Source of the DNA: Escherichia coli
Lineage (GTDB): Bacteria; Pseudomonadota; Gammaproteobacteria; Enterobacterales; Enterobacteriaceae
DNA length: 64,000 nucleotides
NCBI RefSeq assembly: GCF_013122565.1
Contig: NZ_CP053258.1
Direction: 5' to 3' (one strand)
Part shown: positions 1 through 64,000 of the stretch, piece by piece
Numbering within the stretch: position 1 is the first letter of the stretch
How the letters are laid out: every line of letters begins with the position of its first letter
The notes under the pieces: model-generated
What the model saw: the letters and a program-made list of their open reading frames with translations, nothing else
Told to the model about the DNA's origin: nothing
Databases searched by the model: none
Made by a program: the position numbers and the translations under genes

Positions 1-198
<198 letters not shown>

Positions 199-330
199 TT
201 AATTAAAACAACGTTTCATTTCTATCGTTATACGAAAAGATGATCAATTCCGCTAGCCTTAACGCGTGAATTATTGTCTTATCACAACTTATCGGCAGGC
301 GCGTTCCCGCCTTTCGGGTCAAGGCCCGCA

Positions 331-924
331 TCACTCCTTGAGAATAGTTTTTATCGCTTCCCCCGCCAGTGCAGCTGTTGCACAGAGTTGTTCGATGGAG
401 TGCCCCTCCCGTGCCTTCGCAGAAAGCCCTGACATCACGGTACTCATAAAATCAGTCACACATTGTGCGCTTTGTGGATGCCGCCTGGCGATATAGTCAT
501 AAATGGTCGTTTCTGCGGCGTGATAATATTGAAGGGCAATATCACGCGCTTGTGGATCATGACTATGAATACCTTCAAGAACCATACAGCCAGCGCAGCC
601 GCCGTTTTGGCTATATCTGCGCGCCGCTTCTTTTAATACCTCAACCAGGCACTCGCCTACCGGACGATCATCACGAAGAATATCGGCAAGCGGAATAGCT
701 TCCGTACCGACATATTCATTGAGTACACGGCTAAATAACCCAGCCTTACTGCCAAAAGCCGCGTAGAGGCTCGGGGGGTTAATACCAAGATAATCAGTAA
801 CTTCAGCAACACTGACAGCATCGAAACCTTTTTGGTGAAAAAGCACTTTTGCCGCAGAGACTGCCTGCTCAGGAGCGAAACGTCTGGGACGACCTGGAAC
901 GCGAGATTGTTTTTTAGTGACCAT
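331..924 (-). CDS. bdcR: TetR-family transcriptional regulator BdcR
   Basis: 197 aa ORF with N-terminal TetR HTH (GFDAVSVAEVTDYLGINPPSLYAAFGSK); divergent from SDR gene bdcA. Confidence 0.8.
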   Translation of the reverse strand: MVTKKQSRVPGRPRRFAPEQAVSAAKVLFHQKGFDAVSVAEVTDYLGINPPSLYAAFGSKAGLFSRVLNEYVGTEAIPLADILRDDRPVGECLVEVLKEAARRYSQNGGCAGCMVLEGIHSHDPQARDIALQYYHAAETTIYDYIARRHPQSAQCVTDFMSTVMSGLSAKAREGHSIEQLCATAALAGEAIKTILKE

Positions 925-963
925 TACAAAACTTGTTGACAGAAAGTTAAAACAGTTTTGTAA
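924..963. promoter_or_regulatory. Inverted repeat TTACAAAAC...GTTTTGTAA in bdcR/bdcA divergent promoter; candidate TetR-type operator
   Basis: Arms at 924-932 and 955-963 are exact reverse complements, placed between the divergent start codons. Confidence 0.45.
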
Positions 964-994
964 TGCATGTTACATAATAAATCAAGGAGTCCTT

Positions 995-1708
995 ATGGGC
1001 GCTTTTACAGGTAAGACAGTTCTCATCCTCGGTGGCAGTCGTGGTATCGGTGCCGCTATCGTACGTCGTTTCGTCACCGATGGGGCCAATGTACGATTCA
1101 CCTATGCGGGGTCGAAAGATGCCGCTGAACGCCTGGCACAAGAGACTGGAGCGACAGCAGTATTCACAGATAGTGCTGACAGAGACGCTGTCATTGATGT
1201 CGTTCGTAAGAGCGGCGCATTGGATATCCTGGTGGTAAATGCAGGTATTGGCGTCTTTGGCGATGCCCTGGAATTAAATGCCGACGATATTGATCGCCTT
1301 TTCAAAATCAATATTCATGCTCCTTATCATGCCTCTGTTGAAGCCGCCCGGCAGATGCCCGAAGGCGGGCGCATCTTAATCATCGGCTCCGTGAATGGCG
1401 ATCGTATGCCTGTTACAGGCATGGCTGCTTATGCCGCCAGTAAATCTGCCCTGCAAGGCATGGCGCGCGGGCTGGCCCGTGATTTTGGACCGCGTGGGAT
1501 CACCATCAACGTCGTCCAGCCAGGGCCAATTGATACCGACGCTAATCCCGCCAACGGGCCAATGCGCGATATGTTGCATGGTTTTATGGCCATCAAAAGA
1601 CATGGGCAACCGGAAGAGGTCGCTGGTATGGTCGCATGGTTAGCAGGGCCAGAAGCCAGTTTTGTTACCGGCGCGATGCATACCATTGATGGCGCGTTTG
1701 GCGCATAA
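995..1708 (+). CDS. bdcA: Short-chain dehydrogenase/reductase BdcA (c-di-GMP-binding biofilm dispersal mediator)
   Basis: 237 aa from ATG at 995 (AAGGAG RBS at 984-989); Rossmann motif GGSRGIGAAI; ORF-track start at 917 is an upstream in-frame extension. Confidence 0.8.
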   Translation: MGAFTGKTVLILGGSRGIGAAIVRRFVTDGANVRFTYAGSKDAAERLAQETGATAVFTDSADRDAVIDVVRKSGALDILVVNAGIGVFGDALELNADDIDRLFKINIHAPYHASVEAARQMPEGGRILIIGSVNGDRMPVTGMAAYAASKSALQGMARGLARDFGPRGITINVVQPGPIDTDANPANGPMRDMLHGFMAIKRHGQPEEVAGMVAWLAGPEASFVTGAMHTIDGAFGA

Positions 1709-1838
1709 CCGACTACGCTCAATTAAGCCCAGCCATTTCCCATGATGTCTGGGTTTTGTTTACTCACGTCGTCCGCTAAAAGCGGCTCCTGGTAAATATA
1801 AATCTTCTGTTCATGTCGTAAATCTTGAGGATAACCAA

Positions 1839-2234
1839 ATGGTAGAAAGAACCGCTGTTTTCCCTGCTGGCCGACATTCACTGTATGCTGAACATCGTTA
1901 TTCTGCGGCTATTCGTTCCGGCGATTTGCTGTTTGTTTCCGGGCAAGTAGGAAGTCGAGAGGACGGAACACCAGAACCCGATTTTCAGCAACAAGTCAGA
2001 CTGGCATTTGATAATTTGCATGCGACCCTGGCAGCTGCGGGATGCACTTTTGACGATATCATTGATGTTACGAGCTTTCATACCGATCCAGAAAAACAAT
2101 TTGAAGACATCATGACGGTGAAAAATGAAATATTTAGCGCGCCACCTTATCCAACCTGGACGGCGGTGGGCGTTACATGGCTGGCAGGCTTTGATTTTGA
2201 AATTAAAGTGATAGCGCGCATCCCTGAGCTGTAA
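1839..2234 (+). CDS. yjgH: RidA/YjgF-family protein YjgH
   Basis: 131 aa ORF; position between bdcA and pyrL. Confidence 0.75.
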   Translation: MVERTAVFPAGRHSLYAEHRYSAAIRSGDLLFVSGQVGSREDGTPEPDFQQQVRLAFDNLHATLAAAGCTFDDIIDVTSFHTDPEKQFEDIMTVKNEIFSAPPYPTWTAVGVTWLAGFDFEIKVIARIPEL

Positions 2235-2461
2235 GCAATAGTGCTAGCCGTTCGTTTTCACACTCCGCCCTATAAGTCGGATGAATGGAATAAAATGCAT
2301 ATCTGATTGCGTGAAAGTGAAAAAGAAAAAAGCAGGAAATGTCTGCAATTATTGATACCGAACGACAGTTCCCCTCCAGAATCACAGTAAATAAAAATGC
2401 ATATATTTTGACTTTAAATTCAAATAAACCGTTTGCGCTGACAAAATATTGCATCAAATGC

Positions 2462-2489
2462 TTGCACCGCTTCTGACGATGAGTATAAT
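2462..2489 (+). promoter_or_regulatory. Sigma70 promoter of pyrLBI (TTGCAC -35 at 2462-2467, TATAAT -10 at 2484-2489, 16 bp spacer)
   Basis: Consensus -10 and near-consensus -35 read directly, about 25 bp upstream of pyrL. Confidence 0.6.
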
Positions 2490-2514
2490 GCCGGACAATT
2501 TGCCGGGAGGATGT

Positions 2515-2649
2515 ATGGTTCAGTGTGTTCGACATTTTGTCTTACCGCGTCTGAAAAAAGACGCTGGCCTGCCGTTTTTCTTCCCGTTGATCACCCATTC
2601 CCAGCCCCTCAATCGAGGGGCTTTTTTTTGCCCAGGCGTCAGGAGATAA
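2515..2649 (+). CDS. pyrL: pyrBI operon leader peptide
   Basis: 44 aa MVQCVRHFVLPRLKKDAGLPFFFPLITHSQPLNRGAFFCPGVRR, ending 4 nt before pyrB and spanning the attenuator. Confidence 0.85.
   Translation: MVQCVRHFVLPRLKKDAGLPFFFPLITHSQPLNRGAFFCPGVRR
2604..2629 (+). terminator. pyrBI attenuator (rho-independent terminator inside pyrL)
   Basis: GCCCCTC-AATC-GAGGGGC hairpin followed by T8 at 2622-2629. Confidence 0.85.
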
Positions 2650-2652
2650 AAG

Positions 2653-3588
2653 ATGGCTAATCCGCTATATCAGAAACATATCATTTCCATAAACGACCTT
2701 AGTCGCGATGACCTTAATCTGGTGCTGGCGACAGCGGCGAAACTGAAAGCAAACCCGCAACCAGAGCTGTTGAAGCACAAAGTCATTGCCAGCTGTTTCT
2801 TCGAAGCCTCGACCCGTACCCGCCTCTCTTTCGAAACTTCCATGCACCGCCTGGGTGCCAGCGTGGTGGGCTTCTCCGACAGCGCCAATACATCACTGGG
2901 TAAAAAGGGCGAAACGCTGGCCGATACCATTTCGGTTATCAGCACTTACGTCGATGCGATAGTGATGCGTCATCCGCAGGAAGGTGCGGCGCGCCTGGCT
3001 ACCGAGTTTTCCGGCAATGTACCGGTACTGAATGCCGGTGATGGCTCCAACCAACATCCGACGCAAACCTTGCTGGACTTATTCACTATTCAGGAAACCC
3101 AAGGGCGTCTGGACAATCTCCACGTCGCAATGGTTGGTGACCTGAAATATGGCCGCACCGTTCACTCCCTGACTCAGGCGTTAGCGAAGTTCGACGGCAA
3201 CCGTTTTTACTTCATCGCGCCGGACGCGCTGGCAATGCCGCAATACATTCTGGATATGCTTGATGAAAAAGGGATCGCCTGGAGTCTGCACAGCTCTATT
3301 GAAGAAGTGATGGCGGAAGTAGACATCCTGTATATGACCCGCGTGCAAAAAGAGCGCCTGGACCCATCCGAATACGCCAACGTGAAAGCGCAGTTTGTTC
3401 TTCGCGCCAGCGATCTCCACAACGCCAAAGCCAATATGAAAGTGCTGCATCCGCTGCCGCGTGTTGATGAGATTGCGACGGATGTTGATAAAACGCCACA
3501 CGCCTGGTACTTCCAGCAGGCAGGCAACGGGATTTTCGCTCGCCAGGCGTTACTGGCACTGGTTCTGAATCGCGATCTGGTACTGTAA
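2653..3588 (+). CDS. pyrB: Aspartate carbamoyltransferase catalytic subunit
   Basis: 311 aa; ATCase motifs STRTR and HPLP; followed by pyrI. Confidence 0.97.
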
Positions 3589-3600
3589 GGGGAAATAGAG

Positions 3601-4062
3601 ATGACACACGATAATAAATTGCAGGTTGAAGCTATTAAACGCGGCACGGTAATTGACCATATCCCCGCCCAGATCGGTTTTAAGCTGTTGAGTCTGTTCA
3701 AGCTGACCGAAACGGATCAGCGCATCACCATTGGTCTGAACCTGCCTTCTGGCGAGATGGGCCGCAAAGATCTGATCAAAATCGAAAATACCTTTTTGAG
3801 TGAAGATCAGGTAGATCAACTGGCATTGTATGCGCCGCAAGCCACGGTTAACCGTATCGACAACTATGAAGTGGTGGGTAAATCGCGCCCCAGTCTGCCG
3901 GAGCGCATCGACAATGTGCTGGTCTGCCCGAACAGCAACTGTATCAGCCATGCCGAACCGGTTTCTTCCAGCTTTGCCGTGCGAAAACGCGCCAATGATA
4001 TCGCGCTCAAATGCAAATACTGTGAAAAAGAGTTTTCCCATAATGTGGTGCTGGCCAATTAA
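3601..4062 (+). CDS. pyrI: Aspartate carbamoyltransferase regulatory subunit
   Basis: 153 aa; C-terminal zinc-binding cysteines (CPNSNC...CKYCEK). Confidence 0.97.
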
Positions 4063-4134
4063 TTGCGGTTGGTAATAAAAGTCTGGCTCCCTATAATGAG
4101 CCAGACTTTTTACCGCTGTAATAAAGGAGAAATC

Positions 4135-4521
4135 ATGAGCAAAACTATCGCGACGGAAAATGCACCGGCAGCTATCGGTCCTTACGTACAGGGCGTTGAT
4201 CTGGGCAATATGATCATCACCTCCGGTCAGATCCCGGTAAATCCGAAAACGGGCGAAGTACCGGCAGACGTCGCTGCACAGGCACGTCAGTCGCTGGATA
4301 ACGTAAAAGCGATCGTCGAAGCCGCTGGCCTGAAAGTGGGCGACATCGTTAAAACTACCGTGTTTGTAAAAGATCTGAACGACTTCGCAACCGTAAACGC
4401 CACTTACGAAGCCTTCTTCACCGAACACAACGCCACCTTCCCGGCACGTTCTTGCGTTGAAGTAGCCCGTCTGCCGAAAGACGTGAAGATTGAGATCGAA
4501 GCGATCGCTGTTCGTCGCTAA
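4135..4521 (+). CDS. ridA: Enamine/imine deaminase RidA (YjgF)
   Basis: 128 aa from ATG at 4135 (MSKTIATENAPAAIGPYVQG...); ORF-track start at 4063 is an upstream extension. Confidence 0.93.
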   Translation: MSKTIATENAPAAIGPYVQGVDLGNMIITSGQIPVNPKTGEVPADVAAQARQSLDNVKAIVEAAGLKVGDIVKTTVFVKDLNDFATVNATYEAFFTEHNATFPARSCVEVARLPKDVKIEIEAIAVRR

Positions 4522-4578
4522 TCTTGATGGAAATCCGGGCTATCATGCCCGGATTAAGTCTGATGATAAACGCAAAAT

Positions 4579-4670
4579 CGCCTGATGCGCTACGCTTATC
4601 AGGCCTACGTGATTCCTGCAATTTATTGAATTTGTTGGCCGGATAAGGCATTTACGCCGCATCCGGCATG
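4579..4670. repeat. REP elements (two palindromic units) between ridA and mgtA
   Basis: GCCTGATGCGCTACGCTTATCAGGCCTAC and GCCGGATAAGGCATTTACGCCGCATCCGGC. Confidence 0.8.
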
Positions 4671-4726
4671 AACAAAGCTTACTTTGTCTGCAATCTGAAT
4701 CGGGGCTATCGTGCCCAGTTTATTCT

Positions 4727-7423
4727 TTATTGCCAGCCGTAACGTCGGCTATAGAACCCTTTCACCAACTGGGTTAATGTCATATACCCTGCCAGAATCG
4801 CAACCAGCCACGGGAAATAGCTTAACGGCAGCGCCTGCAGCTGCAGATAACTGGCCAGCGGTGAAAACGGCAATGCGATCCCGACAATCATCACGATCAC
4901 GGTCATGATCATTAACGGCCACGATGCACAGCTCTGAATAAACGGCACACGACGGGTGCGGATCATATGCACAATCAGCGTTTGTGACAGCAAGCCCACC
5001 ACAAACCATCCCGACTGGAACAGCGTTTGCGTTTCCGGCGTGTTGGCATGGAATACCCACCACATCAGGCAAAACGTCAGAATATCGAAGATCGAGCTGA
5101 TCGGTCCGAAGAAGATCATAAAGCGCCCCAGATCCGCCGGATTCCAACGCTGCGGCTTTTGAATTTGCTCGTCGTCGACGTTATCAAACGGGATCGCCAC
5201 CTGTGACACATCGTACAGCAGGTTCTGAATAAGCAAGTGTAACGGCAACATCGGCAGGAAGGGCAAGAAAGCACTCGCCACCAGCACGCTGAACACATTA
5301 CCGAAGTTAGAGCTCGCCGTCATTTTGATGTATTTCAGCATGTTGGCGAAAGTGCGACGTCCCTCAATAACCCCCTCTTCCAGCACCATCAGGCTTTTTT
5401 CCAGCAGGATGATATCAGCCGCTTCACGGGCAATATCTACCGCGCCGTCCACAGAAATGCCGATATCCGCAGCGCGTAAGGCGGGCGCATCATTAATACC
5501 ATCGCCCATAAAGCCAACCACATGCCCTTCGCGCTTCAGTAAGGTCACAATGCGTTCTTTATGCATCGGCGTCAGGCGGGCAAACAGCGTGGTGCGCTGT
5601 GCGAGATTTGCCAGTTCGTCGTCAGATAGCGTTTCAATATCACTACCAATGACCACCTCTCCCGCGTCCAGCCCCACTTCATGGCACACTTTCGCTGCAA
5701 CTAACTCACTGTCGCCAGTAAGGATTTTTACGGTAATTCCACTCGCTTTTAATGCCTTCAGTGCCGGAGCGGTTGTCTCTTTTGGCGGATCAAGGAAAGC
5801 AATATATCCTTCGAGGATCAGGTCGGATTCATCCGCCCGCTGGTAATCTCCTTCACGCGCTGGCAGGTATTTCGTCGCCACCGCAACCACGCGCAACCCC
5901 TGACGATTCAGCGTATCAGTAACCCGCTTAATCTTACGCAGCATGGTGTCATCGAGCGGTACTATCTCGCCATTGTGACGCACCTGCGAACACACATTGA
6001 GGATTTCCTGCAATGCACCTTTGCAAACCAGCTGATGGTGCTCGGTATTTTCTGCCACTACCACCGACATCCGGCGACGCTCGAAATCAAACGGAATCTC
6101 ATCAATTTTTTGCCAACGGCTGGCCAGCGAGCGCGCTGACTCTTCATCCGTACCTTCGAGCACCGCTGTATCGAGCAGGTTTTTAAGTCCGGTCTGATAA
6201 TGACTGTTCAACCACGCGCTATGCAGCACGCGTTCGCTGGTTTTACCGGAGATATCGGTATGATTCTCCAGCACAATTTTGTCCTGTGTCAGGGTGCCGG
6301 TTTTATCAGTGCACAGAATATCCATTGCGCCAAAGTTCTGAATAGCATCCAGATGTTTGACGATCACTTTCTGTTTCGACAGCTTTACTGCGCCGCGCGC
6401 CAACGTCGAGGTAACAATCATCGGCAACATTTCCGGCGTTAGGCCTACCGCGACCGAAAGCGCAAACAGCGCCGCTTCCCACCAGTCGCCTTTGGTGTAG
6501 CCATTGATTAACAGCACCACCGGTGCCATCACCAGCATAAAGCGAATCAGCAGCATACTGACGCGGCTGATCCCTTGCTGAAAGGCATTCGGCTCGCTTT
6601 CCTGCTCACTAACACGCCCCGCCAGTTGACCAAACCAGGTATTGGCACCTGTAGCAATCACCATTGCTTGTGCCGTGCCGCTCACCACGGTGGTGCCCAT
6701 AAAACACAGCGTGTCGCACTCCAGCGGATTGCTGTGCTCCGGCTGGCGAGTGGTAGCGGCTTTTTCCACGGGCAGAGACTCACCGGTTAACGACGCCTGA
6801 GCGACGAACAGATCCCGCGCCTGCAAGATACGTAAATCTGCCGGGATCATATCCCCCGCCGCCAGTTTTATAATATCGCCGGGCACCAGCTGGTCGATCG
6901 GGATCTCCAGCCAGCCATTTTCGCCTTTGTCGTTAATTACGCGCAGCACCGTCGCAGTATTGCTGACCATCGCTTTCAGGGCATCTGCCGCTTTAGTGGA
7001 ACGTGCTTCCTGAATAAAGTTCAGCAACGTTGAAATAGCGACCATTAGCGCGATAACGCCCGCGGCAAATAAATCTTCCGTGGCGTAAGAAATAGCGCCG
7101 AGAATGGTGAGTAAAATATTAAATGGGTTGCGATAGCAGACCCATAAATGTACCCACCACGGCGACGGTTGTTGTGCGGGTAATTTATTTTCACCATGTT
7201 GTTCGCGGGCAGATTCCACTTCCGCCTGATTTAACCCTTCCGGATGGGTGTCGAACGTTTTCCACAATTCTTCTTCGGGCATCACCGCCATTTTCAGGCA
7301 ATGCGCACTTAAGGACGGCGGGACCACCGTATTCACTGTCTGCTGCGCGCCAGGCAATGGATCACGATGAACCAGACGGGAAGGTAAATGGCGAATGAGC
7401 CGGGTAAAAATTTCTTTAAACAT
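4727..7423 (-). CDS. mgtA: Mg2+-importing P-type ATPase
   Basis: 898 aa; P-type ATPase motifs DKTGTLT and GDGINDAPAL; AAGGAG RBS upstream of ATG at 7423. Confidence 0.97.
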   Translation of the reverse strand: MFKEIFTRLIRHLPSRLVHRDPLPGAQQTVNTVVPPSLSAHCLKMAVMPEEELWKTFDTHPEGLNQAEVESAREQHGENKLPAQQPSPWWVHLWVCYRNPFNILLTILGAISYATEDLFAAGVIALMVAISTLLNFIQEARSTKAADALKAMVSNTATVLRVINDKGENGWLEIPIDQLVPGDIIKLAAGDMIPADLRILQARDLFVAQASLTGESLPVEKAATTRQPEHSNPLECDTLCFMGTTVVSGTAQAMVIATGANTWFGQLAGRVSEQESEPNAFQQGISRVSMLLIRFMLVMAPVVLLINGYTKGDWWEAALFALSVAVGLTPEMLPMIVTSTLARGAVKLSKQKVIVKHLDAIQNFGAMDILCTDKTGTLTQDKIVLENHTDISGKTSERVLHSAWLNSHYQTGLKNLLDTAVLEGTDEESARSLASRWQKIDEIPFDFERRRMSVVVAENTEHHQLVCKGALQEILNVCSQVRHNGEIVPLDDTMLRKIKRVTDTLNRQGLRVVAVATKYLPAREGDYQRADESDLILEGYIAFLDPPKETTAPALKALKASGITVKILTGDSELVAAKVCHEVGLDAGEVVIGSDIETLSDDELANLAQRTTLFARLTPMHKERIVTLLKREGHVVGFMGDGINDAPALRAADIGISVDGAVDIAREAADIILLEKSLMVLEEGVIEGRRTFANMLKYIKMTASSNFGNVFSVLVASAFLPFLPMLPLHLLIQNLLYDVSQVAIPFDNVDDEQIQKPQRWNPADLGRFMIFFGPISSIFDILTFCLMWWVFHANTPETQTLFQSGWFVVGLLSQTLIVHMIRTRRVPFIQSCASWPLMIMTVIVMIVGIALPFSPLASYLQLQALPLSYFPWLVAILAGYMTLTQLVKGFYSRRYGWQ

Positions 7424-7563
7424 AAGGAGTCCCTCCGCACTGTCTGAAACAGTACAGAAATGTCTTCAGGCGTGGCGAAGCCTTACCTGAAGGTAATAAA
7501 GCTGAGCAGGGACGTTAAAACGTCACGGCCTTACGCATCCGGTAACGCCGTGAAAAGACGGGC
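7424..7563 (-). promoter_or_regulatory. mgtA 5' leader (Mg2+-responsive leader RNA region between mgtL and mgtA)
   Basis: 140 nt untranslated segment between mgtL stop and mgtA start; role from established knowledge of the mgtA leader. Confidence 0.6.
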
Positions 7564-7617
7564 TTACCGGAAAAGTTTTAATCTCCGTCGAGGGAGAGGC
7601 GTGGGATCAGGTTCCAT
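7564..7617 (-). CDS. mgtL: mgtA leader peptide (proline-rich)
   Basis: Reverse complement of 7564-7617 translates as [17 protein letters not shown]. Confidence 0.85.
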
Positions 7618-7710
7618 ATAACCTCCGGTAAGTGAAAAAAGCGCCGCAAATAATAAGGAGAATCCAATAATATTCGTAGCATCTATGGCGATATAATACC
7701 TGCTGGCAAC

Positions 7711-7727
7711 TAAACCAACGATAAACC
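7711..7727 (-). promoter_or_regulatory. PhoP box (direct repeat GGTTTA-N5-GGTTTA) in mgtLA promoter
   Basis: Reverse strand reads GGTTTATCGTTGGTTTA, about 95 bp upstream of mgtL. Confidence 0.6.
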
Positions 7728-7801
7728 AGACTTTACCCATTGCTGAATGCACGGGTAAAGTTAGGCTCAAATAATTAAACAACACGTTACAGGACAACAG
7801 G

Positions 7802-8749
7802 ATGCAAAATCGGCTGACCATCAAAGACATCGCGCGCTTAAGCGGCGTGGGGAAATCTACAGTTTCCCGGGTGCTGAATAACGAAAGCGGCGTGAGCCAG
7901 CGCACCCGCGAGCGTGTTGAAGCAGTGATGAATCAGCATGGATTTTCCCCTTCCCGCTCTGCGCGCGCTATGCGTGGGCAAAGCGATAAAGTGGTCGCCA
8001 TCATTGTTACCCGTCTGGATTCGTTGTCAGAAAATCTCGCCGTTCAAACCATGCTGCCAGCGTTTTATGAACAAGGTTACGACCCAATCATGATGGAAAG
8101 TCAGTTTTCCCCGCAATTAGTTGCCGAACATTTGGGGGTGCTGAAACGGCGTAATATCGACGGCGTAGTGCTGTTCGGTTTTACCGGCATAACAGAAGAA
8201 ATGTTAGCCCACTGGCAGTCATCGCTGGTTCTGCTGGCGCGTGACGCAAAAGGCTTTGCTTCGGTCTGTTATGACGACGAAGGGGCAATCAAGATCCTGA
8301 TGCAACGGCTGTATGACCAGGGGCATCGTAATATCAGTTATCTCGGCGTGCCGCACAGTGACGTGACAACCGGTAAGCGACGTCACGAAGCCTACCTGGC
8401 GTTCTGCAAAGCGCATAAACTGCATCCCGTTGCCGCCCTGCCAGGGCTTGCTATGAAGCAAGGCTATGAGAACGTAGCAAAAGTGATTACGCCTGAAACT
8501 ACCGCCTTACTGTGCGCAACCGACACGCTAGCACTTGGTGCAAGTAAATACCTGCAAGAGCAACGCATCGACACCTTGCAACTGGCGAGCGTCGGTAATA
8601 CGCCGTTAATGAAATTCCTCCATCCGGAGATCGTCACCGTAGATCCCGGTTACGCCGAAGCTGGCCGCCAGGCGGCCTGCCAGTTGATCGCACAGGTAAC
8701 CGGACGCAGCGAACCGCAACAAATCATCATCCCCGCCACCCTGTCCTGA
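7802..8749 (+). CDS. treR: Trehalose operon repressor (LacI family)
   Basis: 315 aa; N-terminal LacI-type HTH (TIKDIARLSGVGKSTVSRVLNNE). Confidence 0.93.
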   Translation: MQNRLTIKDIARLSGVGKSTVSRVLNNESGVSQRTRERVEAVMNQHGFSPSRSARAMRGQSDKVVAIIVTRLDSLSENLAVQTMLPAFYEQGYDPIMMESQFSPQLVAEHLGVLKRRNIDGVVLFGFTGITEEMLAHWQSSLVLLARDAKGFASVCYDDEGAIKILMQRLYDQGHRNISYLGVPHSDVTTGKRRHEAYLAFCKAHKLHPVAALPGLAMKQGYENVAKVITPETTALLCATDTLALGASKYLQEQRIDTLQLASVGNTPLMKFLHPEIVTVDPGYAEAGRQAACQLIAQVTGRSEPQQIIIPATLS

Positions 8750-8867
8750 TCGTTTCCTGAACGATAAATTGTGATCTTCGCTGCGCTTCGGGAACGTTCC
8801 CGTTTTTAAATTTTTCCGCGCAATATATTCTGCAGCCAACCAAAAATGTCATCTGCCATGGGGCTTT

Positions 8868-10289
8868 ATGATGAGCAAAATAAACCAAACGGATATCGAT
8901 CGGTTGATTGAACTGGTCGGCGGGCGCGGCAATATTGCGACGGTGAGCCACTGTATTACTCGCCTGCGCTTTGTCCTCAACCAACCGGCCAATGCCAGAC
9001 CGAAAGAAATTGAGCAACTCCCCATGGTGAAAGGCTGTTTCACCAATGCCGGGCAATTTCAGGTGGTGATTGGCACCAACGTGGGTGATTACTATCAAGC
9101 ACTGATAGCGTCAACCGGACAGGCGCAGGTTGATAAAGAGCAGGTAAAAAAAGCCGCCCGGCAGAATATGAAATGGCATGAGCAGTTGATCTCTCATTTC
9201 GCGGAGATCTTCTTCCCGTTGCTGCCCGCGTTGATCAGCGGCGGTTTGATCCTCGGTTTTCGCAATGTGATCGGCGATTTGCCCATGAGCAACGGTCAAA
9301 CGCTGGCGCAAATGTACCCTTCCCTGCAAACGATCTACGATTTTCTGTGGTTGATCGGTGAAGCGATCTTCTTCTACCTGCCGGTCGGTATTTGCTGGTC
9401 AGCGGTGAAAAAAATGGGCGGCACGCCGATCCTTGGTATCGTGCTTGGCGTGACACTGGTTTCTCCCCAGCTGATGAACGCTTATCTGCTCGGGCAGCAG
9501 CTGCCGGAAGTGTGGGACTTTGGCATGTTCAGCATCGCCAAAGTGGGCTATCAGGCACAGGTGATCCCGGCACTGTTAGCCGGGCTAGCACTGGGCGTTA
9601 TTGAAACTCGCCTTAAACGCATCGTGCCAGATTACCTCTATCTGGTGGTGGTGCCCGTCTGTTCGCTGATCCTCGCGGTGTTCCTCGCCCATGCGCTGAT
9701 TGGTCCATTTGGTCGCATGATTGGTGATGGCGTTGCCTTTGCGGTACGTCACCTGATGACCGGTAGCTTTGCTCCGATTGGTGCGGCATTGTTTGGCTTC
9801 CTGTACGCGCCGCTGGTGATCACCGGCGTACACCAGACCACCCTTGCTATTGATTTGCAGATGATTCAAAGCATGGGTGGCACGCCAGTGTGGCCGCTGA
9901 TTGCGCTGTCGAATATCGCTCAGGGCTCCGCCGTGATAGGCATTATCATTTCCAGCCGCAAGCACAATGAACGCGAGATCTCCGTGCCTGCCGCTATCTC
10001 CGCCTGGCTTGGGGTCACTGAGCCTGCAATGTACGGCATCAACCTGAAATATCGCTTCCCGATGCTGTGCGCGATGATTGGTTCTGGTCTGGCAGGATTG
10101 CTATGCGGCCTGAACGGCGTTATGGCGAATGGTATCGGCGTAGGGGGCCTGCCGGGAATTCTCTCGATTCAACCGAGCTACTGGCAGGTATTTGCGCTGG
10201 CAATGGCTATCGCCATCATCATCCCGATTGTACTCACCTCGTTTATCTACCAGCGGAAATACCGCCTGGGCACGCTGGACATTGTTTAA
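8868..10289 (+). CDS. treB: PTS trehalose-specific EIIBC component
   Basis: 473 aa; EIIB motif VSHCITRLRF, then polytopic membrane domain. Confidence 0.93.
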   Translation: MMSKINQTDIDRLIELVGGRGNIATVSHCITRLRFVLNQPANARPKEIEQLPMVKGCFTNAGQFQVVIGTNVGDYYQALIASTGQAQVDKEQVKKAARQNMKWHEQLISHFAEIFFPLLPALISGGLILGFRNVIGDLPMSNGQTLAQMYPSLQTIYDFLWLIGEAIFFYLPVGICWSAVKKMGGTPILGIVLGVTLVSPQLMNAYLLGQQLPEVWDFGMFSIAKVGYQAQVIPALLAGLALGVIETRLKRIVPDYLYLVVVPVCSLILAVFLAHALIGPFGRMIGDGVAFAVRHLMTGSFAPIGAALFGFLYAPLVITGVHQTTLAIDLQMIQSMGGTPVWPLIALSNIAQGSAVIGIIISSRKHNEREISVPAAISAWLGVTEPAMYGINLKYRFPMLCAMIGSGLAGLLCGLNGVMANGIGVGGLPGILSIQPSYWQVFALAMAIAIIIPIVLTSFIYQRKYRLGTLDIV

Positions 10290-10338
10290 TTTTCTTCGGG
10301 GCGCAATTGCGCCCCCTCGCATTTGCAGGAATAACGTA

Positions 10339-11994
10339 ATGACTAATCTTCCCCACTGGTGGCAAAACGGCGTTATCTACCAGATTTATCCAAAGAGTTT
10401 TCAGGACACCACGGGTAGCGGCACCGGCGATTTACGTGGCGTTATCCAACGCCTGGACTATCTGCATAAACTGGGCGTTGATGCCATCTGGCTAACCCCC
10501 TTTTATGTCTCTCCCCAGGTCGATAACGGTTACGACGTAGCGAACTATACGGCGATTGATCCCACCTACGGCACGCTGGACGATTTTGACGAACTGGTGA
10601 CGCAGGCAAAATCGCGCGGAATTCGTATCATTCTCGATATGGTGTTTAACCATACCTCTACCCAACATGCCTGGTTTCGCGAGGCGCTGAACAAAGAAAG
10701 CCCTTACCGCCAGTTTTATATCTGGCGCGATGGCGAACCAGAAACGCCACCGAACAACTGGCGTTCAAAATTTGGCGGTAGTGCGTGGCGCTGGCATGCG
10801 GAAAGCGAACAGTACTATTTGCATCTCTTTGCACCAGAACAGGCGGATCTCAACTGGGAGAATCCAGCGGTACGCGCAGAGCTGAAAAAAGTCTGTGAGT
10901 TCTGGGCCGATCGTGGGGTCGACGGGTTGCGCCTGGATGTGGTGAATCTGATCTCCAAAGACCCGCGTTTCCCTGAAGACCTGGACGGCGACGGGCGTCG
11001 CTTCTACACCGACGGGCCACGAGCACACGAGTTTTTGCACGAGATGAACCGCGATGTGTTTACGCCACGCGGGTTAATGACCGTAGGTGAAATGTCCTCC
11101 ACCAGCCTTGAGCATTGCCAGCGATACGCGGCTCTGACAGGCAGTGAATTGTCGATGACCTTTAATTTTCATCACCTGAAGGTCGATTATCCCGGTGGTG
11201 AAAAATGGACGCTGGCTAAACCTGACTTTGTGGCGTTGAAAACATTGTTCCGCCACTGGCAACAAGGAATGCACAACGTGGCATGGAATGCCTTGTTCTG
11301 GTGTAACCACGATCAGCCGCGCATTGTTTCTCGCTTTGGTGATGAAGGTGAATACCGCGTGCCTGCGGCAAAAATGCTGGCGATGGTGCTGCATGGCATG
11401 CAGGGAACGCCGTATATCTACCAGGGCGAAGAGATTGGCATGACCAACCCGCATTTCACGCGCATTACTGACTATCGCGACGTAGAGAGCCTCAATATGT
11501 TTGCCGAGCTGCGCAACGATGGTCGTGATGCCGACGAGTTATTGGCAATCCTCGCCAGTAAATCCCGTGACAACAGTCGCACGCCCATGCAATGGAGCAA
11601 CGGCGATAATGCCGGGTTTACGGCTGGCGAACCATGGATTAGCATGGGCGATAACTATCAACAAATCAACGTAGAAGCCGCGCTGGCCGATGAGTCCTCG
11701 GTGTTTTACACCTACCAAAAGTTAATCGCACTACGTAAGCAAGAAGCCGTTCTGACATGGGGCAATTACCAGGATCTGCTGCCAAACAGCCCTGTATTGT
11801 GGTGCTATCGCCGTGAATGGAAGGGGCAAACCTTGCTGGTCATTGCCAACCTTAGCCGTGAGATCCAACCCTGGCAGCCAGAGCAAATGCGCGGCAACTG
11901 GCAGCTTGTGATGCATAACTACGAAGAAGCCTCACCACAACCCTGTGCCATGACTTTACGGCCTTTTGAGGCTGTCTGGTGGTTACAGAAGTAA
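10339..11994 (+). CDS. treC: Trehalose-6-phosphate hydrolase (GH13)
   Basis: 551 aa from ATG at 10339 (MTNLPHWWQNGVIYQIYPKSF); ORF-track start at 10192 overlaps treB and is an extension. Confidence 0.93.
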   Translation: MTNLPHWWQNGVIYQIYPKSFQDTTGSGTGDLRGVIQRLDYLHKLGVDAIWLTPFYVSPQVDNGYDVANYTAIDPTYGTLDDFDELVTQAKSRGIRIILDMVFNHTSTQHAWFREALNKESPYRQFYIWRDGEPETPPNNWRSKFGGSAWRWHAESEQYYLHLFAPEQADLNWENPAVRAELKKVCEFWADRGVDGLRLDVVNLISKDPRFPEDLDGDGRRFYTDGPRAHEFLHEMNRDVFTPRGLMTVGEMSSTSLEHCQRYAALTGSELSMTFNFHHLKVDYPGGEKWTLAKPDFVALKTLFRHWQQGMHNVAWNALFWCNHDQPRIVSRFGDEGEYRVPAAKMLAMVLHGMQGTPYIYQGEEIGMTNPHFTRITDYRDVESLNMFAELRNDGRDADELLAILASKSRDNSRTPMQWSNGDNAGFTAGEPWISMGDNYQQINVEAALADESSVFYTYQKLIALRKQEAVLTWGNYQDLLPNSPVLWCYRREWKGQTLLVIANLSREIQPWQPEQMRGNWQLVMHNYEEASPQPCAMTLRPFEAVWWLQK

Positions 11995-12138
11995 ATCTTC
12001 ACTAAGCCCCGGTAATGCCTGTCATTCCGGGGTTTTGTCTGTCAGCATGTTGTTTTTGTTGATTTTTCAACCAGCAAATTCATTAAAAAATTTACATATC
12101 GCTGTAGCGCCCGTCATCCGTACGCTCTGCTTTTTACT

Positions 12139-12152
12139 TTGAGCTACATCAA
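12139..12152 (+). promoter_or_regulatory. Candidate FNR site (TTGAGCTACATCAA) upstream of nrdD
   Basis: One mismatch to TTGAT-N4-ATCAA; nrdDG is FNR-activated in E. coli. Confidence 0.5.
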
Positions 12153-12178
12153 AAAAAGTTCAAACATCCTTGATGCAA

Positions 12179-12230
12179 AGCACTATATATAGACTTTAAA
12201 ATGCGTCCCAACCCAATATGTTGTATTAAT
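12179..12230 (+). promoter_or_regulatory. Candidate tandem NrdR boxes upstream of nrdD
   Basis: CACTATATATAG and CCCAATATGTTGTATT with centres about 32 bp apart, overlapping the putative promoter. Confidence 0.45.
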
Positions 12231-12387
12231 CGACTATAATTGCTACTACAGCTCCCCACGAAAAAGGTGCGGCGTTGTGGATAAGCGGATGGCGATTGCG
12301 GAAAGCACCGGAAAACGAAACGAAAAAACCGGAAAACGCCTTTCACAATTTCTGTGGATAACCTGTTCTTAAAAATATGGAGCGATC

Positions 12388-14526
12388 ATGACACCGCATG
12401 TGATGAAACGAGACGGCTGCAAAGTGCCGTTTAAATCAGAGCGCATCAAAGAAGCAATTCTGCGTGCAGCTAAAGCAGCGGAAGTCGATGATGCCGATTA
12501 TTGCGCCACTGTTGCCGCGGTTGTCAGCGAGCAGATGCATGGCCGCAACCAGGTGGATATCAACGAGATCCAGACCGCAGTTGAAAACCAGCTGATGTCG
12601 GGTCCATACAAACAACTGGCTCGTGCTTACATCGAGTACCGTCACGATCGCGACATTGAACGTGAAAAACGCGGTCGCCTGAACCAGGAGATCCGTGGTC
12701 TGGTCGAGCAGACCAACGCCTCGTTACTCAACGAAAACGCCAACAAAGACAGCAAGGTGATTCCAACCCAGCGCGACCTGCTGGCCGGGATCGTGGCTAA
12801 ACACTATGCACGTCAGCACCTGCTGCCGCGTGACGTGGTGCAGGCACATGAGCGTGGCGATATTCACTATCACGATCTCGATTACTCGCCGTTCTTCCCG
12901 ATGTTCAACTGCATGTTGATCGACCTGAAAGGCATGCTGACCCAGGGCTTTAAAATGGGGAACGCCGAGATTGAACCGCCGAAGTCGATCTCTACGGCAA
13001 CCGCGGTAACTGCGCAGATTATTGCTCAGGTTGCCAGCCATATTTATGGCGGCACCACCATTAACCGTATCGATGAAGTGCTGGCACCGTTTGTCACCGC
13101 CAGCTACAACAAACATCGCAAGACCGCAGAAGAGTGGAACATCCCGGACGCCGAAGGCTACGCTAACTCTCGTACCATTAAAGAGTGCTACGATGCCTTC
13201 CAGTCGCTGGAGTACGAAGTAAACACTCTGCACACCGCCAACGGTCAGACGCCGTTTGTAACCTTTGGTTTTGGTCTGGGCACCAGCTGGGAGTCGCGCC
13301 TGATTCAGGAATCTATCCTGCGTAACCGTATCGCAGGCCTCGGTAAAAACCGTAAAACTGCGGTGTTTCCGAAACTGGTGTTTGCGATTCGCGATGGCCT
13401 GAACCATAAAAAAGGCGATCCGAACTACGACATCAAACAGCTGGCGCTGGAGTGCGCAAGCAAGCGCATGTATCCGGATATCCTGAACTACGATCAGGTA
13501 GTGAAAGTCACCGGTTCGTTTAAAACTCCGATGGGCTGCCGCAGCTTCCTCGGCGTGTGGGAAAATGAAAACGGCGAGCAGATCCACGATGGTCGTAACA
13601 ACCTCGGCGTGATCAGCCTGAACCTGCCGCGTATTGCTCTGGAAGCAAAAGGCGATGAAGCCACCTTCTGGAAGCTGCTGGATGAACGTCTGGTGCTGGC
13701 ACGTAAGGCGCTGATGACCCGTATCGCTCGTCTCGAAGGCGTGAAAGCGCGCGTGGCCCCGATCCTCTATATGGAAGGTGCTTGTGGCGTGCGTCTGAAT
13801 GCTGACGATGATGTTTCTGAAATCTTCAAAAACGGTCGTGCGTCTATTTCGCTGGGTTACATCGGCATCCACGAAACCATTAACGCGCTGTTCGGCGGCG
13901 AGCATGTTTACGACAACGAGCAGCTTCGCGCGAAAGGTATCGCCATTGTTGAACGTCTGCGTCAGGCAGTGGATCAGTGGAAAGAAGAAACGGGTTATGG
14001 TTTCAGTCTCTACAGCACGCCGAGTGAAAACCTGTGCGACCGCTTCTGCCGTCTCGATACTGCTGAGTTTGGCGTGGTGCCGGGCGTGACCGATAAAGGT
14101 TACTACACCAACAGTTTCCACCTCGATGTGGAGAAGAAGGTGAACCCGTACGACAAGATCGACTTTGAAGCGCCTTACCCGCCGCTGGCGAACGGTGGTT
14201 TCATTTGCTACGGCGAGTATCCAAACATTCAGCACAACCTGAAGGCGCTGGAAGATGTCTGGGATTACAGCTATCAGCATGTACCGTATTACGGCACCAA
14301 TACGCCGATCGATGAGTGCTACGAGTGTGGCTTTACCGGTGAGTTCGAGTGCACCAGCAAAGGCTTCACTTGCCCGAAATGTGGTAACCATGACGCCTCC
14401 CGTGTGTCGGTAACTCGCCGCGTGTGCGGATATTTAGGTAGCCCGGATGCACGTCCGTTTAACGCTGGTAAGCAGGAAGAAGTTAAGCGCCGCGTTAAAC
14501 ATTTGGGGAATGGGCAGATAGGTTAA
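12388..14526 (+). CDS. nrdD: Anaerobic ribonucleoside-triphosphate reductase (class III)
   Basis: 712 aa; N-terminal ATP-cone, C-terminal glycyl-radical region and CxxC zinc ribbon (CTSKGFTCPKCG). Confidence 0.97.
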   Translation: MTPHVMKRDGCKVPFKSERIKEAILRAAKAAEVDDADYCATVAAVVSEQMHGRNQVDINEIQTAVENQLMSGPYKQLARAYIEYRHDRDIEREKRGRLNQEIRGLVEQTNASLLNENANKDSKVIPTQRDLLAGIVAKHYARQHLLPRDVVQAHERGDIHYHDLDYSPFFPMFNCMLIDLKGMLTQGFKMGNAEIEPPKSISTATAVTAQIIAQVASHIYGGTTINRIDEVLAPFVTASYNKHRKTAEEWNIPDAEGYANSRTIKECYDAFQSLEYEVNTLHTANGQTPFVTFGFGLGTSWESRLIQESILRNRIAGLGKNRKTAVFPKLVFAIRDGLNHKKGDPNYDIKQLALECASKRMYPDILNYDQVVKVTGSFKTPMGCRSFLGVWENENGEQIHDGRNNLGVISLNLPRIALEAKGDEATFWKLLDERLVLARKALMTRIARLEGVKARVAPILYMEGACGVRLNADDDVSEIFKNGRASISLGYIGIHETINALFGGEHVYDNEQLRAKGIAIVERLRQAVDQWKEETGYGFSLYSTPSENLCDRFCRLDTAEFGVVPGVTDKGYYTNSFHLDVEKKVNPYDKIDFEAPYPPLANGGFICYGEYPNIQHNLKALEDVWDYSYQHVPYYGTNTPIDECYECGFTGEFECTSKGFTCPKCGNHDASRVSVTRRVCGYLGSPDARPFNAGKQEEVKRRVKHLGNGQIG

Positions 14527-14547
14527 TCTTCACTCTGCGCTAAGCAA

Positions 14548-14680
<133 letters not shown>

Positions 14681-14683
14681 ATA

Positions 14684-15148
14684 ATGAATTATCATCAGTA
14701 CTATCCTGTCGACATCGTCAACGGCCCCGGCACTCGCTGCACCCTGTTTGTCTCCGGGTGTGTTCATGAATGCCCCGGTTGCTATAACAAAAGCACATGG
14801 CGGGTAAATTCTGGTCAGCCATTTACCAAAGCAATGGAAGACCAGATCATTAACGATCTGAATGACACTCGTATCAAACGCCAGGGTATTTCCCTCTCCG
14901 GCGGCGATCCGCTGCATCCGCAAAACGTGCCGGATATTCTGAAACTGGTACAACGCATCCGCGCCGAGTGTCCGGGTAAAGACATCTGGGTGTGGACAGG
15001 CTATAAACTCGACGAACTCAACGCTGCGCAAATGCAGGTTGTTGATTTGATTAACGTGCTGGTCGACGGCAAATTTGTGCAGGATTTAAAAGACCCTTCC
15101 CTGATCTGGCGCGGCAGCAGCAATCAGGTGGTGCATCATTTGCGTTAA
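14684..15148 (+). CDS. nrdG: Anaerobic ribonucleotide reductase activating enzyme (radical SAM)
   Basis: 154 aa; radical-SAM cysteine motif CxxxCxxC (CVHECPGC). Confidence 0.95.
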   Translation: MNYHQYYPVDIVNGPGTRCTLFVSGCVHECPGCYNKSTWRVNSGQPFTKAMEDQIINDLNDTRIKRQGISLSGGDPLHPQNVPDILKLVQRIRAECPGKDIWVWTGYKLDELNAAQMQVVDLINVLVDGKFVQDLKDPSLIWRGSSNQVVHHLR

Positions 15149-15439
15149 TCACTCATCCAGTCGTTTAGTCGCGTCTTCATAAACGGCTGAGTTCTCTCTC
15201 TTACCAATAGATATCACCAACACGAGCAACTCTTTATCGTTAACCTGATAAACCAGGCGATATCCCAGTGTGCGCAGCTTAATTTTGTAGCAGTCCGGTA
15301 AATCCCGCAGTTTAGCCGATGGATTGCGCGGCCTTTTTAGCAAATCCTCAAGCTTTTTTTTAAATTGTTCCCGGACTGTCACGCCCAGTTTTTGCCACTC
15401 TTTCAGCGCCCGCGGATCAAAAGCCAGCTCATAGTTCAT
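15149..15439 (-). CDS. RelE/ParE-superfamily type II toxin (RelE-like)
   Basis: 96 aa from ATG at 15439 (MNYELAFDPRALKEWQKLG...YKIKLR..GYRLVYQV...LVLVISIGKRE), resembling RelE; overlaps upstream antitoxin gene by 11 nt; ORF-track start at 15517 is a non-ATG extension. Confidence 0.8.
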   Translation of the reverse strand: MNYELAFDPRALKEWQKLGVTVREQFKKKLEDLLKRPRNPSAKLRDLPDCYKIKLRTLGYRLVYQVNDKELLVLVISIGKRENSAVYEDATKRLDE

Positions 15440-15671
15440 CCAGTCGGACCTTAATGGCCTCTTGTGGGTTGGCCAGTCGTTCCCTGACAGTGCGTAACAA
15501 GGCTTCTTCACTATCACTGACAGTGAGCGTTTTTACCGGCATTCGTCCATTTTCCGCAACGTACTGAAACAGCAGCCGCACTGCTTCAGTAGGCGTGATA
15601 TTTAATTTTTCCAGCACCGCATAAGCCTCATTTTTCAGTTTGTCATCCAGGCGGACGTTAAGTGTGGCCAT
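15429..15671 (-). CDS. RelB/DinJ-family antitoxin
   Basis: 80 aa MATLNVRLDDKLKNEAYAVLEKLNITPTEAVRLL..., resembling RelB; GGAGG RBS upstream; immediately 5' of and overlapping the toxin gene. Confidence 0.8.
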   Translation of the reverse strand: MATLNVRLDDKLKNEAYAVLEKLNITPTEAVRLLFQYVAENGRMPVKTLTVSDSEEALLRTVRERLANPQEAIKVRLDEL

Positions 15672-15695
15672 TATGCCTCCGGTAATTATGAAAAG

Positions 15696-15730
15696 TGTAA
15701 TGCATTATAGCATTACATATGCATTACATT
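15696..15730 (-). promoter_or_regulatory. Putative autoregulatory operator of the RelBE-like module
   Basis: Perfect palindrome TAATGCATTA (15698-15707) plus repeats of GCATTACA at 15710 and 15721, 25-60 bp upstream of antitoxin ATG. Confidence 0.5.
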
Positions 15731-15819
15731 CATTTCTGGAAAACGCCTCGCAAAAATGGCGTCGACACGCAGAAATATGCCGTAGTGAAGAGAGATTTGG
15801 CGGTGATTTTACGAGGGGT

Positions 15820-15854
15820 AAGAAAGCGTTGGGCGGTAACGTTTCACCGCCCAA
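15820..15854 (-). terminator. Putative cybC terminator
   Basis: TTGGGCGG...CCGCCCAA stem (15829-15854) just downstream of cybC stop, T-rich tail on reverse strand. Confidence 0.4.
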
Positions 15855-15861
15855 TAAGGAA

Positions 15862-16251
<390 letters not shown>

Positions 16252-16430
16252 TCACTTCCTTTTTTATTTACACTTCATCCTTCACACTGCCTCATCGACG
16301 GCTACGCTCATTCGACCGGGTCACGTACTACGAGTACGCTCCCCGGCTCTCATTCACTTTCCGTCTCGATGCAGCGCGAATGATTTTGTGTAATTTTTTA
16401 GTTTATGGCGCGGCAGGTCGCGCCAGTTTT

Positions 16431-17783
16431 TTACTGCCCGGCGATTTTCATCTCCGGCAACAGCACAGAACCACACTGTATATTACTGCGTGTTTCAATA
16501 TCGTTACCGACGGTGACAATATTGCGCCACATATCTTTTAAATTACCTGCGATGGTGATTTCGCTCACCGGATACTGAATTTCGCCATTCTCTACCCAGA
16601 AGCCCGCTGCACCACGGGAATAATCACCGGTAATGGCACTCACGCCCTGACCCATCAGCTCCGTCACCACCAGCCCGGTGCCCATCTCTTTAAGCATTTG
16701 TTCGAAGCTTAGCCCTTGTCCGGCAATCCGCCAGTTGTGAATACCGCCCGCATGTCCGGTGCTTTTCAGCCCCAGTTTCCGCGCCGAGTAGCTGGTCAGC
16801 AACCACTGCGTCAGGATGCCATCTTTAATAATATCGCGACGCTCGGTGCGCACACCTTCGCTGTCGAAAGGCGTCGACGCCAGCCCTTTCAGCAGATGCG
16901 GATGCTCTTCAATGGTCAGCCAGTCCGGCAGAATTTGTTTACCCAGCGAATCCAGCAGGAAGGTGGATTTACGGTAAACCGATCCACCCGCTATCGCCCC
17001 AACCAGATGCCCAAAGAGCCCGGTTGCCACTTCATTGACAAAAATGACCGGCGCTTTCATGGTGGAGAGTTTACGCGGTGACAGGCGCGATAAAGTGCGG
17101 CGAGCACAGTCGGCCCCGACCCACTCTGGCGTTTGCAGATCGCTCATTGCACGACCAATGGTGTAGGCGTAATCACGCTCCATATCGCCATTTTCTTCAG
17201 CAATTACACAGCTGGAGAGCGAATGACGCGTAGAGCAGTAACCCTGCAACATGCCGTGGCTGTTGCCAAAAACTTTGACACCGTAGTGGCTGTTAAAGCT
17301 GCCGCCTTCGGTATTAGTAATACGTTTGTCCGCCTGCAATGCCGCCTGTTCTGCGCGGGCCGCCAGTTCAATGGCTTCATCCGGGGAAACTTCCGCGGGG
17401 TGGAACAAGTCGAGATCTGGTGCGTCAAAGGCCAGCAGCTCTTTGTCTGCCACGCCGGCACAGGGATCTGGCGAGGTATAACGGGCAATATCCAGCGCCG
17501 CCTGTACAGTACGGGCAATGGCCTGCGGGCTTAAATCGGTGGATGATGCGCTACCTTTGCGGTTCTGGTGATAAACAGTGATCCCCAGCGCGCCATCGCT
17601 ATTGAATTCAACATTCTCCACTTCACCATAACGCGTGCTTACGCTAATGCCGGTGGTCTTGCTGACGGCAACTTCCGCACCGTCCGATTTGCCTGAGGCC
17701 AACTCCAGCGCAGTGGAAACTGCTTCTTCCAGAATCTTGCGCTGCGCTTCAACTTGAGAGATTACTTTCATTGCAAGTGCCAT
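16431..17783 (-). CDS. pmbA: Metalloprotease PmbA (TldE)
   Basis: 450 aa, [16 protein letters not shown]...; divergent from yjgA. Confidence 0.93.
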
Positions 17784-17876
17784 AATGTAGAGAGTTTCTC
17801 TGAAGTCTAACAGAGAACCGTTTTTCAGTGCGCATCTTAACTGGTAACATTAGCCTCTTTTTTTAAGGAGCCTGAG

Positions 17877-18428
17877 ATGACTAAGCAGCCCGAAGACTGG
17901 CTCGACGACGTTCCCGGTGATGACATCGAAGACGAAGACGATGAAATTATCTGGGTCAGTAAAAGTGAAATTAAACGCGATGCCGAGGAGCTAAAACGCC
18001 TTGGCGCGGAAATTGTTGATCTGGGGAAAAACGCGCTGGATAAGATCCCGTTAGATGCGGATCTGCGCGCGGCTATTGAGCTCGCCCAGCGTATTAAGAT
18101 GGAAGGTCGCCGCCGCCAGTTGCAGCTCATCGGTAAGATGCTGCGCCAGCGCGATGTTGAACCGATCCGTCAGGCGCTGGATAAGCTGAAAAACCGTCAC
18201 AACCAGCAGGTGGTACTGTTCCATAAACTGGAAAACCTGCGCGATCGTCTGATCGATCAAGGTGATGACGCCATCGCTGAAGTATTGAATCTGTGGCCCG
18301 ATGCCGATCGTCAGCAACTGCGTACTCTGATCCGCAACGCGAAGAAAGAGAAAGAAGGGAATAAGCCGCCGAAATCCGCACGCCAGATTTTCCAGTATCT
18401 GCGCGAGTTAGCGGAGAACGAAGGGTAA
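17877..18428 (+). CDS. yjgA: Ribosome-associated protein YjgA (DarP), DUF615
   Basis: 183 aa acidic/basic protein; conserved position between pmbA and mpl. Confidence 0.85.
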
Positions 18429-18454
18429 TTTTCGTTGTTGATGTGAGTATGGTT

Positions 18455-18505
18455 TGCCGGATGCGGCGTAAACGCCTTATCCGGCAATGCTTTATCAGGC
18501 TGAAG
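18455..18505. repeat. REP element
   Basis: GCCGGATGCGGCGTAAACGCCTTATCCGGC unit. Confidence 0.8.
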
Positions 18506-18510
18506 CCGAA

Positions 18511-19884
18511 TTACTGCGCAGCTTCCGCCTTCTTCGCCAGACCATCCAGCAGTTTCTGATGGATCCCACCAAAACCGCCGTTGCTCATCACCAGAATATG
18601 GTCGCCAGGCTGAGCGGTTTTCACCACCATATCTGCCAGCGTATCCACATCGCCACTCCAGTGTGCAGGCTGAACGCAGGCTTCTGCCACTTCTGCCACC
18701 TGCCACGGAATATGCGCCGGTTGCAGCAGGAAGACTTCATCGGCACGACCTAATGAAGGTGCCAAATCGTCTTTGCAGATCCCCATTTTCATGGTATTCG
18801 AGCGCGGTTCCAGCACAGCAATAATGCGCGCCGTACCACCAACTTTGCCACGCAGCGCCGCAAGCGTTGCCAGAATCGCCGTCGGGTGATGGGCAAAATC
18901 GTCATATACCGTGACGCCATTGGCTTCACCACGCAGTTCCAGACGGCGACGAGCGTTAATAAACGAACCCAGCGCGTTAGCGGCATCTGCCGGCGCTACA
19001 CCAACATGGCGAGCCGCCGCAATCGCCATCAGGCCATTGTGCATATTATGTTCGCCTACCAGCGACCATTTCACTTCGCCCACTTTTTCGCCATCCAGCA
19101 AGACTTCCCATTCAGAAGCGTCAGTGGTCAGCTTTTTCGCCTGCCAGTGACCTTGCTCGCCCACCAGCTCCTGCTCGCTCCAGCAGCCCATCGCCATGGT
19201 CTGTTTCAGGTTGATGTCGTTTTCCGGCCAGATAATACGGCCCTGCCCCGGAACGATACGCACCAGATGGTGGAACTGTTTCTGGATCGCTTTCAGGTCG
19301 TCAAAGATATCGGCGTGATCGAACTCAAGGTTGTTGAGGATCAGCGTACGCGGGCAGTAATGAACAAATTTAGAACGTTTGTCGAAGAAGGCGCAGTCAT
19401 ACTCATCCGCTTCGATAACAAAGAAGTCGCTTTCGCCCAGACGCGCCGAAACCTCAAAGTTCCCCGGCACACCGCCGATCACAAATCCCGGTTTGTAACC
19501 GCACTGTTCCAGAATCCAGGTCGCCATTCCCGCCGTGGTGGTTTTGCCGTGTGTACCAGCAACGGCCAGCACCCAGCGGTCGCGCAGCACAAAATCGTGC
19601 AGCCACTGTGGACCTGACATATAAGGGATGTTTTTTTCCAGTACCGCTTCCACACACGGATTTCCACGGGTCATGGCGTTGCCAATAATCACCAGATCCG
19701 GCTGCGGCTCGAGCTGGCTGGCATCGTAACCCTGAATCAGCTCAATGCCTTGCTTCTCAAGTAAGGTGCTCATCGGCGGATACACATTGGCGTCCGAACC
19801 CGTTACTTCATGGCCTAACTGGCGCGCCAGCATCGCCAGACCGCCCATAAACGTGCCACAAATTCCTAAAATATGAATGCGCAT
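18511..19884 (-). CDS. mpl: UDP-N-acetylmuramate:L-alanyl-gamma-D-glutamyl-meso-DAP ligase
   Basis: 457 aa Mur ligase (MRIHILGICGTFMGGLA...; GTHGKTTT P-loop). Confidence 0.95.
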   Translation of the reverse strand: MRIHILGICGTFMGGLAMLARQLGHEVTGSDANVYPPMSTLLEKQGIELIQGYDASQLEPQPDLVIIGNAMTRGNPCVEAVLEKNIPYMSGPQWLHDFVLRDRWVLAVAGTHGKTTTAGMATWILEQCGYKPGFVIGGVPGNFEVSARLGESDFFVIEADEYDCAFFDKRSKFVHYCPRTLILNNLEFDHADIFDDLKAIQKQFHHLVRIVPGQGRIIWPENDINLKQTMAMGCWSEQELVGEQGHWQAKKLTTDASEWEVLLDGEKVGEVKWSLVGEHNMHNGLMAIAAARHVGVAPADAANALGSFINARRRLELRGEANGVTVYDDFAHHPTAILATLAALRGKVGGTARIIAVLEPRSNTMKMGICKDDLAPSLGRADEVFLLQPAHIPWQVAEVAEACVQPAHWSGDVDTLADMVVKTAQPGDHILVMSNGGFGGIHQKLLDGLAKKAEAAQ

Positions 19885-20059
19885 ACGTCACTATCCTTTT
19901 TTAATCTGCCGCTCATTTTACGCATATGTCGGGCAAGTGAGAAACGCATTTCAGGATAATCCGTAATTTGCTGGCGCGATTCACCTGAGCGCAACATTCC
20001 GATTATTTGTTAAGATTGTTACGGTCGCTTTACTCCATAAACATTGCAGGGAAAGTTTT

Positions 20060-21058
20060 ATGAAAACGTTAGGTGAATTTATTGTCGAAAAGCAGCACGA
20101 GTTTTCTCATGCTACCGGTGAGCTCACTGCTTTGCTGTCGGCAATAAAACTGGGCGCCAAGATTATCCATCGCGATATCAACAAAGCAGGACTGGTTGAT
20201 ATCCTGGGTGCCAGCGGTGCTGAGAACGTGCAGGGCGAGGTTCAGCAGAAACTCGACTTGTTCGCTAATGAAAAACTGAAAGCCGCACTGAAAGCACGCG
20301 ATATCGTTGCGGGCATTGCCTCTGAAGAAGAAGATGAGATTGTCGTCTTTGAAGGCTGTGAACACGCAAAATACGTGGTGCTGATGGACCCCCTGGATGG
20401 CTCGTCCAACATCGATGTTAACGTCTCTGTCGGTACCATTTTCTCCATCTACCGCCGCGTTACGCCTGTCGGCACGCCGGTAACGGAAGAAGATTTCCTC
20501 CAGCCTGGTAACAAACAGGTTGCGGCAGGTTACGTGGTATACGGCTCCTCTACCATGCTGGTTTACACCACCGGATGCGGTGTTCACGCCTTTACTTACG
20601 ATCCTTCGCTCGGCGTTTTCTGCCTGTGCCAGGAACGGATGCGCTTCCCGGAGAAAGGCAAAACCTACTCCATCAACGAAGGAAACTACATTAAGTTTCC
20701 GAACGGGGTGAAGAAGTACATTAAATTCTGCCAGGAAGAAGATAAATCCACCAACCGCCCGTATACCTCACGTTATATCGGTTCACTGGTCGCGGATTTC
20801 CACCGTAACCTGCTGAAAGGCGGTATTTATCTCTACCCAAGCACCGCCAGCCACCCGGACGGTAAACTGCGTTTACTGTATGAGTGCAACCCGATGGCAT
20901 TCCTGGCGGAACAAGCGGGCGGTAAAGCGAGCGATGGCAAAGAGCGTATTCTGGATATCATCCCGGAAACCCTGCACCAGCGCCGTTCATTCTTTGTCGG
21001 CAACGACCATATGGTTGAAGATGTCGAACGCTTTATCCGTGAGTTCCCGGACGCGTAA
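20060..21058 (+). CDS. fbp: Fructose-1,6-bisphosphatase class I
   Basis: 332 aa, [15 protein letters not shown]... Confidence 0.97.
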
Positions 21059-21065
21059 TCTCCTG

Positions 21066-21092
21066 CGCCTCTCCACACGGAGAGGCGTTTTT
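21066..21092 (+). terminator. fbp rho-independent terminator
   Basis: CGCCTCTCC-ACAC-GGAGAGGCG then TTTTT. Confidence 0.8.
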
Positions 21093-22086
21093 ATTGCTGC
21101 GCAATGTTGACTCTTGTCACAGGCGAACTCTGACGATTCTCCCACAGCACCGTTAATCCACGCTGTAATGCTATAAAAATAAACAACAAAATACCGATGG
21201 CGATTTTCGTCCACCATGAGCTCAGCGTGCCATCAAAGTTTATGTAAGTCTGAATCAGTCCCTGAATCGCCACGCCAAAAAGCGTCCCTAATACCGTTCC
21301 AACGCCACCGCTCAAAAGCGTACCGCCAATCACCACCGACGCGATAGCGTCCAGTTCCACACCTACGCCCGCCAGCGCATATCCAGCCTGGGTATAAATC
21401 GAGAAGACTATCCCCGCCAGCGTTGCCAGTCCGGTGGAAAGCATATAAATGCGAATAGTGGTGCTGCGAGTGGAAATCCCCATCAGGTTCGCCGACGTTG
21501 CGTTGCCGCCAATGGCGTATACCTGATTACCAAAACGGGTACGATGCGCGAGGAATATGCCGATAACCACCACCGCCAGCATCAGCAGTCCCATCGCACT
21601 TAAGCGACCGCCGCCGGGGATTTTCCACGCAAGGCTTGAGAGCGTGTCATAAATGGGATGGTTTATCGGGATCGACTCTTCCGAAACGAGATAGCTGACG
21701 CCGCGCAAAAAGAACATTCCCGCAAGCGTAATGATAAATGCCGGGATCTTCAGGGCGTCGATCAGAAGCCCCATAAATGCGCCGAAGGCACAGCCCATCA
21801 CCAGCACCAGTGGAAACGCCAGCAGCGGCGAGAGGCCAAAATCGCCAATCACTTTTGCCAGAAACACGCCGGTAAAGGCGATCACCGAACCGACGGAGAG
21901 ATCGATCCCACCGGAGAGGATCACAAAGGTCATGCCAACGGCGATTATCCCAAGAAAGGCATTATCGGTCAGAATATTGCAGATCACTCTTGTGGAAGCA
22001 AAACCGGGAAACTGGGTCAGGCAGTAAAGATAACCCAACACAAAGACGCCGATGGTGATCATCAGTGGCAAATTACGTTTTATCAC
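21091..22086 (-). CDS. yjfF: ABC transporter permease (galactofuranose system)
   Basis: 331 aa polytopic membrane protein with GTG start; overlaps ytfT end by 14 nt. Confidence 0.88.
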   Translation of the reverse strand: MIKRNLPLMITIGVFVLGYLYCLTQFPGFASTRVICNILTDNAFLGIIAVGMTFVILSGGIDLSVGSVIAFTGVFLAKVIGDFGLSPLLAFPLVLVMGCAFGAFMGLLIDALKIPAFIITLAGMFFLRGVSYLVSEESIPINHPIYDTLSSLAWKIPGGGRLSAMGLLMLAVVVIGIFLAHRTRFGNQVYAIGGNATSANLMGISTRSTTIRIYMLSTGLATLAGIVFSIYTQAGYALAGVGVELDAIASVVIGGTLLSGGVGTVLGTLFGVAIQGLIQTYINFDGTLSSWWTKIAIGILLFIFIALQRGLTVLWENRQSSPVTRVNIAQQ

Positions 22087-23098
22087 GGTTACGTACTCCT
22101 TTAATCAGACTGATAAAGCGTTGCGACTGAACAATCAGCACACAAAGCACCACCACCGCTTTTACGACCTGGTTCATCTCCGGCGGAAAGCCAGAAAGTA
22201 AAATTCCGGTATTCATTCCCTGAATAATCAGCGCCCCCACCACCGAAAGTAGCAGGTTAAAGCGCCCGCCCATCAGCGAACCACCGCCAATCACCACCGC
22301 GAGAATGGCGTCCAGCTCCAGCCATAACCCGGCGTTGTTGGCATCGGCACCGCGAATATCCGCCGCCACGATAATGCCCGCAATCGCCGCACATAGCCCG
22401 CTCAACACGTAGGTGAGCATGACGATGATTCGCGTGTTTACCCCGGCATTTTTTGCCGCCCGAATGTTGATACCAACGGCTTCGATAAACATCCCCAGTG
22501 CCGTTTTGCGGGTCAACAGCCAGAACAGGAGAAGCGTCAGCACCGCAATAATGACTGGCGTTGGCAGGAACAACAGCGATCCACTGCCAAACCATGAGAG
22601 ATCCGGTGAGTTAAACGTGACGATCTGTCCGGAGGTGATCAGTTGCGCCACGCCGCGCCCGGCGACCATCAGGATCAGGGTGGCGACAAACGGCTGAATT
22701 TTGAGGATCGCTACCAGTATGCCGTTCCACAATCCCGCCAGGATGCCAGTGCCCAGGGCGCTTAACAAAACAATCGGCAGGCTGAATCCCGCGACCGTCA
22801 TCGCAGCCGTTGTGGCTCCGGCGATAGCCATCACCGCCCCCACAGAGAGATCAATCCCACCGGTGGCGATCACCAGCGTCATGCCAATCGCCAGTAACGC
22901 CACGGGAGCTGCACGGTTAAGAATGTCGATAGGGCTACCGAACAAACGCCCATCCTGAAGCACCACCTGCCAGAAATGCGGGGCCACCAGGCTGTCGACC
23001 AGCAGCACCAGCAATAGCGCTACCAGCTGCGGCATCCCCGTCGGCCAGCGAAAGCGCCTTTTTGGCGGCGTGGTGTCCGGGAGAGATTGAGGCATCAC
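22073..23098 (-). CDS. ytfT: ABC transporter permease (galactofuranose system)
   Basis: about 341 aa from GTG at 23098 (VMPQSLPDTTPPKRRF...); ORF-track start at 23119 is TTG. Confidence 0.85.
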   Translation of the reverse strand: MMPQSLPDTTPPKRRFRWPTGMPQLVALLLVLLVDSLVAPHFWQVVLQDGRLFGSPIDILNRAAPVALLAIGMTLVIATGGIDLSVGAVMAIAGATTAAMTVAGFSLPIVLLSALGTGILAGLWNGILVAILKIQPFVATLILMVAGRGVAQLITSGQIVTFNSPDLSWFGSGSLLFLPTPVIIAVLTLLLFWLLTRKTALGMFIEAVGINIRAAKNAGVNTRIIVMLTYVLSGLCAAIAGIIVAADIRGADANNAGLWLELDAILAVVIGGGSLMGGRFNLLLSVVGALIIQGMNTGILLSGFPPEMNQVVKAVVVLCVLIVQSQRFISLIKGVRNRDKT

Positions 23099-23108
23099 AC
23101 TGTTCTCC

Positions 23109-24611
23109 TTACGCCGCAATGGCGTTCATGATCGCCGGAACGGAAAGCTCTGCCAGCGGGATCTCCGCTACCTGTTTGCGATCGCGCATGATGATCACCC
23201 GGTCGGCATAGCCCACCAGCTCTTCCAGCTCGGAGGAGATCACCAGCAGCGCCAGCCCATCGGCGCACAGCGTTTCAATCAGCCGGATGATCTCGGCGTG
23301 GGCACCAACATCAATGCCGCGGGTTGGCTCGTCGAGGATCAGAAATTGCGGTCGGGTCAGTAGCCAACGTGAAAGCAACACTTTTTGCTGATTGCCGCCA
23401 GAGAGAAATTCAATCGGTTGTTCAGTTGAAGGTGTGCGAATGCCAAGCTGGCGGATAAAGCGTTCGGCAATCTCTTGCTGTTCTTTGCGGGAAATGGGAC
23501 GTAGCCAGCCGCGCTGGGCCTGGAGAGCGAGGATGATATTTTCCCGCACCGAGGCGGCAGCGATGATGCCATCGGTTTTCCTGTCTTCCGGGCAGAAGCC
23601 AATGCCCAGTACCGAAGCCTGATGTGGCGATCGCAGGTTTTGCGGTTTGCCTTTGATCAACGCCGTGCCGCTGTCAGCAGGTTTGATACCGAAGATCACT
23701 TCGGCGGTTTCGGTACGTCCTGATCCCAGCAATCCAGCCAGACCGACGATCTCGCCGGGGCGTACTTCGAGATCAAACGGTGCGATCGTTCCTTTTTTGC
23801 CGTAATTTTTGAACGCGGCAACGGGTTTGTCGCTCAACAATGTTCGCCCGGCACGCTGTAGCGCGTGGGTATCCAGCTCGCGCCCCAGCATCATTTTTAC
23901 CAGTTCGATCTGCGGTAGCTCGCACGTTTCCCGACAGCCTACGAAACTGCCGTTGCGTAAGACGGTGATCCGATCGCTGACCTGATAGACCTGATCGAGA
24001 AAGTGAGTGACAAAAATCAGGCTGACGCCGCGATCGCGCAACTGACGCATCAGGTCAAACAGTAACTCCACTTCCTGGGTGTCGAGACTGGCGGTGGGTT
24101 CATCGAGGATCAGCACTTTGGCAGAGAGATCGATAGCCCGGCAAATAGCGACGATTTGCTGCATCGCGACTGAAAAGCGGTTGAGCGGTTCGCGCACGTC
24201 GAGGGAGAAACCGTAAGATGCCATCAGTTCGGTGGCGCGCTTTTCCATCTCTTTGCGGCGTAGAAGGCCGAAGCGTTTGGGTTCGCGGCCTATAAATAGA
24301 TTATCAGCGACCGACATATTGGGTAGCAGGTTGACTTCCTGATAGACGGTGCCAATGCCGAGTTGTTGCGCGTGGGCGGTATTTTTCGGTGAGATAGCCT
24401 GGCCTTCCAGCCAGATGGTGCCGCGATCGGCGTGGTATACACCAGTTAATGCTTTGATTAGCGTTGATTTTCCCGCCCCGTTTTCACCGAGCAGCGCCAT
24501 GATTTCGCCACGGCGCAGGCTGAAATCAACGTTGTCTAACGCTTTGACGCCGGGGAAAAATTTACTTAATCCTTCGGTGCGGAGGATCTCCTGGTGTTGG
24601 TCGGTCGTCAT
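23109..24611 (-). CDS. ytfR: ABC transporter ATP-binding protein, duplicated ATPase (galactofuranose system)
   Basis: 500 aa with two Walker A motifs (GENGAGKST; second cassette present). Confidence 0.9.
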   Translation of the reverse strand: MTTDQHQEILRTEGLSKFFPGVKALDNVDFSLRRGEIMALLGENGAGKSTLIKALTGVYHADRGTIWLEGQAISPKNTAHAQQLGIGTVYQEVNLLPNMSVADNLFIGREPKRFGLLRRKEMEKRATELMASYGFSLDVREPLNRFSVAMQQIVAICRAIDLSAKVLILDEPTASLDTQEVELLFDLMRQLRDRGVSLIFVTHFLDQVYQVSDRITVLRNGSFVGCRETCELPQIELVKMMLGRELDTHALQRAGRTLLSDKPVAAFKNYGKKGTIAPFDLEVRPGEIVGLAGLLGSGRTETAEVIFGIKPADSGTALIKGKPQNLRSPHQASVLGIGFCPEDRKTDGIIAAASVRENIILALQAQRGWLRPISRKEQQEIAERFIRQLGIRTPSTEQPIEFLSGGNQQKVLLSRWLLTRPQFLILDEPTRGIDVGAHAEIIRLIETLCADGLALLVISSELEELVGYADRVIIMRDRKQVAEIPLAELSVPAIMNAIAA

Positions 24612-24640
24612 GGCTTCCCCCGGTGTAAAGCGTGCTCCCA

Positions 24641-24745
24641 GTAGGCATGATAAGACGCGGTAAGCGTCGCATCAGGCTTCAGTGCACCATCGCCGGATGC
24701 GGCGCGAGCGCCTTATCCGGCCTACGAATCGGCATCAGGCATAGC
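24641..24745. repeat. REP/BIME cluster
   Basis: GCCTGATGCGACGCTTACCGCGTCTTATCATGCCTAC-type and GCCGGATAAGGCGCTCGCGCCGCATCCGGC units. Confidence 0.8.
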
Positions 24746-24750
24746 AACCC

Positions 24751-25707
24751 TCAATACCCCATATTTTTCTTCTTCTCTAACTCTTCTTTTGCGGTATCAG
24801 GCAGATAAAGGGTGGATTTGGTTAACGTCAGCTTTTCAGGCATGGTGCCGTCTTTTTTGTATTTCTCCAGCGCGTCAAAAGCGGGTCCCGCCATGTTCGG
24901 CGTCAGTTCAACACTGGCGTTCGCTTCGCCATCCATCATCGCTTTGTAGATGTCCGGTACACCGTCAATGGAACCCGTGAGGATATCTTTGCCCGGTTTC
25001 AGGCCCGCTTCTTTAATTGCCTGAATTGCACCAATCACCATGTCGTCGTTATGGGCGTAAACCATGCAGATGTTTTTGCCGTTGTTTTCCGCTTTGATAA
25101 AGCTCTCCATGACTTCTTTGCCTTTACTGCGGGTGAAGTCACCTGACTGCGAGCGGATAATTTTGATATTTGGCGCATTCTTAATGGCTTCGGCAAAGCC
25201 TTTCTTACGGTCGATGGCGACGCTGGCCCCAACAGTGCCCTGCAGCTCCACCACGTTGCATGGTTTGCCATTCACTTCTTTTACCAGCCAGTCACCAATC
25301 AACTTGCCTTCGAGGATGTTGTCGGCAGTGACGGTGGTCATATAGAGAGATTTGTCTTTCACATCAATGGAACGATCGAGCAAGAAGACCGGGATTTCGG
25401 CATCTTTCGCCTCTTTTAATACCGGTTCCCAACCAGTCGCAACCACCGGAGCGATAAAGATCGCATCCACCCCTTGCGCGACGAAGGAACGTACCGCTTT
25501 AATCTGGTTTTCCTGCTTTTGCTGACCATCGGCAATTTTCAACGTAATTCCGCGTTTTTCGGCCTCACTTTTCGCCACATTGGTTTCTGCGGCGCGCCAG
25601 CCGGATTCCGATCCGACCTGCGAAAATCCTACGGTTAATGGAGCGGCCAACGCCATAGACGATATGGCTGCCGAGACTGCAGAGACTACAAGTAAGCGTT
25701 TCCACAT
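24751..25707 (-). CDS. ytfQ: Periplasmic galactofuranose-binding protein
   Basis: 318 aa with signal peptide; sugar-binding-protein fold; first gene of ytfQRT-yjfF operon. Confidence 0.9.
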   Translation of the reverse strand: MWKRLLVVSAVSAAISSMALAAPLTVGFSQVGSESGWRAAETNVAKSEAEKRGITLKIADGQQKQENQIKAVRSFVAQGVDAIFIAPVVATGWEPVLKEAKDAEIPVFLLDRSIDVKDKSLYMTTVTADNILEGKLIGDWLVKEVNGKPCNVVELQGTVGASVAIDRKKGFAEAIKNAPNIKIIRSQSGDFTRSKGKEVMESFIKAENNGKNICMVYAHNDDMVIGAIQAIKEAGLKPGKDILTGSIDGVPDIYKAMMDGEANASVELTPNMAGPAFDALEKYKKDGTMPEKLTLTKSTLYLPDTAKEELEKKKNMGY

Positions 25708-26016
25708 AGGGTTGTCCTCGTCGGAGTAATTATTATTGGTGAAAAGATGTTCGCGAAAAAACTATAGACAATTCGTTATGTAACGGATTGCGTTACATCA
25801 CACTTCAAAAAAGTAAATAAAACGTTAATCACAAGTTTGTAATCGCTTTCATCTCACTATGAAAAATGCGGCTACGGTTATGGATTTTCCTGCTCTGTAT
25901 ACCGTCTTAAAACTGGTGAAAAAGGAAAATGAAGACGAAAACAAGCGAAGACATTCGGCGCGAGTTGGCTATAATACTCGGCACTTGTTTGCCACATATT
26001 TTTAAAGGAAACAGAC

Positions 26017-26547
26017 ATGAGCTTACTCAACGTCCCTGCGGGTAAAGATCTGCCGGAAGACATCTACGTTGTTATTGAGATCCCGGCTAACGCAGATCCG
26101 ATCAAATACGAAATCGACAAAGAGAGCGGCGCACTGTTCGTTGACCGCTTCATGTCCACCGCGATGTTCTATCCGTGCAACTACGGTTACATCAACCACA
26201 CCCTGTCTCTGGACGGTGACCCGGTTGACGTACTGGTCCCGACTCCGTACCCGCTGCAGCCGGGTTCTGTGATCCGTTGCCGTCCGGTTGGCGTTCTGAA
26301 AATGACCGACGAAGCCGGTGAAGATGCGAAACTGGTTGCGGTTCCGCACAGCAAGCTGAGCAAAGAATACGATCACATTAAAGACGTTAACGATCTGCCA
26401 GAGCTGCTGAAAGCGCAGATCGCTCACTTCTTCGAGCACTACAAAGACCTCGAAAAAGGCAAGTGGGTGAAAGTTGAAGGTTGGGAAAACGCAGAAGCCG
26501 CTAAAGCTGAAATCGTTGCCTCCTTCGAGCGCGCAAAGAATAAATAA
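26017..26547 (+). CDS. ppa: Inorganic pyrophosphatase
   Basis: 176 aa, [34 protein letters not shown]... Confidence 0.97.
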
Positions 26548-26559
26548 GTTCTTATAGCG

Positions 26560-26603
26560 CAATAACCCTGAACGCCAGGCTTCGGTTAGTAAGGGTTTTT
26601 TTA
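26560..26603 (+). terminator. Putative ppa terminator
   Basis: AACCCT...AGGGTT pairing followed by T7 at 26596-26602; stem imperfect. Confidence 0.4.
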
Positions 26604-26623
26604 TGCCCGCGATAAATAAACAC

Positions 26624-26974
26624 TTATTCCACCACCGCCTGCAAGCGTAATAACGCCTCTTCCACCACCTCATCCGCAGCCAGACCAATACGCTTTGCCA
26701 GCCGGGCGTGTAGATCCATCATCCGCACCTGATTCACCAGCACCACGCCGTGCACATCGCCTTCTTCGCAATGTAAAGGAACGCTAAATCCGGCATAACG
26801 GGCAAAATTTCCGCCCTGCGTAATGGGGGCCAGCAGCGTCATTCCCAGTTGATTAAAGGCTTGAACGGAGAGCACAAGCGCAGGTCGACCAGCACCTTGC
26901 TGTTCATGGCCGCTTGCTGGATCAAAGCCAACCAGCACAATGTCTCCCCGTTCAAATTCACTTTTCTTTACCAT
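26624..26974 (-). CDS. chpB: MazF/PemK-family endoribonuclease toxin ChpB
   Basis: 116 aa, MVKKSEFERGDIVLVGFDPASGHEQ...; overlaps chpS stop by 7 nt. Confidence 0.9.
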   Translation of the reverse strand: MVKKSEFERGDIVLVGFDPASGHEQQGAGRPALVLSVQAFNQLGMTLLAPITQGGNFARYAGFSVPLHCEEGDVHGVVLVNQVRMMDLHARLAKRIGLAADEVVEEALLRLQAVVE

Positions 26975-27219
26975 ATTTCGTCACCCGCAGGGGTAGATTT
27001 ACCCCAGACATCCTGCTCGCTAAGTTCCGCGGCGTTCATGTCACACTGTGCCAGCAGTTCATCAAGCGAGTAGCGCCTGGAGATGGGTGTCAGAATCAGT
27101 TGATTGTTGCTCACTTGCGCCTCCACGCTCTGCCCCGGCCGTAAGTTAAGTTCTTTCATCACAACATTAGGAATGACCATACCTGAACTGTTCCCCCATC
27201 TTTTTATGGTAATACGCAT
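26968..27219 (-). CDS. chpS: Antitoxin ChpS (MazE/AbrB-like)
   Basis: 83 aa from ATG at 27219 (MRITIKRWGNSSGMVIPN...); AGGAGGTG RBS upstream. Confidence 0.9.
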   Translation of the reverse strand: MRITIKRWGNSSGMVIPNVVMKELNLRPGQSVEAQVSNNQLILTPISRRYSLDELLAQCDMNAAELSEQDVWGKSTPAGDEIW

Positions 27220-27390
27220 CTGCACCTCCTTAAGTTATACAAAGTATAACTCACGGTGCTACAGGAAACGTTTTACCCCTGCATATCTGTGAACGCCAGC
27301 AGAGTTTTTTATGCGATTGCAGATATGGAAAGCGGCTCGGAGAGAAAAGCAAAAGATGGGAAAGTTACAAAAAAATCGCGAGATACATCG

Positions 27391-27420
27391 CATAAAACAA
27401 CGCCACCCGAAGGTGGCGTG
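27391..27420 (-). terminator. ytfP terminator
   Basis: CGCCACC-CGAA-GGTGGCG stem; reverse strand continues TTGTTTTATG. Confidence 0.65.
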
Positions 27421-27429
27421 CTTTTATTA

Positions 27430-27771
27430 TTACTTATCCCTGTCTAACCAGTCGCCGCTTTCAATTAGCTTTAATCCATCGACGGGTCGTTGATAAACGT
27501 ACATCCATGCACTCCCGTACGGCGTCTGGATCAACTGGCGCGCGTATTCACCGCCCCTGGTGCGCAAGGCATCAAGTTCGGCCAGCGTGGCGTTGTCAAT
27601 ACGATAAACTTCACCGTGTACTGTTCCGTTCCCCGGAACTGCGCCTGGATAGTGGCCCAGGCTATACAACTGGTAGTTATCGATACTGAAATCGCCCAGT
27701 AACTGGGCATTGGTCATCCAGTGACTGTTGCCTTGTTTGTGGCGTAAACTGCCGTAGACAAATATTCGCAT
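27430..27771 (-). CDS. ytfP: Gamma-glutamylcyclotransferase-like protein YtfP
   Basis: 113 aa, MRIFVYGSLRHKQGNSHWM... Confidence 0.85.
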   Translation of the reverse strand: MRIFVYGSLRHKQGNSHWMTNAQLLGDFSIDNYQLYSLGHYPGAVPGNGTVHGEVYRIDNATLAELDALRTRGGEYARQLIQTPYGSAWMYVYQRPVDGLKLIESGDWLDRDK

Positions 27772-27773
27772 TG

Positions 27774-33325
<5,552 letters not shown>

Positions 33326-33488
33326 TTAAACGGCTTAACAAAAATCCAGTAATATGGATTAAAAAGCAGACTAAACCCCAAATATTTCTTATGTTTTACT
33401 TTAGACCTATTCACGGTGGTTATTGTGTGCAAATACGCCTCTTGTTACAACCTTAACCCCAATGACCGATTTTCGGGAGAGCGACACC

Positions 33489-34127
33489 ATGAGTTTATTT
33501 GATAAAAAGCATCTGGTTTCCCCCGCCGATGCCCTGCCTGGACGTAACACCCCGATGCCCGTAGCCACGCTGCATGCAGTCAACGGTCACTCAATGACCA
33601 ATGTACCTGACGGAATGGAGATTGCCATTTTTGCGATGGGTTGTTTCTGGGGTGTGGAGCGTCTGTTCTGGCAGTTACCCGGCGTTTACAGCACCGCCGC
33701 AGGCTATACCGGTGGCTATACGCCAAATCCGACTTATCGGGAAGTGTGCTCCGGTGATACGGGTCATGCCGAAGCGGTACGCATTGTTTACGATCCTGCC
33801 GTCATCAGCTATGAGCAGTTGCTACAGGTATTTTGGGAGAATCACGATCCCGCCCAGGGAATGCGTCAGGGCAATGACCACGGCACGCAGTATCGTTCAG
33901 CGATTTATCCGCTGACCCCAGAACAGGATGCCGCAGCTCGCGCCAGTCTGGAACGTTTTCAGGCAGCGATGCTTGCCGCCGATGACGATCGTCGCATCAC
34001 CACGGAAATTGCTAACGCCACACCGTTTTATTATGCCGAAGATGACCACCAGCAATATCTGCATAAAAACCCGTATGGTTACTGTGGAATTGGCGGAATT
34101 GGCGTCTGTCTGCCACCGGAAGCATAG
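33489..34127 (+). CDS. msrA: Peptide methionine-S-sulfoxide reductase
   Basis: 212 aa from ATG at 33489 ([10 protein letters not shown]...); active-site GCFWG. Confidence 0.95.
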
Positions 34128-34172
34128 CGTTACGGGTACAAATGTAGTTTGTTGATAAAGTGCGTTTTGTTT

Positions 34173-34275
34173 ATGCCGGATGCGGCGTAAACGCCTTAAC
34201 AGGCCTACAAAATCGTCCAAATTCAATATATTGTGGGGACTGCGTAGGCCTGATCGGCATAGCGCATCGGGCAGT
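34173..34275. repeat. REP/BIME cluster
   Basis: GCCGGATGCGGCGTAAACGCCTTA... unit plus GTAGGCCTGATCGGCATAGCGCATCGGGC unit; spacer CAAATTCAATATATTG shared with the 46086 cluster. Confidence 0.8.
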
Positions 34276-34449
34276 TTTGCATTTATCAGCAGCCTGAATT
34301 TTAACCCTCTGGCGGCTTTACAGTACCTTACGCTATACTAGCCACTGAAAATGCCGGTTCACTTTCTTCGAATCGGCTTTCAATGTGTATTTCACACAAA
34401 TTAATCAACTTCCCCTTCCGAGGATCTGGCCTGAAAGGTCGGATAAGAT

Positions 34450-35793
34450 ATGTTAAACAGTATTTTAGTCATACTCTGCTTGATCGCTGTAAGTGCGTTC
34501 TTCTCGATGTCCGAGATCTCGCTTGCCGCCTCACGCAAAATCAAACTTAAACTGCTGGCTGATGAAGGCAATATAAATGCCCAACGCGTTCTGAATATGC
34601 AGGAAAATCCCGGCATGTTCTTTACCGTGGTCCAAATCGGTCTGAACGCAGTGGCGATTCTCGGCGGTATCGTCGGTGATGCGGCATTTTCTCCAGCTTT
34701 TCACAGCCTGTTCTCCCGCTATATGTCGGCAGAGCTCTCTGAGCAACTGAGCTTTATTCTCTCTTTCTCGTTAGTGACTGGCATGTTTATCCTGTTTGCG
34801 GATTTAACCCCGAAACGCATCGGTATGATTGCGCCAGAAGCTGTGGCTTTGCGTATCATCAACCCGATGCGCTTCTGCCTGTACGTTTGCACCCCGCTGG
34901 TGTGGTTCTTCAACGGCCTGGCGAACATGATCTTCCGTATTTTCAAACTGCCAATGGTACGTAAAGATGACATCACTTCTGATGACATCTACGCGGTAGT
35001 GGAAGCCGGTGCGCTGGCGGGCGTGTTACGTAAACAGGAACACGAGCTGATTGAAAACGTCTTTGAGCTGGAATCCCGTACCGTTCCGTCGTCAATGACA
35101 CCGCGTGAAAACGTGATTTGGTTTGATCTCCACGAAGATGAGCAAAGTCTGAAGAATAAGGTGGCGGAACATCCGCACTCTAAGTTCCTCGTCTGTAATG
35201 AAGATATTGACCACATCATCGGCTATGTCGATTCTAAAGACCTGCTGAACCGCGTGCTGGCTAACCAAAGCCTGGCACTGAACAGCGGCGTACAAATTCG
35301 CAATACGCTGATTGTGCCGGATACGTTAACCCTTTCTGAAGCGTTGGAAAGTTTTAAAACCGCAGGTGAAGACTTCGCGGTGATCATGAACGAGTACGCG
35401 CTGGTAGTGGGGATCATCACCCTCAACGACGTGATGACCACGCTGATGGGCGATCTGGTCGGTCAGGGGCTGGAAGAGCAGATTGTCGCCCGTGATGAGA
35501 ACTCATGGCTGATTGACGGCGGCACCCCGATTGACGACGTCATGCGCGTGCTGGATATTGACGAGTTCCCGCAGTCGGGCAACTACGAAACCATCGGCGG
35601 CTTTATGATGTTTATGCTGCGTAAGATCCCGAAACGCACCGATTCGGTGAAATTCGCCGGCTACAAATTTGAAGTGGTGGATATCGATAACTACCGCATC
35701 GACCAGCTGCTGGTAACCCGGATCGACAGCAAGGCCACCGCCCTTTCGCCAAAACTGCCTGACGCTAAAGATAAAGAAGAAAGCGTCGCGTAA
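34450..35793 (+). CDS. ytfL: UPF0053/CNNM-family inner membrane protein with CBS and CorC/HlyC domains
   Basis: 447 aa; N-terminal TM helices then CBS pair and transporter-associated domain. Confidence 0.88.
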   Translation: MLNSILVILCLIAVSAFFSMSEISLAASRKIKLKLLADEGNINAQRVLNMQENPGMFFTVVQIGLNAVAILGGIVGDAAFSPAFHSLFSRYMSAELSEQLSFILSFSLVTGMFILFADLTPKRIGMIAPEAVALRIINPMRFCLYVCTPLVWFFNGLANMIFRIFKLPMVRKDDITSDDIYAVVEAGALAGVLRKQEHELIENVFELESRTVPSSMTPRENVIWFDLHEDEQSLKNKVAEHPHSKFLVCNEDIDHIIGYVDSKDLLNRVLANQSLALNSGVQIRNTLIVPDTLTLSEALESFKTAGEDFAVIMNEYALVVGIITLNDVMTTLMGDLVGQGLEEQIVARDENSWLIDGGTPIDDVMRVLDIDEFPQSGNYETIGGFMMFMLRKIPKRTDSVKFAGYKFEVVDIDNYRIDQLLVTRIDSKATALSPKLPDAKDKEESVA

Positions 35794-35854
35794 CCCCCAG
35801 AAACATCAACGGCTCCTGAATCAGGAGCCGTCTTATTACTGCATAGCACTTTGG

Positions 35855-36061
35855 TTAAGCCATCTCTGTTTGCAGACGCATAACCTGACGGTTAACTTCG
35901 GACATCACTGACAAATGCAGCTTATCCTTCACTTTTGGGATAAGAATCTTACCCTTATCAAATTCAAAAGCGCCAACGTCCTTGATGTATAACCGTCCAC
36001 GGAACAGGATCTTTACGTACTTCGCCACCTGAAGTGGGTTGTACCGTTGGAAAATTTTCAT
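35855..36061 (-). CDS. ytfK: Small protein YtfK (DUF1107)
   Basis: 68 aa from ATG at 36061 ([38 protein letters not shown]...). Confidence 0.85.
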
Positions 36062-36385
36062 TGTTATCTCCTGCTGAGTATTACGCCTGTGCGGTGCCAC
36101 AATCGGCCCAACTATTATGAGGCGCAAATTTTAATGCTTAGTGACTATAGACTATCCGGGCAATGTTTCCACCGCGTATAACTTTTTTTACCTAAAGGTT
36201 ACAATTATTCAGAATTATCTTTTTACCGAAGCGCGGTCTTCAGTATAAGCATTCATTTTTCATATGATTTGTGCGCTTGACCGCAAACTGGCATCACACT
36301 TGCGGGAAATTCGATAAATAGCACATATGATTAAAACTCAGACCCAAGTGGTCGGATCACCTGCATATCATAAGAAGGAAACACC

Positions 36386-36940
36386 ATGACCCTACGCAAG
36401 ATTCTGGTACTCACCTGCCTGCTGTTGCCGATGATGGCTTCCGCACATCAGTTCGAAACCGGTCAGCGAGTGCCGCCGATTGGCATTACCGATCGTGGCG
36501 AGTTGGTGCTTGATAAAGATCAGTTTAGCTACAAAACCTGGAACAGCGCGCAGTTAGTGGGAAAAGTGCGAGTACTGCAACATATTGCTGGTCGCACCTC
36601 TGCAAAAGAGAAAAACGCGACGCTGATTGAAGCGATTAAATCAGCGAAGTTACCGCACGATCGTTACCAGACCACCACCATTGTTAACACCGACGACGCG
36701 ATTCCGGGTTCCGGCATGTTTGTGCGCAGCAGTCTGGAGAGTAATAAAAAGCTTTATCCCTGGTCGCAGTTTATTGTCGATAGCAATGGCATCGCGCGCG
36801 GTGCCTGGCAGCTGGATGAAGAAAGTTCCGCTGTAGTGGTGCTGGATAAGGATGGTCGCGTGCAATGGGCCAAAGACGGGGCGCTCACTCAGGAAGAGGT
36901 GCAGCAAGTGATGGACCTGCTGCAAAAGTTGCTCAAATAA
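36386..36940 (+). CDS. ytfJ: Periplasmic protein YtfJ
   Basis: 184 aa with signal peptide MTLRKILVLTCLLLPMMASA. Confidence 0.85.
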   Translation: MTLRKILVLTCLLLPMMASAHQFETGQRVPPIGITDRGELVLDKDQFSYKTWNSAQLVGKVRVLQHIAGRTSAKEKNATLIEAIKSAKLPHDRYQTTTIVNTDDAIPGSGMFVRSSLESNKKLYPWSQFIVDSNGIARGAWQLDEESSAVVVLDKDGRVQWAKDGALTQEEVQQVMDLLQKLLK

Positions 36941-37002
36941 TGGCAACAACATAGATTCTGCAAAAATAATATTCCCCTGTCGATACCTATGGGATAGGGG
37001 AA

Positions 37003-37701
37003 TTAAGTGTATGAGTTCTTACGCCGAACTAATACTGGTAACGCTAGTTGCTCTTTTTTAAACGCCTCAATGGTAGATTTATATTTCTCGCAAATCTCCT
37101 CTTCGGTAATATCACTATCTACCGCCAGATTCGCACTTACTATCGCATCCACTTGTTCGGCTAATTCCACTTGTTGGCAACCTGCATTAACCAGAAAATT
37201 ATAAATAAGAGAGTAATCTTCATCCTCCAAAACAACAAAGGAACCATTACGAAAACGTTCATCCCCTCCATAGATTGTAAGCACAGAGCCCAAAGATTCT
37301 ATGACTATGGCAAAATTATCATCAATTATTTTTTCGTAAATATACCATCCATCGCATTCTTTAATTCCACCTCCTGGTATTTGGAGTTCAAATTTACCCC
37401 GTTTTAATTTGCTTACTATATCCTCCAATAAGGCATAACCTAAAGACACGTCACCAAACGCCTGGCGAATATAACCTTTAATCCTTTTCGGTATGTCAGA
37501 CTGTTTTTTCTGTAAAATATCCCAGGCATACAATCTTCTGTTTTGTTCTAACGGAAACTCGCGGTTTTTGAAATCCATGAATGAGTTATACTCATTTATT
37601 GTTATGGGAATTTCTTCGTATTCAAACCCACTGCCTCGCAATGTCATTGTATATTCGGCACCGTTATCTTTAAGGCTGAAACTGATAAGAAACTTATCCA
37701 T
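37003..37701 (-). CDS. ytfI: AT-rich hypothetical protein at the ytfI position
   Basis: 232 aa from first ATG (MDKFLISFSLKDNGAEY...); ORF extends to a TTG at 37785; strongly AT-biased codons; symbol assigned by position only. Confidence 0.5.
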   Translation of the reverse strand: MDKFLISFSLKDNGAEYTMTLRGSGFEYEEIPITINEYNSFMDFKNREFPLEQNRRLYAWDILQKKQSDIPKRIKGYIRQAFGDVSLGYALLEDIVSKLKRGKFELQIPGGGIKECDGWYIYEKIIDDNFAIVIESLGSVLTIYGGDERFRNGSFVVLEDEDYSLIYNFLVNAGCQQVELAEQVDAIVSANLAVDSDITEEEICEKYKSTIEAFKKEQLALPVLVRRKNSYT

Positions 37702-38152
37702 GGCGTTAACAGTTTCATTTTTTGATGAAAGTACCTGATAACTATTTTTATCAATCTGAGTTGCGCAACGAAAGAACTCCCTCAAAGTTAAGAGGCTATC
37801 ATAATTCTAAACCCAATCTTTTTCCCTAAATGCATGCTGAATATTATTAAAAAAATTGTTTGAATGTGTTTTTGTATGCGATGATTTTACAAATAACTCC
37901 ACCGCACCAATAAAATTATTGTGTCTGATCCTGGGTAACATATGGCTACCTTATTTTATTTGGTTATTTTATGTCGCCATTAAATATCTCATTATAGAAG
38001 TAAACTATCAAAAAACGCTCATTATTAAAATGTTACTTATTAGCAATTGAATTTTTGCACTTTAAATACAATCTCTTTTTATTTATAACTTTTTAGGTTG
38101 GGAGAAATCAGCATGGCAGAATCAGGAAATACACTGTTTCTGCCATCTGAAT

Positions 38153-38893
38153 TTAGTAAATAGACACTCTGAACCCCGGATTCAGGAACGACTCGCGCGG
38201 AGTGTAATCCAGCGGTTTACCCTGCCAGTCGTGAACGTGCGCTCCGGCAGCTGCAGCCACAGCATGACCGGCGGCGGTGTCCCAAATATTCGTTGGTCCG
38301 AAGCGCGGGTACAGCTGCGCCTGTCCTTCCGCCACCAGGCAGAATTTCAGCGAAGAGCCGATGGACGTGGTCTGATGTTCGCCAAGCTGTTGCAGATACT
38401 CTTTCAGCTCCGCATCTGCATGGGAACGGCTGATAACCACCAGCGGCGGGCGCGCATCGCGGACCTGAATCTGCTTGCGCACACCGCACTCTTCTTTCCA
38501 GGCTTTGCCTTCTGCCGCGCTGTACATTACGTTCATTACCGGCGCATACACCACACCTAAAATCGGTTTGCCGTGGTCGATGAGCGCAATGTTAACGGTG
38601 AATTCGCCATTACGTTTAATAAACTCTTTAGTACCATCCAGCGGGTCTACCAGCCAGTAACGCTGCCAGTGCTGACGGACTTCCCAACCGGGAGGATCTT
38701 CTTCAGAAAGGACCGGAATATCCGGTGTCAGCGTACGTAAACCGTCCATGATAACGGTGTGTGCGGCAATATCCGCTGCCGTTACCGGAGAATTGTCCGC
38801 TTTGCTGACGACGTCCATCGGTTTCGTCCCGTCGTAGACCTGCATAATGGCATCGCCTGCATTCCGTGCAAGCTGGCATACTTGATCTAACAT
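38153..38893 (-). CDS. cysQ: 3'(2'),5'-bisphosphate nucleotidase
   Basis: 246 aa inositol-monophosphatase family ([20 protein letters not shown]...). Confidence 0.95.
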
Positions 38894-39082
38894 TTCTCCA
38901 CCTCGTCTCTGTGAGCGGTGTTAACTTATTGTTTTACTTATACCCTATCGTTAATGAATGCGCCAACTGTGATAGTGTCATCATTTTCAAAGCGTAAAAT
39001 TGTGGCATTCTTCACTGTTCTATAAGTAAGACGTTTATTCTCCCTTTTCTTTCGTATTCCCGATGATAAAAGGATGTCCCTG

Positions 39083-41026
39083 ATGATTAAGTTTAGCGCA
39101 ACGCTCCTGGCCACGCTGATTGCCGCCAGTGTGAATGCAGCGACGGTCGATCTGCGTATCATGGAAACCACTGATCTGCATAGCAACATGATGGATTTCG
39201 ATTATTACAAAGACACCGCCACGGAAAAATTCGGACTGGTACGTACGGCAAGCCTGATTAACGATGCCCGCAATGAAGTGAAAAACAGCGTACTGGTCGA
39301 TAACGGCGATTTGATTCAGGGGAGTCCGCTGGCCGATTACATGTCGGCGAAAGGATTAAAAGCAGGTGATATTCACCCGGTCTATAAGGCATTAAATACG
39401 CTGGACTATACCGTCGGCACGCTTGGCAACCATGAGTTTAACTACGGTCTGGATTACCTGAAAAATGCGCTGGCAGGAGCGAAATTTCCTTATGTAAATG
39501 CCAACGTCATTGACGCCAGAACCAAACAGCCAATGTTTACACCGTATTTAATTAAAGATACCGAAGTGGTCGATAAGGACGGAAAAAAACAGACGCTGAA
39601 GATTGGCTATATTGGCGTCGTGCCGCCGCAAATCATGGGCTGGGATAAAGCTAATTTATCCGGGAAAGTGACGGTAAATGATATTACCGAAACCGTGCGC
39701 AAATACGTGCCTGAAATGCGCGAGAAAGGTGCCGATGTTATTGTCGTTCTGGCGCATTCCGGGCTGTCTGCCGATCCGTATAAAGTGATGGCGGAAAACT
39801 CAGTTTATTACCTCAGTGAAATTCCGGGCGTTAACGCCATTATGTTTGGTCATGCTCACGCCGTTTTCCCAGGTAAAGATTTTGCTGATATCGAAGGGGC
39901 TGATATCGCGAAAGGCACGCTGAATGGTGTTCCGGCGGTAATGCCAGGCATGTGGGGCGATCATCTTGGTGTAGTCGACTTACAACTCAGTAATGACAGC
40001 GGTAAATGGCAGGTGACGCAGGCGAAAGCGGAAGCACGACCGATTTACGACATCGCTAATAAAAAATCCCTCGCGGCGGAAGACAGCAAGCTGGTAGAAA
40101 CACTCAAAGCCGATCACGATGCCACACGCCAGTTCGTCAGCAAGCCAATCGGTAAATCTGCCGACAATATGTATAGCTATCTGGCGCTGGTGCAGGACGA
40201 TCCGACCGTGCAGGTGGTGAACAACGCGCAAAAAGCGTATGTCGAGCATTACATTCAGGGCGATCCGGATCTGGCAAAACTGCCGGTGCTTTCAGCTGCC
40301 GCACCGTTTAAAGTTGGTGGTCGCAAAAATGACCCGGCAAGCTATGTGGAAGTGGAAAAAGGCCAGTTGACCTTCCGTAATGCCGCCGATCTTTATCTCT
40401 ATCCCAATACGCTGATTGTGGTGAAAGCCAACGGTAAAGAGGTGAAAGAGTGGCTGGAGTGCTCCGCCGGACAGTTTAACCAGATTGATCCTAACAGCAC
40501 GAAACCACAGTCACTCATCAACTGGGATAGTTTCCGCACCTATAACTTTGATGTGATTGATGGTGTGAATTATCAGATTGATGTTACCCAGCCTGCCCGT
40601 TATGACGGCGAGTGCCAGATGGTTAATGCCAATGCGGAAAGGATTAAGAACCTGACCTTTAATGGCAAGCCGATTGATCCGAACGCCATGTTCCTCGTTG
40701 CCACCAATAACTATCGCGCTTACGGCGGCAAATTTGCTGGTACGGGCGACAGCCATATCGCTTTTGCTTCACCGGATGAGAACCGCTCGGTGCTGGCAGC
40801 TTGGATTGCTGATGAGTCGAAACGTGCGGGGGAAATTCACCCGGCAGCAGATAACAACTGGCGTTTAGCACCGATTGCCGGCGATAAGAAACTGGATATC
40901 CGTTTCGAAACCTCTCCGTCAGATAAAGCCGCAGCGTTTATTAAAGAGAAAGGGCAATATCCGATGAATAAAGTCGCGACCGATGATATCGGGTTTGCGA
41001 TTTATCAGGTGGATTTGAGTAAGTAA
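39083..41026 (+). CDS. cpdB: 2',3'-cyclic-nucleotide 2'-phosphodiesterase/3'-nucleotidase
   Basis: 647 aa from ATG at 39083 ([33 protein letters not shown]...). Confidence 0.95.
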
Positions 41027-41039
41027 AACACTTCTTTTT

Positions 41040-41235
41040 CGGCCTATAAATCATCAACCGCATCCGGCACTTTTGGCGGATGCGCTGCTGGCGCATCTTA
41101 TCCGCCCTACAAGCCATGAACCGTTGACCATATAAGCGCAGCGCATCCGGCTCTTCCTGGCGGAGGCGATGCTGACGCATCTTATCCGCCCTACAAGCCA
41201 TGAACCATAGACCGGATAAGCGCAGCGCATCCGGC
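41040..41235. repeat. REP/BIME cluster with an ~80-bp direct duplication
   Basis: GCGCATCTTATCCGCCCTACAAGCCATGAACC occurs at about 41090 and 41170, interleaved with inverted GCGCAGCGCATCCGGC units. Confidence 0.8.
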
Positions 41236-41237
41236 AG

Positions 41238-41390
41238 TTATGCCGCACGTTCATCCCGCACCGCTAACACCTCGGGCAAATTCAACTCAATCCAGTCCGC
41301 CAGTGCAGCAACCTTTTCGCTCACCTGCTCGCCCAGCGGCGTGAGGCTGTATTCCACATGCGGCGGCGTTACTGGCGTTGTCCGGCCAAT
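41238..41390 (-). pseudogene. ytfH: 3' remnant of HxlR-family regulator gene ytfH (N-terminal two-thirds absent)
   Basis: Reverse frame gives ...PPHVEYSLTPLGEQVSEKVAALADWIELNLPEVLAVRDERAA*, an HxlR-type C-terminus; in-frame TAA directly upstream and no start codon. Confidence 0.6.
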
Positions 41391-41500
41391 GTTAATAACT
41401 AGTTAATTAAAGTGGCATCCTCCCGCATCCTCTCTGATAATGACGGGATGCCGGGAGCAATCATGTCTGCTTCCTGAACTTTCTTCTGACAGATCAATGG

Positions 41501-42502
41501 ATGCCAGTAATGATTAGCGGCGTGCTGTACGCCCTGTTAGCAGGGTTGATGTGGGGGCTTATCTTTGTCGGGCCGTTGATCGTGCCGGAATACCCGGCGA
41601 TGTTGCAGTCGATGGGGCGTTATCTGGCGTTAGGGTTAATTGCGCTACCCATTGCCTGGCTGGGACGCGTGCGTCTGCGTCAGTTGGCGCGTCGCGACTG
41701 GCTTACCGCCTTGATGCTCACCATGATGGGCAACCTTATCTATTACTTCTGCCTTGCCAGTGCCATTCAACGTACTGGCGCGCCTGTTTCCACGATGATT
41801 ATCGGCACCCTGCCGGTGGTCATTCCTGTCTTTGCCAATCTGCTTTATAGCCAGCGCGACGGCAAACTCGCATGGGGAAAACTCGCCCCGGCACTGGTTT
41901 GTATTGGCATCGGCCTGGCGTGTGTGAATGTTGCTGAGTTAAACCACGGACTCCCCGATTTTGACTGGGCACGTTATACCTCTGGCATCGTGCTGGCGTT
42001 AGTTTCCGTGGTCTGCTGGGCGTGGTATGCCCTGCGCAACGCCCGCTGGCTGCGGGAAAATCCCGACAAACATCCGATGATGTGGGCAACGGCGCAGGCG
42101 CTGGTCACGCTGCCGGTTTCTCTCATCGGCTATCTCGTCGCTTGTTACTGGCTGAATACGCAAACGCCGGATTTCACGCTTCCTTTTGGCCCGCGTCCGT
42201 TGGTTTTTATCAGCCTGATGGTCGCAATCGCTATTCTCTGCTCGTGGGTGGGCGCGCTTTGCTGGAATATCGCCAGCCAGCGTTTGCCTACGGTGATCCT
42301 CGGCCCGTTAATCGTGTTTGAGACGCTGGCGGGTTTGCTGTACACCTTTTTGCTACGCCAGCAATTGCCATCGCTGTTAACGTTTAGCGGCATTGCGCTG
42401 TTAGTGATTGGCGTGGTGATTGCGGTTCGGGCGAAGCCGGAGAAACCGTTGAGTGTCACTATTACCGACGTTAACAAACCCACTGCCACGAAAGGGTTAT
42501 AG
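41501..42502 (+). CDS. ytfF: EamA/DMT-family inner membrane transporter
   Basis: 333 aa polytopic membrane protein (start could be 41510); conserved position before ytfE. Confidence 0.8.
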   Translation: MPVMISGVLYALLAGLMWGLIFVGPLIVPEYPAMLQSMGRYLALGLIALPIAWLGRVRLRQLARRDWLTALMLTMMGNLIYYFCLASAIQRTGAPVSTMIIGTLPVVIPVFANLLYSQRDGKLAWGKLAPALVCIGIGLACVNVAELNHGLPDFDWARYTSGIVLALVSVVCWAWYALRNARWLRENPDKHPMMWATAQALVTLPVSLIGYLVACYWLNTQTPDFTLPFGPRPLVFISLMVAIAILCSWVGALCWNIASQRLPTVILGPLIVFETLAGLLYTFLLRQQLPSLLTFSGIALLVIGVVIAVRAKPEKPLSVTITDVNKPTATKGL

Positions 42503-42561
42503 CTTTACCTAAAAGATGCATTTAATATGCATCTTATATTTTTCACCATGAGGTATCCGCT

Positions 42562-43224
42562 ATGGCTTATCGCGACCAATCTTTAGGGGAACTGGCACTC
42601 GCTATTCCTCGCGCTTCGGCACTGTTTCGTCAATATGATATGGATTACTGCTGCGGCGGTAAGCAAACGCTGGCGCGCGCGGCAGCACGTAAGGAGCTGG
42701 ATGTTGAGGTCATTGAAGCCAAACTGGCAAAGCTTGCAGAACAACCGATTGAGAAAGACTGGCGTAGCGCCCCGCTGGCGGAAATCATCGACCATATCAT
42801 CGTGCGCTACCACGATCGTCACCGCGAACAACTGCCAGAGTTGATCCTGCAAGCTTCTAAAGTCGAGCGCGTTCACGCCGACAAACCGAGCGTGCCAAAA
42901 GGGCTGACAAAATACCTGACCATGCTGCATGAAGAGCTTTCCAGCCACATGATGAAAGAAGAGCAGATCCTCTTCCCGATGATCAAACAAGGCATGGGCA
43001 GCCAGGCGATGGGGCCAATCAGCGTAATGGAAAGCGAGCACGATGAAGCGGGCGAACTGCTGGAAGTGATTAAACACACCACCAATAACGTCACACCGCC
43101 GCCGGAAGCCTGCACCACCTGGAAAGCGATGTATAACGGTATTAATGAATTGATTGATGACCTGATGGAGCACATCAGCCTGGAAAACAATGTGCTGTTC
43201 CCACGCGCGCTGGCTGGTGAGTGA
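42562..43224 (+). CDS. ytfE: Iron-sulfur cluster repair di-iron protein (RIC)
   Basis: 220 aa, [33 protein letters not shown]... Confidence 0.95.
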
Positions 43225-43276
43225 TTCGTTCGATCAACGATCCTGACATGTACGGGATCGTTGATTGTTAAGAGGT

Positions 43277-44770
43277 TCAGTCTTTCAATGGACGTAATTC
43301 ATTGTTGTAACTGGTGTAACTGCCTTCAACGGTAAGTAGATTGCCGTTTTCATCAAGATGCGCCGCATTGAGTTGTCGAGTTTCATTACGCCGCTTCGCA
43401 TCACGAACCAGCCCATCGCCTACGTAATAAATATAGTGGTCATCATGAGCAAAGGTATCTGATAATTGACCATTGGCGTATTTAAACCACGTCCATTGGC
43501 CTTTAAGCTCAAATTTCTCAACCGTGTCTTTATCAATAAAATACGTATAGCGATCGTCATGTGCCAAATAATTTAATGTTGTGCCATCGGGGCTTTTATA
43601 CCACTGCCATTGCCCATTGATATCAAAAATAGTCACATCATCCCTTGCAAGGAAATAAACTTTATTCCCTACAACATTAGCACCTTCCTGTAATTCTTGT
43701 TGCGGGTCTGGTAAATGAATGACCGAAAGCGTTTTTTCGACCGCAGAAATATACTTCACCAGATAGAGCGAATCTTTATATTGCGCCACATTCTTCGTCA
43801 GCGGGCGAAAATATTCCGGATCAACATCAGGAATGGTCGCAACCCGGCAGTCATTGGCACGCCAGGAAGCATCACGCGTCATCCAGGTTACTTTATCCCG
43901 CTGTAGGTCAAATGTATTCCGGCAATCTTTACCGAACGAATAACGTTTCTCCCCGTCCTTATCGCGATAAATCAGCAGGGAACCGGCTATCCAGCGCACA
44001 ATATGAAAGGTGTCCGGATCGGCGTCGATGGCATCTCCGTTCACAAAGACCTGCGATTTTGTCCGCCAGATTGTATCCCAGGGTGCGGGATGCCCCCAAC
44101 TTTCACAACTGTTTGGCAAATAAAGAATATTCCGTTGGGCCCAGGGTTTAATATCAAGAATAGAATATCCTTGGGTACTACCCAACCAGCGTCCCTGAAA
44201 GTAAAGATTGCGACGATCTTTCAGCACATCCGCGGAATCAACTGAATTCATCCTCCCCCCCACCTGTTGCAGCGAATCCATATCGACCTGCTTTTCGCCG
44301 TGATTATCATCCGTGCGTTCGCCGTCAAAATAGAGGCTGTCTTTATCGGCAGCAAAACGCCCCCATGCGCGGAATGTTGCGGCATCGACTTTCGGTGTTC
44401 CCGGCGGGTTCTGAACTATTTTCCCTGCCCATAAAATATGGCGACCATCGGTCAACCAGTCGAAACGCCAACTGCTGTTAGTTCTGATATTAGTGCCAGC
44501 ATCTACCTGAACAAAATCATTATTGATATCATCAGGAGAATCATATTTATCATCAGTGCCGTTGGGTACGCGGCGAAGTTGCTTAAACTTCACCTGCGAT
44601 AAATGAATATCCGGAAAATAGAGTCCGTAACCATCACTATCTTCAACGATATATTTTGTGCCTTGCCCCCACGGCTGGTAGTAAAACGCAGCATAAGGCA
44701 CACCAGAGCAAGCTATTGAAGCGGTTGAAAATAAAGCCAGTGCGAGACAAACAGGTTTAATTGGCAACAT
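43277..44770 (-). CDS. Secreted repeat protein, DKNYY-like, paralog 1
   Basis: 497 aa; signal peptide; recurring D-x-x-x-L/V-Y-F/Y units (DKDSLYF, DRRNLYF, DDRYTYF, DDHYIYYV); shares a core block with the adjacent gene. Confidence 0.6.
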   Translation of the reverse strand: MLPIKPVCLALALFSTASIACSGVPYAAFYYQPWGQGTKYIVEDSDGYGLYFPDIHLSQVKFKQLRRVPNGTDDKYDSPDDINNDFVQVDAGTNIRTNSSWRFDWLTDGRHILWAGKIVQNPPGTPKVDAATFRAWGRFAADKDSLYFDGERTDDNHGEKQVDMDSLQQVGGRMNSVDSADVLKDRRNLYFQGRWLGSTQGYSILDIKPWAQRNILYLPNSCESWGHPAPWDTIWRTKSQVFVNGDAIDADPDTFHIVRWIAGSLLIYRDKDGEKRYSFGKDCRNTFDLQRDKVTWMTRDASWRANDCRVATIPDVDPEYFRPLTKNVAQYKDSLYLVKYISAVEKTLSVIHLPDPQQELQEGANVVGNKVYFLARDDVTIFDINGQWQWYKSPDGTTLNYLAHDDRYTYFIDKDTVEKFELKGQWTWFKYANGQLSDTFAHDDHYIYYVGDGLVRDAKRRNETRQLNAAHLDENGNLLTVEGSYTSYNNELRPLKD

Positions 44771-44802
44771 AGCGTCATCCTGAAGCTGTTAGCGTGAAGA
44801 GG

Positions 44803-45960
44803 TTATTTAAATAAGGGTTTAAGACCGCTCGGGGGTTGCTTCACCGATGACCAACCTCCCTTACCTAAGTTATAACGCAGCCATTTACCTTGTTGGACGT
44901 GCTCTTTCCCAACTCCAGTCGCTTGTTGAGTGTAAAGCTGCCCGTCTGTTGATATAAACGTGTTAGTTAATCCCCAACTACCACCTGCTTCAAGTGAGTC
45001 GGTGAGATCCTCTGGCTTGAGATTAATCAACTCCCCTTCGCCCAGGGCGTTGGTTGTGACTTTATAAATTTGGTTCTTATATAAACCGGTATTGCGAACA
45101 AACAGATAAAAATATTCCGGATCAACTCGCGGCAGCGTTTCATAAATACACTCACTGCCCGCTGGAGTGGCTTCATGTTTGAGCCAGGACACGTTATTCA
45201 GACCAATATTAAAAGGTGCACAGCGATAGCTGGTATCCTCCAGCTCATAGTCACGCTCACCGCTTTTATCGCGATAAACTAAGCGTTCGCCAGGCATCCA
45301 GCGGATTATCTGAAAGGTTTTACGATCGGCGGGCAGCGGCTTGCCATTAACAATCACCTGCGAATTTGTCAGCACAACAAATTGCAGGGCGGAATCATGC
45401 CGCACGATTTGAAACCCGTCAGCGCTTCCCAACCAGTGCCCCTTATGCCAAAGACTATTTTTATCACGCAGTAAATTCCAGATGTCCGTCTCTTCAAGCG
45501 TTGACATATCCACCTGCTTATCACCGCTATTATCATCGGTACGCTGACCGTCAAAATAGATACTGCGTTTATCAGCAGCGAAAGCGCCGAATGCCTGAAA
45601 ACTGGCAGCGTCGACTTTAGGTTTACCGGGGGGGTTTTTCAGGACTTTGCCAGACCAAAGGACAGAGCGTCCATCAGTGAGCCAGGCATGCTGGCAATCC
45701 CCCTCGTCATCACAATCGAACTTATCGGGATTAAAATCTGACAGTAACCGGCAATCTTGTTTATTGGTTAAATTGGCAATGCGCCAGAGGCGGGAAAAGT
45801 TAACGTCCAGCAGTTCGGAGAGGATCTCATCTTTTTGCCCCTTCTCTTCGGCAACGTAAACCGTGCCTTTCTCCTGCTGGCGGTAATAAAAATCCGCGCC
45901 CCAGGAAGGTGAAATGGAGAGCGGTAATGCGGTGATTAATAACCAACTTCGCGTAACCAT
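44803..45960 (-). CDS. Secreted repeat protein, DKNYY-like, paralog 2
   Basis: 385 aa from ATG at 45960 (MVTRSWLLITALPLSISPSWG-ADFYY...); ORF-track start at 45984 is TTG; core block shared with paralog 1. Confidence 0.6.
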   Translation of the reverse strand: MVTRSWLLITALPLSISPSWGADFYYRQQEKGTVYVAEEKGQKDEILSELLDVNFSRLWRIANLTNKQDCRLLSDFNPDKFDCDDEGDCQHAWLTDGRSVLWSGKVLKNPPGKPKVDAASFQAFGAFAADKRSIYFDGQRTDDNSGDKQVDMSTLEETDIWNLLRDKNSLWHKGHWLGSADGFQIVRHDSALQFVVLTNSQVIVNGKPLPADRKTFQIIRWMPGERLVYRDKSGERDYELEDTSYRCAPFNIGLNNVSWLKHEATPAGSECIYETLPRVDPEYFYLFVRNTGLYKNQIYKVTTNALGEGELINLKPEDLTDSLEAGGSWGLTNTFISTDGQLYTQQATGVGKEHVQQGKWLRYNLGKGGWSSVKQPPSGLKPLFK

Positions 45961-46085
45961 AGTGATCTCTGAAATGAGTGGCAAAGATCCACAGTAAGTC
46001 CGCGCCTGGGGGGATGTCGATGACGGTAAGTTTTTTTAGGAATGTATAAAGACAAAGGAGATTGCTGACAAAGTGAGCTTTGTTC

Positions 46086-46200
<115 letters not shown>

Positions 46201-46226
46201 AGACACCCGCAGGTGCCTTAGCGGCA

Positions 46227-47630
46227 TTACTTCGCCATGCGTTTTTTACCAATAAACAACCAGCCCAGCCCCAACGCGATAAACCACAGCGGGGTGACCA
46301 GCAGCGCCTGGCGGGTATCATCTTCCAGCGTCAGCAGCACGATCACAAACACAAAGAACGCCATGCATACCCAGCACATCAGCTTGCCGAGCGGCATCTT
46401 GTAGATCGACTTCTCATGCAGATGAGGACGCTGTTTGCGATACACCAGGTACGAGCAAAGGATAATCGTCCAGACGAACATAAACAGAATCGCGGAAACG
46501 GTTGTAATCATCGTGAACGCGCCAATCACGCTAGGATTCACATACAACATCACCACGCCGCCGAGCAGACAGATACACGAGAAGGTCAATCCTTTCGCGG
46601 GTACTGCGCGCTTAGAAAGTTTAGCGAACGCTTTCGGCGCAACACCTTCCTGCGCCAGACCAAACAGCATACGGCTGGTAGAGAAGACACCGCTGTTAGC
46701 GGAAGACGCCGCAGAGGTCAGCACCACAAAGTTGATCACGCTGGCAGCCGCAGGCAAACCTACCAACACAAACAGTTCAACAAACGGGCTTTTCTCCGGG
46801 ACTACCGAACTCCACGGCGTCACGGACATAATCACAATCAGCGCGAAGACGTAGAACATAATGATACGGATCGGAATGGAGTTAATCGCGCGTGGCAGTG
46901 ATTTCTCTGGATCTTTGGTTTCCGCAGCTGTTGTACCTACCAGCTCAATCCCCACGAAAGCGAAAACCGCTATCTGGAATCCGGCAAAGAAGCCACTTAA
47001 ACCTTTCGGGAACCAGCCGCCGTCATTCCACAAATGCGCGAATGACGCTTCCACACCAGTCGGTGACTGAAAGTGCATCGCCACCATGACCAGGCCGACG
47101 ACAATCAGCGACACAATGGCGACGATTTTGATCATCGCAAACCAGAACTCCATCTCACCGAACATTTTCACGGTGGCGAGGTTAAGCGTCAGCAGCAGCA
47201 CTATCACCGCCAGCGAGGCGACCCAGTCGGAGAGATCGGGGAACCAGAACTGAGCATAAGCCGTGATCGCCACCACGTCTGCCATACCGGTTACAACCCA
47301 GCAGAACCAGTAAGTCCAGCCGGTGAAATATCCTGCCCACGGCCCGAGTAAATCGGAAGCGAAGTCACTAAAAGATTTGTATTCCAGATTCGAAAGCAGC
47401 AATTCCCCCATTGCCCGCATCACGAAAAAGAGCATAAAACCAATGATCATATAAACGAAAATGATCGACGGCCCGGCAAGGCTAATCGTTTTGCCAGACC
47501 CCATAAACAACCCCGTACCAATGGCACCGCCAATGGCAATAAGCTGAATATGTCGGTTTGTGAGATTGCGCCGTAGCGACTGTTCAGCCGGAGCCTGATC
47601 ATCGGCAACGACTTTTACCTGATCTACCAT
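46227..47630 (-). CDS. cycA: D-serine/D-alanine/glycine:H+ symporter (APC family)
   Basis: 467 aa, MVDQVKVVADDQAPAEQSLRRNLTNRHIQLIAIGGAIGTGLFMGSG... Confidence 0.95.
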   Translation of the reverse strand: MVDQVKVVADDQAPAEQSLRRNLTNRHIQLIAIGGAIGTGLFMGSGKTISLAGPSIIFVYMIIGFMLFFVMRAMGELLLSNLEYKSFSDFASDLLGPWAGYFTGWTYWFCWVVTGMADVVAITAYAQFWFPDLSDWVASLAVIVLLLTLNLATVKMFGEMEFWFAMIKIVAIVSLIVVGLVMVAMHFQSPTGVEASFAHLWNDGGWFPKGLSGFFAGFQIAVFAFVGIELVGTTAAETKDPEKSLPRAINSIPIRIIMFYVFALIVIMSVTPWSSVVPEKSPFVELFVLVGLPAAASVINFVVLTSAASSANSGVFSTSRMLFGLAQEGVAPKAFAKLSKRAVPAKGLTFSCICLLGGVVMLYVNPSVIGAFTMITTVSAILFMFVWTIILCSYLVYRKQRPHLHEKSIYKMPLGKLMCWVCMAFFVFVIVLLTLEDDTRQALLVTPLWFIALGLGWLFIGKKRMAK

Positions 47631-47938
47631 GTTTTTTTCTTCCTGTACCTGTCTGTGTTGTTCAGGCTCTACGGCCTTTAGTCAGTCTATGATACGACGA
47701 ATCTGTATCGGGACTCATCGATATTAGGTAACAATACGCGGGATGAATACTAAGATTTAGATCTAATGTTAATTTTATGTTTAAAGTGAGTGTCATATCA
47801 CGGTGATAACGCGAAACAGCTCACAAAAATACACGCTTACGGGGTCTTTGCAACACAAAATAGCGCCGTTTGGCAAACTGAAGGGTTTATTGCTGAATGC
47901 CTGCTCCCCTCTGGTTCGAGGGGAACAGAATGCGCTGC

Positions 47939-48559
47939 TTAGAGGATTTCCAGCAGTTCGACTTCAAACACCAGGGTGCTGAACGGAGGGATGGATGCGC
48001 CTGCACCGCGCTCGCCATATGCCAGTTCCTGCGGGATAGTCAGTTCCCATTTAGAACCTACCGGCATCAGAGTCAGTGCTTCAATCCAGCCAGGGATCAC
48101 GCCATTAACCGGAAATTCAGCGGGTTCACCACGAGCAACGGAGCTGTCAAACACGGTGCCGTCGATCAGTTTACCGGTGTAATGAACACGAACGCGGTCG
48201 GTACGTGCCGGAATTGCGCCTTCACCCTGGTTGATCACGCGGAATTGCAGGCCAGATTCGGTGCTATTCACACCTTCTTTTTTGGCGTTTTCTTCCAGGT
48301 ATTTCACACCTTCAGCAGCCATCGCCTGGAAACGCTGACGACGAACGGCATCGGCGCGCTCGTGGATTTCACGCAGCGCGCGATGCACCACATCAACCGG
48401 AACAGCCGGATGTTTGCCTTCCAGCGCATCGGCAATACCTGCAACCAGTGCTTCTGGCAGCAGCCCTTCCAGGCCAGATTCACTCAGTTGTTGCCCTACC
48501 TGCAAACCAATGCCGTAGCTTGCTTGCGCTTCGATGGTGTCAAAAGTTGGGGTGGTCAT
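47939..48559 (-). CDS. fklB: FKBP-type peptidyl-prolyl cis-trans isomerase
   Basis: 206 aa from ATG at 48559 ([22 protein letters not shown]...). Confidence 0.95.
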
Positions 48560-48777
48560 CGTATTTCCTTTCTTAGGGTATAAAAGTAGCGGGCAGCATA
48601 TCAGCCACACTTCTTTGGGTAAAACTTTGTCGCAGGAATGATGACAAATCCCGGGGAAAAAGAAACAATAGCAATATCCCGTATGAATATAATAAAGGCG
48701 GGTTTACCACGGACATCATAGCGTTAGCTTATTCATAGGCTATGATTGAGGAACAAGACGCGGAGCAGGAGGAAACC

Positions 48778-49416
48778 ATGCCCGGGCGCTTTGAACTAAA
48801 ACCAACCCTGGAGAAAGTCTGGCACGCGCCGGACAATTTTCGCTTCATGGACCCGCTGCCGCCGATGCATCGTCGGGGGATCATTATTGCCGCCATTGTA
48901 TTGGTGGTCGGATTTCTGCTTCCATCTGATGATACGCCCAACGCGCCGGTGGTGACGCGTGAAGCGCAGTTAGATATTCAGTCGCAATCACAACCGCCGA
49001 CAGAAGAACAGCTGCGGGCGCAATTAGTCACACCACAAAATGATCCTGATCAGGTGGCTCCGGTCGCTCCAGAACCTATACAGGAAGGCCAGCCAGAAGA
49101 ACAGCCGCAAACTACCCAAACGCAACCATTCCAGCCAGATAGCGGAATTGATAATCAATGGCGCTCTTACCGTGTCGAACCCGGTAAAACGATGGCGCAG
49201 CTGTTCCGCGACCACGGACTGCCCGCTACCGATGTCTATGCAATGGCGCAGGTAGAAGGCGCGGGTAAGCCGCTGAGTAATTTGCAAAACGGGCAGATGG
49301 TGAAAATCCGCCAGAACGCCAGCGGCGTGGTGACGGGCTTAACCATTGATACGGGGAATAATCAACAGGTCCTGTTTACCCGTCAGCCGGATGGCAGTTT
49401 TATTCGCGCGCGGTAG
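48778..49416 (+). CDS. ytfB: OapA-domain cell division protein YtfB
   Basis: 212 aa from ATG at 48778 (MPGRFELKPTLEKVWHAPDNFRF...); one TM segment. Confidence 0.85.
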   Translation: MPGRFELKPTLEKVWHAPDNFRFMDPLPPMHRRGIIIAAIVLVVGFLLPSDDTPNAPVVTREAQLDIQSQSQPPTEEQLRAQLVTPQNDPDQVAPVAPEPIQEGQPEEQPQTTQTQPFQPDSGIDNQWRSYRVEPGKTMAQLFRDHGLPATDVYAMAQVEGAGKPLSNLQNGQMVKIRQNASGVVTGLTIDTGNNQQVLFTRQPDGSFIRAR

Positions 49417-49428
49417 ATGAATCAACAT

Positions 49429-50064
49429 TCACATGCATGGGGTCACAAGGAGCCAGCTTAAAAGCGTCTCCTTGATAACCTTATGTCTGTTCTCCAAAGC
49501 CTCAGGAGATATCATACTGATGTGATAAACCAACCCTAAAGTATGTTGGTTAAGAATATAATATCCAGCAAGAGCGGCAAGGCTAATGTTTACCTGTAAT
49601 GGATCTATATCTTGCTTAAAGATATTTTGTTTTTTTCCTTCATCAAGCAACCTTTCCATAATCTCTAAATGCGAGTGGTTAATTTCGGGCAAACGAGTTG
49701 ATTTCTTGTAGTGCTCCCCTCGACTTTGGTTTTCGGAATGAATTATCTTTAAAAACCAAGGATTCTTCACATAATAATCCCACGTAAAATCAATAAATTT
49801 TTCAATGGATTGCAATGGGTTTAGTCCAGTAAAGTCCAGATCTCTTTCTTTTTGCCGGATGTCATTACACGTATATTCAAGGACTTCAATAAACAAATTC
49901 TCTTTATTACCAAAATGATGATAAACAGTCTGCTTACTACAACCGGCTGCTTTAACAATATTATCGACCCTGGCACCTTCATAGCCATACTCTGCAAATT
50001 CATTGATAGCGCACAGTAATAATTTTTCTTTCAAAATTTGCACTTTACTAGTATCAAAATACAT
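49429..50064 (-). CDS. TetR-family transcriptional regulator, full length (ytfA position)
   Basis: 211 aa from ATG at 50064 ([58 protein letters not shown]...); divergent from the downstream operon. Confidence 0.75.
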
Positions 50065-50430
50065 CTTCACCCCTCACACTAATCTTGCCAACCTATTATA
50101 TACTCTTTTACCGCGTGACCACGCACATTTTTCATACAAAAATCATCATTATCTTACAGAGCATTAAACCTACTTACATTGTTTCGTTACTGTGAAACAG
50201 ACAGAAAATTTTTCCTTGATGCATATTTGTTAAAAATGGAATATGGCTTTAATTAATTATATTCATATAATGAATATTTAACTATAAATAATTAATTCCA
50301 TTTATTTTCAAAGAGTTATAATTTTAAATATGATCTCCCTCACGAATCAACCAACTAGATGGTTGGTTCAAATAAAATCTATAGGCATCTTTGTCTCCAT
50401 GATGAATCCTGTATTTAAAGAGGTCCAAAA

Positions 50431-51222
50431 ATGAAATCAAAAAAACCCGTTGCTATTATTACCGGTGCTGCCCGTGGTATCGGTAAAGGTTGTGCTATTG
50501 AACTAGCTCGCGCTGGATTTAATCTTCTAATAAATGATCGACCAGATAAAGACAGCATCGAAAAACTTAAAGCAACTCAAAAACTATGTATCGCTGAAGG
50601 TGTTGAAGTCATAACGTTTCCAGCCAACATTGGCGATTTAACGTTACATGAAAAGATGCTCGACGCGGCGCAAAATCAGTGGGAGCGTTTGGACTGCCTG
50701 CTCAATAACGCCGGAATTTCGGTGAAAAAGCGTGGTGATATTCTCGACCTGGAGCCAGACAGTTTCGACGATAACATTGCCATCAATACCCGCGCACCTT
50801 TCTTCCTCGCCCAGGCTTTCAGCAAGCGCCTGTTGGCGCAACCCAAACCAGAAGCTGAACTACCGCATCGCTCAATTATTTTTGTCAGCTCAATTAACGC
50901 CATCATGCTGGCGATGAATCGAGGTGAGTACACCATTGCCAAAACAGCTGTATCTGCCGCTGCCCGCCTGTTTGCCGCACGTCTTTGTGAAGAGCAAATT
51001 GGCGTTTATGAAATCCGCCCAGGTTTAATCAAAACCGATATGACTATTCCAGCAACAGCTTATTACGACGAACTGATCGCTAAGGGGTTAGTGCCATGGG
51101 GTCGTTGGGGTTTTCCACAGGACATCGCCTCCACTGTCCGTGCAATGGCGGAAGGCAAACTGATTTACACCTGTGGTCAGGCGGTCGCCATCGACGGCGG
51201 CTTAAGTATGCCACGCTTCTGA
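50431..51222 (+). CDS. Short-chain dehydrogenase/reductase (SDR)
   Basis: 263 aa; TGAARGIG Rossmann motif and Y-x3-K catalytic pair. Confidence 0.8.
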   Translation: MKSKKPVAIITGAARGIGKGCAIELARAGFNLLINDRPDKDSIEKLKATQKLCIAEGVEVITFPANIGDLTLHEKMLDAAQNQWERLDCLLNNAGISVKKRGDILDLEPDSFDDNIAINTRAPFFLAQAFSKRLLAQPKPEAELPHRSIIFVSSINAIMLAMNRGEYTIAKTAVSAAARLFAARLCEEQIGVYEIRPGLIKTDMTIPATAYYDELIAKGLVPWGRWGFPQDIASTVRAMAEGKLIYTCGQAVAIDGGLSMPRF

Positions 51223-51231
51223 GGCTGAACC

Positions 51232-52074
51232 ATGAGAGATCTGTTACATCGCCCGGATTTATTCAGCATCAATACCGCGACGCTGGGCTATAAAATGCCT
51301 CTGCCCGCCCTTATTGATGCTTGTGCCGCACGCGGCATCGGTGCGATTGCCCCCTGGCGCAGAGAGTTGCAGAGCGAAGATCTTCAGCAAATCGTCCGCC
51401 AGCTTGCCGCCAATAACATGAGCGTTTCTGGTTTATGCCGTAGCACCTACTACACCGCGCCGACGCTGGCAGAGCGCAAGCTGGCGATTGATGATAACCG
51501 CCGGGCGCTGGACGACGCAGCGATGCTGAACGCCGCCTGTTATATGCAGGTGGTTGGCGGTCTGCCAACGGGCACTAAAGATCTGTATGAAGCGCGGGAG
51601 CAAGTGAAAGAAGGGGTTCGCCAGTTGCTGTCACATTCGAAAGATGTCGGCGTGCCGATTGCACTGGAGCCACTGCACCCGATGACTGCTGCCGATCGCT
51701 CTTGCCTCTGCTCGCTACGTCAGGCGCTGGACTGGTGTGATGAACTCGATCCCGATGGTGAGTTTGGCCTCGGCGTGGCGGTCGATGTCTACCACGTCTG
51801 GTGGGATCCGGATCTCACCAGTCAGATCCTGCGCGCTGGAAAACGGATCCTCGCGTTTCATGTTTCCGACTGGCTGGTGCCGACGACCGATCTGGTCAAT
51901 GATCGGGGAATGCCGGGAGATGGCGTCATCAATATTCCGTCAATTCGTCGGCTGGTTGAAAACGCCGGATTTAATGGTTCTATCGAATTAGAAATATTTT
52001 CTTCATTCTGGTGGGAAAAGAATATCAACCAAATACTGGATAAAAGTATTAACGGACTTTCTTATTATTGTTAA
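51232..52074 (+). CDS. Sugar-phosphate isomerase/epimerase (xylose-isomerase-like TIM barrel)
   Basis: 280 aa; family assigned from overall sequence character; 9 nt after the SDR stop. Confidence 0.7.
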   Translation: MRDLLHRPDLFSINTATLGYKMPLPALIDACAARGIGAIAPWRRELQSEDLQQIVRQLAANNMSVSGLCRSTYYTAPTLAERKLAIDDNRRALDDAAMLNAACYMQVVGGLPTGTKDLYEAREQVKEGVRQLLSHSKDVGVPIALEPLHPMTAADRSCLCSLRQALDWCDELDPDGEFGLGVAVDVYHVWWDPDLTSQILRAGKRILAFHVSDWLVPTTDLVNDRGMPGDGVINIPSIRRLVENAGFNGSIELEIFSSFWWEKNINQILDKSINGLSYYC

Positions 52075-52223
52075 ACATCACACTATATTTTTCTCTCGAA
52101 ATTAGTTGATTGTTTAAATTTGCATGTTTTAGAAAGTTATGAGTGAAGTAATAAATCAATAAATTAAATATCTTACAGAGCATTGCGAGTGTTAGGTATT
52201 TATAATCAAATAGGGATTGGCAT

Positions 52224-53765
52224 ATGAGCAAGATTAATACTGCAGAAATACTGGTCGCAGGTATTAAAGATGGCGCAACAATCGCCATTAGCGGTAATGG
52301 CGGTGGAATGGTTGAAGCCGATCATCTACTACAAGCTCTGGAAACACGGTTTCTGGAAACCGGGCATCCATGTAACCTTACGCTTATACACTCATTAGGT
52401 GTAGGAGACCGTGAACACAAAGGCAGTAACCGTTTTGCTCATAAAGGAATGTTAAAGCGTGTTATTGCAGGACATTTCACATGGTCACCAAGAATGCAGG
52501 CTCTGGTTAAGAATAATGAGGTCGAGGCTTATTGCTTTCCTAGCGGAGTTATTCAGACATTATTACGTGAAATAGGCGCTGGACGTCCAGGACTGTTCAC
52601 CCATGTCGGGGTAGGAACTTTTATTGATCCGCGTAATGGAGGAGGGAAATCTAATTCACGAACGACAGAGGATCTGGTAGAGCTAATTGAAATTGATGGA
52701 GAAACAAAGCTACGCTATCGCCCATTTAAAGTTGATTACGCAATTGTGCGCGGTACTTATGCGGATTCACGCGGTAATATTAGCCTGGAAGAAGAAGCCG
52801 TCGATCTGGATTGCAATTCTATAGCTCTAGCTGCCCATAATAGCGGTGGTAAAGTCTTTGTGCAGGTACGTGACATTCTTGAAACAGGTGCGATTGAACC
52901 CAGACGAGTAAAAATACCCGGAATCTTAGTCGATGGCGTCGTGGAATATAGAGATCAACAACAAACATATCTTGGTGGTTACGATCTTACTATCAGCGGC
53001 CAGCATCGTCGTCTTTGTTCTCAAAACTCTATTGAACTGGTTTCAAACCCAATACGTCGATTAATTGCACGCCGTGCAGCACGCGAGTTAGTTGCTGGCG
53101 CATCCACAAACTTTGGCTTTGGCATGCCAGGAGGGATCCCAGGTATTGCTCTGCGTGAAGGAGTCCCTTTTGATACCCTTTGGCTCAGCGTGGAACAAGG
53201 TGTGCATAATGGCATGATGCTGGATGATGCTCTGTTTGGCTGTGCTCGCAATGCTGATGCGATAATTCCTTCTCTTGAGCAGTTTGATTTTTATAGTGGT
53301 GGTGGTGCCGATATAACTTTTCTCGGTATGGGGGAAATGGATCAGTATGGAAACGTGAATGTTTCCCATCTCAACAATAACCTTATCGGACCAGGCGGTT
53401 TTATCGAAATTGCACAGAATGCCCATAAAGTGGTGTTCTGCGGCACGTTTGATGCCAAGGGTAGCAAAATAAACGTCACAAATGCGGGCCTGGAAATCAT
53501 TCAATCCGGCCAGGTAGCAAAACTTGTTTCACAAGTAGAAGAGATAACTTTCAGCGGAGAATATGCGCAACAACGTAAACAGGATGTGTTGTACATTACC
53601 GAGCGCGCTGTATTCCAGTTAACGCCACAGGGTGTGGAACTAATTGAGGTTGCCCCTGGCGTGGACATTGACCACGACATTCTGCCGTATATGGCCTTCC
53701 GTCCAATTATCAAGCACCCACGCCTGATGGAAAGTAGTCTGTTTACGCCGATGGAGGATGCATGA
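52224..53765 (+). CDS. Family I CoA-transferase (fused alpha/beta, YdiF/Pct-like)
   Basis: 513 aa; glycine-rich motifs (ISGNGGGM, GPGGFIEIAQNA); stop overlaps next gene start. Confidence 0.7.
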   Translation: MSKINTAEILVAGIKDGATIAISGNGGGMVEADHLLQALETRFLETGHPCNLTLIHSLGVGDREHKGSNRFAHKGMLKRVIAGHFTWSPRMQALVKNNEVEAYCFPSGVIQTLLREIGAGRPGLFTHVGVGTFIDPRNGGGKSNSRTTEDLVELIEIDGETKLRYRPFKVDYAIVRGTYADSRGNISLEEEAVDLDCNSIALAAHNSGGKVFVQVRDILETGAIEPRRVKIPGILVDGVVEYRDQQQTYLGGYDLTISGQHRRLCSQNSIELVSNPIRRLIARRAARELVAGASTNFGFGMPGGIPGIALREGVPFDTLWLSVEQGVHNGMMLDDALFGCARNADAIIPSLEQFDFYSGGGADITFLGMGEMDQYGNVNVSHLNNNLIGPGGFIEIAQNAHKVVFCGTFDAKGSKINVTNAGLEIIQSGQVAKLVSQVEEITFSGEYAQQRKQDVLYITERAVFQLTPQGVELIEVAPGVDIDHDILPYMAFRPIIKHPRLMESSLFTPMEDA

Positions 53766-55834
53766 GTCAGCTTGATGACACCATCCTTGATGCGCTGACA
53801 CACGTCACTTTCCCAAAGGGGTTTGTGTCAGCAGAGCCAACACCAATTGTCACCGTTGAGGATGTTGATTACCCGATCTGGCACGTTGATGCGCTGGTCG
53901 TTGGTAGCGGCGCAGCAGGATTACGTGCGGCAGTTGAACTTAAACGCCGCCAGCAAAATGTGCTGATCGCTACCGCCGGGTTATATATGGGGACGTCGGC
54001 ATGTTCTGGTTCCGATAAACAGACACTGTTTACCGCCGCTACCGCGGGCAACGGCGACAACTTCACCAAACTGGCAGAGGCACTGGCGAGCGGTGGGGCG
54101 ATGGATCACGACACCGCTTATGTCGAAGCGGTAGGTTCTCTGCACACTCTAGGCGGGTTGCAATATCTTGGTCTGGAATTACCGGAAGATCGCTATGGCG
54201 CGATTCTTCGTTATCAAACCGACCATGACGAAGCTGGGCGTGCAACCTCGTGTGGGCCGCGTACCTCAAGGTTAATGGTGAAAGTGCTGTTGGAAGAAGT
54301 ACAGCGCCTCGCCATTCCAGTGTTGACCAGTGCAACAGTGATTAAACTGCTGCATCAGCGTGACGAAAACGGCGAAGACCGCGTGGCAGGGGCAATCCTC
54401 GCGACCGGTCATCGCGCCCATAACCCATGGGGGCTGGCAATTGTGACTGCGCCCAATGTGGTACTGGCAACGGGCGGACCGGGCGAGCTTTATCGCGACA
54501 GTGTTTATCCACATAAATGCTTCGGCTCGCTGGGGCTGGCGCTGGAGGAAGGTCTGACGCTAACCAATCTGACCGAAAGCCAGTTTGGTATAGGCACACC
54601 GCGCAGCACGTTTCCGTGGAATTTGTCCGGCACCTATGTGCAGGTGATCCCGTATATCTATTCCGTGGATGCTGAGGGTAACGAGTATAACTTCCTCGCG
54701 GATTACTATCGCACCACCCAAGAGCTGGCTTCAAACATCTTCCGTAAAGGCTATCAGTGGCCGTTCCACGCCACGCGGGTAATGGATTTTGGCTCCAGCT
54801 TGTTAGATATGGCGGTGGCGCAAGAACAGCAACATGGTCGTCTGGTGTTTATGGATTTCAATCGTAATCCTGAAGCGGTGCCTGGTGATCTACCCTTCTC
54901 ATTAGATCGACTGGACGACGACGTTCGCGCGTATCTGGAAAATAACGACGCTCTGGCACCATCGCCCATCGAACGGCTGCAACGAATGAATCCGCTGTCT
55001 ATCTCGCTGTATAAGATGCACGGTTACGATCTCACCACGCAGCCATTGCAGTTTGCCATGAATAATCAGCACATGAATGGCGGCATTGAAGTGGATATCT
55101 GGGGACAAACATCCCTGCCCGGTTGTTTTGCAGTGGGAGAAGTAGCCGGTACTCACGGCGTTACCCGACCTGGCGGCGCGGCGCTGAATGCCGGACAGGT
55201 TTTTGCCGTGCGTCTGGCGCGCTTTATTGGTTGCACACAAAAGCGGTCTGTTGAGGAGGATGTCGCGCAGCTGGTAGCCTCATCTCTGCATATAGTCAGA
55301 GAAGTTATCGCTCAGGCACTGGCAAACGAGAACGGAATGGCGCTGGTAACGGTGAAAGAAAAAATCCAGGCGCGAATGTCTGATTACGCTGGATTTATTT
55401 GTCATGCCGATAAAGTTCGTCACGCCACCCGTGACGCCCTGCTGTTAAGTGAGTTTGTACAACAACACGGTTTGACCATCAAACATGTTGGCGAAATTGC
55501 CGAACTATTTATGTGGCGGCATATGGCACTGACTTCTGCCGCCATATTGACACAATTGACGCATTATATTGACGCAGGTGGCGGCAGTCGTGGGGCGCGG
55601 ATAATTATTGATCACTATGGGGAAGGTCTACCACAAACTCGACAGGGTGCAAAAGAAAAATGGCGTTTTAGATTGGAGTCTGAAAATGAAAGAGAATCAC
55701 GAGCAACGATTCAGCTTAACAATGGAGAATTTATAATAAATAAAAACAAGATACGTCAAATAATCAATTTCAAAAATAATTATTTTGAAAAAAATTGGCC
55801 GGAGTTTCTCCTTGGAGAAATCTATATAAAATAA
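53762..55834 (+). CDS. FAD-dependent oxidoreductase (fumarate reductase/succinate dehydrogenase flavoprotein-like)
   Basis: 690 aa; N-terminal dinucleotide-binding motif VVGSGAAGLRAA; ATGA overlap with CoA-transferase gene; AT-rich 3' end. Confidence 0.65.
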   Translation: MSQLDDTILDALTHVTFPKGFVSAEPTPIVTVEDVDYPIWHVDALVVGSGAAGLRAAVELKRRQQNVLIATAGLYMGTSACSGSDKQTLFTAATAGNGDNFTKLAEALASGGAMDHDTAYVEAVGSLHTLGGLQYLGLELPEDRYGAILRYQTDHDEAGRATSCGPRTSRLMVKVLLEEVQRLAIPVLTSATVIKLLHQRDENGEDRVAGAILATGHRAHNPWGLAIVTAPNVVLATGGPGELYRDSVYPHKCFGSLGLALEEGLTLTNLTESQFGIGTPRSTFPWNLSGTYVQVIPYIYSVDAEGNEYNFLADYYRTTQELASNIFRKGYQWPFHATRVMDFGSSLLDMAVAQEQQHGRLVFMDFNRNPEAVPGDLPFSLDRLDDDVRAYLENNDALAPSPIERLQRMNPLSISLYKMHGYDLTTQPLQFAMNNQHMNGGIEVDIWGQTSLPGCFAVGEVAGTHGVTRPGGAALNAGQVFAVRLARFIGCTQKRSVEEDVAQLVASSLHIVREVIAQALANENGMALVTVKEKIQARMSDYAGFICHADKVRHATRDALLLSEFVQQHGLTIKHVGEIAELFMWRHMALTSAAILTQLTHYIDAGGGSRGARIIIDHYGEGLPQTRQGAKEKWRFRLESENERESRATIQLNNGEFIINKNKIRQIINFKNNYFEKNWPEFLLGEIYIK

Positions 55835-55937
55835 ACGCCTTTTAAATCGGTAGCTATTAAATAAATATTTTATGATTTGCAAAATTCACGCTTTTACATT
55901 GTGAGTATTTTCTATTGATAATATCAAAGGTTTAATC

Positions 55938-57218
55938 ATGAAAAAAATCAAGCACTATAGGTGGCATATTATCGTCTTAATATGTTTCATCACTGTAATT
56001 AATTATTTGGACAGAACAGCATTAGGCGTGGCCGCGCCCACAATAATGCAAACGATGGGGATAACTAAAGAGCAATATTCATGGGTTGTCAGTGCATTCC
56101 AGTTAGCATATACAATTGGACAACCTGTAATGGGATTCTTTATTGACCTTATCGGTCTGAAATTTAGCTTTTTCATTTGCATTATAATCTGGGGACTTGC
56201 CACTATGGGGCACGCATTAGCGGGATCCTGGCAAGGTTTGGCCTTTATGCGTGGCCTGATGGGAGTAAGTGAAGCCTCCGTCTTTCCCGCAGGGATAAAG
56301 ACTGTATCGACGTGGTTTCCTGCTAAAGAACGCGGTATTGCTGCGGGATTCTTCAACACGGGTACATCTCTTGGTGCCATGCTTGCTCCACCGCTTATTG
56401 CCTGGTGCATAATGTTCCATAGTTGGCAATTCGCATTTCTGGTTTCTGGCTGTCTGGCATTATTTGCGGCAGTGATGTGGTTTATCTTTTATAAAGACCC
56501 CAAAGATGCCAAAGGACTTTCTGAAGAGGAAAGACACTATATAGAGTCTGGGCAAGAAAAACATCTTGATTCTAATAAAAGTAAAAAAGCAACCATTCTT
56601 CATGTTATTAAAAAACGCAATTTCTGGGGTATTGGCATTACCCGTTTCCTGGCAGAACCAGCTTGGGGAACAATCAACTTTTGGGTACCTATATTTTTCG
56701 TTGAAACATTGCATTTCAGCTTAAAAGATATAGCAATGTTTATCTGGCTCCCGTTTTTATTAGGTGACTTGGGTTGTTTATCTAGTGGTTTTATCGCTAA
56801 GTTTTTTCACGATCGCGGGGTTAGCCTTCTTAATGCACGAAGAATTACATTTACATTCGCTGCAACAACGATGATGTCGATTGGTTTGGTTAGCATCGTC
56901 ACTAATCCGTACATTGCTGTATTACTAATTAGTATCGGTGCATTCTCACATCAATGCCTATCTACTGTTGTTGCCACTATGGGGGCCGATCTTTTTGAAA
57001 AAGAAGAAGTCGCAACAGTAGTTGGATTATCGGGAGGGTGTGGATATACAGGGCAACTGATATTTAATATATTCATTGGTGTATTCGTTGCTGCAATTGG
57101 CTTCTCGACATTCTTTGTGATACTTGCCTTCCTGGATATTATTGGTGCCATTATTTTATGGTCTGTAATTAGACCACCGAAACTTGTTGAACAAACAAAT
57201 TTAGTAACACAATCGTAG
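55938..57218 (+). CDS. MFS transporter
   Basis: 426 aa, about 12 TM segments, AT-rich codon usage. Confidence 0.8.
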   Translation: MKKIKHYRWHIIVLICFITVINYLDRTALGVAAPTIMQTMGITKEQYSWVVSAFQLAYTIGQPVMGFFIDLIGLKFSFFICIIIWGLATMGHALAGSWQGLAFMRGLMGVSEASVFPAGIKTVSTWFPAKERGIAAGFFNTGTSLGAMLAPPLIAWCIMFHSWQFAFLVSGCLALFAAVMWFIFYKDPKDAKGLSEEERHYIESGQEKHLDSNKSKKATILHVIKKRNFWGIGITRFLAEPAWGTINFWVPIFFVETLHFSLKDIAMFIWLPFLLGDLGCLSSGFIAKFFHDRGVSLLNARRITFTFAATTMMSIGLVSIVTNPYIAVLLISIGAFSHQCLSTVVATMGADLFEKEEVATVVGLSGGCGYTGQLIFNIFIGVFVAAIGFSTFFVILAFLDIIGAIILWSVIRPPKLVEQTNLVTQS

Positions 57219-57269
57219 TTTTTATTTTTACCTATAGAATTTTAATCGAAAAAAAATAAAGGAAAGATT

Positions 57270-57749
57270 ATGTCTCAAACAGAAATTATTCTTCCTTCAG
57301 GAAGAGAACTTACTCCAGGTGAATATGGTTATGCCAATCTGGAACCTGGCGATCACTACCAGACTCCCGGTCTTAACGTAACAGAGTCACAGATTGTTGC
57401 TTTTGCGGGGATAAGCGGTGATTTTTTCGATGTTCATATGGATGATGAATTTGCAAGGGAAAAAGGATTTCCAGGACGCATTGCCCACGGTCTGTTAGGT
57501 TTAGCATTGACGGACGGCCTGAAGAATCGTTCTATTGTACGTTTACGTGCAGTTGCTACATTAAACTGGAACTGGTCATTCTGTGCACCATTATTGCCTG
57601 GAGATCATATTCACGCCGTTATTACTGTTGTTAAAAAACGCCCCACCAAACGTGAAGACCGAGGCATTGTGACTTTTGCTTTACAATTGTTTAATCAACA
57701 TGGAAAGATAATACAGCGAGGCGAAACTCTGCTGATGATGATGCAATAA
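57270..57749 (+). CDS. MaoC-like (R)-specific enoyl-CoA hydratase/dehydratase
   Basis: 159 aa hot-dog-fold-type sequence; GGAAAG RBS. Confidence 0.7.
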   Translation: MSQTEIILPSGRELTPGEYGYANLEPGDHYQTPGLNVTESQIVAFAGISGDFFDVHMDDEFAREKGFPGRIAHGLLGLALTDGLKNRSIVRLRAVATLNWNWSFCAPLLPGDHIHAVITVVKKRPTKREDRGIVTFALQLFNQHGKIIQRGETLLMMMQ

Positions 57750-57868
57750 TCTGAGTTTGAAATACGTACCAACGAGTATGCTGGTACGTATTTCTTCGCA
57801 AACGCACTGTTTATGCTCTCTCCCTCATAATGACTGTTTCATCTAACTAATATTTCTAAATAACTGTC

Positions 57869-59137
57869 CTAAATTGACGACCTGAATGCCTCTGCCATTA
57901 ACTCTTGCTCACGATCAGGTAATCTAAGACGCTCGGCAATAGTTTGCCACTGACTGACAATCCCTCTAAAATTAGCAATAATGTCATCAGCTTCCGTCAA
58001 ACTAAGTCGAAAATACTCTGCAACTTCTCTAGCTAATTCCAAATCAAGTGCATTATCATTTTCCGTAATATTAAGCTTTAAACCGTCAGATCTGGAAACA
58101 GGATTCAAATCATATGCTTCAGAAAGCCGCCAACCTTTTCCCGGTATCAAGATATATCCATGATTACGTAAATGATCATCGGTATTAGAAACAAGAATAT
58201 TAAAAACAATTCTGGACCAGAGTTCTTTAAGGTCAGTATTGGTCTGCGCTCCGTGCCTGATAAGAACATCTGCTAATTCCAGATAACTTACACCTGTAGA
58301 GGCATCTTCACCATCCTGATGTCTGGTTAGTGTCATAGCCGAAGCAAAATGCAGACGCCTTCCCGCATTAGTGCGGTCAAAACGACGAACCATAAAACAA
58401 TGGTAATTGCTGGCAAATTTATGCGCCTGAGCAGGTGCAACATTCAGTCCACAGCCAACAGCAAGCGCATTAACGACCATTTCCCATCCACCAACATCAT
58501 ACTCATCTTTTGCACTGGGAAATTTAGCGATGTAAAGATGTCCGGCTTCATCAACCACACTGGCTTTTGGACGTGCACCCCCTAATGATCCCCCCGGAGC
58601 GATTAGCATTCTTAACCATTTTTGCCCCATGAGTTCTTTATTATCAGGATCTTCTTCAATTGCCCGGCTAGCCCTTTCCAGACTCGCTATTTCGGTAAAT
58701 GGTGGGGCTGCAACATTAATGCGGTTATCAAGAAACTCTCCAGCGTCTTCACGTTTGTATCGAAGAGCCCCAACCCGATAAAGATCATGAACACCTAATA
58801 GATAGTCAGACTCATAAAGGTGGGAGTCTTTATCAAATAACCCATCTCGAATATCCCTCTCAAAACGACGCTTCATTAGCATACGCCCCCAACGATCCGG
58901 GCAGGAATCACTAAACGCACCAAATTTATCCTTTGGAGGAATTGGGTACTGTGCTCCCTCATACAACATTATTTCAGGATCTAACTGAATGAAATTAAGT
59001 GCACGATCTGCAAGCGCCTTTTTATCGTACTCAAACTCAAATATCTCACGCGCCCGAGTGCGACGACTGTGTAAATAACCAATACGCGCAGGACCATCCA
59101 GGCCTTCCCAATCCGCATACACTCCGATTAATGCCAT
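57869..59137 (-). CDS. HipA-family serine/threonine kinase (type II toxin-like)
   Basis: 422 aa; HipA-like motifs GGSLGGARPKASV (P-loop-like) and DDHLRNHG (catalytic); AAGGAAAT RBS; 13 nt after HTH gene stop. Confidence 0.8.
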   Translation of the reverse strand: MALIGVYADWEGLDGPARIGYLHSRRTRAREIFEFEYDKKALADRALNFIQLDPEIMLYEGAQYPIPPKDKFGAFSDSCPDRWGRMLMKRRFERDIRDGLFDKDSHLYESDYLLGVHDLYRVGALRYKREDAGEFLDNRINVAAPPFTEIASLERASRAIEEDPDNKELMGQKWLRMLIAPGGSLGGARPKASVVDEAGHLYIAKFPSAKDEYDVGGWEMVVNALAVGCGLNVAPAQAHKFASNYHCFMVRRFDRTNAGRRLHFASAMTLTRHQDGEDASTGVSYLELADVLIRHGAQTNTDLKELWSRIVFNILVSNTDDHLRNHGYILIPGKGWRLSEAYDLNPVSRSDGLKLNITENDNALDLELAREVAEYFRLSLTEADDIIANFRGIVSQWQTIAERLRLPDREQELMAEAFRSSI

Positions 59138-59150
59138 AATTAATTTCCTT

Positions 59151-59642
59151 TTATCGGTTTTTTATCGGTTTTTTTATCGGTTGTAATAGTGCAGCAAGAG
59201 AGGTTGACGTTTCCCCTGGAATAGTTGGCGTTGAGTCTTTTGCCAGTGCTGTTAAATCCGTGGTGAGATGACCTTCTTTCTCGCGTTTCGTCTGAAATGA
59301 GGCTGTCTGAATCCCTTCTTCATTCTTAACTGATGAACGAGAAAGCCCTCTTTTTTTAATCAAACGGGAATCCTGGAGCTGATGCCCTAAGGCGTCTTCA
59401 GCTGCAAGCTTATTTAAATCCGTTTCCAGGCCCAAAACCTGCATCACAGACAAATATGCCCCTATCGTGACCCCTGCACTTCCTGCCTCCAGAGAACGCA
59501 ATGTGATTGGCGACATCCCTGCACGCTCAGCAACTTGCTTTGCGGTTAGCTTACGTCGTAAACGAGCAAGTTTCAGACGCTCACCAAATTCACTAAGCAT
59601 CTGATTCGTATAAGGGAGTAACGGTGCTGTTTTTTTACCCAT
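59151..59642 (-). CDS. XRE-family HTH protein with long low-complexity C-terminal tail (HipB-like antitoxin candidate)
   Basis: 163 aa; HTH in [39 protein letters not shown]; about 80-aa S/T/K-rich tail ending [10 protein letters not shown]; start may instead be the internal ATG at 59600. Confidence 0.7.
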
Positions 59643-59664
59643 AGTGATAATATTTTATCTTTTT

Positions 59665-59681
59665 ATGGCTATGATAGCCAT
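59665..59681. promoter_or_regulatory. 17-bp perfect palindrome ATGGCTATgATAGCCAT upstream of the HTH gene; candidate operator
   Basis: Read directly; flanked by ATAATATT direct repeats; 25-40 bp upstream of the ATG at 59642. Confidence 0.45.
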
Positions 59682-60003
59682 AATATTAGCATTTATTAGA
59701 TTGAACGCACCTGCAAAGCGTTCAGAATTATGGAAGAGATAATATCTTATCTTTTTATATATAAAAACAATAAAATAACAGCACATTAATATATAACTTA
59801 TTGTTTTTATTATCTTACAAGGGAGACACTCGCTGTATTGATGCTTTTGTCGTGTTTTATGTGTAAAAAACATGACACGAACTACCAGCGGCGAGACTGG
59901 GGGCTGGGGGCCTGGTATGGGTACTGCGAACTTTTTATAAAAGGAATAGCAAGAGATTTATGGAGGGAACGTCTATTTCTGCGGTTTTTATCACTTAAAA
60001 GCA

Positions 60004-60030
60004 AAACGCCGACCAATGGTCGGCGTTTTT
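60004..60030 (-). terminator. rplI operon terminator (bidirectional-looking hairpin)
   Basis: AAAACGCCGACC-AAT-GGTCGGCGTTTTT with T/A runs on both sides, just downstream of rplI stop. Confidence 0.7.
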
Positions 60031-60050
60031 ACGTCTCGTTGAATAACGAA

Positions 60051-60512
<462 letters not shown>

Positions 60513-60541
60513 TCAAAGTCGTATTAATGGACCGTGACCGA

Positions 60542-61088
<547 letters not shown>

Positions 61089-61094
61089 CAGAAA

Positions 61095-61508
<414 letters not shown>

Positions 61509-61816
61509 TTATTCAGCCTCCTGTCTGGGTCAGCCGAATCCCGGGGAGGCAAGGAACGTGTTAAAGGTCGGCTGAAAAATGACGCGTTATAGTACTGACA
61601 TACCCCGCTAAACTCAAGGGCAGAGCCGAAATAAATCTCCCCTTTCGCAAATAACCTCTAAACCGCTGATTTGGAGTTCATCACACTTCATCATGGTGTT
61701 TTTTCGAACAACTGCATCAGAAATGGTCACCATCAACTTCTTTATCATTGATTAAAATTAAATCAGAAGATCATCACAGAGGAGAGCACACAAAGTCAGC
61801 CGTCGAGGAGGTATCT

Positions 61817-62092
61817 ATGTTCAGTCGAGTTTTAGCCCTTCTGGCTGTGCTTTTGCTAAGTGCAAATACATGGGCAGCCATTGAAATTAATAACCACCAG
61901 GCTAGAAATATGGACGATGTGCAAAGCTTAGGCGTGATTTATATCAATCATAATTTCGCCACTGAAAGTGAAGCACGTCAGGCATTAAATGAAGAAACAG
62001 ATGCGCAGGGCGCAACGTACTACCACGTAATTCTGATGCGGGAACCGGGGAGTAACGGCAATATGCACGCCAGCGCGGATATTTATCGCTAG
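61817..62092 (+). CDS. yjfY: Small periplasmic DUF1471 protein YjfY
   Basis: 91 aa from ATG at 61817 with signal peptide MFSRVLALLAVLLLSANTWA. Confidence 0.8.
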   Translation: MFSRVLALLAVLLLSANTWAAIEINNHQARNMDDVQSLGVIYINHNFATESEARQALNEETDAQGATYYHVILMREPGSNGNMHASADIYR

Positions 62093-62220
62093 CACCAGGT
62101 ATAACCAACGAAACATTGCCATAGTTTGCTTTGCCCCCTTCGCAGGGGGCTTTTTTTGAAAAACGGCTGCGGAATTAGACCAGTTATCTCCCGAGGAAGG
62201 AAATTTCCGCAGCGCGTGTT

Positions 62221-62907
62221 TTACTTCTGCCCGTAATAAGCGTTAGGACCGTGTTTACGCATGAAGTGTTTATTCATCAGGAAGCTGTCGATGTGATTGA
62301 GTTGTGGGTTAATACTGCGCGCAATCCACGCCATTTTCGCCACTTCTTCCATCACCACCGCGTTATGCACCGCATCGTGGGCATCTTTCCCCCAGGCGAA
62401 CGGTCCGTGCTGATACACCACAATTCCCGGCGTATGCAGCGGCTCGGCGTTGCCCAGCGTTTCGATAATCACTTTGCCAGTGTTCAGTTCATACTCGCCC
62501 TGCACCTCTTCTTCGCTTAACCCGCGCGTACACGGGATGTCGCCAAAGAAGTAGTCGGCGTGCGTGGTGCCTAACGCCGGGATCGCCAGCCCCGCCTGCG
62601 CCCATGCGGTGGCATGAGTGGAGTGGGTATGGACAATGCCGCCAAGCGACGAGTAACGACGGTAGAGTTCAAGATGCGTTGCGATGTCGGAAGACGGACG
62701 ATATTCCCCTTCCACTACCTTGCCGCTCATATCAACTACCACCATATCGTCTGCTTTCATGGTTTCATAGGCGACACCGCTGGGCTTGATCACCACCAGC
62801 CCGCGTTCGCGGTCAATGGCACTAACGTTACCCCAGGTAAAGGTCACCAGCCCATAGCGCGGCAGATCCATGTTGGCTTCAAACACCTGCTGTTTCAGGT
62901 TTTGCAT
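62221..62907 (-). CDS. ulaF: L-ribulose-5-phosphate 4-epimerase
   Basis: 228 aa class II aldolase/epimerase family; start overlaps ulaE stop by 1 nt. Confidence 0.93.
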
Positions 62908-63761
62908 TATGCCGCCTCCACCATGCCTGCTTTAACCATGCGCGCTTTCACCCAATCGCGCGCTTTCGCCACTTCTGCCGCCGGGTCTTCCGCCGTTTCG
63001 CTCCACATCTCAATCAGGTACGGCCCGCAATAGCCACTCTGTTTGAGCGTTTCGAAGCAACGTTCGAAATCCACTACGCCTTCACCAAACGGCACGTTTT
63101 TAAAGACGCCCGGTTTAGTGTCTTTCACATGCACCGCAACGATATGCCCGATTCCGGCCTGCAATTCCATCTGCACGTCGTTATCCCACGCCGACAGGTT
63201 GCCAATGTCCGGATAAAGCTGGAACCACGGATTGTTGAGATAGTGCGCGTAGCCCAGCGCCTTGCTGATGGAGTTCATCAACGGGTAATCCATGATCTCC
63301 ATCGCCAGCGTCACCTGCGCGCGGCTTGCCATCTCAACGCTCTCTTTCAGCCCGTCACGGAAACGACGACGCGTTTCGTTATTGGCTTCCTGATAGTAAA
63401 CGTCATAACCCGCCAGTTGGATCACGCGAATGCCGACATCCTGGGCGAACTGGATAGCTTTACGCATAATCTCCAGCCCCTGCGCCCGCACTGCGTCATC
63501 TTCGCTGCCCAGCGGGAAACGACGATGGGCAGAAAGGCACATGGACGGCACACGCACGCCGGTTTCAACAATCGCGTTGACCAGCGCCAGACGCTGCTCG
63601 CGACTCCAGTCGAGGCGCGAAAGGCGCTCGTCCGTTTCATCTACCGACATCTCGACAAAATCGAAACCTAACGTTTTTGCCAGTTGCAGCCGTTCCAGCC
63701 AGCACTCCCCGGCGGGGAGCGCTTTTTCATAGATACCAAGCGGGATTTGTTTGGACAACAT
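62907..63761 (-). CDS. ulaE: L-ribulose-5-phosphate 3-epimerase
   Basis: 284 aa TIM-barrel epimerase, [38 protein letters not shown]... Confidence 0.93.
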
Positions 63762-63770
63762 ATCCGCTCC

Positions 63771-64000
63771 TTAGCCCCACAGTTCGGCGATGGAACGTTT
63801 GAACTGACGTGCGGCTTCCACCGGAGAAGCGGCATCACGGATACTACGGCCCGCGATAAAGACGTGAATCGGAATGCCTTTGAACAGCGGCAGATCTTCC
63901 AGCGCCAGGCCACCAGTGACGGTTACTTTGAAGCCCATATCGGAAAGACGTTTGATCGCGGTAATGTCCGCTTCGCCCCACGCTACGCCTGCGGCCTGTG
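63771..64000 (-). CDS. ulaD: 3-keto-L-gulonate-6-phosphate decarboxylase, C-terminal part (gene continues past window end)
   Basis: Reverse-strand open frame ending ...RSIAELWG* at 63771; position upstream of ulaE. Confidence 0.8.

Follow-up and report, generated by a model that had tools for sequence, protein, structure and literature searches.

The inverted repeat between bdcR and bdcA of Escherichia coli is probably formed by the inner half-sites of two separate BdcR operators

An inverted repeat between the divergent genes bdcR and bdcA of Escherichia coli raises the question of which DNA sites a repressor recognises in this promoter region, and whether the repeat is one of them. The window, by which we mean the whole stretch of 64,000 nucleotides analysed here (assembly GCF_013122565.1, contig NZ_CP053258.1), opens in the bdcR/bdcA locus. 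The bdcR (yjgJ) gene occupies positions 331–924 on the minus strand and encodes a TetR-family regulator of 197 aa (ORF call, PF00440 and RefSeq annotation), residues 23–66 of which match the TetR_N helix-turn-helix domain PF00440 with E = 2.5e-13. The bdcA (yjgI) gene, at 995–1708 on the plus strand, encodes a short-chain dehydrogenase/reductase of 237 aa (ORF call, domain search and RefSeq annotation), and the intergenic region is 70 bp long. According to Ma et al. 2011, as cited in PMC6598151 and PMC6790063, bdcA is negatively regulated by BdcR. A search of the literature on BdcR, YjgJ and yjgI found no operator, EMSA, footprint or usable ChIP binding data; a published ChIP-seq compendium included yjgJ, the data for which could not be modelled. 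A sequence-only reading of the locus had proposed that two 9-nt arms form a TetR-family autoregulatory operator which overlaps the bdcR start and controls both genes.

The proposed arms, TTACAAAAC at 924–932 and GTTTTGTAA at 955–963 with 22 nt between them, are present when read directly from the window sequence, and the repeat is longer than first reported, with perfect 12-nt arms at 922–933 and 954–965 separated by 20 nt. The left arm, CATTACAAAACT, consists of the bdcR start codon, a 7-nt element that we call half-site B and two flanking nucleotides; it holds the entire start codon (CAT, 922–924). The right arm, AGTTTTGTAATG, is made of two flanking nucleotides, half-site C and 3 nt of the spacer that follows it. 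First-order Markov simulations of perfect inverted repeats with loops of 3–40 nt gave an expectation of 8.3 ± 3.0 repeats of 9 nt and 0.12 ± 0.37 of 12 nt per 64 kb, and the window contains 27 and 5, respectively. A 9-nt repeat is not unusual by chance, and the 12-nt one is unusual. The other perfect 12-nt repeats in the window (loops of 3–26 nt) lie at 4077–4110, 57759–57794, 59761–59810 and 60003–60029; the first is directly past the pyrBI genes, and at least two of the four look terminator-like. The repeat and promoter region is carried by 4770 of 5426 complete E. coli genomes, at 99% identity or more in 4394 of them, and the sole change found within the species is T/C at position 933. K-12 MG1655 has C there, and its repeat is therefore only 11 nt long. 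Intraspecific variation was considered as a test and set aside, the genomes differing too little to be informative. The small symmetries AAAACAGTTTT (949–959) and AACTTgtTGACAgaAAGTT (930–948) were likewise rejected: they are not kept in orthologues and lie where the alignment carries about zero information. A 13-nt direct repeat of 85% identity, AGTTAAAACAGTT in the promoter spacer (945–957) and AGGTAAGACAGTT in early bdcA codons (1009–1021), is probably due to chance.

The placement of the arms within the divergent promoter is borne out by the gene positions and by published promoter elements. Warman et al. 2026 (PMC12825309) described bdcA/bdcR as a bidirectional promoter on the basis of cappable-seq start sites and in vitro transcription, and Shimada et al. 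2014 (PMC3946193) is a further source for its −35 and −10 elements. On the plus strand, bdcA has the −35 element TTGACA at 936–941 (CTTGAC in orthologues) and the −10 element TGTAAT at 959–964, with its start site at A972; on the minus strand, the −10 element of bdcR, TACAAA at 957–962, overlaps that of bdcA, its −35 element, TTGATT at 980–985, overlaps the bdcA Shine-Dalgarno sequence AAGGAG (984–989), and its start site is at about 948 (PMC12825309, with the bdcA elements in Table S2; PMC3946193). Both start sites were taken from formatting marks in the published text. We used this mapping because TGTAAT and TACAAA either fail the rule of our sigma-70 scan, which demands A at −10 position 2, or score too low, and the scan found no promoter in 800–1100. 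In these coordinates, the left arm spans −50 to −39 of the bdcA promoter and +16 to +27 of the bdcR promoter, and the right arm overlaps the shared −10 core. The two studies dealt with the same DNA as ours from the side of RNA polymerase alone, and a regulator site for the pair is not described in them. The block CTCAAGGAG / CTCCTTGAG (980–989), where the bdcA Shine-Dalgarno sequence and the bdcR −35 element overlap, is conserved family-wide, which indicates that one sequence serves both genes. A recognisable Shine-Dalgarno sequence is absent from the bdcR 5′ leader (925–947, minus strand); the position just upstream of the ATG is occupied by half-site B, in E. coli and orthologues alike.

The anatomy of the region and its conservation were observed directly by comparison across species. 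A scan of one genome per species yielded 80 loci encoding a BdcR relative, in alpha-, beta- and gammaproteobacteria. A BdcA orthologue is encoded divergently in every one of them (80/80), across an intergenic region of 68–75 bp in 78 loci and of 79 and 84 bp in the other two. Outside Escherichia, the BdcR relatives are 54–64% identical to E. coli BdcR, their N-terminal DNA-binding region being nearly invariant, and the BdcA partners of the same loci are 72–85% identical to E. coli BdcA; BdcR has diverged much faster than BdcA, or the pair has an unusual history. Two side observations concern the sample. The locus L001 (SFGN01000138.1), labelled ‘MAG: Lachnospiraceae bacterium’, encodes BdcR and BdcA with 98% protein identity to E. 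coli and probably represents an E. coli contig present through misbinning or contamination. Raoultella terrigena NBRC 14941 has two bdcR loci in one genome, L005 and L014; the divergent bdcA of L005 matches residues 1–74 only and may be truncated or a pseudogene, and both operators described below are retained there.

We compared 78 non-identical bdcR–bdcA loci, 76 of which were aligned. Besides the bdcA −35 element and the Shine-Dalgarno sequence, the conserved blocks comprise four half-sites of the form TACAWAA; information in the 17-bp promoter spacer is about zero, from which it follows that substitutions there are saturated. The four half-sites, which lie in bdcR codons 2–4 (A), at the bdcR start codon (B), at the shared −10 (C) and at the bdcA start site (D), make up two palindromes TTWTGTA-N8-TACAWAA, A+B and C+D, and both are present in essentially all 78 loci. 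In an unbiased scan of these loci allowing at most one mismatch per half-site, the gap from TTWTGTA to TACAWAA was exactly 8 in 125 pairs, whereas the gap from B to C, that is, the pairing proposed by the sequence-only reading, spread over 24–28 bp in orthologues. A TyrR box was also considered at this locus. Such a box reads TGTAAA-N6-TTTACA, that is, TGTA-N10-TACA, and it was rejected on the N8 spacing found here.

In the E. coli window, the left predicted operator, O_L, is at 910–931 (TTTTTTA-GTGACCAT-TACAAAA; half-sites A 910–916 and B 925–931), corresponding to −62 to −41 of the bdcA promoter and +18 to +39 of the bdcR promoter. Its half-site A is one base off the family consensus, with TTTTTTA for TTTTGTA (TAAAAAA for TACAAAA). 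The right one, O_R, is at 956–977 (TTTTGTA-ATGCATGT-TACATAA; half-sites C 956–962 and D 971–977), at −16 to +6 of the bdcA promoter and −8 to −29 of the bdcR promoter, and covers both −10 hexamers together with the bdcA start. A 22-column operator matrix trained without any E. coli sequence ranked 910–931 first (27.3 bits) and 956–977 second (25.1) among 63,979 window positions, the next one scoring 8.2. Conservation of half-site C is confounded with promoter function, as it coincides with the shared −10 elements. Half-site A, being coding, provides an independent test: 69 of 70 loci use ACA for its Thr codon (background 7.4%) and 46 of 46 use AAA for its Lys codon (background 37%), the G+C content of the genes being 55–72%, although translation also favours A-rich early codons and could inflate this result, and the binomial P values overstate independence because the sequences are phylogenetically related.

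We therefore consider it probable that the bdcR–bdcA region contains two separate 22-bp TTWTGTA-N8-TACAWAA operators, each bound by one BdcR dimer, and the repressor bound at both is most likely BdcR itself. The conspicuous repeat would then be a by-product, its left arm containing the inner half-site of O_L and its right arm that of O_R; the two inner half-sites face each other, and their match over 11–12 nt in E. coli would be happenstance.

A repressor footprint on O_R was directly observed by Reg-Seq (Ireland et al. 2020, PMC7567609), which reported one repressor site on the bdcR promoter, at −27 to −4, labelled NsrR and said to repress both bdcR and bdcA. Converted from MG1655 coordinates by w = 951 − p, this site falls at window positions 955–978, that is, on O_R ± 1 bp; no other register reconciles the wild-type sequence with the four strongly constrained matrix positions, which settles a mapping uncertainty of 1 bp, and the placement of the −35 TTGA and −10 TACA agrees with this conversion. 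The site is thus the same DNA as O_R, and O_L was not called as a site there. In the arabinose condition, expression was raised by mutations at 971–976 (half-site D) and at 956–958 (the outer T tract of C), and a weak repressor-like signal was found at 927, 929 and 930, in half-site B of O_L, with the reservation that promoter-spacer effects could contribute to these arabinose signals. Mutations at 959–962 (the bdcR −10 TACA) and 982–985 (the −35 TTGA) lowered expression.

The best surviving alternative takes this label at face value: the right arm would be a site for the nitric-oxide sensor NsrR, which rather than BdcR would repress both promoters, and the left arm would be incidental. An NsrR-like half-site, AACATGCATTA, is indeed found inside the O_R spacer (961–971, minus strand, read from 971 to 961), one mismatch from the 11-bp consensus AANATGCATTT, and NsrR was reported at this promoter in vivo by the ChIP-chip study of Partridge 2009, as cited in PMC7567609. 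The Reg-Seq label itself rests on a ‘known binding location’, with neither knockout nor mass spectrometry behind it (PMC7567609). In the per-base data for arabinose, expression does not rise when the ATGCAT core of this element (963–968) is mutated. The matrix is most constrained at the four positions of TGTA (974–971), three of which lie beyond any 23-bp NsrR site (949–971); of the six positions that it shares with the NsrR-like half-site, five give the NsrR consensus base a probability of 0.001–0.08. The best string of the Reg-Seq matrix, ..TCTGTAGCGCT, has as its last 9 positions the orthologue consensus TTATGTAGCGcT, which comprises half-site C and the flank on its inner side, even though wild-type E. 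coli reads TGTAACATG at this stretch and so differs from the best string. The limits of the site and its matrix fit a half-site of the BdcR family better than the NsrR assignment. Finally, no NsrR-like half-site with fewer than two mismatches was found in the other loci of the 78-locus set, whereas O_R is universal in it. NsrR cannot explain the conserved operator architecture, and we regard its being the repressor in place of BdcR as unlikely; it may be a lineage-specific overlay at O_R. Apart from E. coli, the only locus with ATGCAT in its O_R spacer is that of Pantoea dispersa DSM 30073 (L077; TTTTGTAATGCATAC), whose BdcR is the closest relative outside Escherichia, at 64%. The NsrR-like element may have originated in the lineage that this locus represents.

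The proposal of the sequence-only reading, in which arms of 9–12 nt set 20–22 bp apart form one operator for a single BdcR dimer or tetramer, draws on a perfect 12-nt complementarity that is rare by chance and on its location in the divergent promoter. The pairing, nevertheless, is wrong: 925–931 pairs with 910–916 and 956–962 with 971–977, each across a fixed 8-bp gap, against the variable arm spacing of the orthologues. Long complementarity is confined to E. coli, the longest perfect inverted repeat between the operators being 3–8 nt in other loci. The repressor-like Reg-Seq positions 971–976 lie beyond both arms, and the distance of 32 bp between the arm centres is too long for a single TetR dimer to bridge, given that the dimer of the related regulator CifR covers 23–26 bp. 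We conclude that the repeat is very probably not itself one operator, and the single-operator model in its original form has little chance of being correct. What stands from it is that a TetR-family repressor very probably makes contact with each of the two arms, which are not each other's partners. The expected control of both genes likewise holds for the right arm, where binding should affect bdcA and bdcR because the arm covers the two overlapping −10 elements, and does not hold for the repeat as a unit.

It might also be argued that no regulator is involved and that the repeat arises incidentally from the pseudo-symmetry of a bidirectional promoter, whose documented overlapping −10 elements do lie inside the right arm. 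The axis of the promoter, midway between the −35 elements, is at about 960.5, however, and that of the repeat at 943.5; the left arm corresponds to no promoter element, and conservation extends to half-sites A, B and D, none of which has a role in the promoter. This explanation is highly improbable. An RNA hairpin or DNA cruciform acting as an attenuator or terminator can be practically dismissed in spite of a single-stranded DNA fold of −10.5 kcal/mol (z = −3.8), as the starts at 948 (minus) and 972 (plus) leave one arm or none in each transcript, which excludes the RNA hairpin since neither transcript contains both arms, while no terminator-like site was found at the repeat and the stem is not conserved in orthologues.

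Under the two-operator model, RNA polymerase would find both −10 elements blocked once a BdcR dimer occupies O_R, and since occupancy of O_R covers the two hexamers and the bdcA start, bdcA and bdcR would be switched off together, the latter by autoregulation. Repression of bdcA through O_R would be consistent with the reported negative regulation by BdcR. A second dimer on O_L is predicted to abut the bdcA −35 element, to span the bdcR start codon and to add to repression; this contribution is the least certain step because half-site A is off consensus and the Reg-Seq signal is weak. We infer BdcR as the protein, one dimer per site and the role of O_L. A requirement for DNA looping between O_L and O_R was considered and rejected, their centres being 46–50 bp apart (4.4–4.8 helical turns), out of phase and variable.

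These results provide a concrete operator model for BdcR, a regulator for which the literature search found no published binding site, and illustrate how two neighbouring palindromic operators can give rise to a conspicuous long-range inverted repeat. They also suggest re-examination of one Reg-Seq site that was given to NsrR by database location, and this database-derived assignment of O_R probably needs correction. A broader interpretation, which we put forward tentatively as possible rather than probable, is that the published ‘NsrR’ footprint is that of BdcR, that BdcR–BdcA is a widespread proteobacterial module for sensing electrophiles or epoxides in the manner of CifR, and that the operator spacer of E. 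coli has acquired an NsrR half-site. If true, two stress sensors would share one 22-bp site, owing to the NsrR half-site in the 8-bp spacer of O_R, and bdcA, named for biofilm dispersal, would be recast as a detoxification gene; the gene regulated by BdcR encodes a highly conserved NADPH-type short-chain dehydrogenase.

The closest relative of BdcR whose structure was solved with DNA is CifR of Pseudomonas aeruginosa. The best solved-structure matches of BdcR are 2I10, an uncharacterised putative TetR regulator (E = 8e-19), and CifR 6NSN (E = 1.4e-18). One CifR dimer binds per 26-bp duplex or operator, with a minimum footprint of 23 bp and the DNA-reading helices of the dimer 37.9 Å apart, and CifR has two operators in the divergent cifR–morB intergenic region (PMC10827105). 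In the P. aeruginosa locus, the cifR-proximal site reads ATTTATA-GTGATCGA-TACAAAT, and the reverse complement of its 26-mer, TTATTTGTATCGATCACTATAAATTT, reproduces 12 of 12 base identities quoted in PMC10827105; we place the second site, ATCTGTA-TCGGTCGC-TAAATAA, 50 bp away. The two top positions of the BdcR-family matrix in the cifR locus are these two sites, at 21.3 and 16.5 bits, followed by −7.9, and the higher-scoring one is that with the tenfold higher affinity according to PMC10827105.

CifR places Pro44 and Pro45 in the major groove at C15–T18 and Arg6 in the narrow minor groove of the outer A/T tract, at T4–T6 (PMC10827105). CifR Arg6, Pro44, Pro45, Tyr48 and Lys54 align with BdcR R12 (in G-R-P), P50, P51, Y54 and K60, and all five BdcR residues are invariant in the family alignment. 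By homology, P50, P51, Y54 and K60 of the BdcR helix-turn-helix would lie in the major groove over the inner part of the half-site, CAY-TACA, and the arginine R12 of the N-terminal G-R-P would reach into the minor groove where it is narrow, along the outer A/T tract. The contact residues and the operator layout common to the two proteins argue that the BdcR sites are the same kind of operator as the solved one. Cysteine C113 of BdcR (586–588, minus strand) is family-invariant and aligns with CifR Cys107, a residue implicated in the epoxide response (PMC10827105). The link to CifR, through the contact residues, the operator layout and the sensing cysteine, is a lead to the inducer of bdcA.

Operators of both kinds share a T-rich tract with GTA or ATA, a spacer of 8 bp, and TAYA followed by an A-rich tract, and in both cases two of them occupy a divergent promoter, 50 bp apart for CifR and 46–50 bp apart in the BdcR family. 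The CifR half-sites are weaker repeats than those of the BdcR family and both lie within a 125-bp intergenic region, whereas that of the BdcR family has only about 70 bp, for which reason O_L extends into the coding part of bdcR. The CifR target is an epoxide hydrolase operon and that of BdcR a short-chain dehydrogenase; CifR binding was solved with DNA, and the BdcR sites are predicted from sequence. Apart from the operator model, the locus has a conventional TetR-type divergent-promoter arrangement. In the tetR–tetA region of Tn10, two palindromic operators in a divergent promoter repress the regulator and its target gene together. The tetO half-sites are contiguous, in a palindrome of 15–19 bp, whereas the BdcR-type half-sites are 8 bp apart and are predicted to be contacted in addition through the minor groove of their A/T tracts.

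Follow-up and report, generated by a model that had tools for sequence, protein, structure and literature searches.

Around the region considered, the + strand of the window (the whole stretch of 64,000 nucleotides of Escherichia coli DNA analysed here) carries the genes bdcA, yjgH (1839-2234), pyrL, pyrB, pyrI and ridA, and the other strand carries mgtA. The order yjgH-pyrL-pyrB-pyrI-ridA, with mgtA opposite, is shared with E. coli K-12 and with a RefSeq strain of 100% identity. An A+T-rich spacer of 280 nt separates yjgH from a short ORF annotated in RefSeq as pyrL (2515-2649), which is followed by pyrB (2653-3588), the regulated gene, encoding the catalytic chain of aspartate carbamoyltransferase, and by pyrI (3601-4062), encoding its regulatory chain. 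The 2235-2700 region, with annotated pyrL and pyrB, is found in 5424 of the 5426 complete E. coli genomes.

The earlier note had described positions 2440-2652 as the pyrBI attenuation unit, made of a promoter, the pyrL leader peptide and an intrinsic terminator. The protein families PF08052 and NF007587, the identity to K-12 and the RefSeq annotation all agree with this description, and we regard it as almost certain that 2440-2652 corresponds to the control region of the E. coli pyrLBI operon, in which UTP-sensitive initiation is combined with attenuation. From 2467 to 2700, all 234 bases compared in the alignment are identical to K-12 MG1655, and the sole difference from K-12 within 2440-2652 is A2466 (G in K-12), inside the -35 hexamer; 12 more substitutions lie between 2244 and 2416, in the non-conserved upstream spacer. 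As one base only separates the region from K-12, the identification is correct but ordinary: the control mechanism of pyrLBI has long been known, and the sequence matches that of K-12, on which the mechanism was worked out. The start site, the reiterative transcription, the ribosome-dependent readthrough and the PurR occupancy and repression considered below are taken from the K-12 literature, and K-12 experiments are the basis on which UTP dependence, pausing and readthrough would hold for the present copy.

The pyrLBI leader is a textbook example of regulation that needs no specialised regulatory protein: the UTP level is read by RNA polymerase itself, first through slippage at the start site and then through a pause ahead of an attenuator, which a ribosome following closely can disable. 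The present locus brings nothing new on this mechanism, and the cross-species comparison contributes detail; the only item with some potential is a conserved PurR-type operator, whose position upstream of the promoter is constant throughout Enterobacterales. For this comparison, a PyrB scan of species-representative genomes gave 80 Enterobacterales loci, ranging from Escherichia to Yersinia, Serratia, Pantoea and Rahnella. Loci were anchored on their own terminators and then aligned, the alignment comprising 81 sequences.

The promoter and the start of transcription

The -10 hexamer TATAAT (2484-2489) is a perfect consensus, as had been claimed. The -35 hexamer of the pyrLBI promoter (P2), TTGCAC at 2462-2467, lies at a spacing of 16 nt and agrees with the consensus TTGACA at 3/6 positions, so that its earlier description as near-consensus was overstated. 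A consensus scanner requiring at least 4/6 matches per hexamer did not call the pyrLBI promoter. TTGCAC is the only hexamer at a workable spacing from TATAAT; an alternative -35 hexamer, TTGCAT (2449-2454), was rejected, as its spacer would be 29 nt. The K-12 hexamer is TTGCGC, and TTGCAC aligns with the TTGATC of most other Enterobacterales, of which the E. coli -35 hexamer is a weaker derivative. The exact 61-nt promoter haplotype of the window occurs in 1878 of the 5426 E. coli genomes, TTGCAC being a common natural variant of this weak hexamer. The single -35 difference from K-12 probably alters nothing essential.

Between the -10 hexamer and the start site lies a G+C-rich discriminator, GCCGGAC (2490-2496), followed by the transcription start, assigned to A2497, 7 nt after TATAAT, and by the initially transcribed AATTTG (2497-2502). 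The -10 hexamer and the start region are strongly conserved: AAT of the former and TTTGC of the latter are invariant in 81/81 aligned loci, and TAT of the -10 hexamer is at least 90% conserved. The initially transcribed region of pyrBI has been reported to be 5'-AATTTG, with a regulation of about 7-fold (PMC7039003, PMC6524683): at high UTP, the polymerase slips on the three T and releases AAUUUn transcripts, productive initiation being about 7-fold lower (PMC7039003, PMC6524683, PMC6245113). By the sequence criterion of PMC6524683, the AATTTG at 2497-2502 is a site of reiterative transcription. In addition, pyrBI is under stringent (ppGpp) control (cited in PMC6524683 and PMC6245113), in which the GCCGGAC discriminator probably takes part.

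The pyrL leader and its RNA signals

The pyrL ORF starts at ATG 2515, 4 nt after its Shine-Dalgarno sequence GGGAGG (2505-2510), and comprises 44 codons, the length previously given, plus a TAA stop codon (2647-2649) located 3 nt upstream of the pyrB ATG; the pyrB Shine-Dalgarno sequence AGGAG (2641-2645) lies within the last pyrL codons. Its product, MVQCVRHFVLPRLKKDAGLPFFFPLITHSQPLNRGAFFCPGVRR, matches the Pfam family PF08052 (PyrBI_leader) along its full length (positions 1-44 of 44) at 117.1 bits (cut-off 25), as well as the NCBIfam equivalog NF007587 (pyr operon leader peptide) at 120.1 bits (cut-off 61), and the comparison with K-12 that the earlier note had proposed shows pyrL to be identical to that of MG1655. 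Among the 81 loci, GGAG and the pyrL ATG are invariant (81/81), and CAGGAG, which contains the pyrB Shine-Dalgarno sequence, is conserved. Two other ORFs, both without RefSeq annotation, were set aside as chance ORFs: one at 2511-2660 (49 aa), lacking Shine-Dalgarno spacing, and an antisense one at 2203-2535 (110 aa).

Three RNA signals lie within pyrL. The first is an upstream (pause) hairpin at 2545-2567 in the predicted fold, with the core GCGUCU / GAAAAA / AGACGC at 2547-2564. The second is the U-rich tract UUUUUCUUCCCGUU (2575-2588), corresponding to the UTP-sensitive pause region, which begins 8-11 nt past this hairpin. The third is the attenuator, a terminator hairpin of 8 bp with a 4-nt loop (AGCCCCUC / AAUC / GAGGGGCU; 2603-2622, pyrL codons 30-36) followed by a T8 tract (2622-2629), the hairpin and T8 together being located within pyrL codons 30-39. 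As the pyrB ATG is at 2653, the claim of a GC hairpin plus T8 ending 24 nt before pyrB holds when positions are subtracted, with 23 bases in between. When folding was checked, as had also been proposed, the terminator hairpin formed at a predicted -15.9 kcal/mol, against a mean of -6.75 in shuffled sequences (z = -4.36; 0/200 shuffles as good); the refuting outcome named in the earlier note did not occur. When the leader is folded in full, the hairpin is again present in both the minimum-energy and the centroid structure, and it is the top terminator-like site between 1800 and 4700.

The earlier note had presented this attenuator as the classic UTP-sensitive one. It was right on the mechanism and incomplete on the elements, as it left out the AATTTG start region, the upstream hairpin and the U-rich tract, the last two of which make the attenuator UTP-sensitive. 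UTP-sensitive pausing and attenuation have been described (PMC7818426, PMC4824070), and from the literature we infer a pausing role for the hairpin at 2545-2567. In K-12, as far as Roland et al. (1988) is cited in PMC5021804 and PMC4824070, readthrough rises at low UTP and needs translation of the leader. Furthermore, when the ribosome is uncoupled, the pyrL terminator cuts reporter expression about 18-fold, coupling being needed to suppress the terminator (PMC5021804).

Two further structures were considered and dropped. A long-range helix between the pyrL Shine-Dalgarno/AUG region (2504-2519) and the U-tract (2571-2586) appears in the minimum-energy fold; it was not adopted, because 92.3% of its cells are paired versus 91.8% in shuffles, which gives no support beyond each side's own conservation. 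A small GACA..UGUC hairpin at about 2532-2542 is unconserved outside the core Enterobacteriaceae, according to a check that was off by one base.

Taken by itself, the hairpin with its T8 tract might be a mere constitutive terminator, insulating pyrB from yjgH, with pyrB transcribed from its own promoter. The hairpin is indeed a strong generic intrinsic terminator, with several unrelated sub-threshold matches to terminator-bearing small RNAs in Rfam. However, yjgH ends (2234) 370 nt upstream, and just 23 nt lie between T8 and the pyrB ATG, too short a distance to hold a separate pyrB promoter. Moreover, the ORF in which the terminator sits is translated, and the 81 loci conserve its start codon, its Shine-Dalgarno sequence and its extension into the hairpin; the arrangement is constant whatever gene lies upstream. 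We consequently give this explanation next to no probability and keep the hairpin and T8 as an attenuator.

The attenuator might also be of the type known for amino-acid operons (trp, his, leu), in which a ribosome stalling at regulatory codons of the leader peptide sets a switch between antiterminator and terminator. As in these operons, the leader combines a short ORF with an upstream hairpin and a terminator, and the Rfam Trp_leader family gives a weak match, which is driven by the terminator and remains far below threshold (19.7 bits, cut-off 41). No other Rfam leader family matches; Rfam has no family for the pyrBI leader, and the sub-threshold matches are all terminator-driven. A search for the PyrR-binding RNA motif of the PyrR-dependent pyr attenuators of Bacillus type also found none, either in 2235-2760 at E-values up to 10 or in the whole window at the gathering threshold. 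Against a trp-type switch, pyrL lacks any series of codons for one amino acid by which charged tRNA could be sensed, the fold contains no alternative pairing with the 5' arm of the terminator, and conservation between the hairpins concerns a U-rich tract rather than codons. In addition, the pyrL ORF passes through the terminator, as in the published mechanism (PMC5021804), so that the ribosome blocks the terminator directly. An amino-acid-type attenuator is therefore extremely unlikely, and the UTP-sensitive one is retained.

The comparison across Enterobacterales shows how constant the leader is. The upstream hairpin is found in nearly every locus, with 28 distinct stem sequences among the 81 loci (for example GCGCCU/AGGCGC, GCACCU/GGGUGC, CACCUG/CAGGUG and CGUCGUCU/AGACGACG). 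The U-rich tract lies 8-12 nt past this hairpin in most loci and reads GUUUUUCUUYCCG in most, and GCCCCUY-loop-RAGGGGC followed by T7-T9 is present in all 81 loci. A covariance model of the hairpin-to-terminator segment, built from 18 sequences, has a single match in the 64-kb window (2539-2632, 107.5 bits) and detects 80/80 loci at E < 1e-5.

In the alignment produced with this model, 93.7% of cells are standard pairs and 11/17 pairs show compensatory changes, counts that lean towards the structure of the model because the alignment was fitted to it. The covariation values were reached by 0/500 shuffles, and controls with shifted partners were 35-58% paired. Among 74 distinct sequences, compensatory changes affect 6/7 core pairs of the upstream hairpin and 4/9 pairs of the terminator hairpin, for which 97% of cells are paired. 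The variety of stem sequences (28 stems) is independent of structure-guided fitting. RNAalifold applied to a plain MAFFT alignment of 75 leaders gave 4 pairs only and zero covariation; loop-length differences put the stems out of register in such an alignment, which is why the covariance-model alignment was used instead.

Starting from the aligned ATG, leader ORFs are mostly 29-56 codons long (with two longer exceptions), and in 79/81 sequences they end within the terminator hairpin or past it; in the other two the stop codon lies at the foot of the hairpin, which a terminating ribosome would still cover. Beyond the hairpin, the peptides of the 81 loci fall into three unrelated C-terminal classes: 33-34 residues with a stop in the hairpin loop (Salmonella, Citrobacter, Klebsiella, Enterobacter), 44-45 residues ending in ...FFCPGVRR (E. 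coli) and 48 residues ending in ...SGDNHG, the last overlapping the start of pyrB. The class is set by single-base changes and by the length of the T run. For example, the E. coli and Salmonella types are separated by one base of the terminator loop, AATCGA versus AATTGA: as AATCGA contains no TGA, E. coli pyrL reads on to 44 codons.

These data also bear on whether the pyrL peptide itself matters, through a function of its own or through nascent-chain arrest, with the RNA features being secondary. The N-terminal two-thirds of the peptide (MVQCVRH.VLPRLK.DAGLPFFFPL) are well conserved in Enterobacteriaceae, enough for a Pfam family. Yet the conserved segments coincide with the hairpin (PRLKKDAG) and with the U-tract (LPFFFPL), and the C-terminal part exists in the three unrelated classes just described. 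Furthermore, the peptide is almost wholly divergent in Yersinia, Serratia, Rahnella and Pantoea, where hairpin, U-tract and terminator are retained. As the RNA signals are kept while the peptide diverges, selection acts on these signals and on the travel of the ribosome towards the terminator, in keeping with the published mechanism, and an importance of the peptide itself is considered very unlikely. RNA and DNA signals, rather than the peptide, are what selection maintains at pyrL.

A candidate PurR operator upstream of the promoter

A PurR-type operator, absent from the first description, lies just upstream of position 2440, at which that description began. This candidate, at 2423-2438, is a 16-bp palindrome with a central CG (left half AATAAACC, right half GTTTGCGC) that resembles ACGNAAACGTTTGCNT; its centre is at -66.5 from the transcription start, outside 2440-2652. 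With a matrix derived from the 28 PurR sites of PMC3159470, it scores 13.85 bits, which ranks 2 among 127,970 window positions, with no other site between 2235 and 2700 exceeding 5 bits. This score is within the range of the training sites (11.8 to 25.0) and below their median (20.1); in a leave-one-out evaluation, 5 of the 28 real sites scored lower. Compared with the purL and purHD operators, the candidate agrees at 13 of 16 positions, and its right half is that of purHD.

By per-column information in 79 non-redundant Enterobacterales sequences, the core AAnCGnTTnC equals the -10 hexamer and the TTG of the -35 hexamer in conservation, and its flanks are unconserved. In 77 of the 81 loci, the best match to the PurR matrix is found at -58.5 to -71.5, whatever the upstream gene. 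In Klebsiella, Raoultella and Pluralibacter the copies score 20-22 bits, and one of them has exactly the sequence of the E. coli purR operator, AGGTAAACGTTTGCCT. The left half of the E. coli copy is degenerate (AATA, not ACGN). Klebsiella and Raoultella have a near-perfect site, and that of E. coli is half-decayed.

A PurR ChIP-chip peak at pyrL-pyrB-pyrI, together with PurR- and adenine-dependent repression of all three genes, has been published for K-12 (Cho et al. 2011, PMC3159470), and the table of that paper gives no motif for the pyrLBI peak. After correction for a coordinate offset of 1977 bases between genome versions, verified with the purHD site, the published peak corresponds to window positions 2462-2598. 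The candidate site is 24 bp beyond the edge of the peak, which is close given 50-nt probes spaced one per 25 bp. PurR sites usually lie between the -35 and -10 hexamers (PMC3159470), and a centre at -66.5 departs from this usual position.

Alternatively, the palindrome might be an operator for another LacI-family protein or a conserved promoter-upstream element. Its invariant core AAnCGnTT is common to many operators of the LacI/GalR family, its left half is poor in E. coli, and -66.5 is unusual for PurR repression. Against this stand the published PurR occupancy and PurR-dependent repression at pyrLBI (PMC3159470), the fact that 2423-2438 is the sole PurR-like site in 2235-2700, and the high-scoring copies of Klebsiella, Raoultella and Pluralibacter, including the one with the purR operator sequence. 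We therefore hold a non-PurR element to be rather unlikely, while granting it real weight.

The match and its conservation suggest that 2423-2438 is a PurR binding site. A broader proposal, which we put forward tentatively as a possibility rather than as an expectation, is that the conserved palindrome is the operator behind the ChIP peak published without a motif, and that purine control is ancestral across Enterobacterales and exerted from an unusual upstream position. If this were true, aspartate carbamoyltransferase would be subject to purine control on top of the two UTP-sensing steps, and 2423-2438 may locate the binding site that PMC3159470 left without a motif.

Proposed control of pyrBI and comparison with known systems

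Transposed from K-12 to the present coordinates, the mechanism would make aspartate carbamoyltransferase synthesis follow the UTP pool in two steps, without a pyrimidine-sensing repressor. At initiation, RNA polymerase would start at A2497 and, after AAUUU, could slip on the T3 tract. High UTP would then favour repeated addition of U and release of AAUUUn, so that fewer polymerases would escape into the operon. Those that escape would first make the RNA of the hairpin (2545-2567) and next that of the U-rich tract (2575-2588). At low UTP, the polymerase would pause at this tract, and the ribosome coming from the pyrL ATG (2515) would catch up and stand on codons 30-36 while the terminator stem (2603-2622) emerges. 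As the hairpin cannot form when these codons are covered, transcription would read through into pyrB and pyrI. At high UTP, by contrast, there would be no pause, and the polymerase would outrun the ribosome to the hairpin and T8 and terminate 23 nt before pyrB. A third, purine input is likely, hypoxanthine-bound PurR probably binding to the operator-like palindrome at 2423-2438.

The closest known system is the pyrBI (pyrLBI) attenuator of K-12 itself, described, according to the citations in PMC5021804 and PMC7818426, by Turnbough, Hicks and Donahue (1983) and by Roland, Liu and Turnbough (1988). The locus and gene order are the same, and the difference lies in the -35 hexamer (TTGCGC in K-12, TTGCAC here). 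At the level of initiation, the AATTTG start, the T3 run and the G+C-rich stretch between -10 and +1 place the present promoter with the UTP-sensitive reiterative promoters pyrBI, codBA, upp and carAB P1. Start-site switching, which is used at codBA and upp, is not known to occur at pyrBI.

From promoter core and start region through hairpin and U-tract to terminator, the pyrBI leaders of Salmonella and Citrobacter are built like that of E. coli, but their leader ORF comprises 33 codons, with a TGA stop codon in the terminator loop (AATTGA), instead of 44. In the rph-pyrE operon of E. coli, the ribosome coupled to the polymerase at the pyrE attenuator is the one finishing the upstream rph gene, rather than one translating a dedicated leader peptide. 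This attenuator is described as following the same logic of UTP-sensitive pausing and attenuation (PMC7818426). Finally, the PurR operators of the E. coli purine regulon (PMC3159470, Table 1) are 16-bp palindromes with a central CG, like the candidate at 2423-2438, from which they differ in that the left half of the pyrLBI site is degenerate and its centre, at -66.5, does not overlap the -35 to -10 region.

Gene content upstream of pyrL

The genes found upstream of pyrL are not the same in all E. coli strains. Some 11% of E. coli genomes, that of strain SCU-115 among them, have bdcR-bdcA-yjgH replaced by an arginine deiminase cluster, which lies directly 5' of pyrL and comprises arcA-arcC-argF-yfcC together with an argR-like gene (positions 1-6018 of L083, a compared locus). 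Salmonella and Citrobacter seem to carry the same cluster 5' of pyrL. As homology between the window and the genomes carrying the cluster restarts at ~2408, TTGACTTTAAATTCAAAT (2408-2425) looks like a relic of the final codons of the argR-like gene of this cluster. The counterpart of TTGACTTTAAATTCAAAT in other genomes contains an ARG-box-like palindrome (TGAAT-N4-ATTCA).

PurR-like palindrome

A conserved palindrome of the LacI family (PurR-like) is located at 2423-2438, centred at -66.5 from the pyrLBI transcription start, and is found at the same placement in 77 of the 81 Enterobacterales loci. A published PurR ChIP peak, to which no motif was assigned, adjoins this palindrome (PMC3159470). 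When the window was scanned with the PurR matrix, only one site outscored the pyrL site, namely AGGTCACCGTTGGCGT (31806-31821, plus strand), which reaches 14.6 bits.

Leader pairing and unusual leaders

In the minimum-energy fold, the Shine-Dalgarno sequence and AUG of pyrL (2504-2519) pair with the U-rich pause tract (2571-2586) through 8 + 5 bp. Among the 75 leaders compared, 92% of cells retain the potential for this pairing; shuffles score equally, and each side of the pairing has other reasons to be conserved.

Several related genomes exhibit unusual leaders. In one of Pluralibacter gergoviae (L066) and Phytobacter massiliensis (L048), the leader ORF continues in frame into pyrB without a stop, while in the other it runs for 95 codons, out of frame, across the pyrB start. 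These odd ORFs may have arisen because the T run truly differs in length, or they may be due to sequencing errors in homopolymers. In Yersinia aldovae (L079) and Y. artesiana (L080), ~160 additional bases separate the attenuator from pyrB, an insert which we take to resemble an ERIC-type intergenic repeat.

Other predicted structured RNAs in the window

Further Rfam matches in the window were taken at the gathering threshold. These are an RpsF leader (61488-61572, minus strand, 110 bits), the ES239 sRNA (38960-39082, minus strand, 157 bits), STnc450 (34331-34388, plus strand, 77 bits), ES036 (34209-34251, plus strand, just over threshold at 37.7 bits) and naRNA4 (24644-24722, minus strand, 70 bits). 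Finally, Rfam places a Magnesium-II riboswitch, or Mg-responsive leader, upstream of mgtA (7517-7632, minus strand, 125.8 bits), and mgtL is annotated at the position of this leader in a related genome.

Follow-up and report, generated by a model that had tools for sequence, protein, structure and literature searches.

Positions 7424..7740 of the minus strand are confirmed as the control region of E. coli mgtA, comprising a PhoP-activated promoter, the small leader gene mgtL and a structured leader RNA. The region is already known biology and is present in its canonical K-12 form in the window, i.e. the whole 64,000-nucleotide stretch of E. coli DNA analysed here. Two-layer magnesium control by the E. 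coli mgtA promoter and leader is the best explanation of its features, to which we assign a probability of roughly 0.95. All sequence elements required by the published model are present and intact, and nothing argues against the identification. Read along the minus strand, these elements follow one another as the PhoP box (7727..7711), a 12-nt spacer, the hexamer TATTAT (7698..7693), ~70 nt of leader, GGAGG (7626..7622), the mgtL ATG (7617), a 17-codon open reading frame (ORF) closed by TAA (7566..7564), a further ~140 nt of leader, GGAGG (7436..7432) and the mgtA ATG (7423). A previous sequence-only reading of this DNA had labelled the region as well-described biology, and rightly so: it is annotated in RefSeq, curated in Rfam and experimentally studied, its transcribed leader is identical to that of K-12, and biologically there is nothing new in it. 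The sequence elements, the identity with K-12, the folding of stem-loops A, B and C, the conservation, the covariation and the coding signature come from the present analysis; PhoP binding, mgtL translation, Mg2+ dependence and termination are taken from the literature.

Identity of the region and its conservation in E. coli

Comparison with K-12 MG1655 revealed only two differences in 411 aligned nucleotides, both upstream of the predicted transcription start. From that start to the mgtA ATG the identity is complete, and the transcribed leader is thus the one used in the E. coli experiments. Many complete E. coli chromosomes match the 451 bases at 7830..7380 with 100% identity, with treR, mgtL and mgtA annotated there by RefSeq, and at least 80% of this 451-bp region is carried by 5423 out of 5426 complete E. 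coli genomes. In two RefSeq records, the mgtL coding sequence maps exactly to window positions 7617..7564 and the mgtA start to 7423. In E. coli GCU-H1 (NZ_CP178558.1, 648632..648780), only the treR-proximal 149 of the 451 query bases match, which suggests that the mgtA promoter and leader have been deleted or interrupted in this strain.

The first part of the window (1..25000) displays at most 98.3% identity to any of the 5426 complete E. coli genomes, with mismatches distributed evenly (95.7–99.3% identity per kb), so that its lineage would seem to have no close relative in the complete-genome set. Set against this figure for 25 kb, the 451 bp found at 100% in many strains indicate that the mgtA control region is more conserved than its flanks.

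Downstream of the region, mgtA (4727..7423, minus strand) encodes an 898-aa Mg2+-importing P-type ATPase, annotated by RefSeq at identical coordinates and matching the TIGR01524 equivalog with 1609.7 bits against a cut-off of 610.75. Its start at 7423 directly adjoins position 7424, at which the sequence-only reading had begun the control region. The divergent upstream gene is TreR (TIGR02405).

The PhoP-activated promoter

The PhoP box, previously claimed as GGTTTA-N5-GGTTTA, was recovered as GGTTTATCGTTGGTTTA at 7727..7711 of the minus strand. It is a direct repeat of two GGTTTA half-sites (7727..7722 and 7716..7711) separated by TCGTT, and it takes the place of the -35 element. The exact pattern KGTTTA-N5-KGTTTA has a single match in the 64-kb window, where 0.01 are expected from shuffles. 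With two mismatches allowed, the 8 matches in the window are not distinguishable from the 4.2 expected by chance, and the weight is therefore carried by the exact match together with its position. The predicted -10 hexamer, TATTAT (7698..7693), read from the sequence, lies 12 nt downstream of the box. Promoter geometry, the only basis here, would place the transcription start at about 7686 (+/-3) and give a leader of ~263–264 nt. A generic sigma-70 -35/-10 scan of 7380..7830 found no promoter, as expected for an activator-dependent promoter lacking a -35 element, and hence this is not counter-evidence.

The arrangement matches the promoter class described by Zwir et al. (2012, PMC3335776) as architecture I, in which a single direct (T/G)GTTTA-N5-(T/G)GTTTA box lies 12 nt from the -10 and serves as a site of class II activation. 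In Salmonella mgtA, which has the 12-nt spacing and a 264-nt leader, binding and activation by PhoP are backed by gel-shift assays and in vitro transcription, and a PhoP-independent mgtA start site exists as well (PMC3335776). In E. coli, mgtA is likewise under PhoQ/PhoP control (PMC11552253). The direct repeat on the mgtA strand, the 12-nt spacing and the overlap with the -35 position were all found in the window, supporting assignment of this putative promoter to the PhoP-activated architecture I.

The same layout is widespread among related loci, collected as described below for mgtL. A PhoP box with at most two mismatches is found ~100 nt upstream of stem A in 69 out of the 75 sequences that reach far enough upstream (74 enterobacterial loci and the window), and every one of the 69 sequences with a recognisable box has a TATNAT-type hexamer exactly 12 nt past it. 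The hexamer is TATCAT in 28 of these, TATTAT in 19, TATGAT in 9, TATAAT in 8 and another variant in the remaining 5. In Kosakonia, Phytobacter and relatives (L016, L040, L056, L057 and L072), the distance from the -10 to stem A is only ~30 nt, compared to ~60 nt elsewhere.

A conserved block upstream of the PhoP box

Directly next to the PhoP box, on its upstream side, lies a conserved block of 14 nt, AATGGGTAAAGTCT (7728..7741, minus strand), which may not belong to the system. Its consensus, ATG[AG]G[CT]AAA[AG]TCT, is found in 60 of the 75 enterobacterial loci scanned and is almost as conserved as the PhoP box itself. The block could represent an extra PhoP contact, the -35 region of treR or a site for another regulator. 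GGGTAA (7738..7733), located one helical turn upstream and considered as a third PhoP half-site, agrees at 4 of 6 positions, and the GGGCAA of most genera at 3 of 6. A weak treR -35/-10 pair can be discerned by eye on the plus strand (TTTACC 7732..7737 and TAAAGT 7756..7761, 8 of 12 matches, below the scan threshold), and it overlaps the block. Adjacency to treR does not explain the block, and co-occurrence of the two carries no information: of the 68 sequences considered, 67 have treR as their divergent neighbour, whether the block is present or absent. Rob-driven transcription of mgtA has reportedly been described (Barchiesi, 2008). A Mar/Sox/Rob box in the block found no support: the window contains 132 matches to such a box where 140 are expected, and near the promoter there are only matches with three mismatches. 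An ORF does not account for the block either, as the frame from its ATG is not conserved.

The leader gene mgtL

The 17-codon leader ORF claimed in the sequence-only reading starts with ATG at 7617 and ends with TAA at 7564 (7564..7617, minus strand), and its translation is identical to K-12 mgtL (b4702, YP_003933616.1); RefSeq WP_001387276.1 is annotated at the same position. Disruption of the ORF, which that reading had named as the observation that would overturn it, was looked for, and the frame is intact. That a length cutoff hides such a gene was borne out: in our mechanical ORF list, mgtL is seen only within a 113-aa frame (7905..7564), of which it forms the C-terminal end. Current RefSeq annotation does call it. 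The peptide begins MEPDPTPLP and thus contains the acidic/proline motif M-[DE]-P-[DE]-P-[TA]-P, including EPDP. The Shine-Dalgarno sequence GGAGG (7622..7626, minus strand) lies in the 5' arm of stem A, 4 nt ahead of the ATG, and the stop codon falls within the 3' arm of the same stem.

Homologous loci were collected with one DNA-pattern scan of a species-representative genome collection. The pattern fixed the strongly conserved bases of the 5' half of stem A. No constraint was placed on the middle base of the ATG, on third positions of codons, on the sequence from codon 8 on or on the stop codon. Of the 77 loci returned, 76 were kept, representing ~20 enterobacterial genera, including Escherichia, Salmonella, Citrobacter, Klebsiella, Raoultella, Enterobacter, Kluyvera, Leclercia and Lelliottia as well as Kosakonia, Phytobacter, Pluralibacter, Trabulsiella, Yokenella, Atlantibacter and others. 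The excluded locus (L038, Rokuibacteriota) matches by chance, within a long frame that is unrelated. One kept locus (L048, CACSKA010000007.1, 6546..6665) is labelled Chryseobacterium sp. 18061, yet its PhoP box, mgtL and mgtA leader are typical of enterobacteria; it shares its MgtL peptide, without any difference, with Citrobacter sp. 18056 (L078), and the two isolate names, 18061 and 18056, are alike. This contig with its Bacteroidota label is probably a contamination or part of a mislabelled assembly.

An ATG followed by a 16–17-codon ORF ending in Arg is present in all 76 enterobacterial loci. Counting the window, 61 sequences have 51 nt from the ATG to the TAA and the other 16 have 48 nt, and the distance is never out of frame. 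The TAA is embedded in an invariant CCGGTAA of the stem A 3' arm, and the placement of the Shine-Dalgarno sequence in the 5' arm and the stop in the 3' arm, as found in the window, is the same in all 76 loci. Codons 2–7 vary mainly at third positions, whereas the C-terminal half of the peptide is free to vary. Invariance in alignment columns 5–37 is not independent evidence, because these columns are partly fixed by the search pattern; the same applies to G7, G8, A9 and G10, which are invariant in 74 leaders at positions that the pattern partly fixes. The third-position variation in the motif codons shows a constraint at the amino-acid level, although conservation of the motif is partly forced by the pattern. 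Overall, mgtL appears to bear the signature of an ORF that needs to be translated and is constrained in its N-terminal sequence and its length. Translation of mgtL in MG1655 has been demonstrated by toeprinting and mgtL:yfp fusions (PMC11282234). The comparison across genera provides a compact example of the marks that set a small regulatory ORF apart from one arising by chance, namely, frame-preserving indels, variation mainly at third positions and a stop codon placed in a conserved helix.

Stem-loops A, B and C of the leader RNA

An Rfam scan of the whole window, which the sequence-only reading had proposed as a check alongside comparison with annotated mgtL, bore out the claimed leader RNA: RF01056 (Magnesium-II) matches 7632..7517 of the minus strand over the full model (positions 1–115 of 115) with 125.8 bits (gathering score 40; E = 5.5e-25). 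When 7300..7900 was rescanned permissively, with E up to 1, no family besides RF01056 appeared. Membership in this family is supported by the full-model score, the three-way junction followed by stem-loop B, the alternative stem-loop C and mgtA downstream.

According to the Rfam consensus structure, stem-loop A (7563..7632, minus strand) is a three-way junction enclosing mgtL, with an outer helix formed by 7632..7622 and 7573..7563 and inner hairpins at 7616..7602 and 7597..7582. Folded by itself it reaches -21.2 kcal/mol; its outer helix is 97.3% paired in 74 leaders and mostly invariant, with one compensatory closing pair. Stem-loop B (7525..7551, minus strand), the partner of A in the repressing fold at high Mg2+, has a folding energy of -17.0 kcal/mol (z = -3.25) and is 98.5% paired in the 74 leaders, with compensatory changes in 6 of 10 pairs. 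The alternative stem-loop C (7539..7570, minus strand), known from the literature as the read-through, low-Mg2+ fold, joins the 3' arm of A to the 5' arm of B, which excludes both A and B. Stem C folds with -15.9 kcal/mol (z = -4.19), is 89.4% paired in the 74 leaders and has three pairs changed on both sides, its covariation support being weaker than that of stem B. Folded singly, A, B and C each beat nearly all shuffles. Furthermore, when the Rfam consensus is laid over the 74 distinct leader cores, 96.1% of cells are paired, compared to 36–49% with partners slid by 1–3 columns. At leader-core position 87, Escherichia leaders have G instead of the C or U of other genera; in the window this G (7546) forms a G-G mismatch with 7530 in stem B and with 7563 in stem C, slightly weakening both.

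The distal leader

The distal third of the leader (7424..7516, minus strand) lies outside the Rfam model. It had been left out of the sequence-only reading, as had the strand, and it contains two conserved hairpins (7492..7464 and 7457..7435) together with a closing helix covering the mgtA ribosome-binding site. In this helix (7429..7513, minus strand), GUCCCU (7513..7508) pairs with AGGGAC (7434..7429), so that the mgtA Shine-Dalgarno sequence GGAGG (7436..7432) is covered. The distal leader folds with -37.6 kcal/mol (z = -5.34). In 48 leaders, the paired cells amount to 94.2%, and compensatory changes affect 4 of 7 pairs of the first hairpin and 6 of 9 pairs of the second, values that are somewhat flattering in that the structure was derived from the same alignment that scored it. 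The closing helix is 95.8% paired with zero double changes, i.e. it is conserved in sequence, and its anti-Shine-Dalgarno strand GUCCC (7513..7509) is nearly invariant across genera while the neighbouring bases vary. The literature mentions "additional stem-loop structures" beyond the junction; in the accessible papers, we found no discussion of the pairing between GUCCC(U) and the mgtA Shine-Dalgarno sequence as a translational gate.

An MgtA-like N-terminus is encoded downstream of the element in all 73 sequences that extend far enough downstream. Leader length varies among loci: stem A and the mgtA start are 247–324 nt apart in several (L057, L060, L070 and L072) and ~205–225 nt in most.

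Model of magnesium control

In the model that we favour, the first layer acts on initiation: low external Mg2+ would be sensed by PhoQ, and phosphorylated PhoP would then bind the repeat at 7727..7711, which replaces the -35, and bring RNA polymerase to the -10 at 7698..7693. Transcription would begin near 7686. The second layer acts on elongation into mgtA: a ribosome would load on the mgtL Shine-Dalgarno sequence while the leader is being transcribed. With adequate cytoplasmic Mg2+, the ribosome would pass the destabilising EPDP and the proline codons and reach the stop codon in the 3' arm of stem A; mgtL being fully translated, stem-loops A and B would form and transcription would halt before mgtA. 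At low Mg2+, or under proline limitation, or without EF-P or EttA, the ribosome would stall or drop off early in mgtL, the 3' arm of A and the 5' arm of B would pair as stem C, and polymerase would read through into mgtA.

The choice between A+B and C follows the published model, in which efficient mgtL translation represses and inefficient elongation through acidic and proline codons at low Mg2+ leads to C and read-through (PMC11552253). In MG1655, EPDP was shown to destabilise the ribosome, an effect counteracted by EttA, with a toeprint at Pro3 in the P site; substitution of E2 and D4 by Q and N abolishes expression of an mgtA reporter, and Northern blots show that changes in the mgtA transcript depend on mgtL translation (PMC11282234). 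The Mg2+ sensor may be the RNA directly, the translating ribosome or both (PMC11552253). Rho-dependent termination has been demonstrated in Salmonella mgtA, whereas the same source states that no evidence of it was detected for E. coli mgtA (PMC11552253), and a 2025 review of Rho notes that termination by Rho at mgtA "may not be conserved in E. coli". Yet 3'-end mapping places an end in the mgtA 5' UTR among the known E. coli Rho events (PMC7815308). Given the doubts voiced in PMC11552253 and in the 2025 review, and with the literature in conflict, the Rho termination step is uncertain in E. coli. A scan of 7380..7830 for intrinsic terminators found none in the leader, which is expected with factor-dependent termination; this is consistent with a Rho-dependent attenuator and is not counter-evidence.

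Alternative explanations

Could the leader act purely as an RNA riboswitch, in which Mg2+ binds the leader RNA and stabilises A and B while mgtL translation is incidental to Mg2+ sensing? Rfam titles the element "Magnesium riboswitch aptamer", the leader structures are strongly conserved, and in vitro Mg2+-dependent folding alone suffices to modulate Rho termination in Salmonella mgtA (PMC11552253). We nevertheless consider this unlikely, given that the coding signature of mgtL goes beyond what RNA structure demands (only 3-nt indels, third-position variation, ATG in 76 of 76 loci) and that in E. coli experiments mgtL translation and EPDP control mgtA expression (PMC11282234); moreover, the riboswitch and mgtL-translation models are not mutually exclusive. 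Far less probable is that mgtL is merely the C-terminus of a 58-aa protein starting at an in-frame ATG at 7740 (MGKVWFIVGLVASRYY...) and expressed from a promoter upstream of the PhoP promoter. The frame from this ATG crosses the PhoP box and the -10 in E. coli and runs in phase into mgtL (41 aa plus MgtL). It is open from 7740 to 7564 in the window, in K-12 and in a few other loci, its first codons coincide with the conserved block, and a PhoP-independent mgtA start is known from Salmonella (PMC3335776). Against such a protein, the frame ends after 11–100 codons across genera and occurs in all three phases relative to mgtL (24, 24 and 13 loci), its apparent conservation coincides with promoter elements, it is annotated neither in K-12 nor in other RefSeq genomes, and the PhoP-dependent transcript starts downstream of ATG 7740. 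The ORF at 7564..7740 (minus strand), variable in frame across genera and unannotated, is thus probably not a gene. The idea that the small ORF and the box are chance features can be practically dismissed: their small size speaks for it, but 0.01 boxes are expected in the window, the Rfam E-value is 5.5e-25, and conservation, covariation and frame preservation extend across ~20 genera.

A further alternative concerns the off state, which in E. coli might be established without Rho, either by the distal GUCCCU/AGGGAC helix blocking the mgtA ribosome-binding site or by transcript decay (e.g. through RNase E), with control then exerted on translation or RNA stability instead of termination. The doubts about Rho termination of E. 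coli mgtA raised in PMC11552253 and the 2025 review are in keeping with this possibility, as are the very stable distal fold that pairs the mgtA Shine-Dalgarno sequence, the near invariance of the opposing GUCCC across genera amid variable neighbours and a paper on RNase E and the mgtA transcript in the reference list of PMC11552253. However, the closing helix shows no compensatory changes, and its conservation could therefore reflect the Shine-Dalgarno sequence itself together with a C-rich Rho-loading or pause site (GUCCC). Furthermore, the E. coli mgtA transcript level shifts with mgtL translation on Northern blots (PMC11282234), and a premature 3' end lies in the E. coli mgtA 5' UTR (PMC7815308). 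On balance, an off state without Rho seems rather improbable to us. With similar reserve, we entertain the doubtful suggestion that two conserved features act outside the standard model, the GUCCC/GGGAC helix as a separate translational gate on mgtA and the block at 7741..7728 as a target of some other regulator or an additional contact for PhoP. Such a gate, if true, would help to explain why Rho dependence has been elusive in E. coli. The favoured reading remains two-layer control by the PhoP-activated promoter and the translated leader.

Significance and other features of the window

For the genome scan, this region serves as a correct positive control: the sequence-only reading recovered the 17-codon gene, the promoter box and the leader RNA, each of which was independently verified. 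Two conserved pieces, the helix pairing with the mgtA Shine-Dalgarno region and the block next to the PhoP box, may merit experimental study in E. coli, whose termination step at mgtA is debated. Elsewhere in the window, Rfam matches above the gathering score include ES239 sRNA (38960..39082, minus strand, 157.4 bits), the RpsF leader (61488..61572, minus strand, 110.1 bits), STnc450 (34331..34388, plus strand, 77.2 bits) and naRNA4 (24644..24722, minus strand, 70.2 bits); ES036 (34209..34251, plus strand) scores 37.7 bits, just over the threshold of 37.6. An annotated E. coli record (L080) has the same coordinates as the window in this part, and by collinearity with it a further leader-peptide gene, pyrL, should lie upstream of pyrB at about 2515..2649 of the plus strand.

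Comparison with known systems

The closest counterpart is the K-12 mgtA promoter with mgtL (b4702) and its leader (RF01056). Leader and mgtL agree base for base, and the box, the -10, the spacings and the order treR <> mgtL-mgtA are shared. At the two differing positions, the window has C for the T of K-12 within the 12-nt spacer between box and -10, and T for the G of K-12 at ~30 nt ahead of the PhoP box. The mgtA leader and mgtL of Salmonella enterica, in which the mechanism was worked out, share this architecture: one direct PhoP box separated from the -10 by 12 nt, ~264 nt of leader, a proline-rich ORF of 17 codons in stem A, the alternative A+B and C folds and distal hairpins. Salmonella differs from the window by several small leader indels, and in S. 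enterica subsp. arizonae MgtL reads MDPEPTPLPRWRVFLFR, unlike the peptide of the window. Escherichia differs from Salmonella in having a G-G mismatch at a position common to stems B and C, and Rho-dependent termination, demonstrated in Salmonella, is questioned in E. coli.

The corA leader with corL, found in E. coli and Salmonella, also precedes a magnesium-transporter gene and has a 5' three-way junction enclosing a small ORF, mutually exclusive RNA folds and expression inverse to translation of the small ORF (PMC11552253). By contrast, its promoter is constitutive and not PhoP-dependent, and corL contains a single proline (PMC11552253); it belongs to another locus and another Rfam family and is absent from the mgtA control region. 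More distantly, in the trpL, hisL and pyrL attenuators and in tnaC, translation of a short upstream ORF likewise selects between RNA folds or governs access to a terminator. The classical attenuators, however, sense charged tRNA and use an intrinsic terminator, of which none was found in the mgtA leader, whereas the signal read through mgtL is the Mg2+- and proline-dependent progress of the ribosome through acidic and proline codons (PMC11282234).

Follow-up and report, generated by a model that had tools for sequence, protein, structure and literature searches.

The treC–nrdD intergenic region of Escherichia coli is very probably the FNR-activated, NrdR-repressed promoter/operator of nrdDG

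The nrdDG promoter of Escherichia coli K-12 has reportedly been characterized by Boston & Atlung 2003, Torrents et al. 2007 and Roca et al. 2008. Two FNR motifs are placed there by Illava et al. 2023, restating Roca et al. 2008 (PMC10425943), centred on −33.5 (site 1) and −64.5 (site 2). Site 2 is of higher affinity and is both necessary and sufficient for expression; the lower-affinity site 1 boosts expression only with site 2 occupied (PMC10425943, restating Roca et al. 2008). SEC-SAXS on a 54-mer shows both sites filled by wild-type [4Fe-4S]-FNR, as two dimers, and the same paper calls the way in which FNR activates nrdDG a remaining mystery (PMC10425943). FNR ChIP-seq gives a peak at nrdD over TTGATGTAGCTCAA (PatSer 15.68; Myers et al. 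2013, PMC3688515), and expression of nrdD and nrdG is FNR-dependent, with reduced values of 0.36 and 0.27, respectively (PMC3688515). The transcription start and FNR positions used below are second-hand, taken from later papers that restate the original work.

NrdR and DnaA have been studied at nrdDG as well. The nrdDG promoter has two NrdR boxes separated by a 15-bp linker, and NrdR binds a 57-bp nrdDG probe with a Kd of 160 nM (ATP-dATP) or 152 nM (ADP-dATP), with no binding in ATP alone and none to a control probe lacking the boxes (Bimai et al. 2025, PMC12176259). In Salmonella Typhimurium nrdDG, the NrdR1 box and an FNR site overlap, and expression changes when NrdR boxes are mutated (Panosa et al. 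2010, PMC2892513). A DnaA ChIP-seq peak of 62-fold coverage lies at nrdD, coordinate 4462739 (Stringer, Fitzgerald & Wade 2024, PMC11317965), and a 2025 study finds NrdD protein raised upon DARS2 deletion. Occupancy, affinities and site-mutation effects are quoted from this literature; our own analysis supplies site positions, their statistics, identity to the tested probes and conservation.

The region studied here (11995–12387 of the window, by which we mean the whole 64-kb stretch of DNA analysed) is the treC–nrdD intergenic region of E. coli, lying between a 600-codon ORF (stop 11994) and a 712-codon ORF (start 12388). Positions 11990–12400 are matched in 5425 of 5426 complete E. coli genomes, each time flanked by treC and nrdD. 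Relative to MG1655, the intergenic region is 99% identical, with five substitutions and none inside any site. Its 111-bp core (12130–12240) bears no RefSeq feature and is retained at 99% identity or above in 5007 E. coli genomes.

The intrinsic terminator of treC (treBC operon; 12001–12045, + strand), a hairpin followed by a U-run (UUUUGU), is the upstream limit of the nrdDG control region. Its fold has an energy of −18.2 kcal/mol (z −3.2), a stability equalled by 0 of 200 shuffles. Downstream lies nrdD (12388–14526, + strand; ORF, Pfam and RefSeq annotation), encoding the anaerobic (class III) ribonucleoside-triphosphate reductase (Pfam NRDD 8e-193, Gly_radical and ATP-cone), with a Shine-Dalgarno GGAG at 12379–12382 (+ strand). 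The second gene of the operon, nrdG (14684–15148, + strand; ORF, Pfam and MG1655 annotation), encodes the radical-SAM activating enzyme (Fer4_12 1e-56, Radical_SAM). The E. coli nrdR gene presumably adjoins ribD, far from nrdD.

From the evidence set out below, we assign the region with high confidence as the promoter/operator of the E. coli nrdDG operon, activated by FNR and repressed by NrdR. It is a known and well-characterized region, the sole unexplained items being a TATAAT at +26 to +31 and the geometry of FNR activation.

The stronger of the two FNR sites, FNR-2 (FNR site 2; TTGAGCTACATCAA), occupies 12139–12152, from −71 to −58, with its centre at 12145.5 equating to −64.5. It is the reverse complement of the ChIP-bound TTGATGTAGCTCAA and differs from the consensus TTGATNNNNATCAA (TTGAT-N4-ATCAA) at a single position, the same one-mismatch site that a sequence-only reading of this DNA had picked out. 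One-mismatch matches to the consensus number nine in the 64-kb window, against 2.8 expected. We also scored the window with a symmetric matrix, built from 62 ChIP-bound sites (Myers et al. 2013, Table S6) with the nrdD site excluded. FNR-2 scores 17.7 bits by this measure, ranking first of 63,987 positions in the window; only 0.04 matches as good are expected per random 64 kb of the same composition.

FNR-1 (FNR site 1; TTGATGCAAAGCAC, 12170–12183, −40 to −27) is a weak auxiliary site centred at 12176.5, or −33.5. Its matrix score is 10.7 bits, rank 11 in the window, and 4.5 matches as good are expected by chance per 64 kb. By sequence alone FNR-1 is within chance and unsupported; the site is taken from the literature. 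The 54-mer of PMC10425943 is the same as 12135–12188 of the window save for one base, 12160 (C to T), in the spacer between the FNR sites. FNR-1 and NrdR box 1 overlap by 4 bp (12180–12183).

CRP and FNR recognize similar inverted repeats, and TTGAG-N4-ATCAA might conceivably be used by CRP or another CRP-family protein, with the palindromes downstream serving as H-NS nucleation sites or UP-like elements. The half-site specificities of the two regulators are established, TTGA / TCAA for FNR and GTGA / TCAC for CRP, and both half-sites here follow the FNR pattern. Binding of FNR in ChIP-seq and the dependence of expression on FNR (PMC3688515) also speak against CRP. H-NS is indeed named among the nrdDG regulators (PMC12176259), but NrdR binding is specific and nucleotide-dependent (PMC12176259), and the boxes accompany nrdD in taxa without H-NS (Listeria, actinomycetes). 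We consider this assignment of the sites to other proteins highly improbable, and retain FNR and NrdR as their occupants.

NrdR box 1 (GCACTATATATAGACT, 12180–12195) spans −30 to −15, between the −35 and −10 regions, and box 2 (ACCCAATATGTTGTAT, 12211–12226) spans +2 to +17. Counted from the published start, the pair extends from −30 to +17, over the promoter of an operon for a ribonucleotide reductase (nrdD, nrdG). The box centres (12187.5 and 12218.5) are 31 bp apart, leaving a 15-bp linker. The sequence-only reading had described two palindromic AT-rich boxes about 32 bp apart, CACTATATATAG (12181–12192) and CCCAATATGTTGTATT (12212–12227); the boxes themselves hold up, with a spacing of 31 bp instead and an imperfect palindrome in box 2 (CAATA/TGTTG). 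Box 2 does not lie upstream of the published start but immediately beyond it.

Each NrdR box has three mismatches to the 16-bp palindromic NrdR consensus ACACWATATATWGTGT (acaCwAtATaTwGtgt), and five matches of this quality occur in the window against 0.53 expected. We also scored the boxes using a matrix built solely from the nrdAB and nrdHIEF boxes (four boxes only). As single boxes in the window, box 1 (14.0 bits) and box 2 (13.4 bits) rank second and third, in keeping with the NrdR character earlier ascribed to them. The pair scores 27.4, whereas the best pairs from 200 random 64-kb sequences have a mean of 12.6 (sd 1.9) and a maximum of 18.8. This places it ~7.9 sd above the random mean, the only significant pair in the window. 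Bimai et al. 2025 (PMC12176259) used a 57-bp nrdDG probe whose sequence is exactly that of positions 12175–12231. A would-be third box, GCTACTACAGCTCCCC (12242–12257), follows box 2 at a distance of 31 bp; we rejected it, as the score of that pair, 15.6, falls in the random range.

We compared nrdD upstream regions using a degenerate pattern for the NrdD peptide YIEYRHDRD, which retrieved 120 genomic loci, every one encoding an NrdD homologue (45–98% identity over the first 200 residues). At least 450 bp of upstream sequence was available for 108 of the 120, making 109 upstream regions with the window included. An NrdR pair, 30–33 bp apart and above the random maximum, is present in 103 of the 109. 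Its carriers range from Enterobacterales, Vibrionales, Shewanella, Aeromonas and Pasteurellaceae to Listeria and actinomycetes. An FNR-type site (cut-off ≥11.86 bits, the lowest score of any training site) lies 38–48 bp upstream of the box 1 centre in 65 of these 103 regions, namely in Enterobacterales, Vibrionales, Shewanella and some relatives.

FNR-1, positioned 11 bp upstream of box 1, is confined to Enterobacteriaceae among the regions compared. Its position reads TTGATGCAAATCAC or a close variant in 18 other Enterobacteriaceae, scoring 15.4–15.6 bits; in Escherichia a T to G change, giving AAGCAC where the Enterobacter-type site has AATCAC, lowers the score to 10.7 bits. The strengths of the two sites are thus reciprocal across genera: FNR-2 scores 17.8 bits in Escherichia, against 11.1–16.3 bits in the other Enterobacteriaceae examined. 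Salmonella is absent from the retrieved loci.

These data bear on whether the sites could be chance motif matches in AT-rich intergenic DNA, devoid of a regulatory role. In favour of this reading, the base composition is indeed AT-rich, FNR-1 taken singly does not exceed chance, and other single FNR-like and NrdR-like matches do occur in the window. Against this stand the rarity of FNR-2-quality matches, the gap between the NrdR pair and the best of 200 random sequences, the retention of that pair in 103 of 109 nrdD promoters across phyla, and published binding and ChIP data on identical sequence. Statistics, conservation and published binding data have thus already refuted the chance reading, to which we give essentially no credence. 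The sites are better taken as working parts of an FNR- and NrdR-controlled promoter.

The published FNR positions imply a transcription start at 12210 (+ strand; 12145.5 + 64.5 = 12176.5 + 33.5), which corresponds to MG1655 coordinate 4462838, and therefore a 178-nt leader. From the published site positions, the −10 hexamer would be TAAAAT (12197–12202, + strand; −13 to −8). This −10 is supported because TANAAT is kept one base after box 1 in 25 of 25 Enterobacteriaceae with this architecture. FNR usually activates from about −41.5 (class II) or −61.5 (class I). With the start taken from the literature, FNR at −64.5 and −33.5 is unusual and fits neither arrangement.

A conserved and perfect −10-like hexamer, TATAAT, lies further downstream (12235–12240, + strand; +26 to +31), separated from NrdR box 2 by 8 bp. 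In 22 of the 25 Enterobacteriaceae the corresponding hexamer reads TANNNT, invariant at positions 1, 2 and 6 and variable at 3–5. We found no description of the TATAAT at +26 to +31 in the literature. That it is an unreported functional element, either a second promoter or a sigma-70-dependent pause upstream of the DnaA boxes, strikes us as distinctly unlikely; if true, such a promoter or pause could help explain the non-canonical FNR positions.

The broader case is that the promoter geometry differs from that published, or that there are two promoters (TATAAT acting as −10 for a start near 12247), or that TATAAT imposes a sigma-70-dependent promoter-proximal pause on transcripts from 12210. 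A second start near 12247 would place FNR-1 at about −70.5 and FNR-2 at about −101.5 (class I-like), with box 2 over its −35 region. Conservation at positions 1, 2 and 6 of TANNNT is the signature of a −10 element, which favours a second promoter or a pause, and an altered geometry can appeal to the non-canonical published positions of −64.5 and −33.5 and to an activation mechanism described as unresolved (PMC10425943). A second promoter would, however, have no recognizable −35 (CCCAAT stands at 17-bp spacing) and is uncalled by a consensus promoter scan. Nor did we find a second nrdD promoter reported, and the published start agrees with the TANAAT kept in all 25 Enterobacteriaceae. On balance we judge this family of explanations unlikely, and proceed with the single published promoter, starting at 12210 under FNR and NrdR control.

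On that basis, dimeric [4Fe-4S]-FNR binds the strong FNR-2 site when oxygen is lacking, giving activation, and FNR also occupies the weak FNR-1 site, boosting expression only when FNR-2 is filled. NrdR on box 1 and box 2 would sit over both core promoter and start site, so that RNA polymerase should be excluded when dATP is plentiful. Owing to the 4-bp overlap between box 1 and FNR-1, competition is expected between NrdR and the downstream FNR dimer. The four site centres are spaced 31, 11 and 31 bp apart, approximately whole helical turns, and would therefore lie on one face of the DNA. A third input would come from DnaA, which binds within the transcribed leader at a consensus box and a double box. 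Oxygen (sensed by FNR), the dNTP pool (sensed by NrdR) and replication status (through DnaA) would thereby all bear on how much of the anaerobic ribonucleotide reductase is made.

The first leader element is a consensus DnaA box, TTATCCACA (exact match; 12276–12284, − strand), at +67 to +75. The second is a double DnaA box, TTAAGAACA-gg-TTATCCACA (12353–12372, − strand; +144 to +163), ending 6 bp upstream of the Shine-Dalgarno. Exact copies of TTATCCACA number three in the window against 0.55 expected, two of which are these (12276–12284 and 12353–12361). The copy at 12353–12361 is paired with TTAAGAACA at 2-bp spacing; that at 12276–12284 is without a recognizable partner. An alignment of 22 Enterobacteriaceae leaders reveals nearly invariant TGTGGATAA at 12276–12284 and CTGTGGATAACCTGT at 12352–12366, with the rest variable. 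Assuming NC_000913.3 numbering, the DnaA ChIP-seq peak at 4462739 falls at about 12309 of the window. The study reporting that peak lists the same double box for it, the sites having been predicted earlier and first demonstrated there (PMC11317965). The direction of the DnaA effect on nrdDG is one that we infer.

DnaA boxes recur beyond E. coli. Two or more consensus boxes are present in 33 of 109 nrdD leaders; a DnaA box adjoins NrdR box 2 in many Vibrio species, and a double DnaA box abuts box 2 in opposite orientation in Yersinia, Serratia, Hafnia, Edwardsiella, Pectobacterium and Morganellaceae. The NrdR pair is an almost universal feature ahead of nrdD, and the DnaA boxes are a recurrent one in Enterobacterales and Vibrio, shifting in position and orientation.

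We considered whether the leader might hold other elements. An Rfam scan of 11900–12500 returned no significant family (best E-value 0.45, far below gathering scores), and the leader RNA (183 nt folded) is no more stable than its shuffles (z −0.86). These two results, together with conservation being limited to the DnaA boxes, lead us to reject a riboswitch or other leader RNA element. A 65-codon ORF on the minus strand (12149–12346) crosses poorly conserved, indel-rich sequence and was set aside, as was a promoter-like match on the same strand (12211–12182), which is at chance level (one found, 0.9 expected). The leader also contains a direct repeat, ACCGGAAAACG, present twice (12307–12317 and 12328–12338) and restricted to E. 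coli and E. albertii.

The interpretation that the sequence-only reading had put on 12130–12240 can be judged against these data. All three strings noted inside the interval are present on the + strand, and the weight-matrix scan ranks the FNR string first and lifts the paired boxes beyond the random maximum. Against the mapped elements, the FNR string coincides with published site 2 and the two boxes with published NrdR box 1 and box 2. Its proposal of anaerobic activation and nucleotide-dependent repression of nrdDG agrees with the literature on FNR ChIP-seq, FNR-dependent expression and NrdR-dATP probe binding. As an account of the control region it was right but incomplete, having missed FNR-1 and the DnaA boxes of the leader. 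Operator sites read by eye were thus real and correctly assigned, a useful calibration for such readings.

The closest comparator is nrdDp of E. coli K-12, which is the same locus. Every site is identical base for base, including 57 of 57 positions of the NrdR probe; the five SNPs lie outside the sites and nothing functional separates the two. Salmonella Typhimurium nrdDG is alike in possessing two NrdR boxes, the first overlapping an FNR site.

The E. coli nrdAB and nrdHIEF operators share the paired 16-bp palindromes and 15-bp linker, with Kd values of 113–160 nM across these operators (PMC12176259). The partner regulators differ: DnaA, Fis, IciA and H-NS at nrdAB, Fur and IscR at nrdHIEF, and FNR at nrdDG. 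A further distinction is that box 1 overlaps an activator site in nrdDG, unlike in nrdAB and nrdHIEF. The DnaA elements resemble nrdAB and other double DnaA boxes in combining a consensus TTATCCACA with a weaker box 2 bp away, bound in ChIP-seq (Stringer, Fitzgerald & Wade 2024). Those of nrdDG are in the transcribed leader (+67 and +144), whereas the nrdAB type is upstream of the promoter.

More distant nrdD promoters, from Vibrionaceae and Shewanellaceae, retain the same order of elements, the NrdR pair being preceded by an FNR site whose distance to the box 1 centre is 42–47 bp. They differ in having a single near-perfect FNR site, with no FNR-1, and in the −10-like sequence containing TAAT that immediately precedes box 1. 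This arrangement suggests that FNR lies near −41.5 in Vibrio and Shewanella and may act there as an ordinary class II activator, in contrast to the −64.5 and −33.5 positions of E. coli nrdDG.

The two FNR sites of the nrdDG control region, between treC and nrdD, are reciprocal in strength between genera. In Escherichia, FNR-2 (12139–12152) is the strong site, scoring 17.8 bits with a weight matrix built from ChIP-bound sites, while FNR-1 (12170–12183), which overlaps NrdR box 1, is weakened to 10.7 bits and carries AAGCAC. The arrangement is the opposite in Citrobacter, Enterobacter, Kluyvera and Cedecea: there FNR-1 is the strong site (15.4 bits, AATCAC), and FNR-2 is weaker, at 12–15 bits. 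This comparison set positions 12170–12183 of the window against nrdD loci of other genomes (L009, L025, L074, L100 and others).

A perfect −10-like hexamer, TATAAT, lies 8 bp downstream of NrdR box 2 (12211–12226), at 12235–12240 (+26 to +31 from the published start). Of 25 Enterobacteriaceae, 22 retain the hexamer in the form TANNNT, positions 1, 2 and 6 being invariant, and we found neither a published description of it nor transcription start site data for it. It could be the −10 of a second promoter, or else act as a sigma-70 pause element.

Elsewhere in the window, two further good matches to the FNR matrix, GTGATTTATATCAA (61934–61947, 17.1 bits) and TTGATTAAAATTAA (61748–61761, 14.9 bits), are separated by 186 bp. 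Another FNR-like site, TTGAGATTAATCAA (45017–45030, 15.3 bits), falls within the ytfE–cycA interval (43225–46240), a region of ~3 kb carrying two hypothetical genes and a short, highly repeated element of which each genome has tens of copies; only 269 genomes contain 80% or more of this interval, with a top identity of 94.4%. A stretch of ~700 bp between nrdG and cybC (15149–15853) is missing from MG1655 and strain TB06051, and is present in 454 of 5,426 E. coli genomes (top identity 97.9%); its counterparts in other genomes are annotated as a RelE/RelB type II toxin–antitoxin pair. A 10.6-kb accessory segment (49400–60000) stands in place of the TB06051 IS609/yjfZ region and encodes a FAD-binding protein, a CoA transferase, an MFS transporter, a sugar-phosphate isomerase and a ketoacyl-ACP reductase, among others. 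Its identity to any of 5,426 complete E. coli genomes is at most 90%, and one genome alone covers at least 80% of it. Within this divergent segment lies an exact DnaA box consensus (54505–54513), the third in the window. The top-scoring single NrdR-like box of the window, ACACTATATAGAGTCT (56534–56549, 15.2 bits), has no partner box at a distance of 30–33 bp. Both this box and the DnaA consensus at 54505–54513 are probably chance matches or non-functional.

The nrdD 5′ leader (from the published start, 12210, to the nrdD start at 12388) holds two DnaA sites on the minus strand: a single box with the exact consensus TTATCCACA (12276–12284) and a double box combining a second exact TTATCCACA with TTAAGAACA (12353–12372). 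These boxes are already known from a 2024 DnaA ChIP-seq study (PMC11317965) and are not new. Both sites are almost unchanged across Enterobacteriaceae, and 33 of 109 nrdD leaders contain at least two consensus boxes. Between the two DnaA sites of the leader, the direct repeat ACCGGAAAACG occurs twice (12307–12317 and 12328–12338), 21 bp apart; only E. coli and E. albertii carry it, and other genera do not conserve it. In many Vibrio species, TTGTGGATAA adjoins NrdR box 2 on its downstream side. Comparison of the 30 nt after box 2 (loci L037, L070, L075, L086, L098, L109, L110 and others) revealed a double DnaA box directly 3′ of box 2 in Yersinia, Serratia, Hafnia, Edwardsiella, Pectobacterium, Budvicia and Morganellaceae, reading TTATCCACA-N3/4-CATCCACA, an orientation reversed relative to that of E. 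coli.

Follow-up and report, generated by a model that had tools for sequence, protein, structure and literature searches.

A relB-relE toxin-antitoxin operon beside nrdG in Escherichia coli, very probably an old chromosomal resident orthologous to Salmonella STM4449-STM4450

The nrdG-cybC interval

The window analysed here is a stretch of 64,000 nt of Escherichia coli DNA (assembly GCF_013122565.1, contig NZ_CP053258.1), in which two small genes on the minus strand separate nrdG from cybC. RefSeq names them 'RelE family toxin' and 'RelB/DinJ family antitoxin'. The features of the interval, with positions counted from the first nucleotide of the window, are as follows.

14684-15148, plus strand: nrdG, the convergent neighbour
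15145-15853: segment unlike K-12-type genomes, about 709 bp here vs about 40 bp of unrelated spacer in K-12
15149-15439, minus strand: relE-like toxin gene, 96 aa (MNYELAFD...), counted from the ATG
15153-15163: left copy of an 11-nt direct repeat, TCATCCAGTCG, codons R-L-D-E of the toxin C-terminus
15193-15201, minus strand: frameshift site of the toxin gene, an (AG)n tract at codons K80-R81-E82 (hand-counted from the alignment)
15354-15361, minus strand: frameshift site of the toxin gene, an A8 homopolymer spanning codons K27-K29
15429-15671, minus strand: relB-like ribbon-helix-helix antitoxin gene, 80 aa (MATLNVRLDD...), from the open reading frame and sequence
15436-15446: second (right-hand) copy of TCATCCAGTCG, encoding R-L-D-E close to the antitoxin C-terminus
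15676-15680, minus strand: antitoxin Shine-Dalgarno sequence GGAGG, strong, 4 nt before the ATG and the same in all genera aligned
15696-15729, minus strand: predicted operator-promoter block, 34 nt
15698-15707: perfect 10-nt palindrome, TAATGCATTA
15829-15854, minus strand: hairpin terminator of cybC as found in alleles with the module
15862-16248, minus strand: cybC, the neighbour upstream of the module

A first-pass annotation, made from the sequence alone, had described two overlapping minus-strand genes of 80 and 96 codons with an 11-nt overlap, and the open reading frames and sequence bear this out. The antitoxin gene lies 5' of the toxin gene on the same strand, and the two share positions 15429-15439. 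A mechanical reading of the toxin frame extends it to a GTG at 15517, but K-12 RelE and every ortholog align from the ATG. The module ends, as had also been noted, with its toxin stop codon directly against that of nrdG, at zero spacing (nrdG ends at 15148, the toxin gene at 15149). On its other side is the terminator of cybC, again as described, a hairpin at 15854-15829; the same hairpin is found in the E. albertii-type allele, and K-12 has a different one. Shine-Dalgarno sequences had been assigned to both genes. That of the antitoxin is indeed strong, but for the toxin gene the sole candidate is a weak AAGG some 9 nt ahead of its start, which makes translational coupling via the overlap more likely; translation of the toxin is probably coupled to that of the antitoxin through the shared 11 nt.

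The 11-nt repeat is statistically unremarkable, as 97 of 2,000 shuffled versions of the segment also contain some repeated 11-mer. It matters because it is observed as a deletion junction (see below), not because it is rare. A search of Rfam gave no RNA family within 15149-15860, the only matches being sub-threshold, REP-like naRNA4 ones outside the module.

Promoter and predicted operator

On the coding strand the 34-nt block reads ATGTAATGC (15729-15721), AT, ATGTAATGC (15718-15710), TATAAT (15709-15704) and GCATTACA (15703-15696). A TG at 15712-15711, one base ahead of TATAAT, gives an extended -10 element by eye (TGcTATAAT), and this putative promoter would drive both genes. A sigma-70 consensus scan of 14500-16400 found no promoter because the -35 region is poor.

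Repeats in the promoter, in addition to a palindrome, were part of the original description. They are present as TGTAATGC at 15696 and GCATTACA at 15710 and 15721 (plus-strand positions). Are they conserved? Ten nrdG-linked antitoxin genes (from Escherichia, Citrobacter, Enterobacter and Kosakonia) were compared by aligning the 130 nt in front of each, and the Salmonella upstream region was read separately. Across five genera the repeats of the block are invariant and the Shine-Dalgarno sequence is conserved, and the flanks upstream of them are unalignable, which constitutes a phylogenetic footprint. The footprint points to the TGTAATGC and GCATTACA repeats that surround the -10 hexamer as the conserved regulatory element. 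The palindrome TAATGCATTA does occur at 15698-15707 as reported, but other genera carry TATTGCATTA or AACTGCATTA at its position. It is a lineage-specific by-product, formed because TATAAT adjoins GCATTA in this lineage.

The K-12 operator relO consists of four [A/T]TGT[A/C]A hexads in two abutting 12-bp palindromes (24 bp), situated from -10 to +17 and footprinted (PMC2812701). At the nrdG locus three TGTAA-core repeats bracket the -10 hexamer. Their core is that of the relO hexad, but number and layout differ from the four-hexad operator: in place of abutting palindromes there are two direct repeats 11 nt apart and an inverted copy across the -10 element. RelB binding at the block is predicted here, as is the transcription start, near 15697. 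Repression of the operon by RelB is well supported by analogy. Conditional cooperativity of that repression is only assumed and, since an arrangement of two direct repeats and one inverted repeat with the -10 hexamer between the arms is unlike relO, it may not transfer.

The two proteins

The first-pass annotation proposed a type II pair of the RelB/RelE family, and family models, Pfam and PDB agree for both proteins. The antitoxin matches the RelB equivalog model NCBIfam NF008412 end to end with 130.1 bits (cut-off 96), Pfam PF04221 (RelB) with an E-value of 6.5e-16, and in the PDB the RelB chain 4fxe_A (E 1.2e-20) and the ribbon-helix-helix fragment 2k29 (E 3.4e-13). On the RelB/ParD model it scores 30.2 bits, below the cut-off of 60, vs the 130 bits on the RelB model. 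By these matches the antitoxin is a RelB, 47.5% identical to that of K-12. In the K-12 RelB2E2 structure a RelB helix (L58, V59, V62, R65) mimics and displaces the C-terminal helix of RelE, which comprises V86, the catalytic Y87, A90 and R93, with E14 (PMC3507626). The helix-mimic motif is kept in the window antitoxin as L58, L59, V62, R65 and L66, and the toxin has the counterparts of the RelE interface, E14, V86, Y87, A90 and R93.

The toxin is 65% identical to K-12 RelE (64.9%, over 94 aa). Its four best matches in the PDB are the E. coli RelE chains 4v7k, 4fxe, 2kc8 and 4v7j (E 4.5e-35 to 2.1e-33, 4V7K being the best), and the RelE alignment is ungapped over residues 1-94. Loss of RelE catalytic residues had been named at the outset as evidence against the assignment. 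The PDB alignment shows K52, K54, R61, R81 and Y87 (E. coli RelE numbering) all identical; the first four we take to be the catalytic positions of RelE, from the RelE-ribosome structures 4V7J/4V7K. Y87 is required for catalysis (PMC3507626). The toxin also exceeds the cut-off of TIGR02385 (RelE_StbE), with 32.2 bits vs 27.9. On this evidence it is a RelE-family protein and a close paralog of K-12 RelE. Chance is ruled out for the pair, because both proteins match their own families at E-values of 1e-20 to 1e-35. Against the PADLOC defence-system models the antitoxin has no match, and the sole hit of the toxin is a CARF-RelE fusion model, whose RelE domain it matches marginally (E 0.0023, 14.8 bits); the pair is not a member of any defence system there.

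The Salmonella ortholog and other related systems

The pair is of a known kind: it is annotated in RefSeq, and its Salmonella ortholog has been tested in the laboratory. Literature searches by neighbouring genes and by the RefSeq accessions of the proteins turned up no paper on the E. coli copy itself. A table in PMC4669091 gives STM4449-4450 of Salmonella Typhimurium as a RelBE locus. A retracted paper (PMC3868539) lists it as well; this served as a locus-tag pointer only, and the mapping was confirmed independently. The primers used in PMC4669091 to clone relE and relB, and one of its qPCR primers, match the nrdG-linked locus of Salmonella exactly. There the gene order is the same, the genes overlap by the same 11 nt and the pair converges on nrdG-nrdD (STM4452 is nrdD), which makes it the positional ortholog of the module in the window.

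The likeness extends to the control region, where Salmonella has ATGTAATGC-N2-ATGTAATGC-TAnAnT-GCATTACA and the same Shine-Dalgarno sequence, although its -10 hexamer is TAAACT in place of TATAAT. The antitoxins are 84% identical, but the toxins only 67% (63/94). The Salmonella toxin has 94 aa and stops a few nucleotides before nrdG, whereas the Escherichia toxin is two residues longer (...RLDE) and abuts nrdG. Upstream of the operon Salmonella has a PRD/PTS-EIIA regulator gene where Escherichia has cybC.

In Salmonella, induction of relE arrests or delays growth, an effect relieved by co-expression of relB; it also raises tolerance to ciprofloxacin, and relE is induced about five-fold in macrophages (PMC4669091). 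A second study names the locus relBE2ST (SL4379-4380, SL1344 4379-4380) and counts RelE2ST among the toxins functional in its assay (PMC4366850).

The RelBE system of K-12 (relB b1564 / relE b1563) belongs to the same fold families, with proteins of 79/95 aa vs 80/96 aa here, and has in common with the window pair the RelE catalytic residues, the RelB helix-mimic motif and the TGTAA hexad core of the operator. It is a paralog situated elsewhere, in the Qin prophage with hokD downstream, whereas the window pair is at the core nrdG flank, and its genes overlap by 1 nt in contrast to 11 nt. Toxins of the RelE/StbE family on enterobacterial plasmids are more distant. About 2,000 plasmid records match short stretches of the toxin gene at 67-81% nucleotide identity, but these matches span only 11-41% of the query and all fall inside that gene; the plasmid toxins pair with StbD or Phd/YefM antitoxins, which are of other families, and they share neither operator nor context with the module.

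Distribution and allelic series in Escherichia

The survey covered 5,426 complete E. coli genomes, 5,423 of which match the end of nrdG. Module sequence is found in 454 of the 5,426. It is full in 391 (7%), a full module being a match that covers at least 80% of it, and partial in 63. The suspicion that the locus is strain-variable was thus well founded. The best full-length allele match in these genomes is 97.9% and none reaches 99%, the divergence being in the spacer and not in the genes; the window toxin differs by a single residue from other full-length E. coli alleles. The module had also been said to be absent from K-12, and K-12-type genomes do have just a 44-nt spacer at the nrdG-cybC site. 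The left junction falls inside the last codon of nrdG, which with the stop reads CGT TAA here and CGA TGA in K-12. The K-12 spacer has an unrelated terminator hairpin, which indicates replacement and not a clean excision.

The alleles at this site can be arranged in six stages. The first is the intact module of the window and the 391 genomes. In the second, seen in E. marmotae, the toxin gene is frameshifted by the loss of one base in or next to the A8 run and the antitoxin is intact. The third is that of E. coli E69, where the (AG)n tract (codons 80-82) is short of 2 nt, so that the toxin ends after 86 aa and lacks Y87 and the C-terminal helix. The fourth is an orphan antitoxin: a 283-bp deletion between the two copies of TCATCCAGTCG removes the toxin in five of six partial-module entries sampled, and the antitoxin that results has 79 aa and a new stop codon that once more abuts nrdG. 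The fifth is represented by the E. albertii type strain and E. coli SCPM-O-B-7615, which combine a frameshift of the toxin gene at that same A8 run with loss of most of the antitoxin and promoter. The sixth is the K-12 type, where the module is fully replaced. Loss of the toxin first and the antitoxin later is the order expected if antitoxin-first loss were lethal.

The 283-bp deletion is found on two spacer haplotypes, that of AST85 (O8:H28-type) and that of O145, N32 and PRO_A (window-type), so it has either recurred or been moved by recombination. Four orphan antitoxin genes differ from that of the window by six substitutions in total, of which five are synonymous and one is protein-changing. 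After toxin loss the orphan antitoxin is intact with promoter and operator in E. marmotae and the sampled partial-module E. coli.

The two genes also differ in rate. Across genera, mean identity is 84% for the antitoxin and 73% for the toxin, with mean dN values of 0.10 and 0.20. The N-terminal DNA-binding domain of the antitoxin has a dN of 0.07, close to the 0.065 of nrdG, and the toxin evolves three times faster than this domain.

Does the antitoxin then have a role of its own? It might neutralise RelE paralogs of prophages or plasmids (anti-addiction) or act as a stand-alone repressor. The slow DNA-binding domain, the retention of orphans, the deletion on two haplotypes and the mostly synonymous substitutions of the orphans would all fit such a role. 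We nevertheless regard it as unlikely, because most of this is explained by the order of loss: the toxin must die before the antitoxin, and orphans are the expected intermediate.

Could the module of this strain be functionally dead or attenuated even though its frames are intact, either by a weakened toxin or by a silent promoter? This prospect is raised by the repeated inactivation of the toxin in close relatives (frameshifts in the A8 run and the (AG)n tract, and a 283-bp deletion carried by two haplotypes) and by a toxin that evolves twice as fast as its antitoxin (dN 0.20 vs 0.10). Yet the catalytic and interface residues are all intact, only one residue separates the window toxin from the other full-length E. 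coli alleles, and the operator, -10 hexamer and Shine-Dalgarno sequence agree with the cross-genus consensus. Between genera, moreover, the dN/dS of the toxin is far below 1. We consider a dead or attenuated module improbable for these reasons. Frequent inactivation in relatives does suggest that selection for an active toxin may be weak in Escherichia, and the window copy may be silent or attenuated despite its intact frames.

Other genera and the age of the module

Which is the older state, the module or the short K-12 spacer? With each species represented by a single genome, a synteny scan placed relB-relE next to nrdG, convergent with it and 0-10 nt away, in Citrobacter amalonaticus, four Enterobacter genomes, three Kosakonia species and one soil MAG. 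A search with the antitoxin adds Salmonella enterica (more than 2,000 assembly blocks), Cronobacter, Trabulsiella, Kluyvera and Klebsiella huaxiensis; of these the Salmonella context was checked directly, and there the pair converges on nrdG-nrdD. The upstream neighbour in other genera is a PRD/PTS-EIIA regulator gene, and cybC has that place only in Escherichia. Between genera, dS is saturated alike for antitoxin, toxin and nrdG and dN/dS is far below 1, which fits a long vertical co-residence.

The plasmid and phage collections hold no full-length copy of the module on a true plasmid or phage record. A 'plasmid' match of 98.9% was rejected, as the 4.9-Mb record is a chromosome, and so was a single 'phage' match, a 501-kb Salmonella contig with chromosomal context.

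The first-pass annotation left the choice between an insertion in this strain and a loss from K-12. Were the K-12 state ancestral, some E. coli lineages would have gained the module recently by horizontal insertion between nrdG and cybC. This scenario would account for a module that is present in only 7-8% of complete E. coli genomes. It would also account for a K-12 spacer that is no simple deletion product, being about 40 nt of unrelated sequence with a terminator hairpin of its own. It does not sit well with a pair that at least five genera share beside a convergent nrdG and whose saturated dS matches that of nrdG, nor with the degraded copies of E. albertii and E. marmotae, which share its junctions and its cybC terminator. 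The left junction is in the last codon of nrdG in all carriers. Integrase, transposase and target-site duplication are all absent at the module, and true plasmids and phages have no full-length match. A recent insertion is in our judgment highly improbable; of the two alternatives it is loss that cross-genus synteny favours. Shared synteny across genera, saturated dS and the lack of a mobile copy argue that the module is ancestral and the K-12 state a loss, and the evidence favours a pair that is an old resident beside nrdG, lost by K-12 and most E. coli. Decay in Escherichia would have been stepwise, first of the toxin and then of the antitoxin, until the short K-12 spacer replaced all that was left.

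Gene anatomy, homology, catalytic and interface residues, operator block, synteny and the allelic series are observed features of this locus, and they are best read as those of an intact chromosomal type II RelBE operon, very probably the Escherichia ortholog of STM4449-STM4450 and an old, vertically inherited resident of the nrdG flank. One more RelBE pair carries little weight alone. This one links an E. coli locus to a studied Salmonella module, STM4449-4450, and appears to settle the direction of change, i.e. that K-12 lost the module and that there was no gain in the window. Every stage of toxin-antitoxin decay is, in addition, seen at one fixed chromosomal site: intact genes, frameshift at simple repeats, excision between 11-nt repeats, degradation of both genes and full replacement. 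This is a convenient natural series for the study of module loss.

Proposed mode of action

How would the operon work? By analogy with the K-12 RelBE paradigm and the Salmonella experiments, mRNA cleavage, neutralisation, repression and lability of the antitoxin may all be expected of it. Transcription from the single extended -10 promoter (TGcTATAAT) would yield relB and then relE, with translation coupled by way of the 11-nt overlap. RelB dimers, through the N-terminal ribbon-helix-helix, would occupy the TGTAA-core repeats on either side of the -10 hexamer and turn the operon off, probably more tightly with RelE bound. The C-terminal helix of RelB (L58, L59, V62, R65) would wrap around RelE and displace the Y87 helix, so as to leave the toxin inactive. 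On depletion of the labile antitoxin, free RelE would enter the ribosomal A site and cleave mRNA, and growth would stop.

The toxin has Pfam matches named PF05016 'ParE_toxin' (E 1.6e-14) and PF15781 'ParE-like_toxin', names that might suggest a ParE-type gyrase poison and not an mRNA endonuclease. PF05016, however, presumably spans the whole RelE/ParE superfamily. The PDB search with the toxin gave no chain named ParE at an E-value of 0.01 or better; apart from RelE chains, the matches below 0.01 were 2khe, a 'toxin-like protein' (E 1.2e-06), and an engineered repeat protein, so the label 'ParE_toxin' is no sign of a gyrase poison. With significant PDB matches to RelE chains, 65% identity to RelE, the RelE catalytic residues in place and a RelB antitoxin, not ParD, as partner, a gyrase poison is extremely improbable.

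The close approach of the operon to nrdG may offer a further level of control. In every genus nrdG and the toxin gene are 0-10 nt apart with no terminator between them, and with such close convergence anaerobic induction of nrdDG could modulate the module by antisense read-through.

Transcript ends of the convergent nrdG and toxin genes

The nrdG gene and the relE-like toxin gene run towards each other, and no terminator is found between them, either in the window or in the other genera, where the gap is 0-10 nt. It is therefore probable that the nrdG and toxin transcripts overlap as antisense RNAs. Where might nrdG transcription end? A terminator scan of the nrdG strand gave a single terminator-like hairpin 3' of the gene, and this lies inside the toxin gene.

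15306-15338, plus strand: weak terminator-like hairpin, 3 of 9 pairs G-C

Related modules and signs of decay

The closest full-length match to the module found anywhere is in PLSDB record NZ_CP134663.1, with 98.9% identity over 610 nt. This E. coli record is placed among the PLSDB plasmids, but at 4.9 Mb it is evidently a chromosome.

The orphan-antitoxin allele of E. coli O145 RM11626, from which the toxin gene has been lost by deletion, carries a C-to-T change at the equivalent of window position 15703, which turns the inverted operator arm from TGTAATGC into TGTAATGT, as well as an A72T substitution in the antitoxin. Both changes may mark the onset of decay following toxin loss. In Enterobacter sp. 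Bisph1 (locus L040, 3001-3354), the stop codon is missing from the toxin open reading frame, which is 117 aa long and extends into nrdG antisense.

Compared with the window protein by protein (nrdG, cybC, the fragments of the toxin and what remains of the antitoxin), E. coli SCPM-O-B-7615 (NZ_CP144926.1) and E. albertii NBRC 107761 give one and the same identity profile. On this basis, the nrdG-cybC locus of the 'E. coli' record is, as judged from sequence, an E. albertii-type segment. Did it arrive by recombination, or is the strain misassigned? Either would account for its presence.

Neighbouring repeats and cybC

Palindromic repeats of the REP/BIME type are present in two places, both as sub-threshold matches to Rfam naRNA4, and one arm of the cybC terminator is nearly duplicated close by.

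14513-14664, both strands: REP/BIME-type repeats, nrdD-nrdG spacer
18451-18529, both strands: REP/BIME-type repeats, near 18.5 kb
15795-15855: cybC terminator region with an extra arm copy, stem arms TTGGGCGGT/ACCGCCCAA

The extra copy, TTTGGCGGTGA at 15795-15806, is a near-duplicate of one terminator arm and lies 33 nt from it. Repeat analysis of the window shows 92% complementarity over 12 nt between this copy and the opposite arm, and the copy could, on base complementarity, replace its twin in pairing with that arm. It may represent an alternative 3'-end structure or a duplication remnant.

The annotated length of cybC also varies: it is 121 aa in the K-12-type genome (locus L002, 3094-3459), whereas it is 128 aa in the window (15862-16248) and in other strains. 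In the K-12-type form, the signal peptide region is missing its initial 7 residues.

Follow-up and report, generated by a model that had tools for sequence, protein, structure and literature searches.

Acquired, AT-rich DNA segments bound by H-NS are among the closest described counterparts of the locus considered here. Higashi et al. 2016 (PMC4720273) single out the K-12 copy of the ytfI islet to illustrate such a segment, and describe ytfI as a strain-specific insert that H-NS occupies in ChAP-seq. They report that H-NS binding at ytfI spreads to cpdB, cysQ, ytfJ and ytfK in K-12, and that this binding is absent in SE11 and SE15, strains without ytfI. Other mentions of the gene are scattered. 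A disputed sigma-32 ChIP peak lies inside ytfI (PMC3870955), ytfI was a match in an ASKA overexpression screen for resistance to HOCl (PMC8228696), and the revised genotype of strain JM83 lists a ytfI mutation (PMC11148124). A literature search on b4215, the K-12 locus tag of ytfI, returned nothing relevant. ytfI is a known accessory gene of E. coli.

The window analysed here is a stretch of 64,000 nucleotides from the Escherichia coli contig NZ_CP053258.1, and we consider it very probable that the AT-rich region between its ytfJ and cysQ genes is the ytfI islet and that the ytfI copy within it is a pseudogene. The islet resembles the segments treated in PMC4720273 in its GC content, about 15 points under that of the genome, and in its presence or absence from strain to strain. 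It is also like H-NS-bound acquired segments in carrying ORFan cargo and in a sequence that diverges faster than its flanks. It differs in that neither a mobility gene nor a donor was found, and its acquisition predates the split from a lineage that is ∼10% diverged. By analogy, the paper supports placing the islet among acquired H-NS-bound DNA, with H-NS occupancy known for the K-12 copy only, in line with the possibly H-NS-silenced DNA that the initial annotation had suggested.

The ytfI reading frame and its amber codon

The order ytfK-ytfJ-ytfI-cysQ-cpdB is identical in the window and in K-12. On the left, ytfJ (36386..36940, plus strand) encodes 184 aa, with final codons unlike those of the ancestral 185-aa form. 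On the right, cysQ (38153..38893, minus strand) lies upstream of ytfI and is co-directional with it, and cpdB (39074-41026, plus strand) follows beyond cysQ. ytfI is therefore placed as in K-12, with cysQ upstream on the same strand and ytfJ convergent. The interval between the ytfJ and cysQ stop codons is 1212 bp long and aligns to K-12 without gaps at 95.7% identity. In the intergenic region between cysQ and cpdB, the minus strand at 38960-39082 holds a full-length match to the Rfam sRNA ES239 with a score of 157 bits (gathering score 62).

ytfI occupies 37003..37941 on the minus strand, where 312 codons and a stop are collinear with K-12 ytfI (899 of 939 nt identical, 95.7%, 0 gaps). The K-12 gene is 939 bp long, and its 312 codons agree with the length of about 312 aa that the initial annotation had given for the protein. 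The two copies agree in position and orientation, in their start and stop codons and in the intergenic regions. The frame is broken at a single point, codon 45 (37807..37809, minus strand), where a coding-strand C-to-A change turns Ser45 from TCG into a premature amber TAG; the variant base is 37808, read as t on the plus strand. TCG stands at this codon in K-12 and in every other allele examined. Over the other 311 codons, the two copies differ by ∼19 non-synonymous and 20 synonymous changes (dN/dS 0.23), and the C-terminus reads ...NSYT in the window vs ...NSET in K-12.

The amber codon divides the gene into two open stretches. Upstream of it, codons 1-44 (37810..37941, minus strand), with the sequence MLPRIRHNNFIGAVELFVKSSHTKTHSNNFFNNIQHAFREKDWV, remain in frame and identical to the N-terminus of YtfI. 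The native start at 37941 is kept, with AAGG upstream, and opens a 44-codon ORF that spans 135 bp (37807-37941) when the TAG is included. Downstream, the frame is open to the native stop at 37003-37005. It can be read from an internal Met81 as 232 codons (37003..37701), or from a TTG at codon 53 as the 260-aa version in the ORF list (37003-37785), both on the minus strand. The first ATG, at 37701, and the 232-aa product are thus as the initial annotation had them. On the alignment, the ORF is best read as the 3′ three-quarters of a pseudogene, opened from the internal Met81.

An alignment with K-12 had been proposed to decide whether an upstream frameshift or stop truncates the gene. It is a stop that does so, with neither a frameshift nor an indel, and the window copy is not identical in length and sequence to intact K-12 ytfI. 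The suspicion that the gene had decayed is borne out by the TCG-to-TAG change. Reading of the sequence by eye found no Shine-Dalgarno-like sequence ahead of either internal start, and the 80 N-terminal residues that the 232-aa form lacks are among the best conserved of YtfI. Because the 232-260-codon ORF has no ribosome-binding site and lacks these conserved residues, ytfI is probably non-functional in this strain. Intact ytfI alleles have frames of 303-319 codons, and that of the window is broken at codon 45; for want of an intact frame, the locus is filed as a ytfI pseudogene and not as a functional member. It is disrupted relative to intact alleles of 303, 312 and 319 aa that are under purifying selection, and no observation speaks against the pseudogene reading.

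Composition, boundaries and origin of the islet

The region stands out in base composition. The remark that the ORF is more AT-rich than its neighbours holds in a windowed calculation, with GC contents of 37.0% for the 232/260-aa ORF, 52.1% for ytfJ and 55.3% for cysQ. Positions 37003-38150 (1148 bp) average 34.6% GC, ∼3.4 sd (sd 4.6%) under the mean for windows of that length, and form the second-lowest GC trough within the 64 kb. The islet as a whole (36941..38152) has 34.8% GC vs 50.2% for the window, a composition low enough for acquired DNA. The initial annotation had also described 37786-38150 as AT-rich, low-complexity and non-coding for ∼370 bp. Its AT-richness is confirmed (29.3% GC); low complexity in the sense of repeats is not, since Tandem Repeats Finder reported no tandem repeats in the stretch. 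Of the supposed non-coding stretch, 211 bp (37942-38152) are intergenic and 135 bp turn out to be the 5′ remnant of ytfI.

Several other differences from K-12 lie in the window. At ∼41150-41390, ∼1.19 kb fewer than in K-12 separate cpdB from ytfF; ytfH lacks its 5′ two-thirds, qorB is almost entirely missing, and ∼90 bp beside the junction align twice. Between ytfE and cycA, a 3.0-kb segment that is not in K-12 (43226-46239) carries minus-strand ORFs of 497 aa and 393 aa, for neither of which Pfam gave a match. Only 267 complete genomes, IAI39 and CE10 among them, cover at least 80% of a 9.9-kb query in which this segment is included. Finally, the ytfB-rplI interval of K-12, which contains yjfZ, has nothing corresponding to 10.2 kb of the window at 49809-59997. 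The left edge of this 10.2-kb segment is the lowest GC trough of the window (33.9% at ∼49.5 kb).

The cysQ-ytfI intergenic region (37942..38152, minus strand, 211 bp) is 97.2% identical to that of K-12. It contains the AAGG ribosome-binding site, a conserved 20-nt block at 38004-38023 and a promoter-like site on the minus strand, with a -35 element TTGATA (38011-38006) and a TG-extended -10 element GATATT (37988-37983). In a promoter scan, the number of promoter-like sites in the intergenic region did not exceed that in shuffled sequences. Across diverged alleles, the intergenic region is 97.2, 88.6 and 84.3% identical vs 95.7, 84.9 and 77.3% for the coding sequence.

A hairpin lies near each end of the islet. 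The stronger of the two (38113..38146, minus strand) has 13-nt arms, begins 7 nt downstream of the cysQ stop codon and folds at -21.4 kcal/mol (z -4.95). Its 34 nt occur once in the window and vary in none of the ytfI-bearing loci examined, the ∼10% diverged lineage included. It is likely a terminator or RNA-end structure for cysQ that is supplied by the islet. The other hairpin (36971..37003), an inverted repeat with the label I9, sits between the convergent 3′ ends of ytfJ and ytfI and is weak on folding energy alone (z -1.8 on the plus strand and -0.65 on the minus strand). It is nonetheless called the likely ytfI terminator because a U-rich run, UAUUAUUUUUG, follows it on the ytfI strand. 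Rfam returned no match inside the islet.

The islet comprises the ∼1.2 kb that separate the ytfJ and cysQ stop codons, with bounds good to about ±10 bp. A query running from ytfJ to cysQ matched 5,420 complete genomes and was covered fully in 1,610 (∼30%). In the remaining ∼3,800 (∼70%), ytfJ and cysQ matched inside a span of 1,288 bp and the islet was absent. In Nissle 1917, for example, ytfJ encodes 185 aa and its 3′ end shares 11 bp with that of cysQ, with nothing in between. Salmonella enterica, E. marmotae and E. fergusonii have the same empty site with its 11-bp overlap, and a YtfJ of 185 aa is the form in nearly all other Enterobacteriaceae. The empty site in these outgroups and the distribution of the 185-aa YtfJ together indicate that the empty state is ancestral and the ytfI segment an insertion. 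The suggestion of horizontally acquired DNA in the initial annotation is thereby upheld: the islet is missing from ∼70% of E. coli and from outgroups, and the occupied state is derived.

The ancestral overlap, TTAATAAATAG, recurs imperfectly as a 9-11-bp repeat at both ends of the islet. This terminal repeat is compatible with target duplication upon insertion, and would also let the segment be lost precisely. The islet shows neither an integrase nor IS ends or terminal inverted repeats that could point to a vehicle, and a phage search gave no match to it. Four matches labelled as plasmids were rejected as signs of a plasmid origin, as the replicons are 0.65-4.9 Mb long and hence chromosome-sized. 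Neither relatives outside Escherichia and Shigella nor a mobility gene were found that would identify a donor.

The insertion is old. ytfI is syntenic in a lineage whose flanks are ∼90% identical to those of the window (L021), and another divergent group (L006, with flanks at 96.8%) has it at the same place. Its occurrence at one place in diverged lineages argues that the acquisition was not recent. A ∼1.2-kb, AT-rich, single-gene segment entered exactly at the 11-bp ytfJ/cysQ 3′ overlap early in the E. coli lineage, bringing in a promoter region, the ORFan ytfI and, towards either end, a hairpin. In this genome, a single C-to-A change turned Ser45 into an amber codon, and translation from the native start is predicted to stop after 44 residues. 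Since no gene follows ytfI before the convergent ytfJ, loss of ytfI would have no polar consequence.

Constraint on YtfI and disruption of the gene

YtfI has no detectable relative outside Escherichia and Shigella in the homology and structure searches, so that the description of ytfI as an orphan gene in the initial annotation was apt. The 17 clusters returned by a search of 5.8 billion proteins held nothing but E. coli and Shigella sequences. A profile search of 1.84 billion representatives yielded YtfI fragments and, apart from these, a single repeat protein. The latter, a TPR-like protein of 1441 aa, was rejected as a relative, as it matched over 13 weak stretches and reflects an artefact of repeat summing. 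Pfam, NCBIfam and a PDB sequence search gave no match to YtfI. A 41-residue match to Cas6b through PADLOC (E 8e-4) and a match to phrog_3250, of unknown function, through PHROGs (E 1.7e-3) were both set aside as too short and weak. The AlphaFold model has a mean pLDDT of 46.5 over the full length and 41.1 over residues 61-303, and Foldseek found nothing in the PDB under E 0.01 for the full-length model. The top Foldseek matches were Pur-alpha repeats at a TM score of 0.13; they are a lead suggested by two predicted beta4-alpha modules, and not evidence.

A scan of one genome per species over 100,044 species yielded two ytfI loci. One is a 1.5-kb contig (JAIJJM010000759.1) in a metagenome-assembled genome of Collinsella sp., with a YtfI of 97% identity, and it almost certainly entered the bin as contamination from E. 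coli. The other is in the genome SCPM-O-B-8794, which is labelled E. coli. Its cysQ is 90.0% identical to that of the window, 86.6% to that of E. marmotae and 86.5% to that of E. albertii, identities that argue for a separate Escherichia lineage. YtfI protein identity falls to 70% in this lineage and to 78% in the L006 group.

Despite this divergence, which is ∼2-5 times that of the flanks, alleles with 77-85% nucleotide identity keep ORFs of 303-312 codons in AT-rich DNA. The ratio dN/dS is 0.12-0.41 in all informative allele pairs; the exception is a pair of near-identical divergent copies, L021 and L009, with 10 differences and a ratio of 1.0. Such ratios, together with the maintained frames, argue that ytfI is a real gene. 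It is, or was, on these comparisons, a protein-coding gene under moderate constraint. In-frame variants comprise a 303-aa form that ends at a TGA at codon 304 and a 319-aa form produced by a 21-bp duplication after CDS nt 431. This duplication is present in most complete genomes of the window-like haplogroup (for example D9 and EC2), where the product is annotated as hypothetical.

Disruption of ytfI extends well beyond the window. Alleles close to that of the window carry other lesions, namely TAA at S20 (two loci), TAA at E76 (one locus) and a deletion of C177 (one locus). VE-T9, the closest complete genome at 99.3%, has lost one T from a T7 run; its cpdB is annotated as incomplete. Among the window-like relatives, there is exactly one lesion per genome. 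The T7 homopolymer (CDS nt 87-93, codons 29-31; 37849..37855, minus strand) is intact in the window and a frameshift hotspot elsewhere, with T6 in VE-T9 and four further loci and T8 in one. One T6 haplotype was found exactly in 214 complete E. coli genomes. When 13 complete genomes other than K-12 were taken at even steps down the similarity ranking, five were annotated as frameshifted, four with T6 and one with T8 and a second indel. The variation in the T7 run could mark a slippage hotspot or a clade, or could partly be assembly error. In ETEC1738, an IS1 takes the place of ytfI and of the 3′ part of ytfJ. On these sequences, ytfI appears to be a dispensable gene that is lost repeatedly. The diverse set of lesions was retrieved through the truncated product itself, an ascertainment bias, and homopolymer indels in long-read assemblies may partly be errors.

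The variable T run invites comparison with phase-variable contingency genes, in which a 5′ coding homopolymer switches the frame; in ytfI the run varies between T6, T7 and T8 with this effect. The ytfI tract is, however, shorter than those of established phase-variable loci, and reversible switching is without evidence. Unlike the product of a contingency switch, the window allele keeps its T7 in frame and is disrupted by a nonsense substitution elsewhere.

The amber allele itself is rare. A 60-nt probe centred on the TAG was exact in none of 5,426 complete E. coli genomes; the best match was 59/60, and 30 complete genomes matched at 59/60 or less. Draft E. coli assemblies list both the 232- and the 260-aa product as hypothetical proteins, and seven contigs encoding the 232-aa product were compared with the window. 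Five have a lesion other than TAG at codon 45, and one ends 139 nt upstream of the 232-aa ORF, with its lesion beyond the contig end. The seventh, from the Logan assembly of SRR11451224, is identical to the window for 448 nt upstream, the TAG included, and also has a second base, at CDS nt 660, that is private to it and the window. The TAG allele is thus rare and lineage-specific.

Rarity of this kind would also be expected if the TAG were a sequencing or assembly error in a gene that is in fact intact, a reading favoured by its absence from all 5,426 complete genomes. An error is nevertheless an unlikely source, and the reading as a whole can hardly be right: the change is a substitution and not a homopolymer indel, it recurs within the identical 448 nt of a separately assembled SRA run, and that run shares the private base at CDS nt 660. 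The run could, however, come from the same strain as the window. If the stop is real, the 232- or 260-aa ORF might still be translated from an internal start and work as an N-terminally shortened YtfI. It is open to the native stop and annotated as a protein in several draft genomes, yet we regard this as very improbable, given that neither the TTG at codon 53 nor the ATG at codon 81 is preceded by a Shine-Dalgarno-like sequence and that the missing 80 residues are so well conserved. Moreover, relatives that retain this C-terminal ORF have their frames interrupted at different codons (20, 29, 45, 59 and 76), which marks the shortened form as a consequence of separate lesions rather than a product that is conserved.

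What drives the lesions is a separate matter from what they do. A silenced and dispensable gene would decay by drift, and this expectation matches the absence or deletion of ytfI in ∼70% of E. coli and the varied lesions elsewhere; we infer that its loss is tolerated because ytfI is silenced and dispensable. Inactivation could instead be adaptive, with YtfI costly or harmful on escape from silencing, knock-outs and deletions selected, and the T7 run serving as an easy off-switch. At least seven different lesions across alleles speak for selection, as do the T6/T8 alleles on at least three local haplotypes (one of them that of the 214 complete genomes) and the lack of ytfI in ∼70% of E. coli. 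In the window-like haplogroup, moreover, five of the eight segregating CDS variants are disrupting, when nonsense changes make up 5.4% of possible substitutions. This enrichment is, however, built in, because the haplogroup was sampled through the truncated product, and homopolymer indels in long reads can be sequencing errors. Because the ancestral site is empty, most strains without ytfI need never have lost it; intact alleles are under purifying selection; and T7 is short for a true contingency locus. An adaptive origin of the lesions is unlikely, if less so than the two alternatives above, and decay of a silenced, dispensable gene by drift is tentatively preferred.

Alternative cargo at the ytfJ/cysQ junction

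The ytfJ/cysQ junction holds a different gene in E. albertii-type genomes. In two of these (L005:1497-3000 and L038:3056-4559), an unrelated gene for a 385-aa pentapeptide-repeat protein occupies the site. This islet is like the ytfI islet in its insertion point, in its single AT-rich gene and in a hairpin near each end, and ytfJ is shortened to 184 aa in these genomes too. The two islets further share 19 of 20 nt in the block AATGAGCGnTTTTTGATAGT (38004-38023 in the window), which lies ∼65-90 nt upstream of the start codon and matched with a BLAST E of 9e-4 in a small search. They differ in that the E. albertii protein is unrelated to YtfI and its gene has the opposite orientation, and comparison of the islet DNAs gave no other significant similarity outside the 20-nt block.

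Taken at their most ambitious, these observations would make the 11-bp ytfJ/cysQ overlap a recurrent landing site for AT-rich single-gene cassettes of an unrecognised mobile or exchangeable kind, with ytfI repeatedly knocked out as costly. The occupants would be ytfI in E. coli and a cryptic Escherichia lineage, and the pentapeptide-repeat gene in E. albertii. The points that suggest it are the shared promoter-proximal block of 20 nt, the hairpins near each end, and the imperfect target duplication that flanks both cargoes. We consider such a cassette system decidedly improbable. Even so, the alternative cargo in E. albertii and the shared 20-nt block are the only element of the locus possibly worth further work.

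For the window, the reading of a single decayed ytfI changes the annotation, as one ytfI pseudogene replaces a 232-aa ‘hypothetical protein’ and an adjoining stretch of non-coding DNA. The finding is real but ordinary, and is of little weight alone. As a case in the biology of E. coli, ytfI is a small example of what may be the life cycle of an acquired ORFan, from precise insertion through H-NS binding and purifying selection to independent lesions.

Follow-up and report, generated by a model that had tools for sequence, protein, structure and literature searches.

Regulators of the HxlR/DUF24 family (e.g. YodB, HypR and QorR) sense redox state and electrophiles through thiols. Based on Pfam, the intact ytfH–qorB pair comprises an HxlR/DUF24 regulator encoded divergently from an NmrA-like NAD(P)H:quinone oxidoreductase; both genes are intact in E. 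coli K-12. QorR of C. glutamicum controls a quinone oxidoreductase (PMC3351151), and a genomic SELEX study lists qorB as a single-gene unit and a sigma-70 promoter in the spacer between qorB and ytfH (PMC3946193). In the literature on ytfH, qorB or ytfG together with albertii, no paper describing the deletion presented here was found. We consider the locus, with high confidence, to be a natural loss-of-function deletion allele of the divergent ytfH–qorB pair, probably formed in a single event of illegitimate recombination without a mobile element. The allele is ordinary in the sense that it is already present in public genomes, with the stub annotated as a pseudogene.

The window, i.e. the whole 64-kb stretch of DNA that was analysed, contains the cysQ–cpdB–ytfH–qorB–ytfF–ytfE–cycA neighbourhood at 38153–47630, inverted with respect to the K-12 orientation; the features around the junction are listed in Table 1. 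The strain is E. coli sensu stricto, since cysQ and cpdB are 98.8% and 97.5% identical to annotated E. coli and treB–treC–nrdD are 99.1–99.2% identical at best. It is not near any of the 5426 complete RefSeq genomes, and only the Logan assembly of SRR11451224 yielded proteins identical to its CpdB and YtfF. Concerning the other neighbours, the copies of the REP unit overlap (41059–41151 and 41142–41235, as self-overlapping BLAST matches). One copy of the unit is found in most E. coli (including the loci L001 and L003) and two in the E. albertii locus L002, and the stretch gives weak, sub-threshold matches to the REP-derived Rfam family naRNA4. Two hypothetical minus-strand genes (497 aa and ~385–393 aa, the latter with a faint DKNYY Pfam match) lie between ytfE and cycA at 43277–45984. 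This two-gene arrangement is found in ~267 of the 5426 E. coli genomes, and the copy in the window is only 92–93.5% identical to those.

Table 1. Features of the region around the ytfH–qorB deletion junction (positions in the window).
Feature	Position	Strand	Description
cpdB	39083..41026	+	left neighbour; ORF; 97.3–97.5% nt identity to annotated E. coli cpdB
REP-type palindromic repeats	41040..41235	.	between cpdB and ytfH remnant; ~83-nt unit duplicated
ytfH 3' remnant	41238..41367	-	codons 85–126, stop and one base of codon 84; pseudogene
20-nt junction patch GTTACTGGCGTTGTCCGGCC	41368..41387	.	replaces 1185 nt of K-12
qorB 3' remnant	41388..41402	+	last four codons (N V N N) and TAG; identical to intact E. 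coli and K-12
AT-rich near-palindrome TTAATAACTAGTTAATTAA	41392..41410	.	SpeI and PacI; native, spans qorB stop
native qorB–ytfF spacer	41403..41509	+	kept intact, 107 nt
ytfF (EamA/DMT transporter)	41510..42502	+	intact; alternative longest-ORF start 41501

Alignment to K-12 and other E. coli, which an earlier note on this DNA had proposed, defined the endpoints of the deletion: the 1185 nt found at 4,433,179–4,434,363 of K-12 MG1655 are absent, and the 20-nt patch stands in their place. Compared with K-12, qorB codons 1–282, the entire divergent promoter spacer and ytfH codons 1 to ~84 are lost; nucleotide homology to intact ytfH ends at 41367 (BLAST against intact genomes). The earlier note had described a truncated ytfH on the minus strand that lacks a start codon and has an in-frame TAA upstream, and this was confirmed: the last 42 codons and the stop are retained, the TAA is at 41403–41405 and the sole start is a GTG, which gives a 39-aa ORF. 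Its statement that qorB is missing also holds, with AAT GTT AAT AAC TAG as the leftover. For the longest ORF of ytfF, the start at 41501, ~110 bp away, is likewise correct; the PGAP start in homologous genomes is 41510. The pair is intact in K-12 and no translocated copy is present within the 64-kb window, where searches for a second QorB, YtfH or deleted segment (tblastn and blastn) returned chance matches only. No IS, transposase ORF or att-like sequence was found within 41236–41510. An IS-mediated deletion was considered and rejected, as there is no IS copy at the window junction.

Looking at the ytfH remnant separately, residues 82–126 of K-12-type YtfH match 41375..41238 at 98% identity (tblastn), and the stub translation over codons 85–126 is identical to K-12 YtfH. 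The stub reaches 34 bits against Pfam HxlR (PF01638; cut-off 20.8) and covers only profile positions 54–89 of 91, whereas intact YtfH covers positions 2–88. Residues 1 to ~84 are gone, and with them the start codon, the promoter and the DNA-binding helix. Because the N-terminal part, promoter and proper start are absent, the stub is a pseudogene and not a functional member of the HxlR/DUF24 family. PGAP labels the homologous stub as a partial ‘winged helix-turn-helix transcriptional regulator, incomplete, missing N-terminus’. Over its 42 codons, the stub has accumulated 5 amino-acid changes in E. albertii and 0 in E. coli, where it equals the intact alleles.

The near-palindrome TTAATAACTAGTTAATTAA is present where the earlier note had placed it, as a single copy in the window (0 expected in shuffles), and carries one of the two SpeI and one of the four PacI sites of the 64 kb. 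In the intact E. coli ECNB21-M121 (L003), qorB ends ...CAT CTT TTT AAT GTT AAT AAC TAG and is followed by TTAATTAAAGTGGCATCC. A suggested check was whether the palindrome exists in strains that retain ytfH–qorB. K-12 MG1655 has it, and so do all ten intact Escherichia loci examined (eight further E. coli loci from diverse backgrounds and two divergent Escherichia lineages). The 19-mer is the native qorB stop codon with its downstream spacer, and not a product of the junction. The breakpoint does not fall inside it, as had been thought, but 2–24 nt upstream, at the patch; the 19-mer itself is intact wild type. Three readings of the junction had been offered, of which the natural deletion scar stands, while an engineered junction and an HxlR operator left after decay are both rejected. 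The operator reading fails because the ytfH–qorB promoter region is wholly deleted in the window. The 19-mer also lies at the qorB 3' end, ~860 bp from that divergent promoter region, and the homologous element in other genera precedes an AraC-family gene.

This homologous element, GTTA(A/C)-N6-GTTAAT, is found directly after the qorB stop in Citrobacter, Enterobacter, Kosakonia, Pseudocitrobacter and others. The same genera contain a 274-aa AraC-family gene between qorB and ytfF, which Escherichia lacks. The order after the qorB stop in other genera is GTTAM-N6-GTTAAT, GT(A/G)GC, an inverted repeat flanking GATAAT, GGAG and a GTG start. Since the homologous element precedes the AraC-family gene elsewhere, the 107-nt Escherichia spacer is a relic of the upstream region of that gene. 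In the window, a promoter scan of the spacer gave the promoter-like hexamers GTGGCA (41412–41417) and GATAAT (41436–41441). The spacer also contains an inverted repeat at 41420–41457 (fold z-score -3.9) and a relic mini-ORF, ATG TCT GCT TCC TGA (41463–41477). The arm sequences of the repeat vary between genera with complementarity kept; RNAalifold across genera gave 5 pairs with double changes at only -3.9 kcal/mol, a weak and alignment-dependent result. The terminator scan found none, and the Rfam scan of 40900–41700 gave no match at the junction or spacer, the only hit being sub-threshold REP-like naRNA4. The first ~60 nt of the spacer are identical in E. coli and E. albertii amid a difference of 32% at the 4-fold sites of neighbouring genes, which suggests that the spacer is constrained; plausibly, it holds a putative promoter or operator now serving ytfF. 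ytfF keeps its own upstream region and, judging from the promoter-like hexamers, is probably still expressed.

The YtfF protein of the window contains the EamA domain and has 95% amino-acid identity to K-12 YtfF. From ~42187 onwards, the 3' part of ytfF is an unusually divergent allele. For the region 42150–42600, which comprises the ytfF 3' end and the ytfF–ytfE spacer, none of 5416 complete E. coli genomes exceeds 79% nucleotide identity, and E. albertii and other Escherichia loci reach ~78%; the differences in ytfF are mostly synonymous. By its sequence, this region resembles a mosaic allele that was acquired from a lineage not yet sampled.

The patch GTTACTGGCGTTGTCCGGCC is unique within the window, and no template of ~20 nt or more was found elsewhere in the window or in the 5426 E. 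coli genomes. E. coli HCP4S3_I4 has the identical patch, the Ec-U9 group (Ec-U9-1: GTTACTGGCGTTGTGCGGTC) deviates from it at 2 of 20 positions and E. albertii (GTTACCAGCGATGCCCGGTT) at 6 of 20; the architecture GTTAC..GCG.TG.CGG.. is common to the deletion alleles. In the 41 intact ytfH genes inspected, which range from Escherichia to Aeromonas and Betaproteobacteria, the encoded sequence is invariably ...PVVPPHVEY, whereas the deletion alleles read ...VTPPHVEY at that position and are one codon shorter. Across the patch, the minus-strand reading is ..GRTTPVTPPHVEY in the window and ..NRASLVTPPHVEY in E. albertii. Local alignment of the patch to intact ytfH–qorB on both strands gave chance-level matches only, and its edit distance to ytfH sources was near that of shuffles, i.e. 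without signal. The E. albertii patch compared with the last 31 nt of qorB gave a marginal edit-distance P of 0.004 (uncorrected, 15 tests). The patch may be a scrambled ytfH end, a scrambled qorB end or filler.

The E. albertii patch ends in CGGTTAA, which equals ytfH ...ACGGTTAAG, and abuts qorB ...TT(T/G)TTAA|TGTTAAT, so that this allele reads CGGTTAA|TGTTAAT. In intact genomes TTAA/GTTAA is found at ytfH codon 76–77 and at the qorB end; the window reads CCAA, with the neighbouring 20 nt scrambled. The E. albertii version suggests a 4–5-nt TTAA/GTTAA microhomology at the junction, and such a junction followed by local scrambling would be the most economical reading. The exact breakpoints and the microhomology are uncertain because the patch has no significant alignment to either gene.

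The deleted segment is present in 5410 of the 5426 complete E. coli genomes and absent from 16. The junction is found in exactly six of the 5426 RefSeq ‘E. coli’ genomes: HCP4S3_I4 (pig faeces, UK), Ec-U9-1, Ec-U14-2 and Ec-U10 (human urine, Burkina Faso), and SCPM-O-B-9504 (NZ_CP144930.1, L002) and SCPM-O-B-7615 (NZ_CP144926.1), which are from human faeces and raw milk, 9504 being the faecal isolate, from Russia. The E. albertii type strain NBRC 107761 (= DSM 17582) lacks qorB and carries the junction, as do two metagenome contigs. Over 5.5 kb, SCPM-O-B-9504 shares 99% identity with NBRC 107761; with E. coli it shares only 88–91%. The match statistics of SCPM-O-B-7615 equal those of 9504, with which the type-strain comparison was made, and its junction is of the E. 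albertii type. By sequence, both are E. albertii despite the RefSeq label. The allele is thus found in 5/5 E. albertii-like sequences sampled, a sample of five sequences, vs four of ~5424 E. coli plus the window; the contig scan for other Escherichia species covered the best 80 of 451 loci. A search of the junction-spanning ORF against a collection of 5.8 billion proteins gave three matches and was uninformative. The natural-scar reading is supported by the recurrence of this junction type in wild isolates, two metagenome contigs and the type strain of E. albertii.

SpeI and PacI sites are rare in the window and lie side by side near the breakpoint, which is what could be expected if the junction were a cloning or recombineering scar that brought both sites in. 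However, K-12 MG1655 and all other intact loci of Escherichia that were examined contain the identical 19-mer with the spacer downstream of it, no FRT, loxP, pKD P1/P2 or I-SceI sequence was found (best matches with 4–14 mismatches) and no lambda-Red scar is present at the junction. Also, the junction type recurs in wild isolates of several countries and hosts and in E. albertii. We reject engineering as extremely improbable, because the sites are native and FRT, loxP and lambda-Red scars are absent. A collapsed locus produced by assembly or sequencing seems about equally far-fetched: the REP repeats directly to the left (41040–41235) could cause mis-joins, but the junction lies outside them, and the junction with its patch type recurs in two metagenome contigs as well as in six complete genome assemblies. 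An identical copy is present in a Logan contig of SRR11451224, possibly not independent of the window.

Concerning the age and origin of the natural deletion, the patch architecture, VTPP and the lost codon are common to all deletion alleles and absent from the 41 intact ytfH genes, which points to a single origin. In the three distinct E. coli carriers, the flanks are entirely of the E. coli type and belong to different haplotypes (97.4–98.1% mutually identical), as would fit recurrent deletions at a hotspot that broke independently in E. albertii and several lineages of E. coli. Short TTAA/GTTAA repeats at both ends of the intact locus and the loss of the pair by other routes (e.g. IS1 in 254D-1; 16/5426 genomes without the segment) also favour recurrence. 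Yet a simple microhomology deletion would not recreate the unalignable patch architecture that all alleles have in common, and the 5426 genomes hold no template for it (sensitivity ~20 nt); recurrence is in our view quite unlikely. There is a similarly small chance of a recent transfer of the allele from E. albertii into the E. coli carriers through homologous recombination. The junction is shared with E. albertii, the foreign-looking mosaic at the ytfF 3' end indicates that the neighbourhood does take up divergent DNA, and at the equivalent of window position 41364, beside the patch, HCP4S3_I4 carries a T as in E. albertii. Apart from this position, no E. albertii-specific SNPs are found in any E. 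coli carrier over the 130 nt on the left and ~330 nt on the right side of the junction; the E. albertii-type patch is in no E. coli genome, and between the E. coli patch and that of E. albertii, which is invariant, the difference is as large as neutral interspecies divergence. Numerically, the patch differences equal the 4-fold-site divergence of the flanking genes: 6/20 between species vs 0.32, and 2/20 within E. coli vs 0.10–0.11.

Since the flanks are pure E. coli and the patch is neutrally diverged, a single origin needs either great age with homogenisation of the flanks, or an unsampled donor. Taken together, the observations fit an old allele: its E. coli flanks would have been repeatedly overwritten via recombination with intact alleles, and the unalignable patch would have been shielded from exchange. 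With only 20 sites, the patch is a weak indicator of age. That the allele is ancient, i.e. that one event roughly as old as the separation of E. coli from E. albertii, or an introgression of that age, made it general in E. albertii and left it in ~0.1% of E. coli, is a tentative and on the whole unlikely reading. Recent introgression from an unsampled lineage has a low probability, the same low probability that we give to a recurrent hotspot.

If the allele is as ancient as the patch suggests, the ~20-nt patch would tick as a neutral clock, and the long persistence would imply balancing or fluctuating selection on the quinone/electrophile-response module. The locus would then illustrate, on a small scale, a presence/absence polymorphism that is long-lived and has had its flanks erased by recombination. 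By analogy with related pairs, what was lost appears to be a self-contained module, a putative thiol/electrophile-sensing regulator together with an NAD(P)H:quinone oxidoreductase. The deletion takes out the putative sensor, the promoter and the enzyme together, and a clean loss is what would be expected of a dispensable module. The pair is dispensable in nature: every sampled E. albertii lacks it, as do sporadic E. coli. The junction k-mer is a possible simple marker of the allele. Rare restriction sites beside a deletion are, in this case, no evidence of engineering. The apparent age and the cross-species distribution of the allele are a mild curiosity, and otherwise there is little beyond housekeeping.

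Compared with known systems, intact ytfH–qorB resembles the C. glutamicum QorR–quinone oxidoreductase pair in having an HxlR-family winged-helix regulator divergent from an NAD(P)H-dependent reductase (PMC3351151). The B. subtilis YodB–AzoR1 and HypR–HypO pairs have the same architecture; thiol-reactive electrophiles are what the QorR and YodB–AzoR1 modules respond to. This likeness to DUF24/HxlR modules concerns the lost genes, the module being deleted in the window, and the control of qorB by YtfH is putative. With recombineering or cloning scars (FRT, loxP, restriction-site linkers) the window has in common rare restriction sites beside a deletion breakpoint, and it differs in that the sites are wild-type and the scar motifs absent. 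In E. coli 254D-1 (NZ_CM180503.1, L094), the cpdB 3' end, ytfH and the qorB 5' half were lost in an independent, natural, IS1-mediated event; that allele has IS1 at its junction and other endpoints, whereas the window allele is without a mobile element. The deletion allele of E. albertii and of E. coli HCP4S3_I4, Ec-U9-1, Ec-U14-2 and Ec-U10 has the same gene order as the window (cpdB, REP, ytfH stub, last codons of qorB, spacer, ytfF), the same right breakpoint at AATGTTAATAACTAG and the same type of 20-nt patch. Two features of the window, the duplication of the REP unit and the divergent 3' end of ytfF, are not seen in the remaining E. coli carriers.
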